NCBI GenBank assembly: GCA_047601445.1
Contig: JASGJH010000001.1
Coordinates: 8,512,001-8,576,000, forward strand
From: Myxococcales bacterium
GTDB taxonomy: Bacteria > Myxococcota_A > Polyangia > Polyangiales > DASUME01
Length of the DNA: 64,000 nucleotides
Direction of reading: 5' to 3'
Shown here: in pieces, positions 1 through 64,000 of the stretch
Layout of the letters: each line of letters starts with the position of its first letter
Numbering within the stretch: position 1 is the first letter of the stretch
Position numbers and translations under genes: made by a program
The notes under the pieces: model-generated
Told to the model about the DNA's origin: nothing
Seen by the model: only the letters and a program-made list of their open reading frames with translations
The model's database searches: none

Positions 1-189
1 TGCGAAGACTCCGAGGCCTGCGTCTCCGGCAACTACTGCTCCGACGAAGGCCGCTGCATAACGCAGAAGGCCAAGGGCGAGGCCTGCCAGGACTACGCCG
101 AGTGTGGCGCCAAGATGTATTGCAGCGACGGTACCTGTAGCGATCTCTCCTTCGCGTTCCCAGACCTATGCGAAGGCGACTACGACTGA
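1..189 (+). CDS. 3' end of a cysteine-rich (myxobacterial-type) protein, truncated by the window edge
   Basis: Frame 1 is open from base 1 (CEDSEACVSGNYCSDEGRC...CQDYAECGAKMYCSDGTC...CEGDYD) to TGA at 187-189; regularly spaced Cys; high GC3. Confidence 0.7.
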   Translation, partial: CEDSEACVSGNYCSDEGRCITQKAKGEACQDYAECGAKMYCSDGTCSDLSFAFPDLCEGDYD

Positions 190-800
190 GGTGGGCGCAC
201 GTTGTCGCGGCGTGAGCACGGCCCGGGGGCACTATTGGATCCTGGAGCTACGGTGGAACCATGCGCCTCATCTTGAAAGAGGTGACCGAACACGATGGCA
301 TAGTCGGCACGCGGCCGGGAATCAATCCCATCGAAGGCCGACCAGGCATTCAGATGCCGGGCCTCGGCTCGTCGAGCGAGGGGCACGCTCGCCTTGGTCA
401 GCCAAGTTCTCCCGTTCACCGGTATTTGCGCTACTTGATTCGGGCTTGGTGTCCGCTCCCTCGAAGTTGCGTGAGCACGGCGGGATTCCCGAGCGTTCGT
501 TCCTGGAGCCTTTGCGTCGACCACGGATTTGCTTCACGCGCCCAGTCGGGCTTGGCGCTGGGTAAGAGGCGGCTGCCGAGCACCAGTGAGACGAACTTGC
601 TCTGGAGTGTCGAGCACTATGGCGATGCGCTCGCGGGAGACTTAGGCCGGACTCGGCGAGAGTGCGGATGACCGTGCCGAGGTTCGTGGCCGAAGGGACG
701 TTAGTGAAGATAGGGCAAGCGACCTCCTAAGGAGATCCCGATAGGTGGAGTCCTGGGAGCGATGACCGGTGTGGCCGGACGGCGTGGTATCGTTCCTGCC

Positions 801-1796
801 ATGCAGAAACCAACAACCTGTCCCCTCTGCGACGCGATAGAGACGATGGAGCCGCGCCTTCAGCGCTCTCAGTTCGAGTGTGACCAGAACCGAGAGGACC
901 GCTCGTTCCTCTTTCGGTGCGATCGGTGCGGCGACTTCGAGTTCGAGCACAACTTTCTAGCCGATGAAACGCGGGATCTGCGCCGGAGGTTGAAGGCTGA
1001 AATCGCAATCAGGTTTTCGGGCCTCGCAAGGGCCGCGACTGACGCACGCAAGCAGCTAGTGATCACCGCTGAGAACAGTGACGATCTTCTTCGTAGCTCA
1101 GCCCAGCCGAGGTCGGCGTTGCAATACCTTGATAGGCTGTTGGAGCTGCTCGCAGAGCAGTGCCCGTATCCCGGGGCGAGCACTCAACCTGGGAGCGTGC
1201 GGGCCTATGCAGCCCGCGTATATCTGCCGTCGGCTGCATTCTTACAGGCGGTCGAGCTCCTCATCACGGACAAGGCTATTGTCTGCAAGGACGGCGACCA
1301 TGAGCGCATGTCCTTCAGTCTCTTGCCCGAGGGATGGCGCCGGGCCGAGTTGCTTCGAAGAGGTGTCTCAAGGGGAGATAGGGCTTTCGTCGCGATGTGG
1401 TTCTCGGACTCGATGACGGAGACCTATGAATCTGGAATTCGTCCGGTCCTTGAAGCTGCCGGCTATTCACCTCCGTTCCGGGTCGATGACCGAGAGCACG
1501 ATGCTGCTCACGGGCAGCCGGACCACAGGCCCAGGATCGACGATCGAATCATCGCTGAGATACGGCGCGCTCGCTTCGTAGTCGCAGACGCAACTGGGGC
1601 GCGGATGAACGTCTACTACGAAGCTGGCTACGCGGAGGCACTCGGCCTGCCCGTCATCTGGTGTTGTCGAGAGGACGAGGTTGAGAAGATGCCGTTCGAT
1701 ACCCGGCAACTTTCTCACATCCTTTACAAGGACTCGGAGGAGTTGCGGAAGCGGCTGACCGACCGGGTTGAGCGGCTAGGGCTCGTTCGTAGGTAA
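801..1796 (+). CDS. Zn-ribbon + nucleoside 2-deoxyribosyltransferase-like (TIR/NDT-fold) domain protein
   Basis: N-terminal CPLC...CDRC; C-terminal RAFVAMWF...RIDDRIIAEIRRARFVVADATGARMNVYYEAGYAEALGLPVIW, typical of NDT-like domains; ATG at 801 preferred over 762. Confidence 0.8.
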   Translation: MQKPTTCPLCDAIETMEPRLQRSQFECDQNREDRSFLFRCDRCGDFEFEHNFLADETRDLRRRLKAEIAIRFSGLARAATDARKQLVITAENSDDLLRSSAQPRSALQYLDRLLELLAEQCPYPGASTQPGSVRAYAARVYLPSAAFLQAVELLITDKAIVCKDGDHERMSFSLLPEGWRRAELLRRGVSRGDRAFVAMWFSDSMTETYESGIRPVLEAAGYSPPFRVDDREHDAAHGQPDHRPRIDDRIIAEIRRARFVVADATGARMNVYYEAGYAEALGLPVIWCCREDEVEKMPFDTRQLSHILYKDSEELRKRLTDRVERLGLVRR

Positions 1797-1924
1797 TTCA
1801 TTCGGTGTCAGACCACTCGATCGGGTAGCGGGGTGACGAACAGGAGTGCAGGCCTAGTTGGGTCTAGTTGGTAATGGGGACGGGCCTGTAGGATTGCTCC
1901 ATCCGCAGTCAGGAAGGTGCTTCG

Positions 1925-2215
1925 ATGACTTGGATAGTTTCATTCGAACTTGATTCTTCAGTGTCCCCCCTACAGCGCACGGCGCTCTACGTGCTGCTCC
2001 GGAAAGACAATGGCCTCTGTACGATCGTGAAAAGCGGAGAAAAAGAGCATCCAGTTGCCGATACGACGCTCATCGGAGCTGCCGCTGGCCTTGCAAGCAC
2101 GGCTGCCGACGTGAGTGGGAACCTCAAGAGCAAGATGGAGAGCAGCATCGGTACCATCAAGGCCACACGCATCGTCGGTGCGCTCCTCGATGGGGACGCA
2201 CTCTTCGCAATCTAG
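1925..2215 (+). CDS. hypothetical protein (96 aa)
   Basis: ATG preceded by purine-rich AGGAAGG; globular-looking sequence, no family recognised. Confidence 0.5.
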   Translation: MTWIVSFELDSSVSPLQRTALYVLLRKDNGLCTIVKSGEKEHPVADTTLIGAAAGLASTAADVSGNLKSKMESSIGTIKATRIVGALLDGDALFAI

Positions 2216-2275
2216 CGAAGAGCGCCTGAGCACACTGGCGCAAGAATATGTCACAGCCGAAGTATACCATCTTCA

Positions 2276-2617
2276 TCAGCAGCACCTTTCCAGGATGGCC
2301 TTGGCTTCCTCGTAGCTGTCGGCTGCCGGAATGCGGCGAAGGGCCTGGCCTACGGCCCAATCGGGGTTGTTCTTCTTGAGCGGCTTCAGCTCAGTGGAGG
2401 CAATGTCCCAGGCTCGTGCAGTCTGGACGACTGGTGAGGGGGCAGCCTCCACGATAGTGAACCAGCCCCGTTGGAAGAGCGCATCGCCACCCTTGCTCGG
2501 GATACAGAACAGCTCCTCATTGGCTCCGCGCCCGTACTGTTGGATGAGCTGTGCGCGCCACTGTTCCTCGATGGACAACATCCCCCACGCGGTTCTCATG
2601 GTCGAAGGTGGCCCCAA
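2276..2617 (-). CDS. hypothetical protein or gene remnant
   Basis: ORF with protein-like composition; start uncertain. Confidence 0.3.
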   Translation of the reverse strand: MGPPSTMRTAWGMLSIEEQWRAQLIQQYGRGANEELFCIPSKGGDALFQRGWFTIVEAAPSPVVQTARAWDIASTELKPLKKNNPDWAVGQALRRIPAADSYEEAKAILERCC

Positions 2618-2841
2618 GGAGCTCGCTATCTGGCGGATCTATCTCATCGACGACGGGCAGTCCTTCCGTGTGGGACCCGGGTCCACGGCGTCGCTCGAAA
2701 TGTTCTCTTGGTACGAGCTGACCCTAAGCCGTTAGACACCAGGGACCACCCGAGCTCGACCGATCACGCGCACGGGGCTCACGTCCGATATGACAAGCTC
2801 CGGTAAAGCGCAGAGGTACCAAGGACACTCGGGAGGCAAGA

Positions 2842-3495
2842 ATGGAAGACGAGGAGACAAACAGTTTGAAGCGTGCCGGAAAGTCTGCGCTCGCTGCAGT
2901 CGCTACCGGCGTCGGACTAGTTGTGCCTGGTGGTGCCTTGGTAGGTCGACTGATTCAGCACGTCCAGGAGGTGCGTGAGGAGCGCCAGGCCGCAAAGAGC
3001 CGCGGCTTCTGTTTGCGCCTAATGCATGGCCTGAGCTCCGAGGAGGAGCAACAGACCTTCATGGGAGGGCTCGGGGCTCTACCCGAGTTTCCCGAACTCG
3101 TAGATGCGATGGGGGCTGACGTCGAGCTCGAGAAGGCCGACGTGTACGCCATGGCTGTGCTCCTTATCGTGCACGGGGACATACCTGTCGACTCGCGTCG
3201 CGATCTTGTGCACACCGTCCAGCAACTTCGGATGGAGGACTTCGCGTTTCTCGCGGCTGTCTGTTCGCAATCGCGCGAAGTAATAGAGCGCCCCACCAAC
3301 GACACCATAACCGGCTACGACGCCCGCCATAAGGGAATCATTGAACGGTTGCATCTCAATGGATGCCTGAGAGAGGGAGGTTTGGGCGTGTCGTTCCCGA
3401 CGCTCTTCGGAAGGCAGATCAACGGGTGGTTCCATTCATTGCTCCCAGCTGATGCGATCAAGAACGCAAGACACCCATCCAGGCCCCTGTGGTAA
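2842..3495 (+). CDS. hypothetical protein, possibly Abi-alpha/DUF4393-like
   Basis: GGAGG RBS; helical N-terminus (VPGGALVGRLI) and winged-helix-like end (IIERLHLNGCL...PTLFGRQI) reminiscent of that family; family call tentative. Confidence 0.6.
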   Translation: MEDEETNSLKRAGKSALAAVATGVGLVVPGGALVGRLIQHVQEVREERQAAKSRGFCLRLMHGLSSEEEQQTFMGGLGALPEFPELVDAMGADVELEKADVYAMAVLLIVHGDIPVDSRRDLVHTVQQLRMEDFAFLAAVCSQSREVIERPTNDTITGYDARHKGIIERLHLNGCLREGGLGVSFPTLFGRQINGWFHSLLPADAIKNARHPSRPLW

Positions 3496-3715
3496 AGCAC
3501 CGCGGCACCAAGCGCTCCCACCGGGACCAGGCCGCTATCGAGGCTGCCCACGAGCATGCCCGCGTCGCGCGTGGCCCAGGGCATGCCGGCCGAGGAGCCC
3601 GAGCCGACGGCCACGGTGAGCCGCAAGTACAGTGCCGCCCGAGGTGGCAGCGCTCGAGCCGCAGGTCTGTGCGTGGGACCCGAAGCCGGGGGGCGCAGCC
3701 GAAGCGGCGGGGCGG

Positions 3716-4603
3716 TCAGTAGCCGGGAAACCGGGGGCTTCCAAGATTGAGAATGGCGTCGTCTCCAAGACCATTGAAGGTGCACCCGCTCAAGTAAGTT
3801 CGCCCAGCGTGGAAGATCTCGAGAGGGTTGCAGGAGCCGTAGAACGTCGTGTCGGACCTTCTCCTTGCGACGGGAGTTCCCAGCGGATCGCCGATTTGGA
3901 AATCCCACCCGTGGCCATGAATTCGAAACCCGTAATTGGTACCATCGATTTCGTAGCCATTGCCGAGGCCCATTTTCAGTCTCTCAACCTCGACCATGTT
4001 GTGTTCGGGTCGAAACGTCATAGTCGCGACAACATCTCTAGGTCCGTTGTTGATTTGCAGCTTCTGACCTTCGAGCGTGATGTCCCAGCTTCCCCGCGAG
4101 AACACGACCGCGTTGCCTTCCATGCGGAGGGTCTCACGACCTTCGAGGTCAGAAAGCGTTCCCCACAATTCCCATGGCGCGCCGGGGTCTTCAGGCATCT
4201 GAATCCCGACGAGTACTTTGCGATTTACGCAGACGGCGAGCCTAGCTCCTGGAGCTCGGGCTCTCACAAGCAGGCCACCCATTCGGATGACAGACGTTTG
4301 AGACACGTCGAATGTCGGCCAAACAGGCGGGTTGGCTTTGCAAAATGGATTCGATCTCCACCCTGCAACGGCTCTAGCCGAAATTCGTCCGGAGGTTTTT
4401 TCTTGATGATCGGTGGGGCACAGCAGGGCTATGCCCTCTGCGCGGTGCTCCTCTGCGTCCTCAAAGGGCGGGTCGAAGTGCTCGTAGTGAACGGGAAGCC
4501 TCCCGCACCGAACACAGCCGAAGCCGCACTGACGGCGTACCTCCCGCATCACAGTCTCTCTAAGATCGGACCGCCTAAGTCCGAAACGATTCGGGTCTGC
4601 CAT
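3716..4603 (-). CDS. HNH endonuclease with beta-rich C-terminal domain
   Basis: REVRRQCGFGCVRCG...YEHFDPPF...GIALLCPTDH Zn-binding HNH signature. Confidence 0.8.
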   Translation of the reverse strand: MADPNRFGLRRSDLRETVMREVRRQCGFGCVRCGRLPVHYEHFDPPFEDAEEHRAEGIALLCPTDHQEKTSGRISARAVAGWRSNPFCKANPPVWPTFDVSQTSVIRMGGLLVRARAPGARLAVCVNRKVLVGIQMPEDPGAPWELWGTLSDLEGRETLRMEGNAVVFSRGSWDITLEGQKLQINNGPRDVVATMTFRPEHNMVEVERLKMGLGNGYEIDGTNYGFRIHGHGWDFQIGDPLGTPVARRRSDTTFYGSCNPLEIFHAGRTYLSGCTFNGLGDDAILNLGSPRFPGY

Positions 4604-4611
4604 TTGGTCGA

Positions 4612-5030
4612 CTATCCTTTAGCCAAATCTACTTTTCCGATTCCAAGGGGCGCAAGCACGGCGGCCACGCGCTGGTCGAGCTCGGCGAGCACGTCAGGGT
4701 ACTTCTCGGCCACGATGGCGCGCGACTGCGCTACCTGAGTCGAGAGCTGCTCACGGGGACTTGGGCAGGCTGCTGACCGCGGCCTCGTCGCTTTGCAGCG
4801 CCGCGCACCCCTGGCCCTCGCAGCTCAAGATGGCCGCCACCTAGGCGTTGGAGCACGCCGCCGGCTTGATCTTGTGCTTCGTGAGCGTCTGCTGCAGCTC
4901 GGCGAGCTCGCGCTCGAGCTGCACGATGCCCTGACCGTCCTCGTGAAGCTGGGCCCTGTCCACCACGCCCGACTCCTTGCCGACCTCGCGCTCGGTGGCG
5001 AGCGAGGCCTCGAGCTGGGCAAGCAGTGAC
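4612..5030 (-). pseudogene. degraded gene fragment(s)
   Basis: Coding-like segments (LERELAELQQTLTKHKIKP; AIVAEKYPDVLAELDQRVAAVL) broken by stops and a frame change. Confidence 0.35.
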
Positions 5031-5170
5031 TTGGTAGAGCAGATTCGAACCTGCTGGCCGAGTTCCGCCGCAAGTAATTGCGAGTGGTGGGAACTGCCGG
5101 CGAAGAGGACACGCGGGCACTGGCCGAGGCTTGAAGCTCCCCCAGTTCCGTTGACACGCAGGAGAAACTG

Positions 5171-5509
5171 ATGCGTGTTCGGAAGCACAACAAGTACACC
5201 GATGAGTTCAAGGCAGAGACGATCGCGCTGATGAAGCGGGACGACCGCAGTTTTGCCCAGTTGTCCGTGGATTTAGGCATCAGCAGCTGGACCTTGCGGG
5301 AGTGGTACAACAGAGACGAGATGGCCAAGAAGAGCAAGCGGAAGCCGGGGGTACCGGTCGCTCCGGTACCTGCTGCTGAAACGGCAGAGGAGAAGGCGGC
5401 CCGGCTGGAGCGGGAGAACGAGCGGTTACGCAAGAAGGTGGAGTCGCTCGAAATGGACCGCGAAATCCTAAAAAAAGCGGCAGCCTTCTTCGCGAAGGAA
5501 AGCGAATGA
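5171..5509 (+). CDS. IS3 transposase OrfA (HTH)
   Basis: KYTDEFKAETI...LGISSWTLREW...EILKKAAAFFAKE; A7G slippery site at 5470-5477 for a -1 frameshift. Confidence 0.95.
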   Translation: MRVRKHNKYTDEFKAETIALMKRDDRSFAQLSVDLGISSWTLREWYNRDEMAKKSKRKPGVPVAPVPAAETAEEKAARLERENERLRKKVESLEMDREILKKAAAFFAKESE

Positions 5510-6381
5510 GGTTCGCCTTCATCCACGCGGAGAAGGCGAACTTCCCGGTGTCAGCGCTGTGCCGGAACCTGCAGGTGACCCGGCAGGGGTACTACGCGTT
5601 CGCGAGTCGCCCGCCGAGTCCCCGTGCGGACCAGGACCGGGCCCTCTTGGAACGGGTCGGCCAGGTGCACGCGGAGAGCCGCAACGCCTACGGAAGTCCG
5701 CGAGTTCGAAAGGAACTCCGACGTCGTGGCATTCGGGTCGGCAAACGCCGGGTGGAGCGCGCCATGCGGAGCTTGGGGCTCTGCGCCCGGCCTCGTCGCC
5801 GGTTCCGTGTGACCACCGCTGCAAATCCGCGGCATCCAGTCGAGCCTAACGTGCTCAACCGCGAGTTCCGCGCCGAACGTCCCAATCAGCGCTGGGTGAC
5901 GGACATCTCGTACGTCTGGACCGACGAGGGCTGGTGCTACCTCGCTGTCATCATCGACCTGTTTTCCAGGACCGTCGTGGGCTGGGCTCTGGACGCCATG
6001 CTCTCGACCCAGCTGCCCCTCGCAGCGCTGGACATGGCGCTTCGGCGCCGTCGTCCCGACGCAGCAGGCCTGCTCCACCACTCTGACCGGGGCTGCCAGT
6101 ACACGAGTCAGGAATACCGCTCATCGCTCGCCCAGCACGGGCTCTCGGTCAGCATGAGCCGCAAGGGCAACTGCTGGGATAACGCGGTCGCGGAGAGCTT
6201 CTTTTCGACCATCAAGGCCGAGCTAATTCACGGCCGACGTTGGGCCGGACGCCTTGAGCTCCGGTCCGCAGTCTTCGAGTACATCGAGGTCTTCTACAAT
6301 CGGCGGAGGCTACATTCGTCACTGGGGTATCGGACCCCAGCCGAGTTCGAGAACGATTACACTGCGGCTCAGGCCGCCTAA
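5506..6381 (+). CDS. IS3 transposase OrfB (DDE/rve)
   Basis: WVTDISY, HHSDRGCQY, GNCWDNAVAESFF, YNRRRLHSSLGY; ATGA overlap with orfA. Confidence 0.95.
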   Translation: MRFAFIHAEKANFPVSALCRNLQVTRQGYYAFASRPPSPRADQDRALLERVGQVHAESRNAYGSPRVRKELRRRGIRVGKRRVERAMRSLGLCARPRRRFRVTTAANPRHPVEPNVLNREFRAERPNQRWVTDISYVWTDEGWCYLAVIIDLFSRTVVGWALDAMLSTQLPLAALDMALRRRRPDAAGLLHHSDRGCQYTSQEYRSSLAQHGLSVSMSRKGNCWDNAVAESFFSTIKAELIHGRRWAGRLELRSAVFEYIEVFYNRRRLHSSLGYRTPAEFENDYTAAQAA

Positions 6382-6604
6382 GCAAGTGTCAACGGATTCG
6401 AGGGAAGCCCAGGCTCTCCTCCGCGGGGACTCGCTCGAGGTCGACGCCCACCTGCCCGAGAACACCATCGCGCTCGTTCCAGGGCGCGTGGTCTTCCAAA
6501 GCAAGGCGCACCTTGAGGCCATGGTCGAAGCGCTCACGGGCAAGCCCGTTGGGAACTCAGGTGCTGTCGTGCTGCCGTTTAGGCGAAAACCTGAATGAAA
6601 TCTG

Positions 6605-6648
6605 GTCGGGGTTGCCGGATTCGAACCAGCGACATCTAGCTCCCAAAG
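6605..6648 (-). repeat. att site: 44-bp copy of the 3' part of tRNA-Pro
   Basis: 43/44 identical to 21118-21161; on the minus strand it ends ...CCCCGACCA (to 6603). Confidence 0.92.
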
Positions 6649-6780
6649 AACAGCTCGGCTGTCATGGCCTGTCTTGCTCTGTCTTGGTTTTTGCGCCAAA
6701 AACACCGGCGTTTTGAACGTTTTGGCCTCTTTGGGGCCTAGCGTGTCCAGGCTGGCTTTGGCATCCTTGGTCGACGATTT

Positions 6781-6811
6781 GTGGCAGCAAATGTAGCAGC
6801 AAGGTGGCAGC
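6781..6811 (+). repeat. tandem GTRGCAGCA repeats, probable integrase arm-type sites (left)
   Basis: GTGGCAGCAAAT-GTAGCAGCAAG-GTGGCAGC; the same motif recurs at 21031-21051 near the other att site. Confidence 0.65.
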
Positions 6812-6851
6812 GCTTTGTTGCCGCGGGTCGCGGACGGCTGAGGGTAGGTAA

Positions 6852-8282
6852 GTGGCAGCGAGCAAGAAGCGTCGTGGTCGAAAGCATCCGGGCGTGACGA
6901 TCATGAAGCCCAATCCAGCGCGACGGATTGGCTGGCGCCTCCGCTACAAGGACCCTGACTCAGGCAAAATGCGGTACGAAAGTCTCGACTCGGACGTCAC
7001 CACGGAGGATCGACGAGTCGACGCAGCTGTGCAGCGCTCGCGCGAGATTGGAGCGCGCGCTCTTGAAATCGATCGGGGCGCCGACCCACTGCACGGCAGT
7101 GATTTGGTTCAGGCCATTGCGGCGTACCATAAGGCCGCGGAGGTTGAGCTACGGGACAAGACCGTCGCGTTGTACAAGCGCGCGACGGACATGTTCCTGG
7201 AGTGGGCTAGGGCCCACGGCATCAAATCGACGAGGGATCTCAAGGCCGCCCGACTGCCCGGGTTCCGGGACTACTTGCTCGCGCAGCGAAAAAAGGCGTA
7301 CGTGCGAGGCGGCAAGCGTGGACAGCGTAAGGCGGGGAACGAGAAGCTCTCGCCGCAGACGATCAACTGGCAGCTGCGCGCCGTCAAGACCGCGCTCAAC
7401 CATCTTCGCTCACGAGGGATGGTGCCGCTCACGAGCGACGACATCGCCGATCGCCTAAAACCGGTGGAGGTCCCACAGGACGATCCGGAGTTCTTGCGTC
7501 CGCAGGAGTGCGTAGCTCTGCTCGAAGCCGCCCTGCGGCACGATGCTGAGACGTTCGCCGAGACTCGATCGGAGCACCGAGGTATCGGCACAGCGGGAAC
7601 GACGCCAAAATACGATCCGATTGCGCCACTCGTGGCCACCGTGCTCTTGGGGGGCTTTCGCATCGGCGAAGCGCTGGCTGTGCGATGGAGCGCCGTGGAT
7701 CTCGCTGTACTCGACAGCGAGGGTAAGCCCAAAGGCGAGATCCGCTTGAAGGCGAGCGAGACCAAGACGAAACGCGCACGCACCGTCGAACTGGGTGTGT
7801 CGCCATCGCTGCGTATTCTCCTCGCCACGATGAAGCTGAGGGCCGGGGATGCGCAGTTTGTGTTCGGCGGCGATGGGCCGATGCCCCGTTCGTCCGCGGA
7901 GGCTGCGCGGCGGCGCCTCGTCGGTGAAGTGCCCAAGAAGGCACGCAAGATCGAACCAAAGAAAAATCGCAAGCAAACGCCAGCGGTCGATTTTGGCGCA
8001 CCGCGCAACTTCACATGGCAGGCGCTTCGCTCGACTTGTGCCACCTACCAGTGCAATGCGCCCTCCATCTTTGGAGACGCGGCTGCGTTTAGAAGCGCTA
8101 AACGCTTGGGGCACTCAATCACCGTGAGCGAGAAGCTATACGCGAATCAGTTCTCGGTATCGCATGCTGCAAGGACGTTGGAGCAGGCCATGGGGATCGA
8201 GGCCATCATGGCTCGAGTCATCGAATCCGCGAGCGGCTACCGCGTGCCCGCGCCGCCTCTGCGAGCTGTGGCAGCAGAGTGA
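6852..8282 (+). CDS. int: tyrosine recombinase/integrase
   Basis: GFRIGEALAVRW (R), KTKRAR (K), QALRST (x-x-x-R), LGHS...KLYA (H, Y); N-terminal arm-binding-like WRLRYKDPDSGK. Confidence 0.9.
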   Translation: MAASKKRRGRKHPGVTIMKPNPARRIGWRLRYKDPDSGKMRYESLDSDVTTEDRRVDAAVQRSREIGARALEIDRGADPLHGSDLVQAIAAYHKAAEVELRDKTVALYKRATDMFLEWARAHGIKSTRDLKAARLPGFRDYLLAQRKKAYVRGGKRGQRKAGNEKLSPQTINWQLRAVKTALNHLRSRGMVPLTSDDIADRLKPVEVPQDDPEFLRPQECVALLEAALRHDAETFAETRSEHRGIGTAGTTPKYDPIAPLVATVLLGGFRIGEALAVRWSAVDLAVLDSEGKPKGEIRLKASETKTKRARTVELGVSPSLRILLATMKLRAGDAQFVFGGDGPMPRSSAEAARRRLVGEVPKKARKIEPKKNRKQTPAVDFGAPRNFTWQALRSTCATYQCNAPSIFGDAAAFRSAKRLGHSITVSEKLYANQFSVSHAARTLEQAMGIEAIMARVIESASGYRVPAPPLRAVAAE

Positions 8283-9097
8283 GGATTCGCGTGCAGCGGC
8301 GAACAGCTATGGCAAGCAGGGAAAGCGTGTCAGCAAACAAGACGCAACCGAAGCTGGCTGCAGCTCAGAGTCGAGAGCAGAGCCGACCTCCGATGTCCGC
8401 CGAGACGCTCGGGTTGGCAAAGCAAAGACATCGCGAGCTTAAACGCGAATCCGACACGCTTGCGGTCAGACTGGTCGAGATCGTCGAACACTGCGCGGTG
8501 CTTTCTGACGCATGCGGCGCTTTGGCTGCCGAGATCGCCAGGGCCGAACCCGGGTCCGAGGAAAAGCAGGTTTGGGAGCGCATTGCCCAGAGCGACAAGG
8601 CAGCGAGTAAACCTGAGTTCACAAAGGCAGCGCGCGCGCTCGTCGGAGTCATTTCGAAGGCCTTGGTCACGCAGCGCAGCGACGACGTTTTCGTGCTTGC
8701 GGAGCGCTTGGACTCGCGACGGAAGCGGGAGTGGCTCATACGGTGTGCGGCCATTCGGAGATTGCACGCAGTCGGAATGATGAGCATGGGCGAGCAGGGC
8801 CTCGTTGACCTGCTCGCAGACGTCGATGATCACGCGCGGTCTCTTGCCGTCGACGCCATCGCAGAGGCGCTCCAAGACAAGCGTCAGACAAAGCGCAACG
8901 ACCAAAAGGAAGCGAGCCCGGATGCTCGCTTGGCCGCGTCTGTCGGCGTGCTTCGATTCGCCGCGCGCCTCGCGGCCATGTGCGGCGCTCTTGGTTATGG
9001 AATGCGCGCGTATCGGGGCAAGGAGGAGGAGACTGCTTACGAGGCTTTCAAGATGCTGGTCAGGGAGGACCCGGAGCTCGGGTCCCAGCTCTCGTAA
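8279..9097 (+). CDS. hypothetical helical protein in the element core
   Basis: GTGA overlap with the int stop (alternative ATG at 8309); no family recognised. Confidence 0.6.
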   Translation: MRIRVQRRTAMASRESVSANKTQPKLAAAQSREQSRPPMSAETLGLAKQRHRELKRESDTLAVRLVEIVEHCAVLSDACGALAAEIARAEPGSEEKQVWERIAQSDKAASKPEFTKAARALVGVISKALVTQRSDDVFVLAERLDSRRKREWLIRCAAIRRLHAVGMMSMGEQGLVDLLADVDDHARSLAVDAIAEALQDKRQTKRNDQKEASPDARLAASVGVLRFAARLAAMCGALGYGMRAYRGKEEETAYEAFKMLVREDPELGSQLS

Positions 9098-9299
9098 CCA
9101 CTGATTACGATCAGGCGAGCAACTGGGGAGGTGGTGTCCCCAAGACCCCAGGGGGCACGTTCGACGAAGGTGCCTTCCCATGAGAGTCCAAACGAACGAG
9201 CTGCTCGCCGTTGCCGCAACCGGCAAGCACGCTCTCAATCCGAATAAAACCTGCGGACACACCTGCCTCGACAGCGCTTCGAGCGTAACCAGCGAGGCT

Positions 9300-9578
9300 A
9301 TGAACCTGGGAGCAGTCGCGCTTCTCTCAGAACTGATTCGCGCCAGCGTGCGCGAAGAACTCGAGTCAGCTCGCATCGCGTTTGCTCCGCCGCCGGCGGC
9401 TGCCTTGTCTTCGCACGTCGATGTCAAAGAGGCCCGCGTACTCCTGCGCTGCAGCGACAAGACCGTGCGCCGCATGGTGGATCGCGGTCTGCTCAAGAAG
9501 GCCAAGTTGGGGCTCGGGGAGGGCTCAAAGCTGCTGATTTCTCGCGAATCAATCGATCAAGTTCTGGGGGGTGTGTGA
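9300..9578 (+). CDS. excisionase/AlpA-type helix-turn-helix protein
   Basis: VDVKEARVLLRCSDKTVRRMVDRGLL...LISRESID, a MerR-like/HTH_17 pattern; overlaps the primase start; longer start at 9180 possible. Confidence 0.8.
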   Translation: MNLGAVALLSELIRASVREELESARIAFAPPPAAALSSHVDVKEARVLLRCSDKTVRRMVDRGLLKKAKLGLGEGSKLLISRESIDQVLGGV

Positions 9579-11938
9579 TGGGTACGAGTGAAGTTCTCTA
9601 CAGCGAGTCGTCCTTGGCCGAGGCGGCGAAATGGTACGCCCACCAGCAGCTCTTCGTGTTGCCGTGCGCGCCGAAGCAGAAGGTTCCGGCGATCAAAGGC
9701 GGGCGTGGTAGTCGCGATGCGAGCAATGATCCGGCCTTCCTCGAATCCATCTGGAATGAGAATCCAGCGTTCAACATCGGCATCGCCACGGGGAGCCGCT
9801 CCCAGGTGGACGTGCTCGATGTGGACGGCGAGTCTGGCGAAGCAGCGCTTGCCGCTCTCGAAGCGGAGCACGGGCCTCTGCCGGTAACCCCGACTGTCCG
9901 CACAGGGAAGGGGCGCCACTTCTACTTCAAGGCCGTGGACGGCTTGCGGAATAGCCAACGGAAGCTCGGGCCTGGTCTCGACATCCGTTCTGAGGGCGGG
10001 CACGTGGTCGCTCCCCCGAGCATTCATCCCAGCGGGGCGCGCTACGAGTGGGTTGAAGGGCGTCGACCTGATCAGGTGCGCCCGGCTCCTATGCCGCAGT
10101 GGATCATCGATCTCCTGCGCTCGACGAGTATTTTGCAAGTGTCGTCCTTAAGTGTCGCGGCGAGCACGACCACCCCGTACGCGCATAAGGCGCTGGAAGA
10201 TGAATGCAGCGCAGTAGCCAACACTCCCAAGGGGAATCGGAATGGGCGCCTTAACCAGGCAGCGTTCGCACTCGGGCAGCTGATTGGTGCGGGCGCTCTC
10301 GACGAAAACGAGGCGCGCGCCGAACTGACCGTTGCCGCCTCCGCATGCGGACTCCCCGCAGGCGAGGCACGCCGCACGATCGACAGCGGCCTTGAAAGCG
10401 GAAAAACGCAACCGCGCATCATCCCGGACGCGAGCGCGCGCGTGTCGGAGAATCGCTTTCATGTCTCGTCCGAGTGGAGCGAGGCCGCTGAACTTCCGGG
10501 GCTGCTGCCCGTGCCGAAGTGGGACGAGCGTCTGCTGCCCGAGGTGCTGCGCCCGTGGCTGTGTGACGTTGTCGAGCGCACTCAGTGTCCCCCGGAGTAC
10601 CCAGCAGTCGGAGCAATGGTTGCTCTTTCTTCGACCGTAGGACGCGGGTGTGCGATCAGGCCCAAGTGCCAGGACGATTGGACTGTCGTGCCGAACCTTT
10701 GGGGCGCGTTGGTAGGGCCTCCGAGTGCGATGAAAACGCCGGCGCTTCGGGAGGCGCTGCGCCCGTTGAATGCGCTGGCCGCCGCGTCTTCGGAGGCTTA
10801 TGCGGAACATGCTTTCGACCGCGAGCAGATCGCCTCGCAGCGAGCTGCTCTGAAGGCGCAGATGGACAAACTTGCAAAGGCCGGCCATGACTTGGCAGAG
10901 CTGCGGCCGGAATACGAGATGCTGAATCAGCGTGAAGCCCAGCTGAAGGGCGAACGCCGCTACATCGTTCACGATGCGACGATCGAAAAGCTGGGGGAGT
11001 TGCTGCAGGCCTGCCCGCGTGGCGTCCTGCAGTTCCGCGACGAGCTTGCCGGCTGGTTCGCCTCCTTGGATCGTCCGGGGCACGAGAGCGATCGAGCGTT
11101 CTTTCTTGAAGCGTGGAACGGCAATGATGGCTTCACCTATGACCGCGTGGGTAGGGGAACGGTGCGCATCGAGGCCGCCTGTGTGTCCGTCTTGGGGGGT
11201 ATCCAGCCGGGGCCGCTTGGCCGGCATCTTCGCGCGGCGGAGTCCGGCGGTGTTGGGGCTGATGGCCTAATGCAGCGCTTCCAGCTCCTCGTCTATCCGG
11301 ATCAGTCGCGCGATTGGCGGAACGTGGACCGCTGGCCAAACTCGGTGGCCCGCGATCGAGCGCATGCCCTGTACAAGCGCCTTGCCCACGCCACTGCCCA
11401 GGAAATGGGCGCAGATCAGGACGCGGACATCCCGTTCGTGCGGTTCGACGATGAAGGCCAAGAGTTCTTCGATCATTGGCGGTACACGCTTGAGAAGCGC
11501 CTTCGCGCCGGCGAGGAGTCGGATGCAATGGAGGGGCACCTCGCCAAGTATCGTTCGCTGCATCCCAGTCTCGCGCTGCTTTTCCAACTTGCTGACCACG
11601 GGCGTGGCCCAGTGGGGCTCGTGGCCGCTCAGCGCGCGGCGTCGTGGTGCGCACTTCTTGAGGCGCATGCTCGCCGCGTGTACGGATCGACGTCGGCGGG
11701 GCCCGTCGCTGCGGCGCGCGTCATCCTCACGAAGCTTCGCGCGCGCAAGCTGCCAAACCCTTTCACGAAGCGCGACATCTGTCGTCCCGAATGGGCCGGG
11801 CTGAGCGACTCAGCCGTCGTCGAGGCCGGCCTACACGTACTCGAGCAACACGGCTGGTTGCGCACGTTGTCCGTGCCCACGGGAGGTAGGCCGCGGGAGG
11901 AGATTCACATTCACCCCTCGCTGCTCGGGGGCCGCTGA
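9575..11938 (+). CDS. bifunctional primase-polymerase (Prim-Pol) fused to a DUF3987 (YfjI-like) P-loop helicase domain
   Basis: NIGIATG, VLDVDG, RTGKGRHFYF, VVAPPSIHPSG (Prim-Pol); RNGRLNQAAF (PriCT-like); VGPPSAMKT, QFRDELAGW, GGIQP, DGLMQRF (DUF3987). Confidence 0.9.
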   Translation: MMGTSEVLYSESSLAEAAKWYAHQQLFVLPCAPKQKVPAIKGGRGSRDASNDPAFLESIWNENPAFNIGIATGSRSQVDVLDVDGESGEAALAALEAEHGPLPVTPTVRTGKGRHFYFKAVDGLRNSQRKLGPGLDIRSEGGHVVAPPSIHPSGARYEWVEGRRPDQVRPAPMPQWIIDLLRSTSILQVSSLSVAASTTTPYAHKALEDECSAVANTPKGNRNGRLNQAAFALGQLIGAGALDENEARAELTVAASACGLPAGEARRTIDSGLESGKTQPRIIPDASARVSENRFHVSSEWSEAAELPGLLPVPKWDERLLPEVLRPWLCDVVERTQCPPEYPAVGAMVALSSTVGRGCAIRPKCQDDWTVVPNLWGALVGPPSAMKTPALREALRPLNALAAASSEAYAEHAFDREQIASQRAALKAQMDKLAKAGHDLAELRPEYEMLNQREAQLKGERRYIVHDATIEKLGELLQACPRGVLQFRDELAGWFASLDRPGHESDRAFFLEAWNGNDGFTYDRVGRGTVRIEAACVSVLGGIQPGPLGRHLRAAESGGVGADGLMQRFQLLVYPDQSRDWRNVDRWPNSVARDRAHALYKRLAHATAQEMGADQDADIPFVRFDDEGQEFFDHWRYTLEKRLRAGEESDAMEGHLAKYRSLHPSLALLFQLADHGRGPVGLVAAQRAASWCALLEAHARRVYGSTSAGPVAAARVILTKLRARKLPNPFTKRDICRPEWAGLSDSAVVEAGLHVLEQHGWLRTLSVPTGGRPREEIHIHPSLLGGR

Positions 11939-12483
11939 TGTCTGCCTACCTGGAAGAGGGCTTCCTCTCGACACTCGATCAAGGCGCACGGCCCAAGCGC
12001 GCTGGGGGGCCACTGTCAGAACTGCCAAAAGTCCACACGCTCGGGCTCACGGAGCGCGAGTCACCTTCTGTCAGTTTTGGCAGTGCCCCTCGTGCCCTCG
12101 TGCAGGAGCCAGCTGTCCGGGAGGTGCTTGGCTTTCCGGCGAGGTGGCTTGCTGGCCTGCCCATTCCCGCTGTCCTCGTACTTGTGCATCGGGAAGACTC
12201 CAACGACGTATTCGTGGACTTCCGCGATGAACCTAGGGAGCTGTCCTTCGACGCCGAGGAGTGGAGCGCCATGGTTAGCGCGGCTGAGTACGGTCGCGCG
12301 AGTCCGCGGGACGCGGACCGCTGGCTGGATCGCAAGCGAGTGCACTCGTGGTTCCGGGTTACGGAACTCGAGGCGCTAGGGGGGCGGATTCGAGGCGAAC
12401 GCTTGCGGCTTACCGTTGGCGCAGTGCTGCTCGAGTATGGGCTTCACCTTCGCGAGGTCATCGCCGACAGCGCGTTTCGGTAA
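11938..12483 (+). CDS. hypothetical protein coupled to the primase; contains a candidate origin repeat
   Basis: TGATG overlap with the primase stop. Confidence 0.6.
   Translation: MSAYLEEGFLSTLDQGARPKRAGGPLSELPKVHTLGLTERESPSVSFGSAPRALVQEPAVREVLGFPARWLAGLPIPAVLVLVHREDSNDVFVDFRDEPRELSFDAEEWSAMVSAAEYGRASPRDADRWLDRKRVHSWFRVTELEALGGRIRGERLRLTVGAVLLEYGLHLREVIADSAFR
12011..12085. repeat. inverted pair of 9-mer doublets, candidate replication origin
   Basis: CACTGTCAGAACTGCCAAAA (12011-12030) vs the reverse complement of 12066-12085, CACTGCCAAAACTGACAGAA: 16/20 match; unit ACTGHCARA x4. Confidence 0.5.
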
Positions 12484-12730
12484 CGCGAGGCCGTCCCGTT
12501 AGTCGGAGCCGTCTGGCTGGCGGGGCTGCGAGACGCGGGCCGAACGCTTTTCGGGCGATATCCGGCTGCTCGGTGCCCACCCCCCGGCGGAAAGGTACTT
12601 CTCGGGCGGGGCGTGGTTTGCGGGTGAAATGCGCCCGTCGGTGTGAAGGTCAGCAACGGATTAAGAAAATAGAAACCGGACTCAAGGCAACCGCCAAAGT
12701 TGCCTCTGTTCGTCGATAAGGCAGGGGCGA

Positions 12731-14091
12731 TCACTTGTCCTGAGGGCCATTTTTTCCGAAGAACACGTGAATGTCGTGCTGCGGGTGAGCCAGACGATTG
12801 CTCGCTCCCCTTCTCACAAGAACTCTGTTGTCTGCATCGAAGTAGGGAGGCTCGGTTCCCGGGGCTACCTTGATCACGACGAGATGAGTGCCTTTGTACA
12901 GGATCGGAGTTGTGCTGAAGTCTGGAGCTTTCGCCGATAGACGAAGTCTGATGGCGTCACGAATCGCGGCGCAGTAGATCGTCAGGCCCCATTCTCCGCG
13001 TCAATGGACTTCTCTTTAGCCCACTTGCGAAACCATCCCTCGGACACGATGTCCCGGCATTGAATGTAGTCGCTTACGCCCAGGAGGATTGTTCCGCCGT
13101 CCGTGTTCGCGAACGCCACCACGGCTTCCACGATCTCCCGAAGCTTTTCGGAGTGGCCCGGCGCAACCGCGGGCTTGAACTCGACCATTCGATTCTCGCC
13201 CGACTCGAGGCACTGTTCTACGAGTTGTTGAAGTTCCGGAATCACCGCTCGCTTGATCGTCACGACCCGATTCGAGTCTCGGCCTTTAGCTGCATACCAA
13301 TGATCCACGGTGGTGCCTGCCTCGTCGACCAGCGCGATCTCATGATTCCGACCCTCCAAAGGGATCCGCGTCCACGGGATTGCCGGCTCGCTGAACGCCC
13401 GCCACTGGTCTCCAACGTAGGAGCCGCCCTTCACCCTCCAACCCTGGCCTTCCTCGGCGCTGATAATGGTTTCGATCTCGGCCGAACGCCGGCCCCACTG
13501 GATTGCACCAATCTGCCCGCGAAGGTCGGGAATGAAGAGAACGAAGCCGCCGGTTCTGGAATCGTTTGCTCCGCCGTAGGATGGGAACCGGCACCACGAC
13601 TTTGCGGCCACATAGATGTTTGGAAAATAGTCGTGCATCTCGCCGCGGCCCGTGACGTGCTCGTGGACGTTGGGAATGTCATGAGCTGCGCGTCCCTCGC
13701 ACCAGATCGCGACTCCCGGCCAACGAGAGAGGCCATTTTCTGAAGGGCACCGGAGCGTCGTGAACGTTGGATCGGGCTTCGGCTCGAATCCCGCGACTGG
13801 AAAACTCGTCAGGCCGCGCGCAATGGCTGCCTCGAGCACGTCCACATCCATCTCTGACTCCTCAAGGACGAGGCCGTTCTGGTACTCGAGTCGGCCACGG
13901 AGGACGGTTTGCTCATCCACGGACTGTCCGATAACTGTGGTCAGAACATTCCGTGCGATTCCTTGAAGGTTCACGTAGGCGGCTTTGACGATGAACCGAG
14001 CGATGCGTCCTCGATTTGTCTTGAGTGCGGAGCTCGCGATCTGGCGGGTGTCCTCCGGTGACTGGTTGCTCCGCAGATAAATGCCGTCCAT
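12731..14091 (-). CDS. Schlafen/AlbA_2 domain protein with unknown N-terminal region (frameshift near 12985-13015)
   Basis: GENRMVEFK...VAFANTDGGTILLGVSD; the domain continues in another frame (HLVVIKVAPGTEPPYF...VLVRRGASNR) to a stop at 12731. Confidence 0.85.
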
Positions 14092-14343
14092 GTGAAAACG
14101 TTAGGCGATCTCAGCCGGGTTTCAAAGCCATGCAAGGGAAGCCATCGCGGGGCGCCAACTAGCCACGGCGTCCTGTCGTAGAGCCGGCGCGGCAAGGTGA
14201 CAGGACTGCGAAGCGTCCGTTGGCATCAGGAGCTCGGAGGCGCGAGCTACGGAGTTGCAGGCCCATACGTGATCGATGTGGGCGCTTGTAGGGGCAGGCG
14301 GTTCGACGCGGCAAAGCGCAGGCGAGGGCGTAGAATCCCGTGC

Positions 14344-15752
14344 ATGGATTCAGGTCTAGCCCAGCGCCGAATGGCACTCTTGAAATCATTCATCGCGGAA
14401 GCCGAGAGATACTCAAGATATGGGCACGCCTCTTCGGGTGGCACCATCGACGATTTGGCGTCCATGGCGAACGAAAGCGCTGCCGCTAGGTCTGCGCTCA
14501 ATCGCATGGTGGTGGCCACAAAGGAGGCTACACAAGCTGCAGGCCTATCGTGCCTGATCACCGTCAGGCCGCCACGGGGGCGTTCGGGGCTAATCCATGA
14601 TGATGTGGACGTCTTCGAGCAACTGTTCACTGGCCCGTATGACGTGGATCTGGTCTCAACCGCTGCCGAACTCGCAGAGAAGGCGCTCGGCGTATATCAG
14701 CATCACGCGGAAGGTTTGCTTCAACTTGGAGCCGAGCAAGTCGAGACTGAGCAAGGGCATCGCAAGTACACGATTTTCATCAGCAGCACCTACGAGGACT
14801 TGAAGGAGCAGCGCGATCTTGTAGCGAAGGCCATTCTTGAGATGGGTCACATTCCGGTAGGAATGGAGATGTTCAGCGCTGCAGACGAAGAGCAATGGAA
14901 AATCATCCAGCGTGCGATCGACGATAGCGACTATTACGTAGTTGTCCTCGCGCATCGCTATGGTTCGCTCACCGGCGAGATTAGCTACACGGAGAAGGAG
15001 TACGACTACGCGGCGGAGCGAGGCATCCCGTGCTTAGGGTTTATTCTCCGGGATGACGCGCCGTGGCCGCACAATCATCGCGATCCCGAGTCAGCAAAGG
15101 TGGAGGCGCTCAAATCGTTCAAAAAGAAGGTTGAGCGAAAACCCGTGGGGTACTGGAAGAGCCAGGACGAGCTTCATGGCAAGGTGGCTGTCGCGCTAAT
15201 GAAAGCGTTCAACGCCCAACGTCGTCCAGGTTGGTGCGGGGACCCGGGACAACCGACCCGAACATGGTTGCGGAGTTCGCCAGGTTGAGTAGGGAGAACG
15301 AGGCGCTTCGCAAGGAACTTGAAGTGGCGCGCGCAGAACAGGAGACAGATCGAAAGCATGCGCGTCTTTGTGAAATCCTTGCCAGCAACAGAGTTGCGTT
15401 TCTGGTAGGTTGGGACGATATTCCCGAGCGGCAGGTTCAGGCAACTCTCCTGGATGTCTTTGGTTGGTTGGCTCCGAACCTCGTTGATCCGATGACGACT
15501 GAGTGGGCGTCTCGGATTGTCGCCTCCTCCGCCTTACGCGAATCAGCCCATCGAGAGATCCGCGCCACAGGAGACTCGCACACCATTTTCGTGCAGGCGT
15601 TTACCGACTTCATGGCGTACGGACTAGTGAGTGCGAAGCCAAATGGCGTCGGGAATACCAAGTGGACAATCACTGCGAGCGGACTCGACTTCCAATCGTT
15701 CCTGCGCCGGAGGCGAATGGAGTCCCAGGTTCGTGAGGGATTGCCTGTGTAG
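14344..15752 (+). CDS. DUF4062 (TIR-like) domain protein (frameshift near 15235)
   Basis: IFISSTYEDLKEQR...GHIPVGMEMF...DYYVVVLAHRYGS...SYTEKEYDYA; adding one G gives RPGWVRG, then a coiled coil and the C-terminal ORF 15231-15752. Confidence 0.85.
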
Positions 15753-15826
15753 AGCAGAAACTTGCTCCGTTTGTGTTGAGATCTCATGGGCCGTTAGTTG
15801 GCCCCCGGGTGGCCGGTGCGGGGATG

Positions 15827-16756
15827 CTAACCCCGAATCGGCAGCAGGCTCCCACCGACCTCAACACCGTCATACCCGAATGATTGGAGCAGTCCATGCA
15901 GAGCGTGGCCGGCGACGTCCCGATTCGCGGTTGGACCGTGAAGGACGCCAGAGATCGGGAGCGTTGCACGCGGGGTCCCGCTCGGTAGCGGGCGGCCGTA
16001 TTCGATGTACGGCGTCAAGCCGTACCTTCCAACCCTATACTTCGCGCCATTCCAGGGCCCGCTCTCTCCGCAAACCAACCGCCACTCTTGCTCGGCCTTA
16101 AAGGCGGGATGCTTGAAAGCGAGGAGTAGTCGCAGAAGAGGTTGATGAATGTATACGCGCAGCGCCTTATCCGATTTGTCGACATCGCCATCATCGGGGA
16201 AGTGGGTCTCCGCATACTTGACGACGATCCCTAGTAGTTCATCAAGCAGTGCCCGTTGCTCATCTTCCTCGTATACGACCCGGATTAGAGAGAAGTGGTG
16301 ACGTGGCCGTGCTTCCTCTTGCCCTTGGAGAAGTTCTCCGGTGTTGAAGCGAAGGGAGTAGCCATCGTTGGGCGCATACACTCGCCACTGATTGAGCAGA
16401 TTTCCGTCCTCACAAAAACACGCCACGTAGAATGCAAACTGGGTCGTCACCCATTGTCCCTTGAATGGCTCCAACAGTCGGCGCGCGGCTGCGTTGTGAG
16501 TTCCTTTCAAGCAATCATCGATTGCCTGGTCGAGGACAAGGAGCGGATAAAGCGATTCGGACGAGTCGTTGAGGTACAGTGAGTTAGTTGCCCAGAGGCA
16601 ACCGTGCTCGAGTATCCCGATAAGTCCGCGTACGTCGGTATAGTGGTAGAGGTATTTGGGGGGCGTCGAGTGCAGTTGCTCCGCTTTCGCCCTTTGGAGC
16701 TCGCTCGGAAATGCCTCTATGATTTCTAGACGCTGCTGAGCGTTGCGGAAAGCCAT
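15827..16756 (-). CDS. DUF2971 domain protein
   Basis: LYHYTD...LWATNSLYLNDSSE, YVACFCEDGNLLNQWRVYA, FKHPAFKAEQEWR. Confidence 0.85.
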   Translation of the reverse strand: MAFRNAQQRLEIIEAFPSELQRAKAEQLHSTPPKYLYHYTDVRGLIGILEHGCLWATNSLYLNDSSESLYPLLVLDQAIDDCLKGTHNAAARRLLEPFKGQWVTTQFAFYVACFCEDGNLLNQWRVYAPNDGYSLRFNTGELLQGQEEARPRHHFSLIRVVYEEDEQRALLDELLGIVVKYAETHFPDDGDVDKSDKALRVYIHQPLLRLLLAFKHPAFKAEQEWRLVCGESGPWNGAKYRVGRYGLTPYIEYGRPLPSGTPRATLPISGVLHGPTANRDVAGHALHGLLQSFGYDGVEVGGSLLPIRG

Positions 16757-17041
16757 GACGAGTAGGCTCTCATGAGCCCGACAGCGGTACCAGTCCTTCC
16801 TCTTGGGGCTCGCAAAGGTTCCGTCAGCATGGGCGCGCACGCTCGCCGATCCGGTTTCGGCCGGCCACGGCGGGCTACCGCAGTTCAGCGGCCGGCGCGC
16901 CGGCACCTGCCAGGAAGCTTGACAAGGGCCCGGGAACGCCCCCCGGGCGGTACAGAGGCTTTCGAGCTCCACTATGTTGCGGTAGAATCGGGACACTCGG
17001 CCGCGCCTACTCTCCGTAGAGCGCTGTGGCGCATCGGACTT

Positions 17042-19082
17042 ATGTATCTAAGAACTCTCACACTGAAGAACTTTCGTTCCTGCGCAGAAACAACCGTCAA
17101 GCTCGATAGCGTGCTTACTGTGTTGGCAGGCGAAAACAACGCCGGTAAGAGCAATATCCTCGATGCGCTTAGGCTGGTGTCGGCGCCGTCCGATACCCGC
17201 CGAGGGCGCAGTTTTGACGTCGACGACCTGCGAATGGGCGCTGGAAGACTTCAGCTAAGCGCCGAGTTTGCCGAGCTCGACGCGGCCCAACGTGGCCTGT
17301 TTTTTACCGCATTAAAGAGCAACAACTCGGACGAGGCGCTCTATCACCTATCGTGGGAGCCACCTCTCGGCCGTTCAAGGCGTCGGTGGGCGTCGTGGAC
17401 GACGGGCGCTTCAGGCGCTCCGGAACAGGAGCCCGATGTTCGGGATCTTATTCGGCACGTCCATCTCCCCGCGCTTCGCGATGCCGATCGAGACTTGGCC
17501 TCGAGTAGCCCAGGTCGGATTCGAGTTCCTGTTGCGTCAACTGCTTGCCGGCAACGACGAAGAAAAGGAAAAGCTACTTCGAAGCGTGCGCTCAGCATCG
17601 ACGACACTGCTTAAGGAGCGCCCACTTCATGCTGCGCGAGAGCGCGTAAGCGAGGTGTTTCGTCCTCTGTCCGCAGGGTTTCACGCGCACGACGCTCATC
17701 TACGATTTGCCGACGCCTCGCTCGTAGGCCTTGCTCGCGACCTGCGGTTCTCTCTGTCGCATGAGGGGTTGGACCCCGATCGTGTTCTTCAGACGGGGCT
17801 CGGCTATTCAAACTTGTTGTATTTGGCGACTGTTCTCGTAGAGCTGGATGCCGCACGCGACGCCGAGCTGACCTTGCTACTGGTTGAGGAGCCGGAGGCA
17901 CACCTGCATCCGCAGCTGCAACGCGCGACGCTGGCCTTTCTAGAGGGAAAGGCGAAGGAGTCTGCGAACAGAAAGTCTGTGCCAGGAGAGCATGCCGGCC
18001 GCATTCAGGTTGTCGTTTCGACCCACTCACCAAATCTAACGGCCGCCACTTCGATCGAGCGGCTGGTCATAATGCGAGCAACTCGGACACGGCCTTCGGT
18101 CCCGGCACGACCTGGCGAGGTTAGGGAACTACCCCCGGTGGGCCGCGCGCCCGTGGAGGGTAACATCGCCGAGTCTATTCCTGGTGACCAAAACTCCGTC
18201 GCACCTGGCACAGGTTCCGAGGCACAGCACAGCATCTCGGCCCCGACTGAATCTTTCGCAGTGGCGATCCGAGACCTCGAGCTGCCAAAGCAGGATTTGC
18301 GCAAGATCGATCGCTATCTTGATGTTACTAAGTCGACTTTGTTGTTCGGGCGCAAAGTGCTGCTGGTGGAAGGCATCGCAGAGGCTCTGCTGATCCCGGT
18401 GCTGGCCGAGTTGGTTCTCACACCCGCGGAGATGGCGAGCTTTCGTGCAGTCTCCGTGGTCGCCATCGACGGGGTGGACTTTGAACCGTACGTGCGGCTG
18501 CTCCTGACGGCACCAAAAGGTACAGCGAACTCGATCGCGGACCGCGTGGTGGTTGTTACGGACGAGGATCCTTCCGCCTCCACGCAGGCGAGCAAATCCG
18601 CGCAGCAAACTGAGGCGGAGCCAGATGAGGGGGCCAATGCAGCGGCTGGGCCACCCGTTGCAAAGAAAACCAAAGGCGCGCGAGCAGCAGGACACACACG
18701 GAAGCAAGGGCTCGAGAAACTTGCTGCGGAGCACGGAGCGACTGAGCGTCTACACGTTGAGCTTACCCCGCTAACGTTTGAGGCCTCCTTATTATCCAGC
18801 ACCCCGACGGCCGCCGCCGCTGGCGAGTTCGTGAAACTAGCATTCGCATCTTGCGATGGAGGGGAGCAGCGTGACAAGGCGTGGGCCACGCGGATAGACG
18901 CGTTTCCGATCGAGGAGCGGGGTAAGCGATTCGTCGAGTGGCTAAAGTCAACCGGCACGCGAAAGGGAGACTTCGCCCAGGCCCTGGCGCAGGTCATCGA
19001 GCAGAAGCGAGCAACCGAAGCGAACTCGCGCTTTCCAGTTCCAGAGCACCTCGTTCGCGCTTTGCGGGTGCTGGTCGGATGA
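17042..19082 (+). CDS. gajA: Gabija GajA-like OLD-family ABC ATPase-TOPRIM nuclease (frameshift near 17520)
   Basis: MYLRTLTLKNFRS, GENNAGKSN, LLLVEEPEAHLHPQLQ, STHSP, LLVEGIAE, VTDED; removing one T at 17520-21 joins the two ORFs. Confidence 0.85.
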
Positions 19083-20842
19083 CGAAATCGAGCAAGCCAA
19101 CGAACGAGCAGCTTTCAGTTGTCGGGGCTGGTGGGCATCTCCTGGTGCGTGCTTGCCCCGGGGCTGGAAAAACCAGGACCATGGTCGCCTTGGGGGAGCG
19201 GGCTGCTGCAACGGGAGGAGCTCGCTCCGGAGTAGCGTTTCTGTCGTTTACGAATGCTGCAGTTGACGAACTGAACCAGCGTCTTTGTGACACTGCAACG
19301 AATAGGGGGATGACGCGCGCACCGCACTACACGGGGACGTTCGACGCGTTCCTGATCAAGTATGTGCTTGGACCTGATGGGCACTCGCATGCGCCAGGTA
19401 TTCGGGTGCAGTTTCGAGACCACTGGGGAGGGCACCCTATCCGTTTCAAGGCAGGAAAGACGACAATGAGCGTTCCGCTCGATGTCTTTCTTCCAAACGG
19501 TCGCACAGTACGGCTCGACAAGAACCGAGCTCCTCACGGAGCCTATGCGCTACGCGCGTTCTTAGAGCGGCTTGATCAGCAGGAACGCGAGCGCCTGTGC
19601 GAGATTGGGAATCAGGAAGTACGGCGGCGCCTCAAGGCTGGTATCCTGACCTCTCCGTTTCTGCGCTCGGAGGCAAGGAAGCGGCTCGGTCGCGATCGTG
19701 CCAATGCGCATTTGGCCGCGCGCTTTCACACGGTAATAGTTGACGAGGCCCAGGACTGTGACGCAGTTGACCTGGAAATCTTGGACGCGCTCAAAACGGC
19801 TGGCTGCCGTTGCGTCGTGGTTGCCGACCCCGAGCAGGCAATCTTTCGGTGGCGTGATGCGGATCCAGCGCGCCTCTCGCTCCTAGGCTTTCCAGAGATG
19901 AGACTGACTGGCAACTTCCGGTCGAGCGACACGATTTGCCGAGCCGCTGCCACACTGCGAAGCGTCGAGAGTGAACCAGATACCGCCCTGGGACCTGCTG
20001 CCATGGTTCAGAATCCAGTCATTGTGGTGCCCTTCAGCACGGATGATCTCGATTCGGGTAAGGTTTTGGCTGAGTTTACTCAGGCACTCGAGCGAGCCGG
20101 CATAGATACCAAGAGTGCTGCGATTGTTGCTCATCGCGAGGCGCATGCTGGCCGCGTACTTGGAATACGCGACGACATAAGAGCATCAGAATCGTTTGCA
20201 GCTGTGCTGGCGCGGGGTAGTTCTTCGAGTGCCAGCTCGGCAGACCGAACAGCGGCTGTCCAACGACTGCAGGAAACCCTGGCGAGCGCGTTTGATCCGG
20301 CAGCTCGGCAAGATCCGAATCTGAAAGGGTGGATTCATCACACAGCCCGACAGGTGATGGGAGAGCTTGCGGGCCAACACATTTCCTTGTCTGGGGTGTG
20401 TAAGAGTACGAGGAAGATCCTGGCAGGGATCAGTGCGCCGCCGGGTCAGTCGTTTATCAAGGAGCCTGCGAAGTGCTTCACCGCGAAAGGCCGTGGCGCT
20501 GTCACTCCATCTAGCAACTCACCGGGTCCCCTGATGCGGTACTCAACTGTGCATGCCGTTAAGGGGCGAGAATACGACGCAGTCCTCGTGGTGGTTGGCG
20601 ACACAAGTTATTTGGATGAGCTCGTTGACGCATGGCGCGCACGCGACCCGGCCCACGAGGGGCGCGCGGTTCTCTATGTTGCAGCTACTCGCGCGCGCCG
20701 ACTGTTGGTGTTCGCTGTTCCCGCGCGCGTCTGCGACGCGGTTGCGGAACTGCTGAGGCGCCAAGGAGCGCCTGTTCAAGTCGCCTCGGGAGCTCGGGAG
20801 ACCGAGTTCGTGCTGCGTTGGAGCGCGTTGGAAACGGCCTGA
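19079..20842 (+). CDS. gajB: Gabija GajB-like UvrD helicase
   Basis: ACPGAGKT, VIVDEAQD, DPEQAIF, NFRS, TVHAVKGREY, LYVAATRAR; ATGA overlap with gajA. Confidence 0.85.
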   Translation: MTKSSKPTNEQLSVVGAGGHLLVRACPGAGKTRTMVALGERAAATGGARSGVAFLSFTNAAVDELNQRLCDTATNRGMTRAPHYTGTFDAFLIKYVLGPDGHSHAPGIRVQFRDHWGGHPIRFKAGKTTMSVPLDVFLPNGRTVRLDKNRAPHGAYALRAFLERLDQQERERLCEIGNQEVRRRLKAGILTSPFLRSEARKRLGRDRANAHLAARFHTVIVDEAQDCDAVDLEILDALKTAGCRCVVVADPEQAIFRWRDADPARLSLLGFPEMRLTGNFRSSDTICRAAATLRSVESEPDTALGPAAMVQNPVIVVPFSTDDLDSGKVLAEFTQALERAGIDTKSAAIVAHREAHAGRVLGIRDDIRASESFAAVLARGSSSSASSADRTAAVQRLQETLASAFDPAARQDPNLKGWIHHTARQVMGELAGQHISLSGVCKSTRKILAGISAPPGQSFIKEPAKCFTAKGRGAVTPSSNSPGPLMRYSTVHAVKGREYDAVLVVVGDTSYLDELVDAWRARDPAHEGRAVLYVAATRARRLLVFAVPARVCDAVAELLRRQGAPVQVASGARETEFVLRWSALETA

Positions 20843-21030
20843 CGCCCTGGTTGGGTGCAACGAGGGAGGCTGGCGCAATGAAGGTAAAGCAAACGAACGA
20901 CCCCCTCCGCGTAGAGGTTGACCGCGTTTGCATAGCCGGTTTTCGGGAAGGGGGCCGTCCTGGCCGCGCGCGGGTGCGATCGCTGTCGCTTCGACCGGTT
21001 GCGGCACCACGGCGCGGGACGGCGCAAGTG

Positions 21031-21051
21031 GTAGCAGCAAATGTAGCAGCA
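21031..21051 (+). repeat. GTAGCAGCA repeats, probable arm-type sites (right)
   Basis: GTAGCAGCAAAT-GTAGCAGCA; shares an exact 18-mer with 6784-6801. Confidence 0.65.
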
Positions 21052-21118
21052 GACCCTTTAACGCACCGAAGGGCTGAACGGTGCCCGCCCAACCCTTCGG
21101 AAACACTCTGTCTTTTAG

Positions 21119-21192
21119 TCGGGGTGGCCGGATTCGAACCAGCGACATCTAGCTCCCAAAGCTAGCGCACTACCAGGCTGTGCTACACCCCG
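21119..21192 (-). tRNA. tRNA-Pro (anticodon TGG)
   Basis: CGGGGTG/CACCCCG acceptor stem, CTAGC-TTTGGGA-GCTAG anticodon arm, GGTTCGAATCC T-loop; followed by CTA rather than CCA. Confidence 0.96.
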
Positions 21193-21201
21193 AGGCCGCG
21201 C

Positions 21202-21230
21202 AAGCTAGCGCAACTCAAGGCAAAACTCAA
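21202..21230 (-). promoter_or_regulatory. sigma70-like promoter of tRNA-Pro
   Basis: Minus strand TTGAGT-17 bp-TAGCTT followed by a GC-rich discriminator just before the tRNA. Confidence 0.55.
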
Positions 21231-21457
21231 GGGCACGCCCAAACGAGCGAAACGCTCGGAAAAGGGCCTCCTTTCAGGCCCAACCCGGGCGCTGTCCCCG
21301 CCCCCTCACAGCATCGCGACCCGACGCTGCACGCGGTCCGCAATTCCGCTGCTCCGGCCCCGCCACGTCCAGGCATGTCCTGACCTCCGGCGCCGAACCA
21401 AGTGCCGTCCGGAATCGCTGCTTCCGATTGCTTGCGTGCTCGCCCAAGCGTTCGTCG

Positions 21458-21712
21458 ATGTCGAGGGCCACGGTGCTCGAGGCTCGCTTGGCTGACTGGT
21501 CGATCTCCGTCGTTCAGCTCGATGCGGGCGGACACACGGGCCTGCTGAGTGTTCATCACGGGGCGTGTCCCGAGGGCACTCGGCCTTGGCCCCAAGCGCA
21601 CTCCTTCTCCACCTTACTGAAGCGCCTCTTCGATGAGCGCAATGGCGATGTCGAGCTCGTCGACGTCGTTTGTTACACGGCGAGGATGCTGCCGCCGTAC
21701 ATCTACAACTAG
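21458..21712 (+). CDS. small hypothetical protein
   Basis: ORF only. Confidence 0.3.
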   Translation: MSRATVLEARLADWSISVVQLDAGGHTGLLSVHHGACPEGTRPWPQAHSFSTLLKRLFDERNGDVELVDVVCYTARMLPPYIYN

Positions 21713-21850
21713 GCTCTCTTGCTCTATCAAGTTGGCGGAGATTGGTGCGCGCGCAACGGCACTTGCTCCCCCAATTGGGATGACTGATCTCACCCCTTTC
21801 GAGGTAGGGGCCTCCTTGACAGACTTTCGTGGTAATCGCATGACTGCGAA

Positions 21851-22469
21851 ATGCCGCCGTCTGCTCCAACACGTGCTTACGATGGGACTACCCGGCGGGC
21901 CCGAGCAGAGGATCTTACCGGGCACATTCTCGACGTCGTCTTGAAAGTGATCGAGGGCCTCGACGCGCCCGATGTCACGCTCGAGGCCGCCGCGAAGGCC
22001 GCTGACGTGGGCGTTCAATCGCTGGTCCGTCGGTTCCGCACCAAGGATGGCCTGTACGCCGCCGCGTTTGCTCGCGCGCGCAGCCAGTACCGTCCTTCGC
22101 GAGAGCAACAGCCCAAGGGCTCCGACACATTCGACTTCATCGTGAAAAGTCAGCTCGACATCTACGAGCGCTGGGGCAAGGCGCTCCTTTATCTTCGGAC
22201 CCAGGAGAACGACCGCCCGGTGCTGCATCGGGAGCTCGAGAATCGGTCGCCGGGAGCGCCGCGCGTGGCTCGAGAAGTTGCTCGCCGAGCGGCTGCCTGA
22301 TGCGCAGCGCGGTGAGGACGCTCTAGCCAAAATCTTCGCGCTCACCGACGTCCACCTGTGGGCCGTGTTTCGCCTCGATATGAAAATGACGCGGCGTCGA
22401 ACGGAGCTCGCCATGGCCGACCTCCTGCGCGGCTACGTCACCAACTTAAGTAAAGGAAATCCGCGATGA
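21851..22469 (+). CDS. TetR-family regulator (frameshift near 22241)
   Basis: HTH VTLEAAAKAADVGVQSLVRRFRTKDGL; removing one A restores LEIGRRERRAWLEKLL and joins ORF 22278-22469. Confidence 0.85.
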
Positions 22470-23212
22470 AGCCCGATGAGATTCTCACGATCAAAGGAGT
22501 CCGAGGCACGCTTCCGTTCGAGGTCTTCAAGCCGCGCGGAGCGGGTCCCTGGCCGGCCGTCTTGATCATCCACGAGCTCATCGGGCTCAATGACGATATT
22601 CGCGGTATCGCGCGGCGCTTCGCCGACAACGGCTATTTGGCGGGTTGTCCCGACTTGATGGCTGATGGCGGGCGCATCAAGTGCGTGCGGTCCGCGCTCG
22701 AGTCGCTGCGCAAGGGCGCTGGGCCCACGGTCGACCAGCTCACCACCGGCATCGAGATGCTGCGGGCGCGTCGCGACACGAGCGACGTGGGAGTCGCGGG
22801 ATTCTGCATGGGTGGCGGCTTTGCGACGTTGCTCGCCACGCGACAGAAGCTTGGAGCAGCAGCTGTTTTTTACGGTGACATCCGCCCCAGCGAAGAGCTC
22901 AAGAACGCATGCCCCATCGTCGGTGGTTACGGCGGCAAGGACAAGGCCTACCGGAGCAAGGGCGAGAAGCTCAAGCAGCGCCTCACGCAGTACGGCATTC
23001 CAAACGACATCGCGATCTACCCGGACGCCGTTCATTCCTACATGAATCGTGGCGTTTCGCCGTTGATGGCCGCACTCATTCGCCCCGTCCTCACGGTGGC
23101 TTACAACGAAGCGGCCGCAGAAGACTCGTGGTCGAGAATGCTCGGCTTCTTCGGAGAGCACCTGCGTAAGGAGCGCGAAGCGATTTCCGTGGGAGAACAT
23201 CAGACTTCTTAG
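22466..23212 (+). CDS. dienelactone hydrolase family protein
   Basis: IIHELIGLN, GFCMGG nucleophile elbow, YPDAVHSY; ATGA overlap with tetR. Confidence 0.9.
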   Translation: MKPDEILTIKGVRGTLPFEVFKPRGAGPWPAVLIIHELIGLNDDIRGIARRFADNGYLAGCPDLMADGGRIKCVRSALESLRKGAGPTVDQLTTGIEMLRARRDTSDVGVAGFCMGGGFATLLATRQKLGAAAVFYGDIRPSEELKNACPIVGGYGGKDKAYRSKGEKLKQRLTQYGIPNDIAIYPDAVHSYMNRGVSPLMAALIRPVLTVAYNEAAAEDSWSRMLGFFGEHLRKEREAISVGEHQTS

Positions 23213-23408
23213 TCGTATGAGTAAATGGAGATCGGATGGCCAGAAGTCTGCTGACCTGCTGGCGACGGTCTTGTTTTGTCCTGCGTGCGCTCGCAGCTTC
23301 GCCGTGGCTAGCGTCAACTGGGCAAAATACACTTGGAATCACCCCCAATTTGCATTGCGCCGAGTCACGGTTGATGTGAGTGTTGTCACCTCTTGGTGAG
23401 GGAGTTCT

Positions 23409-24539
23409 TTGGCTCTCTTACCTTCCGATGTGGAGATCTGTCCAATGCATAAGCCGCCGAGCAGGGCACGTGCCGTGTCCCTGATGCGCATGGATGCGCT
23501 GCACGTTCGCCTCGCTTTCGTCGCAGGCTGTGCGTTGGAAGTTCTGTCGGGTTGTGCCGCCGAGTCGGCTCGCGCCGAGGTCGCGCGCAAGAACGATGCG
23601 ACCCCTGTGCGCCTCGCTCCGGTTCTTCGTGGTGAGGTTGCACGCCCGATCAAGACGTTCGGCGTAGTCGAGGCCAAGTCGCGCATCGATCTGGCATTCA
23701 AGGTCGGCGGTATCGTTCAACGCGTCAACGTCGATGTCGGAACCCGCGTCAAGAAGGGCGCCGTCCTCGCCAGCATCGATCGCACGGAAGTGTTGGTCGA
23801 GGAAGCGCGGGCCAGCGAAGCCATCAAGAAGGCCGAGCGAGACCTCGCGCGTCTGCGGGACTTGCACGCGCTGCGCTCTGCGCCGTGGCTTGACGTCCAG
23901 AATGCGCAGACGACCTTCGAGCTCGCCACTGCGGCTCGTACGCTGGCGAGCTACAACGTCAAGCACTCGGAGCTCGTCGCCCCTGACGACGGGATCATCG
24001 AATTCCGTGCGCTGGACCTGGGCGAGGTCGTGGCTCCTGGTCAGCGTGTGCTGCAGCTGGTGGGCGCCTCGCGCGGGCTAATCGTGAAGACGCAGATCCC
24101 CGAGAGTGAGATCCTGGGGCTCCGTTTGGGGCAGAAAGCGCGCGTTGTGCTCGATGTGTCGCCGGACCAGGTCTTCGAAGGGCACATTAGCTCGATCGCC
24201 CGCGTAAGTACGCCGAGCACGGGGGCGTTTGCCGTCGACATCAGCTTCGACACGCCGGTCGCGACTTCGCTGCCGGCGGGGCTCAGTGCCAAGGTGGAGC
24301 TCGACCGCAGCGAGACTCCGAGCGCCGTGGTGCCGCTCGAATCGCTCATCGAGGGCGACGGTCGCGCAGGGGCTGTCTTTGTGGTCAACGACGGCAAAGC
24401 GAAGCGTCTGCCTGTCTCGGTGAGCTTCGTGGCCAACGGTCAGGTCGGGTTGTCGAGCGCTGAGGGGCTCGCGCAGTGGGTCGTCGATCGCGGCGCGGAT
24501 CAATTGGTAGACGGTTCTGCGGTCGTCGTCGTTCCCTGA
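23409..24539 (+). CDS. RND efflux membrane-fusion (periplasmic adaptor) protein; start uncertain
   Basis: LAFKVGGIVQRVNVDVGTRVKKGAVLA, LVAPDDGII; lipobox-like LSGC. Confidence 0.9.
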   Translation: MALLPSDVEICPMHKPPSRARAVSLMRMDALHVRLAFVAGCALEVLSGCAAESARAEVARKNDATPVRLAPVLRGEVARPIKTFGVVEAKSRIDLAFKVGGIVQRVNVDVGTRVKKGAVLASIDRTEVLVEEARASEAIKKAERDLARLRDLHALRSAPWLDVQNAQTTFELATAARTLASYNVKHSELVAPDDGIIEFRALDLGEVVAPGQRVLQLVGASRGLIVKTQIPESEILGLRLGQKARVVLDVSPDQVFEGHISSIARVSTPSTGAFAVDISFDTPVATSLPAGLSAKVELDRSETPSAVVPLESLIEGDGRAGAVFVVNDGKAKRLPVSVSFVANGQVGLSSAEGLAQWVVDRGADQLVDGSAVVVVP

Positions 24540-24551
24540 TAGGAGGTTTCG

Positions 24552-27500
24552 GTGTTGGCGAGGTTCTCGGTTCAGCGGTGGCAGTTTACCCTCGTGGTGT
24601 TTGGCGCCCTCTTGGCGCTGGGCGTCTACGCGCTGGTGAGCATCCCAAAGGCCGAGGATCCGACCTTTCCGATTCCCAACTTTCGCGTGGTTGCCGTGCT
24701 GCCTGGCGCACAGCCTCAGGAGCTCGAGCGGTCGGTCATCGATCCCATCGAGACCAAGCTTTCTACCCTCGAAGACCTGAAGCGAATCCGCAGCGAAGCT
24801 CGCGACGGCGTAGCGGTGATCTTCGCCGAGTTCCACCCGGAGATCGACAGCGACCGCAAGCACGACGAGGTCCAGCGTGAGGTCAATGCGCTGCGTGGGC
24901 TGTTGCCGGCCCAGCTCTCGCGTCTCGACGTCACCATGTACAACGCCGCCAATGTCCATGTGTTGGAACTGGCGCTGACCAGCGATGGGGCGGCCTACCG
25001 CGCTCTCGACTCTGTCGCGCGCCGTCTGAAGCGCCGCCTCGAGAGCGTGACGGGCGTGGGCGATGTCCAAATTTCTGGTTTGCCCAAGCGTGAAGTCACG
25101 GTGACGCTCCATGCGGCCCACATGGTCGCAAACCACATCTCGCCGCTCGAGATCTACCGTGCGATCTCGGAGGATAGCGCGAGCGTGCCAGCGGGCAGCA
25201 TCGAGGTCGGTGCCCGACGCATGAACGTGGTCGCCGGCGGCGAGTACGAGTCGCTGGACGAGATCCGCTCCACTGTGATCCGCACGGTCGATGGTGTGCC
25301 GCTCACGGTAGGGCAGGTCGCGGACGTGGTCCTGACCGACGCCGAGGCCTCGCACATCGCGCGCTTCGACGGACAGCGCGCGGTGCTGATCGCGGTTGCG
25401 GCCCGCGAGGGCCAGAGCGTTCTGCAGGTGATGAAGGCGGTGGACACAGAACTCGCGGCGTTCGAACCCACCTTGCCGTCGAACGTGCGGCTACAGCGTG
25501 GCTTCGAACAGGCGGTGAATGTCGAGCGCCGTCTCGGCATGTTCGCGCGAGACTTTCTGCTGGCCATCGTGATCGTCCTGGCCACCTTGCTCCCGCTCGG
25601 CCTGCGTGCCGCGACCGTCGTGATGGTCTCGATCCCGCTCAGCTTGTCGATCGGCGTCTTCCTTCTGAAGCAGTGCGGCTTTAGCGTCAACCAACTGAGC
25701 CTGGTGGGCTTCGTGCTCGCGCTCGGATTGCTGGTCGACGACTCCGTGGTCGTGGTGGAGAACATTACGCGTCACGTGCGCGAAGGGCGTTCGCCACGCG
25801 AGGCGGCCGTACGTGCTACCCAGGAAATTTCGGCGAGCGTGCTCGGCTGCACGGCCACCTTGATCTTGGCGTTCGTTCCCCTGCTGGCCCTGCCGGGCGC
25901 CTCCGGACAGTTCATTCGCTCGATGCCCCTGGCCCTGGTGCTTACCGTGGGAGCCTCGCTACTCGTGTCGCTCACGGTCGTGCCTTTCCTGGCGAGCATC
26001 CTGATCAAACCCGAGGCCGAGCACGGTAACGCTTTCTTTCGCGGGATGATCTGGCTCGTCGAGGGGGCCTATCGACCCATCCTCGGTCGCGCGCTTGCAC
26101 ATCCGTACCTCACGCTGGTCGCGACGGCGCTGCTCTTCGCAGGCAGCATCGCGCTGATCCCGCGCGTCGGGTTCAGCCTCTTTCCAAAGGCCGAAATTCC
26201 CCAGTTTCTGGTCAAAGTCGAGGCGGGCGAGGGCGCGAGCTTGGCGGAGACTGACCGCGCCACGCGCTACGTCGAGGCGGTGCTTGCGCGCCATCCGGAG
26301 GTAAGTCGGGTCGCCAGCACCATCGGCAAAGGCCAACCGCAAATCTACTACAACGTGCAGCCGGCCGCGGAGAAGACCAACACCGCCGAGGTGTTTGCGC
26401 AGGCCGACAGCAAGAGCCCCGAACGACGTGCGAAGCTCTTTCAAGCGCTGAGGCAAGAGCTCGCGACCTTTGCGGGTGCGCGCATCGAGCTCTTCGAGTT
26501 CGAGAATGGCCCTCCGGTCGAGGCGCCCATCGCGTTGCGCCTCATCAGCGATGACGAAGCAGCCCTGCGCGTCGCCGCGGGCTACGTGGAAAAGCAGCTG
26601 AAGGAGACCCGGGGAACGCGAGACGTCAAGAACCCCATGCGGGCTCGGCGTACCGACCTTCGCATCGAACTCGACCGTGAGCGGGCCGGTCTCGTCGGCG
26701 TGAGCCTGCCGGCCGCGGAGCAGATGATTCGCCTGGCGGTCGGCGGCGTGCGTGCCGGGTCGTTTCGTGAGAGCGGAGCAGACGAAGCCTACGCGGTGCG
26801 CTTGACGCTACCACGCGAGCAGACGCCCACGATGGGTGGGGCGCGACCTGGACTGGAGGTGCTCGAGGCGCTGCACGTGCCGAACCACAAGGGCGATCCA
26901 GTGCCGCTCACGCAGTTCTCCCGCGACGTCTTCGAGCCGTCGGCGACGACCATTCGTCACCACAACCGCGAGCGCGGTACCACCGTGAGCGCCTTCGTGG
27001 AGCCTGGCTTCAACGTGGGCCATGTGACCAACGACGTGCTGTCGCGCATCGCTCAACGAGCTCTGGCTGGGGTGCGCCTGGTGCCAGCGGGCGAACTCGA
27101 AACGCGAAACGAGAGCTTTGGTGGCCTCGGGGTCGCGCTGATTGTGGCGGCCTTCGGCATTCTGGGCGTACTGGTCCTGGAGTTCGGCAACTTCAAGGGA
27201 ACGGCCATCGTCGCGTCCGTGATCCCGTTGGGGGTCATCGGCGGCGTGCTCGCGCTGTGGTTCAGTGGTAACGCACTGTCGTTCATCGCCACGGTAGGGT
27301 TCATCGCGCTGATGGGCATCGAAGTGAAGAACTCCATCTTGCTGGTGGACTTCACGAACCACCTTCGCGCTCAAGGCGCGAGTATCGACGACGCCATCAT
27401 GCGTGCCGGCGAGACCCGCTTCGTGCCGGTCTTGCTCACCACGCTGACGGCCATCGGCGGCCTCATTCCGCTCATCCTGTCGAAATCCGCGCTCTACTCG

Positions 27501-27677
27501 CCACTGGCGTGGGTCATCCTGGGTGGCCTCATCAGTTCCACGATTCTTACGCGCATCGTTACGCCGGTGCTCTACCGGTTGCTTGCGCCCCGCGTTGAGT
27601 TGCACGCGGGCGAAGGTGTTCAGGACGCGGCTCAGAGCTTCGTTTCGCCGGAATCTCTGCCGAGTCAGGTTGTCTAA
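24552..27677 (+). CDS. RND efflux permease (AcrB/CzcA family)
   Basis: 1041 aa; GLLVDDSVVVVENI, KNSILLVDF, RFVPVLLTT. Confidence 0.95.
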   Translation: MLARFSVQRWQFTLVVFGALLALGVYALVSIPKAEDPTFPIPNFRVVAVLPGAQPQELERSVIDPIETKLSTLEDLKRIRSEARDGVAVIFAEFHPEIDSDRKHDEVQREVNALRGLLPAQLSRLDVTMYNAANVHVLELALTSDGAAYRALDSVARRLKRRLESVTGVGDVQISGLPKREVTVTLHAAHMVANHISPLEIYRAISEDSASVPAGSIEVGARRMNVVAGGEYESLDEIRSTVIRTVDGVPLTVGQVADVVLTDAEASHIARFDGQRAVLIAVAAREGQSVLQVMKAVDTELAAFEPTLPSNVRLQRGFEQAVNVERRLGMFARDFLLAIVIVLATLLPLGLRAATVVMVSIPLSLSIGVFLLKQCGFSVNQLSLVGFVLALGLLVDDSVVVVENITRHVREGRSPREAAVRATQEISASVLGCTATLILAFVPLLALPGASGQFIRSMPLALVLTVGASLLVSLTVVPFLASILIKPEAEHGNAFFRGMIWLVEGAYRPILGRALAHPYLTLVATALLFAGSIALIPRVGFSLFPKAEIPQFLVKVEAGEGASLAETDRATRYVEAVLARHPEVSRVASTIGKGQPQIYYNVQPAAEKTNTAEVFAQADSKSPERRAKLFQALRQELATFAGARIELFEFENGPPVEAPIALRLISDDEAALRVAAGYVEKQLKETRGTRDVKNPMRARRTDLRIELDRERAGLVGVSLPAAEQMIRLAVGGVRAGSFRESGADEAYAVRLTLPREQTPTMGGARPGLEVLEALHVPNHKGDPVPLTQFSRDVFEPSATTIRHHNRERGTTVSAFVEPGFNVGHVTNDVLSRIAQRALAGVRLVPAGELETRNESFGGLGVALIVAAFGILGVLVLEFGNFKGTAIVASVIPLGVIGGVLALWFSGNALSFIATVGFIALMGIEVKNSILLVDFTNHLRAQGASIDDAIMRAGETRFVPVLLTTLTAIGGLIPLILSKSALYSPLAWVILGGLISSTILTRIVTPVLYRLLAPRVELHAGEGVQDAAQSFVSPESLPSQVV

Positions 27678-27719
27678 GTAAGGGTCGAAGACCCGTTCGT
27701 AAGGGTCGAAGACCCGTTC
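27678..27719. repeat. 21-bp perfect tandem duplication, each unit with a GGGTC-GAA-GACCC palindrome
   Basis: GTAAGGGTCGAAGACCCGTTC x2 directly after the RND stop. Confidence 0.85.
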
Positions 27720-27743
27720 CCCCGCATCGTTCGTTTCGTGTCT

Positions 27744-27762
27744 TGACGACGTTCTGTCGTCA
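27744..27762. promoter_or_regulatory. 7-5-7 palindrome, candidate operator
   Basis: TGACGAC-GTTCT-GTCGTCA upstream of the biosynthetic operon. Confidence 0.4.
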
Positions 27763-27887
27763 TGATGCTTCGCGTCTGTAGAACGACAGTGCACGAGCAC
27801 TGGCGCTGAAAAGTTTCAACGGGTGAGCCTGCGTGGCGCACTCGGCGTGGCTTCCATTGCCTTCTTACCGCCCCCCCCAGGAGTTCC

Positions 27888-29075
27888 GTGGATAACCTCA
27901 ATAACCCGGTCGTGCGCGCGTTCTCGGATGCAAATGGAGAGCGCAACAAAAGCCAACGTCATCACTGGTGGCCCGTGGCCTACAGCTCGGAGCTCGGTTC
28001 CGACAAGCCCCTGGCCATCAAGCTATTCGGCGAGCCGCTCGCGCTGTTTCGAGGCAAGGACCGGGTTGGCTGTGTTGCGGATGTATGTCCGCACAAGTCG
28101 GCCGCGCTCTCCGCAGGCTTCGTCGAAAACGGAGAGCTCGCATGTCGTTACCATGGCTGGCGCTTTGACCCAGGAGGCGCATGTTCCTATCCCGAGGAGC
28201 TGAGAGACCGACGTAAGACGGCGCGCTACGCGTATCCGGCGCTGGACGACGGGCTCTTGATTTGGGTGTTCCCCTCCACCGACGAGCCGGTCGAGTTCGT
28301 GAATCCGGTGCTCGAGCACGCACGGCGCGTCGGCGCGAAAATCCGCGCATTCAAGCCACGAAAGTTCGAGTTCGACCAACCCTGGGAGCTCTGGGCAGCG
28401 AGCTTCGTCGACGGTACTCACCACGAGTACGCCCACCCCAAGACGTTCATGGAATCGCAGCGCGACACGCTCACCTTCATGTTCGACCCCGCGCTGAGTC
28501 CGGCTGCCATGGTGGTCCGCGGTCGTCACGATCGCACCATGGGAGTGCTCGCCTATCTGACTTTCAGTCCGGAGGAAGAAGGCAGACACAAGCAGTTCCT
28601 GACTCTCTTCCCGACCTCCGACATCCTCCCGGGTCCATTGAGTTGCGGCATCTTCCGCACATTCCGCATCGCGGAGTTGCTCTATCAAGTGGTCTACGAA
28701 GACTACTACTTGATCGTGAAGCAAGCGGAGCGCATTCGCCAAGGCGCTTCCAAGTGGGGCATTCGCGGCCGCTATGGCGCGCCAACGTCGGATCAGTTCA
28801 TCGACTGGCACCGCGAACGTGAGCTCGATCCTGTCTGGTTCCACGCCTACGGCGCCGACGGCATGCCCGTCCTCGGTGCGGGGGACGCATCCCCGCGGCC
28901 TGGCAAGCCCGCGCTGCCGATTCTCCAGGATTCGGGCCCGGAACTTGGACCGACGCTCGCGCGGACGCCGCGGGCTACCTTCGAAGATGCGAGCCCCAGC
29001 ACCTGGAGCAGATTGGCTCTCTATGACCGCGTGGTGAAGGGAATCGCGGAGGGCGCATTGCGCATGTCTCGCTAG
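27888..29075 (+). CDS. Rieske non-heme iron oxygenase
   Basis: CPHK...CRYHGW Rieske motif; DGTHHEYAH mononuclear-iron motif; AGGAG RBS. Confidence 0.9.
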   Translation: MDNLNNPVVRAFSDANGERNKSQRHHWWPVAYSSELGSDKPLAIKLFGEPLALFRGKDRVGCVADVCPHKSAALSAGFVENGELACRYHGWRFDPGGACSYPEELRDRRKTARYAYPALDDGLLIWVFPSTDEPVEFVNPVLEHARRVGAKIRAFKPRKFEFDQPWELWAASFVDGTHHEYAHPKTFMESQRDTLTFMFDPALSPAAMVVRGRHDRTMGVLAYLTFSPEEEGRHKQFLTLFPTSDILPGPLSCGIFRTFRIAELLYQVVYEDYYLIVKQAERIRQGASKWGIRGRYGAPTSDQFIDWHRERELDPVWFHAYGADGMPVLGAGDASPRPGKPALPILQDSGPELGPTLARTPRATFEDASPSTWSRLALYDRVVKGIAEGALRMSR

Positions 29076-29125
29076 GGCGGTCTGGCCGTCCGCTTCCTGA
29101 CTGTCCATTCACAAGGAGTTCTGAG

Positions 29126-31229
29126 GTGACCCCAAGCTTCGAAAATCTAGTTGATGCCGCACGCGCACGCGGGATGGAGTGCGAAGGTCGTCCGATGTAC
29201 ACGTTCCTCGAGGACGGAGAGTCGAACGCGCGAAGTCTGACTTCGGCTGAGCTCGACAGGCACGCCCGATCCGTGGCGGCCGCGTTGCAAGCGCGCTTTG
29301 CCCCAGGCTCGCGGCTGGTGTTGGCCTTGCCGCCAGGACTCGACTACGTGGTCTCGTTCTGGTCCTGCCTGTACGCGGGGGTTTGCGCCGTTCCGCTCTA
29401 TCCACCCATGAACCCCAAGCATGTGGGTCGCATGATCTCGGTGATGCGAGACTGCGACGCGGCGGGCGTCATCACGCTCGGCGCCTTCGCTGGCATCATG
29501 GGGAGCTGGCTGTCGGCCCAGGGCACCGACCCCACGCAGTATCAGTGGCTGAGCATTGATGGAATCGCGCGCGACGAGTTCGCCGCTTGGACGCGCCCAG
29601 CGCTCGAGCCAGAGTCGATCGCCTTCCTGCAGTACACCTCGGGCTCCACCGGCGAGCCCAAGGGGGTCATGCTGAGCCACCGCGCGCTGACCTACAATTC
29701 CAAGGTGATTTACGAGGCCTACGAGCAGGTCTTCGAGACCGCCAAGCAGCCGCTGGGCAAGGTTTCGGTGAGCTGGCTGCCCCCCTATCACGACCTCGGG
29801 CTGATCGACGGCGTTCTGCAGCCGGCCCTTGCGGGCAAGCACGCCGTGTTGATGTCGCCGCTGGCGTTCCTCGAAAAGCCCGCGCGCTGGCTGAAGGCCA
29901 TCACCAAGTATCGTGGGACCACGTCGGGCGGCCCCTGCTTCGGCTACGACCTGTGCGAGCGCAAGGTCTCCGAGGCAGACCTTGCGGAGCTCGACCTGAG
30001 CTCCTGGTACTGCTCCTACAACGCGGCCGAGCCGATTCGGCGTGAGGTCGTCGAGCGGTTCACGGCGAAGTTCGAGCGCTGCGGCTATCAGCGTCACGCG
30101 TTCACGCCCGTCTACGGACTGGCCGAGGCGTCGCTGATGGTGACCGGTGACTGCAAGTTCGGCAACAACTACTGGGTCGCGCTCGATCGAGACAAGCAGA
30201 GCGAGGCCGTCGTGGTGCGCGGCCCGAGCAACAAGACCGACTATGCCCTGGTCTCCCTGGGACACGCTCGCGGGGACACCAAGCTGCGCGTGGTGAACCC
30301 CGAGACGATGCGGCCTTGCGCGCCGCGCGAGATCGGCGAGGCATGGATCTCGGGCTCGAGCTTGGCTCATGGTTACTGGGGCAAGCCCGAGCTGAACGCG
30401 GCGGTGTTCTCGGCGTTCACGCGCGACGCCGACGGTGCTCAGCTCGAAGGACCCTTCTTCCGCACGGGAGACCTGGGCTTTCTCACGGAGGATGGGACCT
30501 TCTTCATCAGTGGCCGGCTCAAGGATCTCATCATCCTGCGCGGCAAGAACCACTACCCGCAGGACATCGAAGCGAGCGCGCAGCACGGGCACGCCAGCCT
30601 ACGCGGCGGTGGCGGCGCGGCATTCTCGGTGCAAGGCGCCGATGGCGAAGCCCTGGTCCTGGTGCAAGAGGTTCGAGCCAACGTGCCGCCAGAGTCTTGG
30701 CCGGACATCTTGCGGGCGGCCGAGCGGGCCATCGTCGAGAACCATGGCGTGACTCCCCACGACATCGTCTTGATCGCCCACAACGGTTTGCCCAAGACAT
30801 CCAGCGGGAAGATCCGGCGCTTCAAGGCCCGTGAGAAGTACCTGGACGGGTCGATGACCATCCTCGCGAGCTCGCGGGGGAGCCGCGAAACGGAGAGCGC
30901 CGAGCGAGAGAAGCGCCTCCGCAAGGTCGAGCGCAAGATGGTGGCCTGGATTGCCGAGCACGCCGACCTCGAGCTCCAGGCGGTGGGTCGCGACACGGAC
31001 TTCGCGGAGTTCGGCATCGATTCCGTGGCGGTGGTGGAGCTGATCTGCGAGGTCGAAGAGGTGGTGGGCTTCAGAGATCGCCGACGGCGCAGCGTCGCAA
31101 TGCCGGACGGTGGCCCAACTGCTGGCCTTCCTCGAGACCGATGCGGCGCGCGCGGGTCGGAGCCCGGTTGAGCCGGCTCCGGCGCCCAGCGATGGCGCGA
31201 CTGTGGAGTTCGTGGTGCCGAGGCTCTGA
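29126..31229 (+). CDS. fatty acyl-AMP ligase fused to an acyl carrier protein (frameshift near 31073)
   Basis: FLQYTSGSTGEPKG, SWLPPYHDLGLI, YGLAEA, RTGDLGF, LPKTSSGKIRR; ACP motif FGIDSV; removing one A completes the ACP (FEIADG...TVAQLLAFL). Confidence 0.92.
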
Positions 31230-31283
31230 CGAGGAGCCCACAAAGAGAACGAAGGCCATCCTGAGGATGGAAAGGGTGTTGCT

Positions 31284-32471
31284 ATGATATCGGACGTAGA
31301 CGGAAGCGTACTGACTGATTTCAGAACCGTTCAGCTGACGGAGCCGAAAAAACAAGAGGACGTGTTGAACTACTTCGCCTGGGTGATCGCGGCGCACCGC
31401 TGTCGCGACCTGAAGGTCAAGGAGGCGACCGAAGCGCAGGCCATCATGGCCGATGTCAAAGAGAAGGTGTGGGCCTATGGCGTAACGCCGGAGCATATCC
31501 GCGCGCGCCAGCTCAACGCACTGCCTAGTCTATCTGGAGAGGCCAGCAATACGCCGGGGCTCCCCGACCTGATGAGCTTCGAGGATGGCCCCCAGGGGGG
31601 CGACTTGAGGCACAAGATGAAGCGCTACAAAGACGTGGCGCGTGCAGCCTTCGAGAAGGCGTATGACCGGGATGCGACCCGGCCAAGCAGTTTGATCCAC
31701 GTCACGTGCGCTGGATACGTGTCCCCCAGCGCGGCACAGGAGTTCGTTTCAGAGCGCGGCTGGAACGATACCGGCGTGACCCACTCCTACCACATGGGGT
31801 GCTACGGCGCGTTTCCTCCGGTCAAGATGGCGACGGGCTATCTGGCACGCGGTGCCACGGATGGGCTCGGGTTCAATGACGAGCAAGTCGACATCGTGCA
31901 CACGGAGTTCCTCTCCTTGCACGGGGACTACTCGACCGTCGATCCCGGCTCGCTCGTGAACATGACGCTGTTCGCCGACGGCTTCGCCAAGTACTCCGTG
32001 GTCCGCAAGAGTCGCCTGGCTGGGCGTCCTGGCCTCGAGGTGGTGGCGCAGTTCGAGACGATCATCCCGGATACCAGCGCCGAGATGACGTGGGCGCCCA
32101 CCGGGCGGCTCTTCGAGATGTACCTTGCCCGCACAGTGCCACTGCGTATCAAGCAGCACATCCGTCCTTTCGTGGCGGAGCTCTGCCGACGTGCGGGACT
32201 GGAGCTCGAGCGCGACAAGGAAGACTTGGTGTTCGCCATCCATCCGGGAGGTCCCAAGATCCTCGATCACATCAAGCAAGAGCTGGGCATCACCGAGCAG
32301 CAGATGCACTGGAGTCGCGAGGTGCTCAACGAGCTCGGGAATATGTCGTCCTCCACGATTCCTCACATTTGGAGTCGCATGCTGGAGAGCACGGAGGTGG
32401 GAACACACGTAGTCAGCATGGCGTTTGGCCCGGGTCTCACGGCCACCGGTCTCGTGCTGAGAAGGGTCTAG
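31284..32471 (+). CDS. type III polyketide synthase
   Basis: Cys-His-Asn triad: HMGCYGA, AIHPGGPKIL, GNMSS; C-terminal AFGPGLT. Confidence 0.95.
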   Translation: MISDVDGSVLTDFRTVQLTEPKKQEDVLNYFAWVIAAHRCRDLKVKEATEAQAIMADVKEKVWAYGVTPEHIRARQLNALPSLSGEASNTPGLPDLMSFEDGPQGGDLRHKMKRYKDVARAAFEKAYDRDATRPSSLIHVTCAGYVSPSAAQEFVSERGWNDTGVTHSYHMGCYGAFPPVKMATGYLARGATDGLGFNDEQVDIVHTEFLSLHGDYSTVDPGSLVNMTLFADGFAKYSVVRKSRLAGRPGLEVVAQFETIIPDTSAEMTWAPTGRLFEMYLARTVPLRIKQHIRPFVAELCRRAGLELERDKEDLVFAIHPGGPKILDHIKQELGITEQQMHWSREVLNELGNMSSSTIPHIWSRMLESTEVGTHVVSMAFGPGLTATGLVLRRV

Positions 32472-32473
32472 TC

Positions 32474-33442
32474 ATGGCGCAAAACGTCGCACATTTCGAA
32501 TACAACGGAAAACTCGGTTGGGGCTTGGTCTCGGAGGAATTCATCCAGCCCTTTCCCGAATCGTGGGGCTCCACCACGGCCGAAATCATCGCCCACAAGG
32601 CTGAAATCCGTGCGCTCGCTGCGTCGCCCGGGAAGGCGTGGGGCGAAAGCATCGCGCTCGAGAGCGTGAACCTACTAAGCCCGATCACGACGCCCTGCCG
32701 CATCTACTGCCAGGGCATGAACTACCGATCGCACCTCGAGAGCGCAAACGTCTCGACCAAGGACCGCGGATTCAACACGTTCTTCACCAAGTCCTCGGCA
32801 TCCGTCACGGGGCCACGCGGGTCCATCGTGCGCCCGGCGCACGTCCAGCTACTCGACTACGAGCTCGAGCTCGGCCTCGTCATCGGTCGGGAAGTTCGCT
32901 CCGAGCAGACGGTCTCGGAGCAAGGGTTGAGTGACGTCGTCGCTGGGTTGGTCATCGGCAACGATGTGTCGGCTCGCTGTGTTCAGCTCACGCAGGTGCA
33001 GTTCTTCAAGGGTAAGAGCTATCGCTCGTTCTGCCCGCTCGGCCCGTATCTCTGCCTGCTCGATGCGGACGAGTATCACTACATCGACAAGCTCGATCTG
33101 CATCTGCGGGTCAACGGCGCGACGCGTCAGAGTGACACGACCGCCAACATGATCTTCAAGCCCGCCGAGACGCTCACCGAGCTGACTCAGTTCGCCGATC
33201 TGCACGTCGGCGACGTGGTGCTCACGGGGACGCCAGGCGGTTGCGCGGTGAAGGCGCCGACCAACAAGGCGCTTCTGTTGGCGGCGAAGCTCATGCCGGA
33301 GGCCATGAAGTGGCGCGTCTTCGTGAAGAAGCAGCTCGCCATTGAAGAGTACTTGCGCCATGGGGACGTCGTGCGCGCGAGCATCGTGAGCAAGGACCGC
33401 CGCATCGACCTCGGCGAGCAGATTCATCAGGTGATGGCCTGA
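32474..33442 (+). CDS. fumarylacetoacetate hydrolase family protein
   Basis: GMNYRSH, LDYELEL, NDVSAR, KGKSY, GDVVLTGTPGG; ATG 2 bp after the PKS stop. Confidence 0.92.
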   Translation: MAQNVAHFEYNGKLGWGLVSEEFIQPFPESWGSTTAEIIAHKAEIRALAASPGKAWGESIALESVNLLSPITTPCRIYCQGMNYRSHLESANVSTKDRGFNTFFTKSSASVTGPRGSIVRPAHVQLLDYELELGLVIGREVRSEQTVSEQGLSDVVAGLVIGNDVSARCVQLTQVQFFKGKSYRSFCPLGPYLCLLDADEYHYIDKLDLHLRVNGATRQSDTTANMIFKPAETLTELTQFADLHVGDVVLTGTPGGCAVKAPTNKALLLAAKLMPEAMKWRVFVKKQLAIEEYLRHGDVVRASIVSKDRRIDLGEQIHQVMA

Positions 33443-33459
33443 TCCGGGAAGGAGATCGC

Positions 33460-34533
33460 ATGCTGCAGAAAGTCATCCCGTTGAGCGAGCCCAAAGAGGC
33501 AGCGCTCGCGCACGCCACGCGCCTGGTCTACCTGGTGTTCGAGCGTCGAAACCTCGGAGCGCAACAGACCTTCATGGAGGAGTTTGGACTCACGACCCTG
33601 TCGCAGCAGGGACGTACCCTCTACATGGGAGCCCAAGCCGAGTCGTTCTACTGCTACCGCTGTGAGGAGGGGGCGCGGGATGGCTTGCTCGGCTTCGGCC
33701 TCGCCGTCTCGGAGCGCGCCGAGCTCGAGCGTCTCGCGCAGCGCTTCGGGGTTGCGAGCGAGTTCCATGCATGGCCACTTCCGCATGAGAAGATCGTGCT
33801 ACGCGACCCCAACGGGTTGGCCATCGAGGTGCTTTGGATGGCGGGTGACGTTGACCCCAGTCGGGACGCCCGCCCAGCCGCGAGTCCGCGCGGCCGTGGT
33901 GAGGAGATTCGCTTGGTGTCGCGCCCGGCACGGATCCACAAGCTAGGTCACTTGGTGCTCGACGTCTTCCGGTTTCAGGAATCCGTGGCCTGGTATCGGG
34001 AGCTGTTCGGGATGTTGCCGACCGATGTGTTGTGCCTGGACAGCGGCGAGCCAGTCGTGGCGTTCATGCGCTTCGACCGCGGCAGCGCCCTCACCGAGCA
34101 TCACAGCCTGGTCATCAGCTCGAACATTCAGGTCGGCTGCAACCACAGCGCCTACGAGGTTTCCAGCCTGGACGACATGGCGATGGGCCAGCAGGTTCTG
34201 CAGGCGCGTCGTCGTCGGCATGTCTGGGGCATTGGTCGCCACTTGCTCGGCAGTCAGCTCTTCGACTATTGGCGTGATCCGGCGGGTGAAGTCGTCGAGC
34301 ACTACTTCGATAGCGACCGCTACGACGCATCGCGACCCGTCGAGTATCACCGCTTGTCGAGCAGTGGACTCTACCAATGGGGGCCGAACGTGCCGGCCGG
34401 ATTCGGTCTGCCCAAGCTCGACGCCCAGAAGCTGCAGCACCTGTTCAAAGCCGCTTTCGCAGGCGACCTGAAGCTCGGGCGCGTGCTGCGCATGAAGAAG
34501 CAAATGTCCGAACCCGCCAAGGCTTGGCTCTAG
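33460..34533 (+). CDS. VOC-superfamily extradiol ring-cleavage dioxygenase
   Basis: Two VOC modules; KLGHLVL, EHHSL, NHSAYEV, WGIGRHLLGSQLFDYWRDPAGEVVEH. Confidence 0.88.
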   Translation: MLQKVIPLSEPKEAALAHATRLVYLVFERRNLGAQQTFMEEFGLTTLSQQGRTLYMGAQAESFYCYRCEEGARDGLLGFGLAVSERAELERLAQRFGVASEFHAWPLPHEKIVLRDPNGLAIEVLWMAGDVDPSRDARPAASPRGRGEEIRLVSRPARIHKLGHLVLDVFRFQESVAWYRELFGMLPTDVLCLDSGEPVVAFMRFDRGSALTEHHSLVISSNIQVGCNHSAYEVSSLDDMAMGQQVLQARRRRHVWGIGRHLLGSQLFDYWRDPAGEVVEHYFDSDRYDASRPVEYHRLSSSGLYQWGPNVPAGFGLPKLDAQKLQHLFKAAFAGDLKLGRVLRMKKQMSEPAKAWL

Positions 34534-34543
34534 GAGCTTCCGT

Positions 34544-36241
34544 ATGAGGTCTCAGGAGACGATCGACGTAGCGATTGTTGGCGCGGGGCCCGTGGGCCTC
34601 ACGCTGTCGGCCAAGCTCGCTCAAATGGGCCTCAAGGTCGTGTGTTACGAGGAGAATCAGGCGCTCTACGCCTTCCCGAGAGCAGTCGGCCTCGACGACG
34701 AGTCACTGCGCGCCTTTCATGGACTGGGCATCGGCGAGCGGGAGCTCGACCCGTGCCTGATGAATTGTGCGGGCATCAAGTACTATGGCGAACATGGGCA
34801 GTTCCTGACCATGATCCACCCCAAGGAGCGGCCCTACGGGCACTTCAAGGGCGCGAGCTTCTACCAGCCATTTCTCGAGAATTTGCTGCTCCAGCGAGCG
34901 TGCGCGCTGGGGGCCAAGGTGCAGTTCGGAGCGCGCGTAGTCGGGCTCGAGCTCAACGGCGACCATGCGCTGCTGATGCTGCAAGGCGAGACGGGAGTTC
35001 GTCACCAAGTTGCGAGCTATGTCGTGGGTTGCGATGGATCTCGAAGCTTCGTTCGCAAAAATCTGCGGATCGGCTTCAAGGGGACGACTTTCGAGCAGCG
35101 TTGGTTGGTGGTGGACACGGCCAACGACGTGTGGCCGGAGCGCTACGCCGAGGTCTGGTGCTCGAGCGCGCGGCCGACCGTGACCATCCCGCGCCGGCAA
35201 GGCTTTCGGCGTTGGGAGTTCATGCTGAAGCCGGGCGAGGATGCTGCGGACTTCGACACGCTGGACAAGATTCGACCGCTCCTCGAACAGCGCGTGCCTG
35301 TCGATCGCATCGAGATTGAGCGCTTCAACGTCTACACGTTTCACTCGCGCGTGGCGGACAGCTATCGTCGCGGACGCGTGTTCTTGGCAGGCGATGCTGC
35401 CCACGTCATTCCGCCCTTCATGGCGCAGGGCATGGCCGCGGGCGTGCGCGATGCGGAGAACCTGGCTTGGAAGCTCGCCGGTGTGATCAAGGGCAGGCTG
35501 CGTGAGCAGGTGCTGGATTCTTACGAGACTGAGCGGCGACCTCACTTGTTGGCGATGGGCAAGCTGTCCGAGCGCGCGGGCGCCTTCATGATGCCGCAGA
35601 GCCGCTTGCGCTCATTGACCAAGGATTTCGTCGTGCGCGCCCTGCATCGTATCCCGGGAGTAGCGAGCGCCGTCGAGGAAGCGCGCATGCGGCCCGACCC
35701 AATTTACCGGGCGGGGCTGTTCTCACGCCAGCCGAGCGACACGTTCGCTGGAAGCATGTTCCCGCAACCGCTGGTGCGCGATACGGCCGGCGTCGACGGT
35801 CTGCTAGACCTCCACCTCGGCGCTGGCTTCTCATTGGTCTGCTATGGCGCCGCCGAACGCCCGCTCCTTGCAGCACTCCAGGAACGGCTCACTAGGCTTG
35901 GTTGTCGTGCGCTACAGATTGCGCCGCAGGGGTTGCACGTGGATCAGCGATTCAAGCGCTTGCCCGATGCGACGCTCGTTGAGGATCGTCATAACGCCAT
36001 CGGTGCGTGGCTGCGGGACCGCGAGGCGTCATGCTTCTTGCTGCGGCCCGATCGCTACGTCATCGCCAGCTTCTCGCTGTATGCGCAAAGCGAGCTCGTG
36101 GCGTGGTTAGATGGAGAGCTGTTGAATCCAGGGCGCGCCGAGCTTTCGCCGCCGCTCGAGCGCGCCGTGCGTGCGGGAAAGTCCCAACCCACAAGCCCCG
36201 GTAACGGCGCCGCGGGTGTGCGCCACACGGCTTCCGTCTGA
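34544..36241 (+). CDS. FAD-dependent aromatic hydroxylase (MhpA/PheA-like)
   Basis: VGAGPVGL, GCDGSRSFVR, LAGDAAH...QGMAAGVRDAENLAWKL, C-terminal LRPDRY. Confidence 0.93.
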   Translation: MRSQETIDVAIVGAGPVGLTLSAKLAQMGLKVVCYEENQALYAFPRAVGLDDESLRAFHGLGIGERELDPCLMNCAGIKYYGEHGQFLTMIHPKERPYGHFKGASFYQPFLENLLLQRACALGAKVQFGARVVGLELNGDHALLMLQGETGVRHQVASYVVGCDGSRSFVRKNLRIGFKGTTFEQRWLVVDTANDVWPERYAEVWCSSARPTVTIPRRQGFRRWEFMLKPGEDAADFDTLDKIRPLLEQRVPVDRIEIERFNVYTFHSRVADSYRRGRVFLAGDAAHVIPPFMAQGMAAGVRDAENLAWKLAGVIKGRLREQVLDSYETERRPHLLAMGKLSERAGAFMMPQSRLRSLTKDFVVRALHRIPGVASAVEEARMRPDPIYRAGLFSRQPSDTFAGSMFPQPLVRDTAGVDGLLDLHLGAGFSLVCYGAAERPLLAALQERLTRLGCRALQIAPQGLHVDQRFKRLPDATLVEDRHNAIGAWLRDREASCFLLRPDRYVIASFSLYAQSELVAWLDGELLNPGRAELSPPLERAVRAGKSQPTSPGNGAAGVRHTASV

Positions 36242-36476
36242 CTGAGGAAAGGATCTGCGCGCCCGCATGCAACCGGGCCAGAGCGCGGGCTCCGAACACC
36301 TCTTCGGCGAAGAGCAGCCCGGCGGTGCCCTGCTGCTCGGCTCGCGTGCAGAGCGTGTCGACGTCGCGGCAGCCCTCGGCGTCGAGACTTGCCTTGCGGC
36401 CCGCAATCAGCAGTCCTACAGATTGCGGCTTTGCAGATGGCGGCTCTGAGGGTGGCCGCTCGCGACTCGCTCCGCC

Positions 36477-36971
36477 TCACTTCCCCTTCGTCAGCTGCGC
36501 ATCAAAGATCGTCTGATTATCCGACAGCTGACAATCCCCCGCGCCGCCTCCCGTCATCCCCGAAACCGGATCACGCAGCGAGAACTTACACCGCATGCGC
36601 GTCCCACTCGCCGCCGTCAGATGCGCGAGCACCTGCCCCGAGTACTCCGTCACGAATCCATCCGCGGGCCCCGAGTACCAAGGATTGCCCCACGCCGGAT
36701 CGCCCCAGGCGTTGTAGTAGGGCCCGTACGCGTCCGCGTTCACGGTGGCCGTGGCTTGCAGGAACGTCCCGTTGAACTCGGTGCCATTCGGCAACGTGGC
36801 TTCGATGTTGCCCTGGGTCGGATCCACGCCGCTGTGCCAGAGGAAGGTCACGGGCCCTTCGGCCTTGGTTCCATCTGCCGTCGCGGCCGATTCGAGCGTG
36901 CCCTGGCCGCCGCCGCCGTGCTGACAAGCGCCTAACGCCACGAGCGAGAGAGTGATGCAGGTACGACGCAT
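36477..36971 (-). CDS. hypothetical lipoprotein
   Basis: Signal peptide ending LGAC; strong codon bias. Confidence 0.75.
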   Translation of the reverse strand: MRRTCITLSLVALGACQHGGGGQGTLESAATADGTKAEGPVTFLWHSGVDPTQGNIEATLPNGTEFNGTFLQATATVNADAYGPYYNAWGDPAWGNPWYSGPADGFVTEYSGQVLAHLTAASGTRMRCKFSLRDPVSGMTGGGAGDCQLSDNQTIFDAQLTKGK

Positions 36972-37250
36972 GTGCGGTGCTCCTTTGCGCCTCAAGTGGG
37001 CGCACCTTGTTCGAGCGAACCGAGGTTTCGTTCGATGCGCCAAGAGCAGCAAGAACGATGCCCGCACGTGGGCGCACGCTTGCAGCCGCATGCAGCAACG
37101 ATTGCACTTGCTCGTCGAGCTCAACGCAGCCCGCGCTTGATTTCTCTCTGAGCTCAAGCTGCGTGCACGTCAATCCAGTCATAGACCGCAGTCCCACTCG
37201 ATATCTAGTGTCGCACCCGCTTGGCCGCGGCTTATGCGTGGAGGTGCCCG

Positions 37251-38453
37251 ATGTCCTGCGTGGTTTCTCGCGACTCTTCAGCTGACTATCTTGAGCGCTC
37301 ACGCGTCGCACGCTCGCGCTTCGCCTTGGCAGGCTGCTTCGCACTGCTCTTGAGCGCCTGCGCAGCGGAGCCTCCGGCGACTCACAGCACGGGCAACATC
37401 ACCGGTGAAGGCGATGGCGACGGGTCTGGCGAGGGCGATGGCGACGGCGATGGATCCGGTGAAGGCGACGGCGACGGCACTGGCGGTGACGGTGACACGG
37501 GTGACGGCGACGGCCCCGGTGTTCCACTCGATCCTGGCGAGTGCGCGGCCATCCGCAAAGAAGCCCCAGGCAAGGGCGGCGTGGACGTGATCATGTTGCT
37601 CGATACCTCGGGCAGCATGCTGCACGCGACCACGCAGGTGGTGCAGAACCTGAGCAAGTTCATCCAGGACTTCGAGGGCAGCAAGGCCGACCTGCACGTG
37701 GTGATGATCACGGGCTCCGACCCCGCCAACGGCACGCCCGTAGCAGGCGACAAGAGCCGCTATCGCTTCCTCAAGTCCACCGTGGACAGCAAGCAGCTCT
37801 TCACCGTCGCGCTCAACCAGTTCCCGAACTACAAGGACTTCATGCGTCCCAACGCGGCCACGCAATTCGTGATGATCACGGACGACGAGGACGCGATCGA
37901 CCCGGCCATGTTCCGCTCGCAGATGGAGAAGCTGCTGGGACACAAGTTCACCCAGCACGCCATCGCTTCCGAGGACTTCATGGGCACGGCTTGCTACAGC
38001 GAGGCCATCGGCTGCCCGGTGATCCCCGGCGTGCCGCCCATCCCGGCGGTGTGCGGCGCCGCGGCGATCGGCAAGCGCTACTACTCGCTGGCCATGATGA
38101 CTGGCGGCAAGACCATGTCCATCTGCAAGGCAGACTGGCAGCCGGTGTTCGCTGACCTCAAGAACGCTGTGATCGACGCGGTGCCCTTGCCCTGCGACTA
38201 CCCGCTCGCCGACGCCAAGGGCGACGATCCCATCGACCCGCAGAAGGTGCAGATCGTCTACTCCAACAACGGCAAGGACAGCGAGTTCCCGCGCGCCAAG
38301 ACCCGCGACGCCTGCGCCGACAAAGAAGGCTGGTACTACGACAACCCCGATGCACCGGCGGTGATCAGCCTGTGTCCTTCGGCTTGCGCGGCCGTGCAGG
38401 CGGGCGGCTCCATTGATTTAGGCTTTGGGTGCGAACCGCTGATGATCTTCTGA
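37251..38453 (+). CDS. vWA-domain lipoprotein with Gly-Asp repeat linker; start uncertain
   Basis: LSAC lipobox; GEGDGDG repeats; MIDAS DTSGSM; Cys-rich C-terminus (GWYYD...LCPSAC). Confidence 0.85.
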   Translation: MSCVVSRDSSADYLERSRVARSRFALAGCFALLLSACAAEPPATHSTGNITGEGDGDGSGEGDGDGDGSGEGDGDGTGGDGDTGDGDGPGVPLDPGECAAIRKEAPGKGGVDVIMLLDTSGSMLHATTQVVQNLSKFIQDFEGSKADLHVVMITGSDPANGTPVAGDKSRYRFLKSTVDSKQLFTVALNQFPNYKDFMRPNAATQFVMITDDEDAIDPAMFRSQMEKLLGHKFTQHAIASEDFMGTACYSEAIGCPVIPGVPPIPAVCGAAAIGKRYYSLAMMTGGKTMSICKADWQPVFADLKNAVIDAVPLPCDYPLADAKGDDPIDPQKVQIVYSNNGKDSEFPRAKTRDACADKEGWYYDNPDAPAVISLCPSACAAVQAGGSIDLGFGCEPLMIF

Positions 38454-38454
38454 G

Positions 38455-38634
38455 CTATTTGCCGAGCGCCTCGCGGGTTGGGATCACCTTGCCATCGCGC
38501 AGGAACTGCACTTCGTCGGCCATGATCATGCGCACGCGCTCGCGCAGGCCGATCGCTTCGAATGCGCTGCGCGAGATGAGGTTGTAGCCGCCGCCGGCGC
38601 GCTTGAGGCCCACTTGGTCGTAGCGCCCAGTCAC
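38455..38634 (-). CDS. small protein (59 aa) translationally coupled to amt
   Basis: GTGA overlap with the amt stop; good codon usage. Confidence 0.6.
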   Translation of the reverse strand: MTGRYDQVGLKRAGGGYNLISRSAFEAIGLRERVRMIMADEVQFLRDGKVIPTREALGK

Positions 38635-40055
38635 GTATCGCCCCTCAGGAGCTGCAGCAGCTCGCCTTCGCTGAGGTCCGCGTCGCTCGGCTTGCTGATG
38701 ACTCCGCTGAGGTCGAAGCCCTCGGTCTCTTCGAGCGGTGAGACCCGCAGGCCCACGTAGTGGCGAATCAGGATGAAGAGCGGGATGGAGGTGCCGAGCA
38801 CCCAAATCGCGCACACGGTTAGACCCAGGGCCTGGGCGCCGATCTGATGCAGGCGATCGGTGTGCATCTCCGCGAGCGACTTGCTGCTCGCGAACAGGCC
38901 CGTGGCCAGCGTGCCCCAGAGGCCGCCCCCGAGGTGGACGGGAATGGCTCCCGCTGGGTCATCCAGACGAAAGCGCAGGAGGAGCTCTGCAACCAAGTTG
39001 GCGACGATGCCTGCGACGAAGCCGATCACCATCGCCGATGCGGGCGAGATGATCGAGCAACTCGCGGTCACGCTCACCAGGCCCGCCAGGATGCCATTCA
39101 GGAACTTCACGCTCAGCGCCCGTCGCTGTTGCCAAACCACGCAGTGCACGATGGCCCCTGCGGCGCCGAACGCACCGCCCAGGTTGGTGGTGATGATGAT
39201 CGGGCCTACCTTGTCGTTGACCGCCAGGGTGGAGCCTCCATTGAAGCCCCACCAACACAGCCAAAGCAGCAAGGTGGCGAAAGCGTTCCAGTGCAAGCCC
39301 ATGTTCGGTAGCTCGCGCGCGGTGCCGTCGGGCTTGAAGCGTCCGAGGCGAGGGCCCACCATGATCACGCCCACCAGCGAGACCCAGCCACCCACGGAGT
39401 GCACGACGGTGGAGCCAGCAAAGTCGTAGAATCCACGATCCGCGAGCAGCGCGGCGTTGTCATGGAAGAAGCTCTTGCCCCAAACCCAGTGACCGAGCAC
39501 CGGGTAGATCAGGATGGTGACCGCTGCGGACACCACGGCGTAGGCAGCGAACGAGGTGCGCTCGGCGAGGGCGCCCGACACGATGGTCGCCGCGGTCCCG
39601 GCGAATGCGAGCTGAAAGAGGAAGTGCACGTGCAGATCGAGGCCGCCGTAGTCTCGCGGCAGGGTGCCCTCCAGCATCGCGAAGTCCGTGCCGAATAGGC
39701 CGAGGTAGGAGTGGCCGAACATCACCCCCCAGCCGAGCAGGAAGAAGGCGCCTACCGAGATCACCCAGTCGACCACGTTCTTGAGCGCTGTGATGGTGGC
39801 GGCGCGCGGTTGCACCGAACCCACTTCCAGGCACAGGAAGCCGCACTGCATGAAGAACACCAGGCCCGCTGCGCACAACACCCACACCGAGTCCGCGGCG
39901 CTGCGAGAGGCGAGTTCCTCGGCGTAGCCTTGACTGGGCACGAGTAAGGTGAGGCTACCTACGAGCAGACTGCGCGCCAGGGCGACTCGCCCAGAACACT
40001 CAGGTTGTGAAAAGCCCTTCAAAATGCCGGGCGTCGGCGCGTGACAGACCATCAC
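38631..40055 (-). CDS. amt: ammonium transporter (Amt family)
   Basis: FQLAFA, SGALAER, DFAGSTVVHSVGG, GFNGGS, DDPAGAIPVH (twin His intact); start uncertain. Confidence 0.95.
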   Translation of the reverse strand: MMVCHAPTPGILKGFSQPECSGRVALARSLLVGSLTLLVPSQGYAEELASRSAADSVWVLCAAGLVFFMQCGFLCLEVGSVQPRAATITALKNVVDWVISVGAFFLLGWGVMFGHSYLGLFGTDFAMLEGTLPRDYGGLDLHVHFLFQLAFAGTAATIVSGALAERTSFAAYAVVSAAVTILIYPVLGHWVWGKSFFHDNAALLADRGFYDFAGSTVVHSVGGWVSLVGVIMVGPRLGRFKPDGTARELPNMGLHWNAFATLLLWLCWWGFNGGSTLAVNDKVGPIIITTNLGGAFGAAGAIVHCVVWQQRRALSVKFLNGILAGLVSVTASCSIISPASAMVIGFVAGIVANLVAELLLRFRLDDPAGAIPVHLGGGLWGTLATGLFASSKSLAEMHTDRLHQIGAQALGLTVCAIWVLGTSIPLFILIRHYVGLRVSPLEETEGFDLSGVISKPSDADLSEGELLQLLRGDT

Positions 40056-40251
40056 CGATGATCGAACGGTATCCGATCCGGGGCAGTCAAGAGTGAGTCA
40101 GGTCAGCCCATGCGAAGTAACCTTGGAAGCATGCCGGAAGCCTGAGTTTCAGGGAGTCTTTCAGTGATCTCAGGAGAGGAGACGTGTGCGCGGTGCGCGC
40201 CTCGACGCCGTTGCTCCCACCCCTGAAAGGAGGCCGCGTGTGCTGCCCGGT

Positions 40252-41010
40252 TCAGCGTCCCACGAGTCGATCGAGATCGACCTGCGCCGCCTCGAGCGCC
40301 TTTTGCTGCAGCCGCGTCAGCTCGCGGATGCCCTCGAGGCCGAGGTCCACCAGCGCGTCGAGCTCCGCGCGGCGCATGGGCGCGCCCTCGGCCGTGCCTT
40401 GCACTTCGATGAGCTCGCCTTCGGCGTTGCCCACCACGTTCAGGTCCACCTGCGCTCGACTGTCTTCCACGTAAGGCAAGTCGAGCACGGCGCGTCCATC
40501 GATGAGCCCCACGCTCACGGCCGCCACCGGTGAGCGCAGCACGCCGGGCTTGATCAGGCCCTTTACCAGCAGCTTGTCGAGCGCGATGGCCACCGCCACC
40601 GTGCCGCCCGTGATGCTCGCAGTGCGTGTTCCGCCGTCAGCGTCGAGCACGTCGCAGTCGAGGGTGAGCGTGCGCTCGCCGAGCTTGTCCATGTGCACCG
40701 AGGCACGCAGGGAGCGCCCGATCAAGCGCTGAATCTCCTGGCTGCGTCCGTCGATCTTGTCGCCTCCGGTGCGCTTCTGGCGACGGTCCGGGTTGGCGCG
40801 CGGGTGCATGGCGTACTCCGCGGTGACCCAACCCGTGCCCTTGCCCTCCAGAAACGGCGGCACCTTCTCTTCCAGCGAACAGGCGATGAGCACGCTGGTA
40901 TTGCCGCTGCGATAGAGCAGGGAACCTTCGGGGTTCCGCTGGGCTCCGAGCTCGAAAGACGTGGGGCGCAGGGCGTGGTCGGGACGGCCGTCAGGTCGCT
41001 TCGGTGGCAT
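40252..41010 (-). CDS. rph: ribonuclease PH
   Basis: [48 protein letters not shown]. Confidence 0.97.
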
Positions 41011-42547
41011 GGAGTATCGATGTAGTTCCCTCGCGCGTGGCGGGCAACCAAATCTCGAAGCGTGTGCCGCCACCTTCTGCACTGGTGCAACGGATACGTC
41101 CGCCATGGGCGGTGACGATTTGCTGACACAGAGGCAAGCCGATGCCCGTGCCATGCTGCTTGGTGGTGTAGAAGAGCTCGAAGATCTTTTCGCGCTCGCT
41201 CTCTGGGATGCCGCTACCGGTGTCGCTCACGGAGAGCTCCACACCGTCGTCCTTGTTCCGCAGGTGCAGCTCGATTTTGCCGCCGTCGGGCATCGCCTCC
41301 CGTGCGTTGCGGCACAGGTTGAGTAGGGCCTGGCGCAGCTGGCCCCGGTCTACCGAGGCGTGGGCGAGGCCGGGCTCGAGCGCGAGCGCGAGCTGCACCT
41401 GGGCTTGGACCATCTCGGGCTTGAGGAAGGTGGCGAGGTCCTGGGTGAACTCGCCGAGGTCGGTGCTCTCGGGCTTGGGCTCGGGCAGGCGCACGAGGCG
41501 CAGGTATTGTTCGGTGATGTCGGTGAGGCGGTCGACCTCACGCTTGACGGAGGTGAGCATCGGCAGCGACTCGGGCGCCGCTTGACCCACGTCCTCCTCG
41601 AGCATCTCGACGTTGAGCCGGATGCTGTTGAGCGGGTTTCGCACCTCGTGTGTCACGTGCGCGGCCAGGCGTCCCACGGCGGCCAGGCGCTCGGTGCGGC
41701 GCAGCTGGGCATCGCGCTGCGAGAGGGCGTCCACCATGCGCTCGAACTCGCTGGCCACGTGACCGATCTCGTCGTTGGCGTGGGGCTCGACGCGCGTGGC
41801 GAGGTCACCGCGTGCCACGGCGCCCACGCGTTCGGTGAGCTTGGTGAGCGGGCGCAGCATTTGTTGTGACCAAAAGCTGATGGCGAGTCCCAACGCCAAG
41901 GCCACCAGTCCGAGTCCCACCAGGAGGCCGAGCGCGCGGCCCTCGTCGTCGCGGGCCTTGCGGCTGGTGGATGCGATGCGCTCGTTGATCAACTGCCAGG
42001 CTGTGGAGAGGTGGCTCTGACCCTGGCGCTCGCGCACGCGCACGCTGGCCAGTGCGGCTGCGGCGGCGCTGCGATCACGGTTGGCGAGGGCGGAAGAGAG
42101 CGCGTCGAAGTCGTCTTCGGAGAGCTCGTACTCGAACAACACCGCTTCGAGTTCGGCGTGCAGCGTGTTGAGGGTGGCGCGATCGCGCTCGTCGTGGACC
42201 AGGCGCTGGGCCTGATTGGCGGCGTCGAGGGCGCGACGTAGGGGGAAGGGGCGTACGCGGCGCGCGATCTCGAGCCAGCCCTCGGTGGCCGAGGTGTCGC
42301 CGCCTTCCAGGGTGCGCTCGACCATGGTGGCGAAGGCGCCCTGGGTGGCGCGGGCTTCGCTGATGGAGAGCGAGAGCGGCAGGTAACCCTCGTGGAGCAA
42401 ACGCAGGGTGGCGGCGGTGCGCTGGTGCTGCCACAGGCTGATGCCCGACACGACCGCGAACAGCAGCAGCACCACGGCGAAGCCAGCGAAGATGCGCGCC
42501 GGAATACTGCGGGTGGGCTGGACGGCCCCGGCTGTGCGTTCACCCAT
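40991..42547 (-). CDS. membrane HAMP-domain sensor histidine kinase
   Basis: Two TM helices, [28 protein letters not shown]. Confidence 0.93.
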
Positions 42548-42561
42548 GTGCGGAGGCAACG

Positions 42562-45156
42562 CTACCGCGAAACGGGGGATTTTGCCTGAGACTTGAGCGG
42601 GGGCGCCTCGGCGGCCTGGCTTTGGGCCCGGTTTTTGACCTGCGCGAGCGTGGTCCGGGCGCGCTTTTGGTCCTCGGGTGAACGTGCGAGTTCGAGCGCG
42701 AGCTCGGCCTCTTCGATGGCGGCTTTGGGGGAATTCAGGGCGGAGAGCGCCTCCGCGCGCAGGCGGTGCAGGTCCGGGTTGGCCGGGTCGAGGTAGAGGC
42801 CGGCCTCGGAGCGCTCGAGCAGCAGGGCGTACTCGCGGTTCTCCGCCAACAACGTGAGCAGCTTGAGCAGGGGGGCGCGGGCGTGCTGGTCGAGGAAGGA
42901 GACCTTGAGTAGGGCGGCCTGGAGGCGTGCGCGGTCATTGAGCTTGGTCGAGAGCTCGGCGTCGAGTTCGTAGGCCTCCGTGCGATCGGGGTCGAGCGCC
43001 TCGGCGCGACTCAAGTGTACGAGGGCGCGTACGTCGTCATTGAGCTTGTGCTCGGTGCGCGCCAGCAGCATGCGGATCTGGTAGCCGTCGAGGCCCTCGG
43101 CGAGCATGGCGTCGAGCGCGCGCTTGGAGGTCTGGAGGTCGCCGTGCTTGAGCGCGAGGTGGGCGCGCGTGAAGAGGGCCAGCGGTTGTTTGGGATCGCT
43201 GGCGAGCACCGCCGTGGCCAGTGCCTGAGCCTGCGCGTCCTGATTGGCGAGCGCGAGGGCCATGGCGTGGGCGGCGCGCTGCTCGGGGCTGGCTTCAGGA
43301 CCTTCGGCGGCTTTGCTGATGGCGGACAGATCCCGGTATTGCAGCGCGTCCACGCGCAGGTCGCTCGCGTAGCGCTTGCCGAGCTGTGCGCGCAGTGCGG
43401 CCGAGAAATCACGGTCGAGGTCCGTGAGGCTGATGCCGAGGGCCTCCGGACATGCCTGCTCGAGGCTCTTGCCCTGGCCGAACATGCGCAAGAGCTGGGG
43501 GATCTTCTCGAAGCCGAAGCGCGTGACGATGTACTCCATGGCCACCGAGCTCGCGTAGTAGGCCACCATCAAGTCCTGGGGATTGCGCGCGTGCGTGAAG
43601 GCGTGATTCATCTGGACGAGTGAGGGCAGCCGATTGGCGATCAGGGCGTCGTAGAGTGGTCGGTCGTCTTCGCGCTTCCACTCCGGTCGGGCACGCTTGG
43701 TCTCGTACTCCGCCAGGCCCTCGGTGAACCAGCGCGGCACGCGGCTCTTCGAGAGCTGCACGTGGAACACGTGGGACAGCTCGTGCCACAGGATTTGGCC
43801 CCAGTTGAACTCTCCGCCGGCGGGCGAGAGGGCGGTCAGCACGCGACCGAAGCACACCCCCTGCAGTCCGAGGCGCGGTAGGCCCGACGTGCGCACCGAG
43901 AAGTGCTCCGGGCTGGCGTACAGCTCGATGAAGGTGGGCGCGAGCGGCGAAAACCCGTAGCGGGCCTGCATGTCTGCGTAGGCCTTCTTGAGCAGAGGCA
44001 CGGCGTAGCGGCTCAAGAGCCCGCGCTCGTCCTTGTGCATGCGCAGCTGGAAGGGGGCGGCCTCGAAGTTCACGTACTGCTTGTTGATGATGTCGTCGTA
44101 GAGATTGAGCGTGTTGTAGACGAGGACGTTGTAGTGATCCCTGGCCCAGGCACGGTGCAGGGCGTCGAGGCCCTCCGTCTCACGCCCCACCCGCAGCAGG
44201 TTCATGCCGCGCGTGGCGTGGGCGTAGGCGTCTTCGGGGTCGAGCTTGAGCGCTTCGTCGGAGAGCCGCACCAGGTCCTCGTAGCGGTGCTCCCACTCGG
44301 CGTAGGTGGCGATGATGGAGTACATGCGCGAGAAGCGTGGGTGCTCGCTGAGCACCTGCTTCACGGCCCGCTCGAAGCCCGGCCCGTCCTCGGCCAAGAA
44401 GCGCACGGCGGCGCGCACGCTGAGCGCCTCGAGGTCGCGCGGGTTGATCTTGAGGGCGGCGTCGAGCTCGCTGTCGGCGAGCGGCAGATCCTCGTCGCGC
44501 AGGGCGATGGCGGCGCGCGTGACGTGCACCGCGGACAGGTTGGGATCGCTGGCCTGGGCCTGATCGAGCAAGGCCTCCACCTCGGGCACGGGGGCGTTCT
44601 GCTCGATGCGCAGGCGCGCCATGCGCTCGAGGGCGCGCGGCTGCTTGGGGTCCAGGGCGAGCACCTTGGCCACGCCAGTCTGAGCGTTGGCGAAGTCGTT
44701 CTTCTCCAGGAAGAGCTCGACCCATGCGAGCTCGATGCCGACGTTCTGGGGAGCGGCATGCACGGCGCTGGCAAAGGCCTGGTTGGCGTCGCGGTAGGAG
44801 CCAAGGCCATGGGCTGCCTCGGCCACCGCCCACATGCCCTCGGCGTCGTCGTCCTGGATGTTGCCGGCGTTGTAGAGGTCGATGATGCGGTGGAAGCGGG
44901 CGGCGGCCTGTTCGCGCTCTCCGCGCAGCGCGAGCATCTGCCCATCCAGCGCGAGCGCGCGCGGGAGCTTGCTCTGGAGCAGGGGCTCGAGCGTCTTCTG
45001 GGCCTTGTCGTACTCGCCGCGCGCGACGGCGTTTTCGGCGATGGCGAGCCGTTGGGCCGGGCTCTGGGTGGCCTTCTTGGGGGCGTCCGCGCGCGCTCCG
45101 AGACAGAGGAGGAGACACAGGGACGTCGAGCTCAACAAGGCCCGCATATTCCCCAT
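42562..45156 (-). CDS. secreted TPR protein with a central zincin (peptidase MA-like) domain
   Basis: Signal peptide, TPR-like repeats, WHELSHVF...PRWFTEGLAEY. Confidence 0.85.
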   Translation of the reverse strand: MGNMRALLSSTSLCLLLCLGARADAPKKATQSPAQRLAIAENAVARGEYDKAQKTLEPLLQSKLPRALALDGQMLALRGEREQAAARFHRIIDLYNAGNIQDDDAEGMWAVAEAAHGLGSYRDANQAFASAVHAAPQNVGIELAWVELFLEKNDFANAQTGVAKVLALDPKQPRALERMARLRIEQNAPVPEVEALLDQAQASDPNLSAVHVTRAAIALRDEDLPLADSELDAALKINPRDLEALSVRAAVRFLAEDGPGFERAVKQVLSEHPRFSRMYSIIATYAEWEHRYEDLVRLSDEALKLDPEDAYAHATRGMNLLRVGRETEGLDALHRAWARDHYNVLVYNTLNLYDDIINKQYVNFEAAPFQLRMHKDERGLLSRYAVPLLKKAYADMQARYGFSPLAPTFIELYASPEHFSVRTSGLPRLGLQGVCFGRVLTALSPAGGEFNWGQILWHELSHVFHVQLSKSRVPRWFTEGLAEYETKRARPEWKREDDRPLYDALIANRLPSLVQMNHAFTHARNPQDLMVAYYASSVAMEYIVTRFGFEKIPQLLRMFGQGKSLEQACPEALGISLTDLDRDFSAALRAQLGKRYASDLRVDALQYRDLSAISKAAEGPEASPEQRAAHAMALALANQDAQAQALATAVLASDPKQPLALFTRAHLALKHGDLQTSKRALDAMLAEGLDGYQIRMLLARTEHKLNDDVRALVHLSRAEALDPDRTEAYELDAELSTKLNDRARLQAALLKVSFLDQHARAPLLKLLTLLAENREYALLLERSEAGLYLDPANPDLHRLRAEALSALNSPKAAIEEAELALELARSPEDQKRARTTLAQVKNRAQSQAAEAPPLKSQAKSPVSR

Positions 45157-45173
45157 GGTAGGCCCTAAAGAGC

Positions 45174-46555
45174 TCACAAGCGAGCCGTAAGCTTGACCTT
45201 GAGGTAGTGGTCGAGCAGCTTGGGCGCGAGCCCGCGCACGTCGGCCTCGAGCACGCTCACGCCGCGTTTTTCGAGGCTTCTTTCCAGGCGCTCGCGCTCG
45301 CTCAGGAGGTCGATGGCGGCGGCCTTGTGGAACACCTCGGCGGTGGTGCTCGGGAGCACATTGGCGCGCTTTTGGACGTGCATGTCCTGCAAGCTGACGC
45401 ACACCGCGAGGTGGCGTCGGGTGAGCATGGGGGCGTGCTCGCACACGGCGCTGCCGTGGGTCTCGTTCTCGAGGTCGGTGAATAGCGTGATGAGCGAGCG
45501 CTTGCGTGCGTGGCGCTCCAGGTCGGTCAACAAGCTCCGCACGGCGAAGTGCACGGGCCGAGCCTGCGCCTCGCTCAGGGCGTCCACCAGGCGCATCAAG
45601 TGACGACGCCCGTGCGCGGGCGGCACCAGGCTCAGGCAGCTATCGGCGTACACCATCAGGCCCACCTGGTCACCGGCGTGAAGCGCGGCGTCGGCCAACG
45701 CCAGGGCCGCCTCCACGGCCACGTCGAAGCGCGACTTGAGTACCTTGAGCGTGCTGTCCGTCGCCGGCCCCGCGCGGTGCGATGAGGAGAGCACGGGCTT
45801 CTCGCCCACGGGTTGGCCCATCGTGCGGCTCGCGTCGAGCACCAACCACAGCGTCTGGCTGCGCTCGGGCTGATACAGGCGCGTGACCGGACGATGCCGG
45901 CGCGCGGTGGCTTTCCAGTCGATGGAGCGCAGTGGATCCTGGCTCACGTACTCGCGCAGGGATTCGAGCTCGCTGCCCTGGGTGGCGCGTCGCAGCTTCT
46001 GGGCCATGCCGCCGAGCTCTTCGCGGCGCGCGCGCTGTGCTTCTTCGTCGAGGGGCAGGGCGGGTAGGGCGCGCACCTCCTGAGCGTCGCCTGCCATGAG
46101 GTGCACGGCCGCGAGCCCGAGACGTGTCTCCAGGCGCAGCGCAACCCGCCCCAGACTCAAGCTGCCGCGCGCGGTGGGCGTGAGCTCGGCGTTGAGCTCC
46201 CTACGTTTGCCCGGAGGCAGCGCGGCCTGGTGGATCTCGCAGCTCGTATGCAAGGTCTCCGGCAGTTGATCGCGCACGCTGGCGCGCAAGAAGATCCCGC
46301 TGCGGTTCTGCACGTGCAGGCGTACCTGGGCCGGCGCTCCCACGCGCAAGCGAGAGGCGAGCTCGCGCTCCACGCTCAGCTGAGCCGCACGCAGCCGCAG
46401 GGCGTCGTACAAGAACAGGCTCAAGAGCAAGAGGTCGACCGCCAGGGTGCCGAGTGCAGCGTCCTGGGGCGCGGCGAACACGGCAGGCAACAGGCCCGCG
46501 GCCAGCCAGGCGAAGGCGCGCTTTCCCACACGGATCTGGCGGACCTCGCTGCTCA

Positions 46556-46556
<1 letters not shown>
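45174..46556 (-). CDS. DUF58 domain protein
   Basis: ELESLREYVSQDPLRSIDWKATAR, LVLDASRTM. Confidence 0.9.
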
Positions 46557-47514
<958 letters not shown>

Positions 47515-47518
<4 letters not shown>

Positions 47519-48768
47519 GCCGCATCTCCATGTTGTCCGCCCGGCGCGTTGCCCGCCTCGGCCAGCGCAATCGCAAACGTGAGGTCCTGTTCTATCTTGC
47601 GGGCCCGCCCGAGCAGCGATTCTCCCCGCTGCAGAGGATCGGTCGCGTGAGCTTCGATCTTTCGCGCGCAGGTGGCCACGGCGTGGAAGCCCGAGCTCTC
47701 GAGCCATGCCGCGATGCGCTCCGGCTCCACCCCGACTGCGCGGTAGCGTCGGCCCAGGCGTGCGAGTGCGCTGCGTGAGAGCACCTGCAAGGCACCGGCC
47801 TCGTCGGCGCATTGCTCGTACATGCGCGAGAGCGCGCCCAGGTAGCTCTGACGCTGGCGAGGCAGCGTCGTCGGAGCTGGGCGCGCTCGCCCCAGGCGCG
47901 CACTGTGGGCCGCCAACAACGCCAGACCCACGAGCAGCACTTGCAGCGCGATCACGCCGTAGCCGCGCTCGCGCAGGTAGCCGATCAAGGAGCGACGCTC
48001 GCCCATGCCCAGGTGGTACTCGTCGAACCAGACGGGCCCTGCCGGTGCGAACGCGGAGAGCAGGCGCGACACGATGACGCCGCCGCCCTGGGCCAGCCCG
48101 CGGTTGGTGAGCGCCTCCGGCACCCCCAGCAGCACCACTCGGCCCCGTCCAAAGGGAGCGGTGAGCCCGAGGGGCCCGTACTCGCTCTCGAGCAGCACCG
48201 TGGCTTCGCTGTCCATGGCCACGCGCAGGTTGCGAGCACTCACCGCGTCGAAGGGCAGCATGTGGGCGAGTGGCGCGCCGGAGGGGACGGCCTCGAGATG
48301 CTTGGGCAACGTCGCTGCCTTGGATCCATGTTCGTTGATGAGCTCCTCGAGCCAGCTCTGCTTGGCGGGGTCGCTGCAGTCCGCGGGCTGATCGAATGAC
48401 AGGCCGCTGCGCTCGGGCAGGTAGCCTTCCACGCCGGCCACGATCAGGAGCCCGCCTGCTTCGACGAAGCGCGTCACCTCCTCGCGTTCCGGTCGCAACA
48501 GCGGTCGCACTTGCTCGCCCTCGCAGCCTGCGATGGCGAACAACGTGCCGGCGTCGAGGTGACTGATCTCGTGGCTGAGGCGCGCCGGTTTTAGCCCCAA
48601 TTCCTCCACCAAGCGGTACAGCGCGCGCGTACCCTCGGCTCCCGCGCCGTAGGTGGAGTAGGGCGCCGAGAAGCGGCCCCGGTTTCCCACGCGCGCAGCG
48701 AACACGCCGAGGCTCGCCAGCGCGACGATGCAGAGCACGGCGAGCGCGAACTTGCCGGGCCGCATCAA
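47515..48768 (-). CDS. DUF4350-like membrane protein
   Basis: [23 protein letters not shown]; position in the MoxR cluster. Confidence 0.75.
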
Positions 48769-50459
48769 CCGGCCCCCATTTCGCCGCCCGGCGGCTCGAA
48801 TGCCACCAACGCGTTTGCCAGGCTCAGGCAGCGCTCGAACGCTGCCCGATCGAGCGACAGGTCGCCGTAGCGAACGGCGTCGAAGGTGCGGGTCAACTCG
48901 GCGAAGGGTGCACGCTGATCGCGTCCTGCGAGTTGCCGCAGGTAGTGACCGTTGGTGCGCTCAGGCGCGAGCTGGAGCAGGTCTTTGCGCGCGAGCCCGA
49001 CCAGCGCCCCGAGGTACAGCGCGCGCAGGGCTTCGCGTGGATCGCGGGCGAACAACCGCGCCGCGTCGGCGAAGTGATCCTCCGAGGACCGCGCGAACGG
49101 ATCGGGTTCGGGCTGGGCGGCGCTGCGTGATGCGCGCGTGGTGCGACGCGGGCCGCCGCTGAAGGCGAGCTTGGCGAGCGCGAGCATCAGCAGCACCACG
49201 GCCAGCGTGAGGAAGAGCTTGCTGCCCGGAAGATTGCCCCAGGACCAGCCGGGTGGGAGCCGCTCCGGCTTCACCTCCGAAGCTTCCTTGAACCAATCGT
49301 CGAACAAGCGCTCGAGCCAGCGCCGCAGCGCGCCCTTGCCGTCGATCCTCCAGCTCTCGTCGGGAAACTCCGCGAACGCAGGCTCCGCCAGGATGGCGAG
49401 CACGCGCGCCTCGAGGGCGGCGTCGCGCTCCTGGGCGCGCAGACACGACTCGTCGCAGGCGTCCTCGGGTGCGGGTTCCTCCAGTGCCACCTCATCGACG
49501 CCTGGCGACGTGGGCTCCTGAGCCAGGGCCGGTGCGGCGGAGCCAGCAAGCGAACAGCACAACAGCACCCCGAGACCCGCGCGTAGCTTCGTCTCTTCCT
49601 TCAGCGCCGCGCGTCCCTGCTTATCGGCCGAGCGCAGCGCTCGCGCCACCAGGGTCCGCACCCCGGCGCCCTCACGCACGAGCTCCGCGTCCACGTAGAA
49701 CACGGAGGAGAGCGCGGCGCGCACCGGATCCAGCAGCGAAAGCGCGAAGGCCGTTACGCACAGGAGCACGAAGTGATTCTGAGGTGACACGAAGGCCCGC
49801 ACGGACGCGAGGTCGAGCCCGAGCGAGGTTTGCCCCAGCGTGACCAGCAGCACGAGACCCGCGCCGACGTTGATCATCAAGGCGAGTCCACCCAGCAGCA
49901 AAAGTAGCTCGCACGCGAGGGCCTGGCCCCGCTGTCCTTCACAGTGCACCAGCGCGGCCCGCATGGCCCGAAAGCCTGTGCGCTCGCCGCTCACGTTCAC
50001 CACCGCGAGCCAACTCGGTGCGATGGACCCGCGCAGGCACCAGAGCGGCAGCAAGAGCGGCAAAAGCCAGGGATCTACATGCAGCACGATCACCACGGGC
50101 CACAGCCAGAGCCAGAGCTCGACGCCCACCCAAAGGCTGGCGCGTACCACGAGCGACGCGGGAGCCAACACAGGACGCACGCCGCTCTGATCGAGCTCGT
50201 GTTGGGCCCGGCGGCCGGCCCAGCGCCCGAGCACCAGGGCGCGCAGCGCGAACGTGGCCACCAGCAGCAGTGCGAACAGGGGCCTCAGCGAGCGCACGCC
50301 CTCCACCCGCTCGAGGTAGTAAAGAGACACCGACAGCCAGGCCAGGAGCGCGCCGGGGAGCCAAGCCAGACCCAACTCCGAGAGCGGCTGGGTGCGCGCG
50401 ATCTCCAGGGCGCGGTCGAGCGTCTCCAGGGCACCCCGTGGCTTGGTCGGGCTGCTCAC
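48765..50459 (-). CDS. membrane protein with C-terminal DUF4129-like domain
   Basis: Multiple TM helices; REALRALY...RTNGHYL...FDAVRYG; GTG start overlaps the upstream stop. Confidence 0.75.
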
Positions 50460-50740
50460 AGCGAACCCGCCCCCGGCAGCATGACTTCCAACATGGTCCA
50501 GGCGAGTAAGGCCAGCGTCAAAAAGCCCAAGCTCAACGCCAGGCTCGGGGGCAGCCCGCGACGCGTCGTGGTGGGTTCGTTGGCCAGCTGGCGACTCAGA
50601 TTCGTCAGGCAGGTCTGGCAGTGGTTGATGCCGTCGAGCTTGGTCAGGCAATCGCTGCAGAAGGCGTTCGAGCAGCGTACACAGACTCCCACCGCGTCAC
50701 GCTGGGGGTGTCGGCTGCAGATGGCTGAGGGCCCGACCAT
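50456..50740 (-). CDS. B-box-type zinc finger membrane protein
   Basis: CSRHP...CVRC...FCSDC...HCQTC plus a C-terminal TM helix. Confidence 0.75.
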   Translation of the reverse strand: MVGPSAICSRHPQRDAVGVCVRCSNAFCSDCLTKLDGINHCQTCLTNLSRQLANEPTTTRRGLPPSLALSLGFLTLALLAWTMLEVMLPGAGSL

Positions 50741-50803
50741 AGGCCGGCAGATCCTACCACCTGGATGCGGCGGCGCGGACGGCTAAGCTTGTCCTTCGTA
50801 CCC

Positions 50804-51514
50804 ATGAAGCCGCTCCTCCTCCTCAAGGTCGGTCGCACGTTCGAGACGATCGCCGCCCAACGTGGTGACTACGACGTCTGGTTTCGCGACCGCCTGGGGA
50901 TGAGCAACAGCGAGCTCCAGGTGGTGCATGTCGACCGCGGCGAGGCCCTGCCCGAGGCCTTCGACTACGCGGGCATCGTGGTCACGGGGAGTTTCGCCAT
51001 GGTGACCGATCGCGAGGCCTGGAGCGTGGCGACCGCAGCCTACCTGCGCGAGGCCGTGCAGCGGGCCGTGCCCACCCTGGGGGTGTGCTACGGACACCAG
51101 CTCTTGGCCGACGCGTTCGGCGGGCAGGTGGCCGACAACCCGCGCGGACGTCAGGCGGGCACCATCACGGTCGATCTCGAGCCAGCCGCCGCGCTCGATC
51201 CGCTGTTCGCCGGGATGCCCGAGCACATGCGGGTCCAGGTGAGCCACAAGCAGAGCGTGATCGAGCTGCCGCCCACGGCCACCTTGCTGGCGTCCTGCGC
51301 AGGCGACCCGCACCACGCCTATCGCATCGGCGAGTTTGCCTGGGGCGTGCAGTTTCACCCCGAGTTCGATGGCTGGACGGCTCGCGCCTACATCGAAGCG
51401 CGCCGCGAGATCTTCCTGAACGAGGGGCGCGATCCCGACGCGTTGATCGCCGCCGTCGAAGACAGCGACCACGGCGGGCGCATCCTGACTCGCTTCGCGC
51501 GCCTGGTGAGCTAG
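50804..51514 (+). CDS. class I glutamine amidotransferase
   Basis: LGVCYGHQLL, VQFHPE. Confidence 0.92.
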   Translation: MKPLLLLKVGRTFETIAAQRGDYDVWFRDRLGMSNSELQVVHVDRGEALPEAFDYAGIVVTGSFAMVTDREAWSVATAAYLREAVQRAVPTLGVCYGHQLLADAFGGQVADNPRGRQAGTITVDLEPAAALDPLFAGMPEHMRVQVSHKQSVIELPPTATLLASCAGDPHHAYRIGEFAWGVQFHPEFDGWTARAYIEARREIFLNEGRDPDALIAAVEDSDHGGRILTRFARLVS

Positions 51515-51758
51515 GGGTCAGGGGCCTAGGTTCCGCGGACTTGCGTTTGCTGGGTCGCTCACGCACGCCGTTGCCGTTCAGGTCAAAGCCCGCGTCGCCG
51601 ACCATGTCGAGGTCAACGGCCAAAGTCTTTCTCCGCCGGATCGCCGACCAACCCTGGGCGATCGCGGTCGCAGTGGTGGACATAGACGACGACTTTGACG
51701 GCGACGGTGTGCGTGAGCGCCTCCGCATTGACGATCAGCACATCTTCGTTTCACAAAC

Positions 51759-53378
51759 CTAGCGTCGGATCTCCGCAGGACCGAGGATGGGCCCCACGCG
51801 CTGCGCCAGCGCGCTCATGCTGAAGGGCTTCTGAAGGAAGCTCTTGGCGCCGCGGTCGATCAACGCTTGGGCCTGGCCGTCGATGCTGTAGCCGGAGGCC
51901 ACCACCACCTGCACTTCGGAATCGATCTCGGTGAGCCGCTCGAAGGTCTCAGCGCCCGACAGTCCCGGCATGATCAAGTCCAGGAGCACCAGGTCGACTT
52001 GGTAGGGGTGGGTTCGGAAATAGGCGATCGCGCTTTCGCCATCGGCGAATGTGGTGACGTGACAGCCGAGCGCCTCGAGCATGCCGCGCGCCACCTCGCG
52101 CACGCTCTCTTCGTCGTCCACCACCATCACGCGGCCCCGTAGGCGCAAGCTCTGGGGCTCGTTGTTCTCGGGGAAGAAGGAGACCCTGCGATTCGACACG
52201 GGTAAGTAGATCGTGAAGATGCTGCCCTTGCCGACATAGCTCTCCACGCCGACGGCCCCGTGGTGGTTCTTGAGCGTGCCGTACACGGCGGCCAGGCCCA
52301 GGCCAGTGCCGGCGCCGATTTCCTTGGTGGTGAAGAATGGCTCGAAGATGCGCGCGCAGACCTCGGGCTCCATGCCCACGCCCGTGTCGCGCACTTGTAG
52401 ACACACGTAGTCGCCGGGCTCGAGTCCGTACGGGGGCGGCACTTCGTTGGACGGCAGAAAGTTCCTGTTGAAGGTGTGCAGGCTGATCGTTCCGCCTTCG
52501 GGCATGGCGTCGCGCGCGTTCAGCAACAGATTCAACACCGCGCTCTGCAGCTGCGACGGGTCGCCCACGGTGCGTGGCTGCGCGGCCCCGAGCTCGGTCT
52601 CCACCTGGATGTTCTTGGCAAAGCTGCGCGTCGCCAGCGAGACCACCTCACGGACCAGTCGGTGCAGATCCACCGGCTCGGAGAGGAACTTGCCGCGCCG
52701 CGAGAAGGCGAGCAGTTGCGCCGTGAGGTCGGACGCGACCTTCACCACGCTGGTGAGCTGTTCGAGCTTGCCGAGCACAGCGGGGTTCTCGGCGGCCGCC
52801 AGCTGTGCGAGCTCGGCGTAGCCCAGGATGCCTGCGAGCTGGTTGTTGAAGTCGTGGGCCACGCCGCCCGCCAGGCGACCGATGGCCTCGAGCTTCTCCG
52901 CCTGGGCCAGACGTCCTTCCAGGTTCTTGCGCTCGCGGATGTCCCGGATGAACGCGCAGCTGTACTGGGCCCCGCTCAGCATCAGCAGGGTCGCGCTCAC
53001 CTCCACGGGCACGACGCTGCCGTCCTTGCGGCGATGGCGCGCCTCGAACGTGCGCCGTCCTGCGGTGCGCAAGAGCGTCCAGATCGCCGCCCAGTTTCCG
53101 AGGTCCAGGTCCACGTTCAGATCGAACATGCGCAGCGAGCACAGCTCTTCGACGCTGTAGCCGAGCATTCGGCTGGCTGCCGGGTTGGCGAATACGATGT
53201 GCCCGCTCTCCGCCACCAAGTACGTGGCGTCGGCAATGCATTCGAGGGCGAAGTGCGCGAAGCGATCGAAGTCGGCCGCGTCGACGCGTGGCCCACATGG
53301 GCCTTTGATTGGCTCGTCTTCGTCGCGTAAGCGCGCTCGGTCCACGGGTTTCCCCCTAACCACAGAACAAAGTATCAC
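51759..53378 (-). CDS. PAS-domain hybrid histidine kinase/response regulator
   Basis: PAS, AHDFNN, NARDAM, GTGLGL, receiver VVDDE...LLDLIMP...KPF. Confidence 0.95.
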   Translation of the reverse strand: MILCSVVRGKPVDRARLRDEDEPIKGPCGPRVDAADFDRFAHFALECIADATYLVAESGHIVFANPAASRMLGYSVEELCSLRMFDLNVDLDLGNWAAIWTLLRTAGRRTFEARHRRKDGSVVPVEVSATLLMLSGAQYSCAFIRDIRERKNLEGRLAQAEKLEAIGRLAGGVAHDFNNQLAGILGYAELAQLAAAENPAVLGKLEQLTSVVKVASDLTAQLLAFSRRGKFLSEPVDLHRLVREVVSLATRSFAKNIQVETELGAAQPRTVGDPSQLQSAVLNLLLNARDAMPEGGTISLHTFNRNFLPSNEVPPPYGLEPGDYVCLQVRDTGVGMEPEVCARIFEPFFTTKEIGAGTGLGLAAVYGTLKNHHGAVGVESYVGKGSIFTIYLPVSNRRVSFFPENNEPQSLRLRGRVMVVDDEESVREVARGMLEALGCHVTTFADGESAIAYFRTHPYQVDLVLLDLIMPGLSGAETFERLTEIDSEVQVVVASGYSIDGQAQALIDRGAKSFLQKPFSMSALAQRVGPILGPAEIRR

Positions 53379-53475
53379 CTAGCGCGCCGAATGCAGGGGG
53401 CGAGAGCGCGCGTTGCGCGTTCCCGTGCGCTCTTGCGGGCGGTCCGTGACGGCCCGGGCGGGCGCGCAAATCTCC

Positions 53476-53491
53476 TGGCACTCGGGTTGCT
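53476..53491 (+). promoter_or_regulatory. sigma54 -24/-12 promoter
   Basis: TGGCAC-TCGGG-TTGCT, exact consensus spacing, 35 bp before the ATG at 53527. Confidence 0.75.
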
Positions 53492-53526
53492 GAGAGGCGC
53501 CGCAGTTCTCTTAGCTCGAGGTTTTC

Positions 53527-55078
53527 ATGCGGACAGGCAACAAGCGCAGATTCGTTAACGCAGTGCTACAGGCGGCTTCGTGCGTGGCCCTCGGCTCGGC
53601 CGCTGGAGCGCGTGCCGACGCCATCACGGACTGGAACGAAAATGCCGTCAGAGCAAGCAAGGGCTTCGATGGCAGCGCCGGAACGGGGGTGGCGCTCGAC
53701 TCCAACTTCGGCGCTCGCGTGGACGCCATCGTGGCGCGCGCCGCCTTCGACGCCGTGAACTCCATCGATCACTTCTTGCCCGAGGGCTACTACTATTCCG
53801 CGCAAAATACGGGATTCTGCGAGCGCCGCCGCTGCCCAAGCTGCCCACGACGTGCTGCTCGGTCAGTTGCCCGATCCGAGCGTCGACGCCAGCGCGGACG
53901 CGCGCTGGGCGCCCGTGCGGAAGTGGCTCGATGTCGCCCTGAGTGACTATCTCGCGGCCTTGAACGTGGCACCCGACGACGGCGGCGTCGCGGCCGGCAA
54001 GGCGGCGGCCCTGGCGGCCAACGGCGCGCGCAAGTTCGACAACGCGGCGCCCGTGACCAGCTATGGGGCGAACCTCACGCCCGTGTCCAATCCAGGCATT
54101 GGCGTCTGGCGTCAGAGCAATGCCGCTGCGGTGTTCGTCGATCCCGCCACCGGAGCGCCCACGGGCTTCGACGCGGCCGGCGTCATCCAGGGCCGCGCTG
54201 GCGTCGATTTGAACTTCCGCGACGTGCTGCCGTTCAGCTTGAGCGTCCGTGAGCGAGCGTCCCTCGTCTCGCGCGTGCCGCTCTCGCCCGAGGTTGGCAG
54301 CGCCGAGTACGAGCGTGAGCTGGCCTTCGTGAAGTCGGTAGGGCGTGACTCCTCCAGCGTGCGCAGCGCCGATCAGACCGCGCAGGCGCTCTACTACAAG
54401 CAGGACGCCGAGATCTTCGTGTTCGAAGCAGCCCGCGTGGCGGCCCTCGCGCGCGGCCTCACGCTGGATGAGAACGCCGCCCTGTTCGCCGTGTTGGCCA
54501 GCGCCGTGGCCGACGCGCGCATCGCGGCCTTCGCTTCCAAGTACGAGCAGCGCTTCTGGCGCCCCATCACCGCGCTCAACGCCGACGCCGATGGCGCCGT
54601 ACGCAACGGCTACCAGGCCTGGCACCCGCTGGCCGCGACTCCCTCCCATCCCTCCAACACGGCCGGTCACAGCGCCACGGGAGCCGCGGGAGCGGAGATC
54701 CTGCGTGCCTACTTCGGCGACAAGATCCTGCCTTCGGGACGCGCCGTGACCTTGGGCACACTGCCCTGGCTCAGCGGTGGCAACAGCGGGACGGGCAAGG
54801 TCACCACGCGCCAGGTCTCTTCCTTCAGCCAGCTCCAGCTCGAGAACGGCGCGAGCCGCCTGTACCTCGGCGTGCACCACGGCTTCGACAACTACCAGGG
54901 CCAGCTGCTGGGGCTCGCCGTGGCTGACACGGTATTGCTGGGCGACCTGGCGGCGGTGGGCGTGCGCATCCCCGAGTCACCGGCCTCGTTCCTGCGCCTC
55001 GGCGTCACGCTGCTGCTCAAGCCCGAGACCTATGGGTTCTTCGGTCGGAGCACCGAGGCGCCCAAGTCCTGGCGCTGA
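53527..55078 (+). CDS. secreted vanadium-dependent haloperoxidase/PAP2-like protein (frameshift near 53815)
   Basis: Signal peptide, ITDWNE; K-x6-RP (KYEQRFWRP), PSHPSNTAGHS, SRLYLGVH; removing one T joins ORFs 53527 and 53852. Confidence 0.82.
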
Positions 55079-55159
55079 GAAAGGCCCGCGATCAGCGCGG
55101 GGCTGCCCGCAACCTCGGCCAAACACCGCAGTTGACCGGCCTTCCTTGTCGTAATACAC

Positions 55160-56542
55160 ATGATGACAATGAAGCGCCTCCGAGGTCTCCACGCGTTGCT
55201 CCACGACGGCGTCGAAGCGATCGTCGACCTCGTGCAGGAAACCCACGAATCGGTTGCGAAAAAGCCCGAGCGGCTGCTCGGTGATGTGCCCGGTCTGGGC
55301 GAGGGCGCTGCGGTGGTCGGTGCGCTGCACGGCGGGATCGCGAGCCTGGTCTACGACAGCATTCGGCTGGTCAATCGCGGCGTGGAGGCGGTGGGAGGCC
55401 TCGCCGTGGACGCGGCCGATCGCAGCGGCGTGGGGCAACTGGTGGCGGAGCAGGCCTCTTTCGCGCTCGATCCGCAGGTGGCCCGCGAGCTCACCTGGTG
55501 GAGCGACACGGCGCAGAGCGCCCTCAACGCGTGGGCGGGAGATTTCCTGGCGCGCCGTGAAAACGCGCTCTCGATCCCGCTCGAGTTCTTCGTGGCGGGC
55601 AAGTCCGTGGCCTGCACACCCGAGGCACTGCGCGCGGCGCTCCCCAACGCCACGGGCAAGCTGTGCATCTTCGTGCACGGCCTCGGCTGCACCGACGCCA
55701 CCTGGAGCTTCCGCGCGCGCGAGCAATACGGTGATCCCGACGCCAACTACGGCAGCTTCTTGGGGTCGGAGCTCGGCTACAGCGCGATCTACGTCCGCTA
55801 CAACACGGGCCTGCACATCTCGCAGAACGCGCGCGCGTTGGCGGGCGCTATCGATGCGCTGCTCGCGGCGTACCCGCTGCCCGTGGAAGAACTCGCAATC
55901 GTGGGCCACTCCATGGGTGGCTTGGTGGCACGCGGGGCTGCTCACTACGCGCAGCTCGAACAGCGGCCCTGGGTTCAGCGACTGCGCCACCTCTTGTGCA
56001 TCGGTTCGCCGCACGTCGGGGCGTCGCTCGAGCGCGCCACCAACGTGTTTACCCATGTGTTGATGCGCTTCGACACGCCCGGCACCCAGGTCCCCGCCAA
56101 GCTGCTCAACACGCGCAGCGCCGGCATCAAGGATCTGCGCTTCGGCTACGTGCTGGATGAGGACTGGACCGATCGGGATCCCGACGCCTTGCTGCGCGAC
56201 GAGCGCAACGACGTGCCGTTGGTGTCGGGGGTGACCTATGGCTTCATCGCGGCCACCTTCACGCGCGATCCGGAGCATCCCCTGGGACGCTTGCTCGGCG
56301 ACATGTTGGTGAGCGTGCCGAGTGCGCTCGGTCACTGCCCCGAGGGACGCCACGTGCGCTTCGACCTCGGGGAGGTGGTGTTCGGCGTGCATCACATCGC
56401 GATGCTCAACCATCCCGAAATCTACCAGCTCGTGCGGCGCTTCTTGTCGAGTCAGATTCTCGACGTCGCTTGCGAAGAGGTGTCCGAGACGGGCCCACTG
56501 CTGTTGCCCGCCGAGACGCCTGCAGAGACTCGAGAGAGCTGA
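55160..56542 (+). CDS. PGAP1-like alpha/beta hydrolase (lipase/esterase)
   Basis: FVHGLG, VGHSMGGLVAR, IGSPHVGA. Confidence 0.88.
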   Translation: MMTMKRLRGLHALLHDGVEAIVDLVQETHESVAKKPERLLGDVPGLGEGAAVVGALHGGIASLVYDSIRLVNRGVEAVGGLAVDAADRSGVGQLVAEQASFALDPQVARELTWWSDTAQSALNAWAGDFLARRENALSIPLEFFVAGKSVACTPEALRAALPNATGKLCIFVHGLGCTDATWSFRAREQYGDPDANYGSFLGSELGYSAIYVRYNTGLHISQNARALAGAIDALLAAYPLPVEELAIVGHSMGGLVARGAAHYAQLEQRPWVQRLRHLLCIGSPHVGASLERATNVFTHVLMRFDTPGTQVPAKLLNTRSAGIKDLRFGYVLDEDWTDRDPDALLRDERNDVPLVSGVTYGFIAATFTRDPEHPLGRLLGDMLVSVPSALGHCPEGRHVRFDLGEVVFGVHHIAMLNHPEIYQLVRRFLSSQILDVACEEVSETGPLLLPAETPAETRES

Positions 56543-56548
56543 ACGCGC

Positions 56549-57877
56549 TCAGACCAGGGACACGCGGCCCGGATCGAGTGTGGGGCGCGAGGCCCGTGAG
56601 TGAGCCTGTTTGAGCTGGTTCTCGATGATGGTCACGGAGCGACTCAGCGCATCGTAGAGCTTGTACTCATCCGCCAGTGCGCGCGCCTGCGTGCGATAGC
56701 GCGGGTCGTCCAGCACCTGCATGACCGCCTTGCGCACCGCCTCGGGAGTCGGCTTGCCGGTCTTGAGGTTGATGCCCACGCCCGACCAGGCCACGCGTGC
56801 CGCGACCTCGGGCTTGTCCTCCGAAGCACCGGCGACCACCAGCGGCACGCCGTAGGAGAGCGCCATCTGCACGCCGCCGTAGCCGCCGTTGGTGAGCATC
56901 ACGGAGGTCTTGGGTAGGAGCTCGGGGTAGGAGATGAAGGGAGCCACGCGCGCGTTCTTGGGCAGCGTTCCGAGCTTGAGGCTCTCCAGCGGGCGATTGC
57001 CGGTGGAGATCACCACGAGCACGTTCTGGTCTGCGAGTCCTGCGAGGGCCGGTGCGAACAGGTCGGGGTTGGTGTTCGCCACCGTGCCTTGCGTGATGTG
57101 GACCACGGGGCGGGTTCCATCGAGCTCGGACCAGAACGAAGGCTGCGGCACGTCTTGCGGCCGCTCGGCCGGCATCATGCCCACGAAGTGCACGTGACTC
57201 GGCAGGTTGCTGCGTGGGTACTCGAAGCTCGGCACCGTCGGCTGCAGGTAGAAGGAAGCGCGCGTGCCCATGTCGAGCCACCAGCCCGTCGGAGCCAGAC
57301 CCACGCCTGCACGCGTGCGGTTCCAGTGTGTTTGAGTATCGCGCAGAGCGACGTTCTGCACGAACGCGTGCAGCATCTTGTTGCGCTGGCGGCCGAGGAA
57401 CGAGGCGCTCGGTTGGATGCCGAAGCCGAACGGTGCGACTTCGTCTGCGCTGAGGCCGAGCGGCATCACGCCGAAGGTGCCGATGGGGGGACCGCCACGC
57501 TCGAACAGGAAGAGCCCGCCAATCATCCCGGGATTGCCCAGCACGAGGTCCGCCGGGAACTCCTCGATCACAGCTGTGAGATCCGCTAGCTGGTCCGGGG
57601 CCGCGTCGATGAAGACGTGCTTCATGTCGAACTTGAGCTGGTTGATGCCGCTCAACTTGGAGCGCTCTGGAAACGCCGCATCCAGCTCCGACTCGTCGAT
57701 GTCACGGGCGCGCGTGTAGCCGAAGAAACGAGCGCCCGTGCGCTCCACGCGAGCGCGATGCTTCTCACCCGTGTACCAGGCGACCTGATGGCCGCGTGCG
57801 ACGAGCGCGCGCGCCAGGGGCAGCATGGGCGCGATGTGACCGATGATGGGGACCGTTGCGATGAGGATGCGAGCCAT
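56549..57877 (-). CDS. family 1 (MGT-like) glycosyltransferase
   Basis: GHIAPML, HITQGT, TNGGYGGVQMALSYGVPLV, EDKPEV. Confidence 0.92.
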   Translation of the reverse strand: MARILIATVPIIGHIAPMLPLARALVARGHQVAWYTGEKHRARVERTGARFFGYTRARDIDESELDAAFPERSKLSGINQLKFDMKHVFIDAAPDQLADLTAVIEEFPADLVLGNPGMIGGLFLFERGGPPIGTFGVMPLGLSADEVAPFGFGIQPSASFLGRQRNKMLHAFVQNVALRDTQTHWNRTRAGVGLAPTGWWLDMGTRASFYLQPTVPSFEYPRSNLPSHVHFVGMMPAERPQDVPQPSFWSELDGTRPVVHITQGTVANTNPDLFAPALAGLADQNVLVVISTGNRPLESLKLGTLPKNARVAPFISYPELLPKTSVMLTNGGYGGVQMALSYGVPLVVAGASEDKPEVAARVAWSGVGINLKTGKPTPEAVRKAVMQVLDDPRYRTQARALADEYKLYDALSRSVTIIENQLKQAHSRASRPTLDPGRVSLV

Positions 57878-57956
57878 GGGGTCTTCCGTAGGGGTGCCCG
57901 ATCCTACGGAGTCTGAACCAGGCAATCGCCGCGGCCCCGGGGGCTTTAGGAACTTT

Positions 57957-59690
57957 TTAGGGCTCGGGCGCGACCGTGGTGTCCCCGGCGGGTGCTTGCT
58001 GCGGTGCTTGGAGGCCGGGGGAAGTCGGGGCAGGTGCGATTGGTGCGGACGCGGGGTGCCGAGCAGGAGCAGGCACAGGAGCAGTCTTGGGAGCGACTGC
58101 GTCGGGCGGGTTGTTGGCGGGCATACGTCCAGGTGCCGGCGCGGCGGGGCGCGGCAAGGGCAAACTCGGCGCGGGCGCAACCTTGGCGGGCGCTGCAGGA
58201 GGCGTGGGCGCGGGCGTGCTGCCAGGCCGGCGGAAGCGCTCGAGGGCAATGGCCAGGGCCGCCTCGGCTTCGTTGCCGACCGTATATTCGGTGGGCCAGC
58301 CCTCTCCCGTGACCGGAATCAAGTCGCCCAGGTGCTGCCGAATCCGCCAGGCATCCTCGGCCGTGCCACGCGCGGCGAAGTAGCGCAGCGCGATGACCCG
58401 GTTCCACCAGAACACCGAGTGCACCTTCTCGCCCAACAGGAGCAGCAGCGAGAGATCCGAGGGGTAGCGGTTCACGCGCTCGCTATAGGCGTCGATCTCC
58501 GACTTGGCGAAGTTCATGTTCCACTGCCGTGGCAGCGCTCGAAAGAAGGCCTGCAGCGACTGTGGGCCGCCGATCTCGAGCAACAACTCGGCCGCCTTCT
58601 GTCGCAGCCCAGCGTGCAAATGGTCGCTGGTGAGGATCAGCAACGACGGCAACAGGTCGCGCGAACGGCTCTCGCCCGCGCGCGCGATGGCGAGCTCGCG
58701 CACGCTCACCGGGGTCTTGTCGTCGAGGGCGAGCTTGAGCAGGGCCGGGATCTGCCGCTCGTCCACGTGTCCTTCGAGCAACGCGAACGCCAATGTGCGC
58801 TCTTCCAGGTCGTAACTGGGCTGCTCCGCGATGGCCAGCAGGCGCGCGCTGGCGGCGGGCTGGTCGGCAAAGCGTCCCAGGGCCGGCAAGAGGCGCTTCT
58901 GCAGGGCGTCCTTGCGGCGGGCATCGATCTGCGCCTCCACCAGTGTGGACTCCGTGTTGGACGCGAAGGCGCCCTCGCGCCGCAGCTGCTCCTCGATCAC
59001 TCGGCGCTGGCGTAGGCTGCGGTAGTCGCCTTCCACTTGCACCAGGCGCACGGCCGCGGCCGCTCGCGTGGGCCCGTCGGCGCGCGCATCGATGATCTGT
59101 ACGAGCCGCTCGAGATTGCGTGGCGTCTGCTCGGCGCTCAGCGCCTTCACCAGCACGGGCGCCGCGTGGAGCCCCATCCGTGCCGCCACGGCCTCGAGCG
59201 AGTACACGCCGCGGTCTGCGCGGGCGTCGAGGTCCTCGACCATCCAACCCAGCAGCTCGGCCCCGAGTTGATTGCGCTCGCTCTCGCCGAGCAGCGGCAA
59301 GAGCTCCACGCCGGCGTCCTTGGCGCGCAGCGCTCGGTCCGAGGGCTCGCGATAGCGGCTGGTCAGCATGCGTGTCGCGAGGCCGGCCTGGAAGGTCGGC
59401 ACGATCTGGTTGCGGGCGTGGGACGACAGGCGCTTGAGGTCGTCGAACAGGACTTCACGTCCGTTGAGGTCGGGCCGCTCGAGGTCGAGCAGATTCAGCG
59501 CAGCGTCCGCGCGCAATCGAGCCGGCCGCGTGCCGTCGAGCAAGATCGCGCGCAGCTTCTCTGGACCCGTGGCCGTGGTTTGAAACGCCTGCAGATCGCG
59601 CTCATCGAGGCTGCAGCCAGATACCGAGCCGAAGCACACCGCCGTCGCAACCAGGACGCCTAGCGTCCGTGCATGCGTTCCCTTCCTCAC
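57957..59690 (-). CDS. HEAT-like repeat lipoprotein with Pro/Ala-rich tail
   Basis: VSGC lipobox, helical repeats, low-complexity C-terminus. Confidence 0.7.
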   Translation of the reverse strand: MRKGTHARTLGVLVATAVCFGSVSGCSLDERDLQAFQTTATGPEKLRAILLDGTRPARLRADAALNLLDLERPDLNGREVLFDDLKRLSSHARNQIVPTFQAGLATRMLTSRYREPSDRALRAKDAGVELLPLLGESERNQLGAELLGWMVEDLDARADRGVYSLEAVAARMGLHAAPVLVKALSAEQTPRNLERLVQIIDARADGPTRAAAAVRLVQVEGDYRSLRQRRVIEEQLRREGAFASNTESTLVEAQIDARRKDALQKRLLPALGRFADQPAASARLLAIAEQPSYDLEERTLAFALLEGHVDERQIPALLKLALDDKTPVSVRELAIARAGESRSRDLLPSLLILTSDHLHAGLRQKAAELLLEIGGPQSLQAFFRALPRQWNMNFAKSEIDAYSERVNRYPSDLSLLLLLGEKVHSVFWWNRVIALRYFAARGTAEDAWRIRQHLGDLIPVTGEGWPTEYTVGNEAEAALAIALERFRRPGSTPAPTPPAAPAKVAPAPSLPLPRPAAPAPGRMPANNPPDAVAPKTAPVPAPARHPASAPIAPAPTSPGLQAPQQAPAGDTTVAPEP

Positions 59691-59793
59691 GAATGCGCTC
59701 TTATCCCGAGTCGCACCAAAATGAAAGCCGGGCCGGGGCCCACCCCACCGCGAGGTTCGCTGCGCTCTCGTGGTGCTGCGAACTCATGCCTCG

Positions 59794-61002
59794 TCACGCC
59801 GGGTCGGCTCCGGTGAGTAGCTGGCTCAGGTAGGGAGCCAGCTGGGGCCACTCGTAGACGGCCGCGGTTTCGCGCGCCTCGCGGCTCATCCGGGCGCGTA
59901 GCTGGGCATCGCCCTGCAGGGTCCCGAGCACGCGCGCGAGCTCCGCGCTCTGGCCCGGTGGGACCAAAAAGCCGTTGATCCCCGGCTCGATCAGATCGGG
60001 CGTGCCGCCGCTCTTGCTGGCGATCACGGGCAGCCCCGCCTGCATGGCCTCGAGCAGGCTCGTGGGCATCCCCTCGGTGCGCCCGCTCGCGAGCTCGATG
60101 GAGGGGAGCACGAAGGCGTCCGCGGCCGCGAGCCAGACCTCTTTCTGGGGCCCGAGCACGTGCCCCACGAAGCGCACCGGGGCCGACAGGGCGCGTGCCT
60201 TGCGCTCGAGGGCTGCACGCTCGGGGCCGTCCCCGGCGATCACGAGCTCCGCTCCGGGCAGGGCGCGCACGGCTTCGATGGCGTGCTCGAGCCCCTTGAT
60301 GGGCACCAGACGGCTCAGGCTCAGGACCGTGAAGCGCTGGAGGCCGAGCGCGCGACGCAGCTCCTGGCGCGCGGCCGTGCTCGGGGGCTCCGCGGCGGGT
60401 TCGATGCCCATGGCGCAGACGTGCATGCGCCCGGAGTGTTCGCTGCGCTCCACCGGCTCGAGCAGCGCGCCGAAACGAGAGCGCAGGTTGCGCGAGCTGA
60501 ACAACAGCGCGCTGGCGCCTCGCGCGATGCGGCGGGCGAGCTCTCGACGCAGCGGAAGGCGTTCCAGAAGCGCCACGTCCGCCGAGTGCAACACGGCCAG
60601 GTGCGGGCGCCCTCCGCGCAGCGCTCCTGCGACCAGTGCGCACGGCAAGGCCCAGTGGCTCACCAGCGCGTCCCAGCCGTGTACTTCGCGCGCGGCCGCC
60701 ACGCCGAGTCCGAGCGTGAAGGGGCCGAGTCCCAGGAAGGCTCGCGGATCGCGCCGCAGGTTGTCGAGCACGCCCGCGCCGTAGAAGGTGCGCTCCAGGG
60801 AACGCGGCCTCAAGTACGGCACCCAGCGCAGCGTGACGGGCGAGAAGTCGGGGCGTCCCGCGTCGACCCGCGCTGGCTCGGGCGCGAGCACACGAACCTG
60901 GTGTCCCTGCTCGCTCAGCGCACGCGCGAAGCCGAGCACGAAGTTTCCCGCGATGTCACCCTCGAAGCGGGGAAAGCTCGTGGTCAGGAGCCCGACGCGC
61001 AC
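59794..61002 (-). CDS. family 4 glycosyltransferase
   Basis: LTTSFPR, RLVPIKG, EGMPTSLLEAM. Confidence 0.92.
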   Translation of the reverse strand: MRVGLLTTSFPRFEGDIAGNFVLGFARALSEQGHQVRVLAPEPARVDAGRPDFSPVTLRWVPYLRPRSLERTFYGAGVLDNLRRDPRAFLGLGPFTLGLGVAAAREVHGWDALVSHWALPCALVAGALRGGRPHLAVLHSADVALLERLPLRRELARRIARGASALLFSSRNLRSRFGALLEPVERSEHSGRMHVCAMGIEPAAEPPSTAARQELRRALGLQRFTVLSLSRLVPIKGLEHAIEAVRALPGAELVIAGDGPERAALERKARALSAPVRFVGHVLGPQKEVWLAAADAFVLPSIELASGRTEGMPTSLLEAMQAGLPVIASKSGGTPDLIEPGINGFLVPPGQSAELARVLGTLQGDAQLRARMSREARETAAVYEWPQLAPYLSQLLTGADPA

Positions 61003-61008
61003 GGCACG

Positions 61009-61787
61009 TCACTCGCGCTCGGCCGCCGAGAAGCGCGGCCACATCGCAGCCCGCAGCGCCCGCCGCAGCAGCACGCGCGCCAGCACGAAGGGCACCACAC
61101 CGAGCGCATGGCGGAGGCCCACGCCGCTGATCTCGTCCGCGTACACCGGTCGCACCACCACCTCGTGCACCCTGAGGCCTCGCTCGGCGAGCATCCCGAG
61201 CAGGTCGTTGGGATACCCGTAGCGTGGCCACAAGCTGTCGAGCGGAAGCGCCGATGCGGCCTTCTGCGAGATGGCCGTGTAGCCGCACTGCGAGTCGCGC
61301 ACGTCGATGCCGGTGACCAGACGCGTCAGCCAGCTCAGGGCCTGATTGCCGAGCCAGCGCGTCCACGGCATGTGCCTGCGCACCTCGGGGAACGAAAGGC
61401 GATCCCCCTTCACGTAATCCGCCTCCCCACGCAGCACGGGCTCGAGCACACGTGGCAAGTCCGAGGGATCCATCTGCGCGTCCCCGGCCATCACCGCGCA
61501 CACCTGGGCGCCGCGCGCGAAGGCCAGCTCGTAGCCAGCGACGATGGCGGCACCCACGCCGCGGTTCTCGGGCAGCCGCACGATCTCTACTCGTGCGTCA
61601 CCCGCCGCCAGAGCGGCCTCGTGCGTGCCGTCGACGCTGCCGTCGTCGACCACCACGATGTGACGCACGAAGGCCGGCACGCGCGCGAGCGTGCGTCCGA
61701 TCAAGCGGGCTTCGTTGTAGGCAGGGACGACCACGGCGATCGCGGCCTCCGCGGCCTGATCGGAGCGCTCGGAGACGACCAGCTGAT

Positions 61788-61791
<4 letters not shown>
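61009..61791 (-). CDS. family 2 glycosyltransferase
   Basis: VVPAYNE, VVDDGSVD, NRGVGAA, DSQCGY. Confidence 0.93.
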
Positions 61792-63623
<1,832 letters not shown>

Positions 63624-63731
63624 AATGCCTCCGAGGGGACCGCGACTATAGCCCAGGTCCTCGGCGCAGTCGTCGAACCGACACGCGCCCGGCACGCGGC
63701 CAACACGGGCCGCGCGCTCGGTGTTTCGTGC

Positions 63732-64000
63732 TTACGGCTTGGCGGGTGTGGACGCGGCCGGAGCGGGCGCGACCTGGGCCGGCGCGGCCGGAGCTGGCGC
63801 GGCGGGTGCAGCCGGTGTCGGCGCGGCGGTCGGAGCAGGCGCGAGGGCCGGCGGCGTCGCTGGCGGGGAGGGCGGAGCGGGCGCCACGGCCGGACCCGGT
63901 GCGGGAGGCGCGGGTGGTGCGGCAGGGGCGACCGCAGGGGCGGCCACGGCCGCGGGCGAGCGCAGCGGGTTGCCGTTCACGTCGACCACCGAGACAGGTC
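63732..64000 (-). CDS. 3' end of a gene with a Pro/Ala-rich tail, truncated by the window edge
   Basis: Open frame to TAA at 63732; low-complexity PAP repeats. Confidence 0.65.
   Translation of the reverse strand, partial: PVSVVDVNGNPLRSPAAVAAPAVAPAAPPAPPAPGPAVAPAPPSPPATPPALAPAPTAAPTPAAPAAPAPAAPAQVAPAPAASTPAKP

Follow-up and report, generated by a model that had tools for sequence, protein, structure and literature searches.

How does a small genomic island that encodes an integrase and a replication protein, and no particle of its own, pass from cell to cell? The question is raised by an island of 14,557 bp (~14.6 kb) inserted in the tRNA-Pro(TGG) gene of a Polyangiales (Myxococcota) host, within a window of 64,000 nucleotides, the whole stretch of DNA that was analysed (Table 1). 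We lean slightly towards the answer that it works as a minimal phage satellite in the style of PICMIs, with anti-phage cargo. The initial annotation had proposed a probable myxobacterial host and 44-bp att repeats in tRNA-Pro, and both hold: the repeats are identical at 43 of 44 positions, with the right copy inside tRNA-Pro(TGG). An arm-like 21-nt repeat lies just inside each end (6781-6801 and 21031-21051); the 18-mer at its core is found nowhere else in the 9.5-Mb genome, and the same pattern is found inside both ends of many att-bounded relatives. Occurrences of the 18-mer in 32 viral contigs were attributed to chance, these contigs all being low in GC and lacking any element gene. At 63.5% for the core and 59.4% for the cargo, the GC content is below the 66.3% of the whole genome. 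A degraded third att copy is located 8.3 kb to the left of the island, beyond the window, and an integrase-less relic island stands in tandem with the main one. Scans of the element returned no sigma-70 promoter and no more terminators than expected by chance.

Table 1. Features of the island, with positions in the window.
Feature	Position	Strand	Basis or remark
att core, distal copy	6605..6648	.	equals 3' 44 nt of tRNA-Pro TGG, one mismatch
Left arm-type integrase sites (predicted), tandem repeats with 12-bp period	6781..6813	+	repeat pattern
Divergent tyrosine integrase (int), 476 aa	6852..8282	+	phrog_1 E 2.8e-22
orf2, all-helical, family without name	8279..9097	+	ORF overlaps int stop (GTGA)
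HTH_17 excisionase / AlpA-like protein (xis)	9180..9578	+	PF12728 36.3 bits, cut-off 27
Fused Prim-Pol (AEP) primase-polymerase and DUF3987 helicase, 787 aa	9575..11938	+	Pfam
orf5, orphan, 181 aa	11938..12483	+	directly after primase-helicase
N-terminal domain of no known family plus Schlafen/AlbA_2	12734..14091	-	frameshift near 12,990
DUF4062 (Swarozyc/NIR-type TIR-like NADase)	14344..15752	+	PDB 10WC KpSwz E 6e-31
DUF2971 protein, 309 aa, unbroken	15827..16756	-	Pfam 43.9 bits, cut-off 22
gajA (OLD ATPase-Toprim)	17042..19082	+	PADLOC PDLC00073; frameshift near 17,520
gajB (UvrD-like helicase), unbroken	19079..20842	+	PADLOC PDLC00112 E 1e-104, 1-578 of 581
Right arm-type sites (predicted)	21031..21051	+	repeat pattern
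tRNA-Pro(TGG)	21118..21192	-	3' 44 nt equals proximal att core, 21118-21161

The core (~5.6 kb) contains five ORFs, all on the forward strand and with neighbours abutting or overlapping, and profile matches agree with the one-directional order of integrase, orphan, xis, primase and orphan proposed at the outset. The PICMI model, in the part of its description available, combines PF00589, either PF05930 or PF12728, and a DUF3987 or DUF5906 primase with helper-induced excision and concatemer packaging (PMC10803314). Here the integrase scores 14.9 bits against PF00589, under the cut-off of 27.1, so that this copy is likely overlooked by profile-based satellite finders; it is recognised as a tyrosine integrase through its phrog_1 match and the catalytic residues R270, K305, R393, H421 and Y430, which are invariant across 59 homologues. 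The HTH_17 protein also matches TIGR01764, below cut-off (24.4 bits). The fusion of Prim-Pol (E 5e-42) and DUF3987 (PF13148, E 5e-78) keeps the DxD, H and Walker motifs (A as well as B), and no close relative of it was found in IMG/VR. DUF3987 is a 5'-3' helicase, as demonstrated in the available text of PMC11724360. No break affects the ORFs of int, xis or the primase-helicase, which keep their catalytic motifs, and the att cores and arm arrays are likewise unbroken.

The two orphans are less easily placed. Through its 4-nt overlap with int, orf2 is an analogue of PICMI iolg, a likeness that is positional and depends on the start codon, which may instead be the ATG at 8309, 30 nt downstream. 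A relative (L179) ordered att-int-orf2-xis-PrimPol-D5 has an orf2 homologue in this position, with the GTGA overlap as well, and a tally of ORFs that run over the int stop gives 30 of 129, a figure without shuffle control and suggestive only. Fold searches with the orf2 model retrieved nothing more specific than helical hairpins (best match Z 9.0, rmsd 3.6, 68 aligned); ten weak matches of its profile in family f17 were set aside as apparently low-complexity. For orf5, the single homologue is weak and follows immediately on a DUF3631 gene in a related island (L074), while its predicted structure has a pLDDT of 32 and Atlas searches gave weak leads only.

The cargo (12734-20842, ~8 kb) comprises five genes in four modules. 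Pfam, PADLOC and PDB matches confirm the four candidate defence modules originally proposed, as Gabija, a Swarożyc-type DUF4062 NADase, an Aristaios-type DUF2971 protein and a Schlafen/AlbA_2 fusion, each predicted module belonging to a family with published anti-phage activity. The DUF4062 protein keeps the catalytic Glu, which is Ala in the deposited mutant chain (10WC). Aristaios consists of one gene, for a DUF2971 protein of about 316 aa (PMC11381338), and the likeness of the island protein to it is one of family. The gajA and gajB genes are adjacent, and the gajA frame is broken in this assembly, with its profile split over two ORFs (positions 1-165 and 164-587). The AlbA_2 fusion, for which no homologue was found among 201 genomes or in plasmids, also changes frame (profile positions 1-43 in one, 65-116 in the next), and DUF4062 breaks near 15,230, ahead of its stalk and C-terminal domain; as to the portal-sensing auxiliary domain of Swarozyc/NIR proteins, the out-of-frame C-terminal ORF has no PDB match up to E 10, and one marginal match among 151 genomes. 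Single-base frameshifts thus affect three of the five cargo genes, against a background of 3 in 113 conserved genes (Poisson P 0.0006, or 0.012 with the background rate at its upper bound), and represent either assembly error or decay. They contain no in-frame stops and may be sequencing errors, because clpX, a flanking tetR and the prophage terL are similarly broken in this assembly. Neither these frameshifts in the cargo nor the third att copy had been remarked in the initial annotation.

Does the element encode any means of transfer? Pfam, PHROG and NCBIfam scans of its ORFs matched no capsid, terminase, portal, tail, relaxase or T4SS gene, as the initial annotation had stated. No capsid, terL or head-tail genes of its own, as in cf-PICIs, and no late-gene fragment of a phage were detected in the element; terS was absent from PHROG and Pfam matches and from those of a local profile of the integrase family's own TerS-like proteins. 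The element ORFs gave no match to a relaxase or T4SS gene that would mark an ICE or IME, and VirB4, the one marker searched, is absent from the host genome. With the resident 35.8-kb prophage the island has no DNA in common (best E 0.18), packaging-site-like DNA included.

Among described elements, one group close in plan is the PICMIs, here compared from the accessible part of their description (PMC10803314). They also combine int, HTH_17/AlpA and a DUF3987 primase with anti-phage accessory genes and lack capsid-remodelling or packaging genes. However, a whole PICMI measures about 6.7 kb (5.6 kb for the island core, 14.6 kb for its total) and sits at fis, the hallmark given in the paper, whereas the island is at tRNA-Pro with no fis among the flanking ORFs; PICMIs inhabit Vibrionaceae and have a helper, whereas for the island a helper is hypothetical, the integrase is divergent and the host is of an unrelated phylum. 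PICIs and cf-PICIs, as far as their source extends, have in common with it a one-direction integrase, regulator and primase-replicase, a tRNA target and a size of about 15 kb, but the island has three of the five core components, where at least four are needed, and falls below types A and B (10.1101/2022.09.14.508007). Several of its relatives do have terS, capsid or terL (L065, L118, L219, L212, L232, L236). On its predicted gene content and site, the island is neither a PICMI (no fis) nor a PICI (no terS or capsid). P4-like satellite hotspots (PMC9122126, available part) and Pseudomonas I55 are similarly small integrase islands at tRNA or tmRNA genes with defence systems; the island has no profile match to Sid, Psu or delta of P4-like satellites, and I55 is larger, is phage-packaged though incapable of its own transfer, and comes without mention of a primase in the accessible portion of its paper (PMC12595487).

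In gene plan, the island is similar to tycheposons of the cargo type, whose transfer is by vesicles. The available text on these describes a tRNA-specific tyrosine integrase, xis, a swappable primase/helicase, a size of 10-20 kb without a set of virion or conjugation genes, packaging-gene and cargo forms within one family, and tandem att relics that build the island; tycheposons, however, belong to cyanobacteria and carry nutrient genes, whereas the island family belongs to Myxococcota and Planctomycetota and the cargo is defensive (10.1101/2020.12.28.424599). The AgaPP and PriCT-DUF3987 islands of Bacteroidota, as partly available, likewise have an integrase at one end and a tRNA at the other, an AEP primase, a DUF3987 helicase and variable defence genes, but in the present island Prim-Pol and DUF3987 are fused and long-B pAgo is absent (PMC11724360).

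The integrase family occurs in 34 of 301 Polyangiales genomes and also in Planctomycetota, and the nearest relatives of this integrase target the same tRNA, forming a tRNA-Pro(TGG) clade. Twenty-five relatives are att-bounded (2–28 kb), ten of them with terminase, capsid or tail genes and no detected full virion set. Bounded relatives not large enough to be phages have terS with a protease-capsid (L065), terS (L118, L219), capsid (L212), terL (L232, L236) or tape measure (L066), and a 17.4-kb relative (G575) has protease, neck and tape measure. Fourteen of the bounded relatives have a replication gene, and in 7 of these no packaging gene was seen. L168, the closest relative with context, shares the att and also has an orphan with an ATGA overlap, together with xis, Prim-Pol and a helicase; the closest relatives sit on contigs that end before their right half. 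Identity to the integrases of packaging-gene relatives is 38-46%, and those fall in other clades of a FastTree tree with arbitrary root and no clade test, from which no order of events is claimed. Full temperate phages in IMG/VR use the family as well (terL in L125; baseplate and endolysin in L126; Erf and DnaB in L124); they have xis convergent to int, plus a recombination/early block. The tandem int-orphan-xis-primase plan recurs in many small bounded islands, and cargo-only relics (L064, L063, L070) occur within the family. The initial annotation had raised the case of a core confined to full prophages or conjugative elements; among the att-bounded relatives, the majority are small islands. 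It had also pointed to the tRNA-Pro site of related genomes, where mobile and defence content indeed varies across the genus. The exact empty attB is not definable, because in genome G008 the genes beyond tRNA-Pro map elsewhere in the host genome (G000).

Since packaging or tail genes are frequent among islands whose integrases are related to its own, the island, which has none, likely hitchhikes in virus particles. Terminase, capsid or tail genes in 10 of 25 relatives therefore support the satellite reading for the family, a reading that is putative for this copy. In its favour are the three PICMI model genes (PF00589/PF12728/PF13148), an ORF that, from its upstream start, overlaps int by 4 nt in the manner of iolg, the like plans of L179 and L168, the small bounded relatives with packaging genes, the phage packaging of PICMIs and I55 and the absence of VirB4 from the host genome; against it are the failure to detect terS, capsid or a Sid/Psu-like gene, the three broken cargo genes, the position of packaging relatives in other clades, the cargo tycheposons missing from phage fractions and the primase without a close IMG/VR relative. 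The helper-dependent satellite first proposed thus stands as to host, defence families, a variable tRNA-Pro site and a core found outside full prophages. Helper dependence of this copy is hypothetical, in view of the missing terS and capsid, the site away from fis, the lack of DNA common with the prophage, the packaging relatives in other clades and the broken defence genes. How would such a satellite operate? Upon phage infection, the HTH_17 protein, perhaps with orf2, would switch the integrase to excision; the Prim-Pol/DUF3987 fusion would replicate the excised circle, whose DNA would be packaged by an unmodified helper phage, as for PICMIs. Between transfers, Gabija, the NAD+-depleting DUF4062, the ART-fold DUF2971 and the Schlafen nuclease may protect the host from non-helper phages. 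It is possible, at a little under even probability, that the island is a minimal member of an undescribed Myxococcota/Planctomycetota satellite family, marked by a divergent integrase that standard profiles score poorly and ranging from packaging-gene-free through terS/capsid forms to others of 10-17 kb that encode a large terminase or tail modules and have no detected portal or capsid; orf2 would then be a new excision or helper-sensing protein.

Alternatively, and rather unlikely, the island may be a cargo-type replicative integrative element, tycheposon-like or AgaPP-DUF3987-like, that is excised and replicated in response to DNA damage and spreads by membrane vesicles, transformation or chance transduction with no dedicated helper. 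The absent packaging gene, the 8 kb of cargo and the packaging-gene-free half of the replication-gene relatives agree with this, and myxobacteria are abundant vesicle producers. In Prochlorococcus, as far as the accessible text goes, PICI-like and cargo tycheposons have one integrase family and replication genes in common, and only the PICI-like type is found in phage fractions, from which cargo types are absent (10.1101/2020.12.28.424599); the plan of int, AEP, DUF3987, defence genes and tRNA exists in Bacteroidota, where the part of the source available claims no satellite (PMC11724360). Yet modules for the virion and for packaging turn up repeatedly within the integrase family, and PICMI and I55 are, according to the available sections, specifically phage-packaged without packaging genes (PMC10803314, PMC12595487).

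The excess of frameshifts, the tandem relic and the cargo-only relics fit an ex-satellite from which the packaging module has gone and which persists as a defence island in decay, for the most part unable to move. We consider this improbable, given that int, xis, the primase-helicase, the att sites and the arm sites are unbroken and that the cargo breaks may be sequencing errors. Far less probable still is the remnant of a full temperate phage with defence genes in place of deleted late genes: its integrase family does serve full phages, but in those xis is convergent to int, whereas the island core runs in tandem, and the island yielded no late-gene fragment.

The initial annotation knew of few myxobacterial satellites; none turned up in the searched literature, and in a survey covering 3,229 genomes of myxobacteria the elements named are limited to prophages, plasmids, ISs, integrons and 10 ICE/IMEs. 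The plan of the single island is itself familiar. Through its integrase family, mobile islands can be traced in roughly one of every nine Polyangiales genomes searched, and the tRNA-Pro(TGG) site is a place for mining defence systems. Odd as satellite designs, the relatives whose modules are terL-only or tail-only merit their own study.

The island at tRNA-Pro(TGG) is real, mobile-looking and laden with defence genes. The att repeat pair, the tRNA-Pro target and the core genes described in the initial annotation were all recovered. Inside both ends lies a second repeat pair whose 18-nt core is unique to these two places in the 9.5-Mb genome; since many bounded relatives carry similar tandem repeats, of 12-bp period, inside their ends, these inner repeats are probably integrase arm sites. 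GC content is 59.4% in the cargo, 63.5% in the core and 66.3% genome-wide. A third att, 8.3 kb to the left of the element, encloses a relic island, and a second variable block of about 19 kb, holding an RND efflux pair and a split tetR, separates the 5' side of the tRNA gene from rph, which directly precedes this tRNA in G005, G008 and G009, three congeners of the host.

Features of the island, its host (G000) and its relatives (L, loci; G, other genomes); plain positions refer to the window
Feature	Position	Content
att pair	6605-6648; 21118-21161	44-nt direct repeats, one base different; the right one coincides with the 3' end of tRNA-Pro(TGG), minus strand
Inner repeats	6781-6801; 21031-21051	
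Third att	G000 8,510,347	89% identical, degraded
Relic island (L001)	G000:C1:8510347-8518604 (window -1654 to 6604)	between third att and the element's distal att; no integrase
Nucleoside-deoxyribosyltransferase/TIR-like gene	762-1796	in relic island; Pfam E 1e-5, below cut-off
HNH-like ORF	3716-4603	in relic island; motif by eye
IS3-type element	5171-6381	in relic island
Second variable block	21193-40251	
rph	40252-41010	
clpX	G000:C1:1058532-1059774	split
Resident prophage (L273, L274)	G000:C1:8017837-8053637	35.8 kb; tRNA-Leu(TAG), integrase, terS, frameshifted terL
L065 island	1332-11174	9.8 kb, PICI-like, tRNA-Asp; xis, MT-A70 methylase, D5 helicase, terS, protease-capsid fusion
L118, L219		terS
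L212		capsid
L232, L236 islands	L232:9812-20400; L236:9812-20983	10.6 and 11.2 kb, att-bounded, at a tRNA-Pro; xis, helicase, TerS-like gene, terL (443 aa); portal and capsid not detected
L066		tape measure, tail fibre
L108/L307 island	G575:C86 about 101,850-119,280	17.4 kb, tRNA-Val; ClpP-type head protease, decoration, neck, tape measure; terL, portal, major capsid not detected
L167 gene pair	584-2015	SMODS-type nucleotidyltransferase and SLATT (CBASS-like)
L064 island	1336-17213	15.9 kb, tRNA-Pro(TGG); type III restriction-modification, UvrD-PDDEXK gene; no replication module
L262 (G022:C8)	5271-10976	unrelated integrase at tRNA-Arg, orphan, xis, Prim-Pol, helicase, HTH TerS-like gene
G002 site		AbiEi/AbiEii
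G004 site		HTH_17, Cap4 nuclease, SMC-like ATPase (presumably Lamassu-like)
G005 site		att fragment, integrase start (58% identical)
G006 site		HTH_17 gene, 790-aa putative primase
G007 site		Prim-Pol/D5
G008 site		looks empty

The integrase (476 aa) falls below its Pfam cut-off (14.9 versus 27.1 bits) and matches phrog_1 (E 2.8e-22), with R270, K305, R393, H421 and Y430 invariant among 59 aligned sequences. The HTH_17 and fused Prim-Pol/DUF3987 proteins both exceed their cut-offs, the latter with AEP and Walker motifs; on similar islands, DUF3987 has been shown to be a 5'-3' helicase partnering an AEP primase (PMC11724360). The second gene, orf2, has six remote homologues and no close ones. 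Its family profile retrieves a homologue at L179 (E 3.6e-42) that overlaps the integrase stop in the same manner, and in G053 another, downstream of a capsid-gene fragment, adjoins xis and a different integrase. The orf2 model is confidently all-helical (pLDDT 81), and fold searches returned no specific match. The orphan orf5 has a single weak homologue, recognized by position. Profile scans of the element detected no virion, terminase, relaxase or T4SS genes, nor did a local profile built from the integrase family's own TerS-like proteins, upholding the earlier reading on virion, relaxase and T4SS genes.

The four defence modules proposed for the cargo all match anti-phage families. Over almost all of their length, gajA and gajB fit the Gabija profiles of PADLOC. 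The DUF4062 protein resembles the solved Swarozyc NADase KpSwz (PDB 10WC; E 6e-31) and retains the catalytic Glu. Swarozyc is reported to be portal-activated and to require a C-terminal auxiliary domain (10.64898/2026.05.01.722283; see also 10.64898/2026.09.04.749371); the C-terminal piece of the island's protein found no PDB match, so portal sensing by it is at most a possibility. Aristaios, an abortive-infection gene whose activity has been validated and whose product has an ADP-ribosyltransferase fold (PMC11381338), belongs to the DUF2971 family, and Schlafen/AlbA_2 fusions have been published as nucleases that act against phages (PMC13056530).

The protein collection contains 93 further homologues of the integrase, whose family occurs in 34 of 301 genomes from the host's order, six of nine congeners among them; named records come from Polyangiales, other Myxococcota and Planctomycetota. 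In a FastTree phylogeny (123 sequences, duplicates and partial sequences left out) it belongs to a five-member clade (support 1.00), three of whose four other members adjoin a tRNA-Pro(TGG) att with 98-100% identity. The partner with most context, L168, carries att, int, an overlapping orphan, two HTH genes, Prim-Pol and a D5-like helicase. The tRNA gene is assembled in eight of the nine congeners, with contigs stopping too near it in G001 and G009 for its content to be judged. Contents differ among the others, bearing out the variability expected at this site, which is thus a variable defence hotspot genus-wide. The L167 gene pair lies immediately beyond the tRNA-Pro att of the nearest integrase relative, and the integrase of the L064 island, in another family, is more distant.

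Within sequence windows that could not reveal elements above about 17 kb, 22 relatives are bounded by att repeats (2.1-15.9 kb). Primases or helicases of interchangeable types occur in 14, and library-supported packaging or virion genes in seven (L065, L066, L118, L212, L219, L232 and L236); the L232 and L236 islands are of unusual satellite design. The TerS-like gene of L047, with local similarity only, was left out of the count. Three unbounded relatives, chosen non-randomly because their contigs are long and have extended runs of genes on one strand, were extended and close at 17.4 kb (L108/L307), 11.7 kb (weak head-protein match) and about 28 kb (terS, E 9e-7), giving 10 of 25 bounded relatives with such genes. 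Partial modules like those of the 17.4-kb island recur at L215, L174, L092, L050 and L209. Full temperate phages also use this integrase family (nine IMG/VR contigs, 22-98 kb; L125 with terL, L126 with baseplate and endolysin, xis convergent to int). Confinement of the core's homologues to full prophages or ICEs, which the initial annotation would have counted against a satellite, is therefore not seen, yet the integrase by itself does not define lifestyle.

What, then, is the lifestyle of this copy? We lean towards a minimal satellite as the most likely. The packaging and virion genes of its relatives favour the helper-dependent satellite originally proposed, but no packaging gene was detected in this copy, and it shares no DNA beyond chance with the resident prophage, a candidate helper. 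In that prophage, portal and capsid candidates were not recognized by PHROGs, and TIR/SEFIR-like and SIR2-like genes were seen by eye; VirB4 was not found in the host genome. The relatives with packaging genes have integrases 38-46% identical to the island's, in other clades, and the contigs of its nearest integrase relatives are too short to include the right half of the element. A cargo element independent of any helper is a rather unlikely alternative. Tycheposons are the key caution, with PICI-like and cargo forms in one integrase family and the cargo forms reportedly not found in phage fractions (10.1101/2020.12.28.424599); against this, PICMI (PMC10803314) and the Pseudomonas I55 island (PMC12595487) are reported to be phage-packaged although neither brings its own transfer machinery. 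In E. coli, defence islands that have only an integrase, and whose mobility is unclear, are reportedly common (PMC10121019), as are virion-packaged islands in the sea (PMC9618062).

Decay of a former satellite is less probable still. Apparent single-base frameshifts, with no in-frame stops, split AlbA_2, DUF4062 and gajA, three of the five genes in the cargo; this is a significant excess over the background of 3/113 conserved genes in 134 kb (P 0.0006, rising to 0.012 when the background rate is set to its upper bound). However, the background cases include clpX, whose frameshift points to residual indel error in the assembly, and a flanking tetR and the prophage terL are also split, so that residual assembly error in variable DNA and decay are about equally likely. 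That the island is a prophage remnant is very improbable.

Compared with known systems, the island carries each of the three genes in the PICMI model and, at int, an overlap like that of iolg, but is not at fis, the site that the PICMI authors call a hallmark (PMC10803314), and it has three of five PICI components (10.1101/2022.09.14.508007). The gene plan is thus already known; new are the host lineage, the integrase family and that family's range of packaging modules. A literature search, mostly outside subscription journals and hence not proof of novelty, found no report of phage satellites in myxobacteria; the nearest match mentions satellites in its reference list only (10.64898/2026.09.14.751636). 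The same gene plan returns with other integrases in the host's order, as at L262.

Follow-up and report, generated by a model that had tools for sequence, protein, structure and literature searches.

At this locus, predicted enzymes of aromatic ring fission are encoded directly behind a type III polyketide synthase (PKS), which raises the question of whether they finish the product of the synthase or dispose of it. The window (the whole 64,000-nucleotide stretch of Myxococcales bacterium DNA that we analysed) contains six co-oriented genes at 27888–36241. Their common orientation, the enzyme families named for them (by Pfam and NCBIfam searches, provisionally so for the FAAL) and the gaps of only 2, 17 and 10 bp from the PKS onward were all confirmed from the original prediction. 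Its six-gene extent was too narrow, because it overlooked TetR-like, dienelactone hydrolase, RND adaptor and RND permease genes that continue the co-oriented block upstream. The features are:

21118–21192, minus strand: tRNA-Pro(tgg), left landmark of a variable segment of about 19 kb
21851–22469, plus strand: TetR-like regulator, candidate member (PF00440 at 21.6 bits, below cut-off)
22466–23212, plus strand: dienelactone hydrolase family protein, candidate member (PF01738)
23409–24539, plus strand: RND periplasmic adaptor, candidate member (TIGR01730, above cut-off)
24552–27677, plus strand: RND permease, candidate exporter and candidate member (RND families)
27888–29075, plus strand: KshA/VanA-type Rieske oxygenase from a rare subfamily (CxH..CxxH at 67, D175-H178-H183, D272)
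29126–31229, plus strand: putative FAAL-ACP didomain (as assembled the ORF ends at 31171; the other frame stops at 31229)
31284–32471, plus strand: type III PKS, ArsB/ArsC family (PDB 3VS9/3VS8, E = 2e-95/1e-93)
32474–33442, plus strand: FAH-superfamily enzyme (PF01557)
33460–34533, plus strand: two-domain VOC extradiol-type dioxygenase (six active-site residues, fold model)
34544–36241, plus strand: MhpA-like flavoprotein hydroxylase, FMO (NF004829 at 405.5 bits, cut-off 390)

From spacing alone, we infer that the six genes form an operon. No promoter-like site was found in the block, and promoter, terminator and repeat scans of it gave nothing above chance. The RND permease has a 60% paralog elsewhere in the same genome. 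Gene content, gene order, catalytic residues and absence from relatives are direct observations: the VOC gene is missing from all nine same-genus genomes (72–99% complete), which rules out a genus-wide feature, and the block is strain-specific. It lies in the variable segment, which has lower GC and adjoins tRNA-Pro; in two of the five same-genus contigs examined, tRNA-Pro is about 170–280 bp from an rph match. Such a location would suit two unrelated modules that share a cargo region by chance, namely an alkylresorcinol synthase and a cassette for the catabolism of outside phenols, as would the finding that none of 160 more distant PKS loci carries the FAH-VOC-FMO trio. We consider this improbable, given that the linkage was likely kept on three other contigs over 30–43% protein divergence.

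The closest homologs of the PKS (P0002, P0003 and P0124, 67–70% identity), the VOC (P0144, P0143 and P0142, 57–59%) and the FMO (P0262, P0532 and P0264, about 65–68%) fall on contigs of the same three sizes: 64,681, 11,211 and 11,427 bp. Besides those three, there was one chance size match in 16,440 PKS x VOC pairs, and none for PKS x FMO or VOC x FMO. The PKS and VOC trees are congruent–own,(64681,(11211,11427))–and the FMO tree leaves the inner order of the linked members unresolved; the branches that carry the linked VOCs and FMOs are 1.1–1.2 changes per site long (support 100/100). Because the contig sizes recur and the PKS and VOC trees agree, the PKS-VOC-FMO linkage is likely conserved in three other assemblies, a co-location assessed for these three genes. 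Matching sizes had to serve for placing the genes together because no PKS of >50% identity came up in genome, metagenome or viral collections. The original prediction had depended on the PKS being syntenic with the trio in other genomes, and on these three contigs it likely lies with VOC and FMO. A VOC or FMO match occurs on only three of the six contigs bearing the linked PKS clade; the other three measure 3,409 and 3,991 bp (both short) and 17,361 bp. Four sister PKS clusters (P0004–P0007, 56–62% identity), one of them on a 250-kb contig, have no VOC or FMO match. With a single exception, whose contig measures 2,519 bp, every member found of the linked VOC clade has a size-matching PKS contig, which also argues against unrelated modules.

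What the synthase makes can be predicted from its residues. The next PDB match after 3VS9 and 3VS8 is far weaker (9e-23), and the Cys-His-Asn triad is intact, as predicted (C173-H320-N353). W270 occupies the aldol-determining position and aligns with the Trp of 3VS9, i.e. ArsB W281 / ArsC G284W; M279 aligns with Met293 (counted from the alignment to 3VS9, with a one-residue offset). Trp occurs at the W270 position in 98/139 PKS homologs, and the accessible part of PMC6274091 states that Trp at ArsB 281 / ArsC 284 directs alkylresorcinol formation. Because this aldol-type Trp is present, an alkylresorcinol is predicted over a pyrone, leaving standing one of the two products originally proposed; a pyrone-forming PKS was rejected. 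Azotobacter ArsB and ArsC belong to the same family (about 43% identity, ArsB-type Trp present) and, according to the same part of PMC6274091, accept acyl-ACP, a trait that the PKS here is predicted to share, but they are primed by the type I fatty acid synthase ArsA and their product stays as a cyst lipid. Ring-fission genes were not found in the Azotobacter loci L036 or L047.

The best family matches of the putative FAAL-ACP are fatty-acid--AMP ligase families, all below their cut-offs, and the ACP serine is present (Ser632). The didomain originally proposed is to that extent recovered, but a frameshift was overlooked and the protein is not intact as assembled. A single extra base near 31073 throws the ACP out of frame and truncates it: PF00550 covers positions 7–46 of 67 as assembled and 7–67 on read-through. 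The TetR-like gene is likewise frameshifted, near 22240, with the second frame running on to 22469. Were both changes genuine, the cluster would be decaying in this strain and would make nothing, and two frameshifts in about 4,600 codons do compare with 0.33–0.55 expected from background (P 0.04–0.10). However, of the eight frame-change sites examined, some of them in core genes, seven are no more than about 3 nt from TCGA (scored by eye, with the motif spotted post hoc and one site that could not be aligned), a neighborhood covering 8.9% of assembly positions, and this clustering points to a systematic base-calling error. For the ACP frameshift, a sequencing error at TCGA is the probable cause, and with the other genes of the block free of in-frame stops we think decay has little to recommend it. 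The genome also has a phosphopantetheinyl transferase family gene, and a FAAL-ACP-PKS fusion exists in locus L022.

In the VOC, H164, H215, H229, H261, Y270 and E280, aligned to BphC, are invariant in 17/17 sequences; we take them to be the iron ligands His-His-Glu and the second-sphere His, His and Tyr. With all of these residues present, an inactive VOC was rejected. Its fold model (pLDDT 85) has the two-domain VOC fold, and the fold matches are catechol extradiol dioxygenases; DntD is not named among 50 plasmid matches. The fungal gallate pathway was rejected as a parallel, its enzyme being DUF3500, unlike the VOC. The FMO has the FAD fingerprints (GxGxxG, DG and GD motifs) and scores below the cut-off for MhpA equivalogs; FMO-VOC fusions exist. 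The best solved-structure matches of the Rieske oxygenase are DdmC, SxtT, NdmA and KshA, its Atlas neighbors are KshA-like, and only three representatives reach E<=1e-30; its fold model (pLDDT 36) is unusable, and the block contains no Rieske reductase. Rieske P0382 and PKS P0135 (Burkholderia) are on contigs of equal size (11,414 bp), a link that is only a lead because sizes also agreed once by coincidence, at 2,808 bp, where both genes would not fit, and no close PKS was present in a 400-genome family sample (5 genomes unscored).

The trio is common without a synthase. Among 400 sampled genomes of the same phylum, 25 have a VOC match, and 20 widened VOC loci include FAH in 15 and FMO in 14, with PKS and FAAL in none. 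Of the 14 PKS-free VOC loci with annotation, 9 have a TetR gene within about 5.5 kb; here the trio has no adjacent regulator, and only 2 bp separate the PKS stop from the FAH start. Because the PKS-free trio is so widespread, the likely history is that a catabolic cassette was taken up into a biosynthetic block, which has TetR, dienelactone hydrolase and RND genes as well.

The FAH enzyme differs from its relatives. Its true ATG is at 32474 (the ORF list start lies further upstream), and its metal-site motifs E-x-E, D and K are all present (DYELE 128, NDVSAR 163, KGK 179). Its lid, however, reads H87-L-E-S90 (H-x-x-S) and so lacks the His-x-x-Glu dyad, a loss of the glutamate that the original prediction missed; E or D is kept in all 20 FAH homologs beside PKS-free VOC genes. 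The lid His-Glu pair of FAHD1 has been proposed to generate the hydrolytic hydroxide. The change is known from one FAH sequence, in which E89 may stand in, and 3R6O, the highest-ranking PDB match, is likewise without the lid Glu.

Ordinary FAH hydrolysis would give a (beta-keto) fatty acid and pyruvate, and for this reason the main rival is that the cluster makes a product and also disposes of it, an alternative already raised in the original prediction. The product would be an alkylresorcinol or a hydroxyquinol/quinone acting as signal, antibiotic or membrane lipid, and FMO, VOC and FAH, co-expressed for turnover or self-protection, would return it to those two compounds. We regard this as a serious, though not the leading, possibility. 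Comparable breakdown is found in the orcinol route, and rpfB-rpfF is a precedent for co-transcribed synthesis and turnover. The frequency of the trio without a PKS fits such disposal, as does the best NCBIfam match of FAH, a hydrolase of 2,4-diketo acids that stays below the cut-off. Since the sister PKSs show no linked trio, their uncleaved product would be useful alone, and alkylquinones are end products from type III PKS alkylresorcinols in S. griseus and M. xanthus in the accessible part of PMC10896814. Against it, a futile cycle would result if degradative genes were tied to a synthase and had no regulator of their own, FAH is without the lid Glu (or Asp) of its PKS-free homologs, and the Rieske enzyme is left unexplained.

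We tentatively prefer the explanation, close to evenly poised between right and wrong, that the block is a biosynthetic cluster leading from an alkylresorcinol through a hydroxyquinol to an exported ring-opened 2,4,6-trioxo lipid or pyrone. Every substrate and product in this pathway is predicted from sequence. FAAL-ACP would load a fatty acid onto the PKS route, and the ArsB-type PKS would cyclise the loaded acyl chain to a 5-alkylresorcinol or its acid. MhpA adds a hydroxyl between the ring hydroxyl and the alkyl group; the FMO, acting at the same position, would give a 6-alkylbenzene-1,2,4-triol. Cleavage by the VOC beside the alkyl carbon would yield a 2,4,6-trioxo fatty acid, which could cyclise to a lactone or a 6-alkyl-4-pyrone-2-carboxylate. 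The lid-altered FAH may tautomerise, cyclise or partly trim this compound, short of full hydrolysis. Oxidation of the chain or the ring would fall to the Rieske enzyme, served by a reductase from outside the block, and the ring-opened lipid is probably exported, with the RND pair as candidate exporter. The co-orientation of the RND pair and the Rieske oxygenase with the PKS block counts for this biosynthetic explanation, as do the recurring contig sizes with congruent trees, W270, the 2-bp PKS-FAH gap without a regulator next to the trio, the altered FAH lid, the gene fusions and the fungal precedent described below. Counted against it are the broken ACP as assembled, the linked-clade and sister PKSs without a VOC or FMO match, the single sequence behind the lid change, that FMO, VOC and FAH suffice by themselves for full breakdown, and that the accessible part of PMC11371914 lists no FAH in fungal build-then-cleave clusters. 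The new lipid metabolite originally predicted is favored only modestly, because an MhpA/extradiol/FAH set could simply regenerate acid and pyruvate.

No characterised match to the block was found in the open literature, in agreement with the original view that the combination is unfamiliar; nor did we find there a paper joining type III PKS, extradiol dioxygenase and an alkylresorcinol gene cluster. Pseudomonas putida orcinol catabolism has a flavin monooxygenase, a trihydroxy-arene extradiol dioxygenase and an FAH-type hydrolase, but is purely catabolic on outside substrates, with no synthase. DntG of 2,4-dinitrotoluene catabolism is also FAH-family. DntB and DntD of that pathway are alike by enzyme type (flavin monooxygenase and trihydroxy-arene extradiol dioxygenase) and differ in the same way. 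LmbB1 (L-DOPA 2,3-dioxygenase), cited in the original prediction, is a valid precedent for biosynthetic VOC cleavage, but according to PMC12311729 it is a distinct VOC of small size whose substrate is an amino acid rather than a same-cluster polyketide; a closer, fungal precedent (PKS, FMO and ring-cleaving dioxygenase) had been missed. As described in the accessible part of PMC11371914, the penicillic acid (pa) and multicolosic acid (mta) clusters form a polyketide resorcinol ring, hydroxylate it with a flavin enzyme to a 6-alkyl/methyl-benzene-1,2,4-triol and cleave it with a dioxygenase for biosynthesis, and pa has a transporter and a regulator. They use NR-PKS (plus HR-PKS), a DUF4243 hydroquinone dioxygenase and SDR or GMC finishing enzymes (same source), whereas the block here has FAAL-ACP, type III PKS, catechol-type VOC, FAH and Rieske. 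With type III PKS and VOC instead of NR-PKS and DUF4243, it falls outside the fungal DUF4243 build-then-cleave clusters; the likeness is convergent logic rather than homology, an analogy of working only. Nearer in enzymes, FAAL primes a type III PKS in M. xanthus Ftp, and alkylresorcinol is oxidised in Ftp and S. griseus Srs, although both end in alkylquinones, with no extradiol dioxygenase or FAH described in the accessible part of PMC10896814.

Type III PKS products are usually seen as end points (resorcinols, pyrones, quinones), and both leading explanations extend that. It is possible, though we doubt it, that a small bacterial lineage turned a phenol-degrading cassette into type III PKS tailoring with a non-hydrolytic FAH, exports lipids of a new class, either 2,4,6-trioxo fatty acids or 6-alkyl-4-pyrone-2-carboxylates, and so reinvented the fungal penicillic/multicolosic logic with unrelated enzymes. 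The block would be, by analogy, a bacterial counterpart of fungal penicillic acid biosynthesis. If biosynthesis is its role, it would provide a new lipid scaffold with an opened ring, along with a VOC/FAH pair working in biosynthesis; if disposal, a genetically defined route of alkylresorcinol turnover. Either way, 5-substituted resorcinols would be the probable substrate class of the widespread FAH-VOC-MhpA-like cassette.

In this 9.5-Mb genome, assembled as a single contig, ORF calls bear out the original prediction of six genes on one strand, and family profiles uphold their assignments:

27888-29075, + strand, Rieske oxygenase
29126-31229, + strand, FAAL-ACP (read through a frameshift)
31284-32471, + strand, type III PKS
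32474-33442, + strand, FAH-family hydrolase
33460-34533, + strand, VOC-family dioxygenase
34544-36241, + strand, FMO

FAAL-ACP, taken to its read-through stop, has 50 bp before it and 54 bp after it, and measurement confirmed the gaps predicted downstream of the PKS gene (2, 17 and 10 bp). Upstream in the same orientation are four more genes: a TetR-like gene, a dienelactone hydrolase and an RND adaptor/permease pair. A near-tandem duplication of ~21 bp (window 27678-27720) immediately follows the RND permease stop, ahead of the Rieske gene.

Among solved structures, the PKS comes closest to Azotobacter ArsC and to the G284W mutant of that enzyme, whose Trp aligns with PKS W270; according to a review, Trp at ArsC 284 switches cyclisation to alkylresorcinol (PMC6274091). 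Among 139 PKS homologs (P0002-P0140), 40 have Leu, neither Trp nor Gly, at this cyclisation-determining position, a putative third state. The VOC residues H164, H215, H229, H261, Y270 and E280 are invariant in all 17 sequences and align with BphC, and the predicted VOC structure matches catechol extradiol dioxygenases. The FMO scores above the cut-off of an MhpA-like subfamily. The Rieske protein, of KshA/VanA type, has complete cluster and iron motifs and very few close relatives; we found no reductase for it within the block, and there are eight Fer2 matches elsewhere in the genome.

From these assignments, a 5-alkylresorcinol or the corresponding acid would form from acyl-ACP and three malonyl units. 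Hydroxylation in the manner of MhpA, with the regiochemistry usual for such enzymes, or decarboxylative hydroxylation would by either route yield a 6-alkylbenzene-1,2,4-triol. The decarboxylative reaction is shown for fungal PaB (PMC11371914). Extradiol cleavage adjoining the alkyl carbon would then produce R-CO-CH2-CO-CH2-CO-COOH. We consider the PKS product a likely substrate of both the FMO and the VOC.

The FAH, VOC and FMO genes (the trio) are commonly found without a PKS. VOC is present in 25 of 400 genomes of the phylum, and at 20 of 29 VOC loci, widened to up to 20 kb, we found FAH at 15/20, FMO at 14/20, and neither PKS nor FAAL (0/20 each). Conversely, FAH, VOC, FMO and Rieske genes are absent from all 160 loci whose PKSs are more distant (≤50% identity), 108 of which include at least 3 kb of downstream DNA; FAAL occurs at six. 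PKS, VOC and FMO each have a few much closer homologs, however, and these share contig sizes:

64,681 bp: PKS P0002, VOC P0144, FMO P0262
11,211 bp: PKS P0003, VOC P0143, FMO P0532
11,427 bp: PKS P0124, VOC P0142, FMO P0264

Other size matches between lists are few: one for PKS and VOC among 16,440 pairs, none for PKS and FMO or for VOC and FMO, and one each for Rieske with PKS and with FMO. Branching order is identical in the PKS and VOC trees; the FMO tree recovers the same clade and the 11,211/11,427 pair, with the rest unresolved and one extra member (P0265). No VOC or FMO match was found for three further contigs of the linked PKS clade (3,409, 3,991 and 17,361 bp) or for four sister PKS clusters, one of them on a 250-kb contig. 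Judged from equal contig sizes and trees, the PKS probably does stand alongside VOC and FMO in other genomes, on three contigs. The cluster is real and rare, and probably conserved. The most parsimonious course has the cassette recruited into one PKS sub-lineage and retained there across 30-43% protein divergence; that the genes are unrelated modules seems improbable. Separately, P0382 (a homolog with 44% identity to the rare Rieske protein) and P0135 (a Burkholderia-cluster ArsB-type PKS) are on equal-sized contigs of 11,414 bp, which may mark another cluster type combining Rieske and PKS. FMO and VOC also occur naturally fused, in P0320 and P0368 (~870 aa); the name of one of these refers to Sphingomonas.

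The front half of the cluster resembles the Ars and Ftp systems, and the back half orcinol and Dnt catabolism. A literature search, with MIBiG and subscription journals outside its scope, found no type III PKS described together with an extradiol dioxygenase. The working logic is similar to that of the clusters by which fungi make penicillic and multicolosic acids (PMC11371914), but those use NR-PKSs and DUF4243 dioxygenases, so this cluster is not a member of that group. LmbB1, the precedent cited originally, is a looser parallel.

What becomes of the cleaved ring would depend on the FAH. Its metal-site motifs are present, and its lid reads H87-x-x-S90; in homologs beside PKS-free VOC genes the lid carries Glu (19/20) or Asp (1/20), and one solved relative also lacks the lid Glu. 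The His-Glu pair of FAHD1 is the proposed generator of the attacking hydroxide (PMC8398924). An altered FAH would leave the trioxo acid, a pyrone or a lactone as product. We tentatively favor such a ring-opened lipid as the end point, at close to even chances, because the FAH lid is altered, Rieske and RND genes are present, fungi offer a precedent, and FAH is coupled directly to the PKS without a separate regulator; a TetR gene occurs at 9 of the 14 annotated loci that lack a PKS, on a scan that covered 74 of 107 ORFs. A possible but more doubtful reading is that an ordinary FAH releases pyruvate and a beta-keto acid, reversing the synthesis, as an FAH-type step likewise releases pyruvate in orcinol catabolism. 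The trio is chemically complete for this, sister PKSs do not need it, and alkylquinones are already known as final products (PMC10896814). A decayed cluster is improbable.

The block is acquired. Nine same-genus genomes contain no close PKS homolog (best 34%) and no VOC, and Rieske homologs are absent from 400 genomes of the order (E 1e-25). GC content is 0.638 at 21200-36400 versus 0.663 genome-wide. Of five same-genus contigs examined, two have a tRNA-Pro gene <300 bp from the rph match; in the window the distance is 19 kb. The RNase PH of this genome is closer to that of two Polyangiaceae genomes (53-55%) than to Paraburkholderia or Blastocatellia (48-50%), which weakly suggests a myxobacterium. 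Immediately left of tRNA-Pro is a Gabija pair, in a region of lower GC that also has DUF4062, DUF2971 and AlbA_2 genes:

762-1796, TIR-like gene
5506-6381, integrase-core transposase
9575-11938, prim-pol gene
17040-20842, Gabija defence pair of GajB and GajA, the latter with a frameshift near 17520 in the assembly

The FAAL-ACP and PKS core recurs beside different tailoring genes, an acyl-CoA dehydrogenase and PPTase at PKS-homolog locus L101 and the set given for L102 below, and L022 has it as a fusion:

L022:7931-11173, FAAL, ACP and ArsB-family type III PKS fused in one 1,081-aa ORF (uncultured betaproteobacterium)
L102:7617-17775, FAAL-ACP and ArsB-family PKS, then a second adenylation enzyme, an MMPL transporter and a LolA-like gene

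A single extra base near 31073, overlooked in the original prediction, breaks the ACP reading frame, and the PF00550 match covers positions 7-46 of 67 as assembled versus 7-67 read through. The TetR and nearby GajA genes are likewise frameshifted. Comparison with a genome of the same genus shows frame changes in 5 of 117 genes, three of them clean. By eye, and for a motif spotted post hoc, TCGA is within ~3 nt of 7 of 8 frame-change sites, the remaining site being not alignable; this zone makes up 8.9% of the genome. The TCGA-linked frameshifting insertions are:

window 17520
window 22240
window 31073
four sites elsewhere in this genome

This proximity points to a systematic base-calling error, suggesting a link to methylation, and other apparent pseudogenes of this genome should be judged with TCGA-site insertions in mind.
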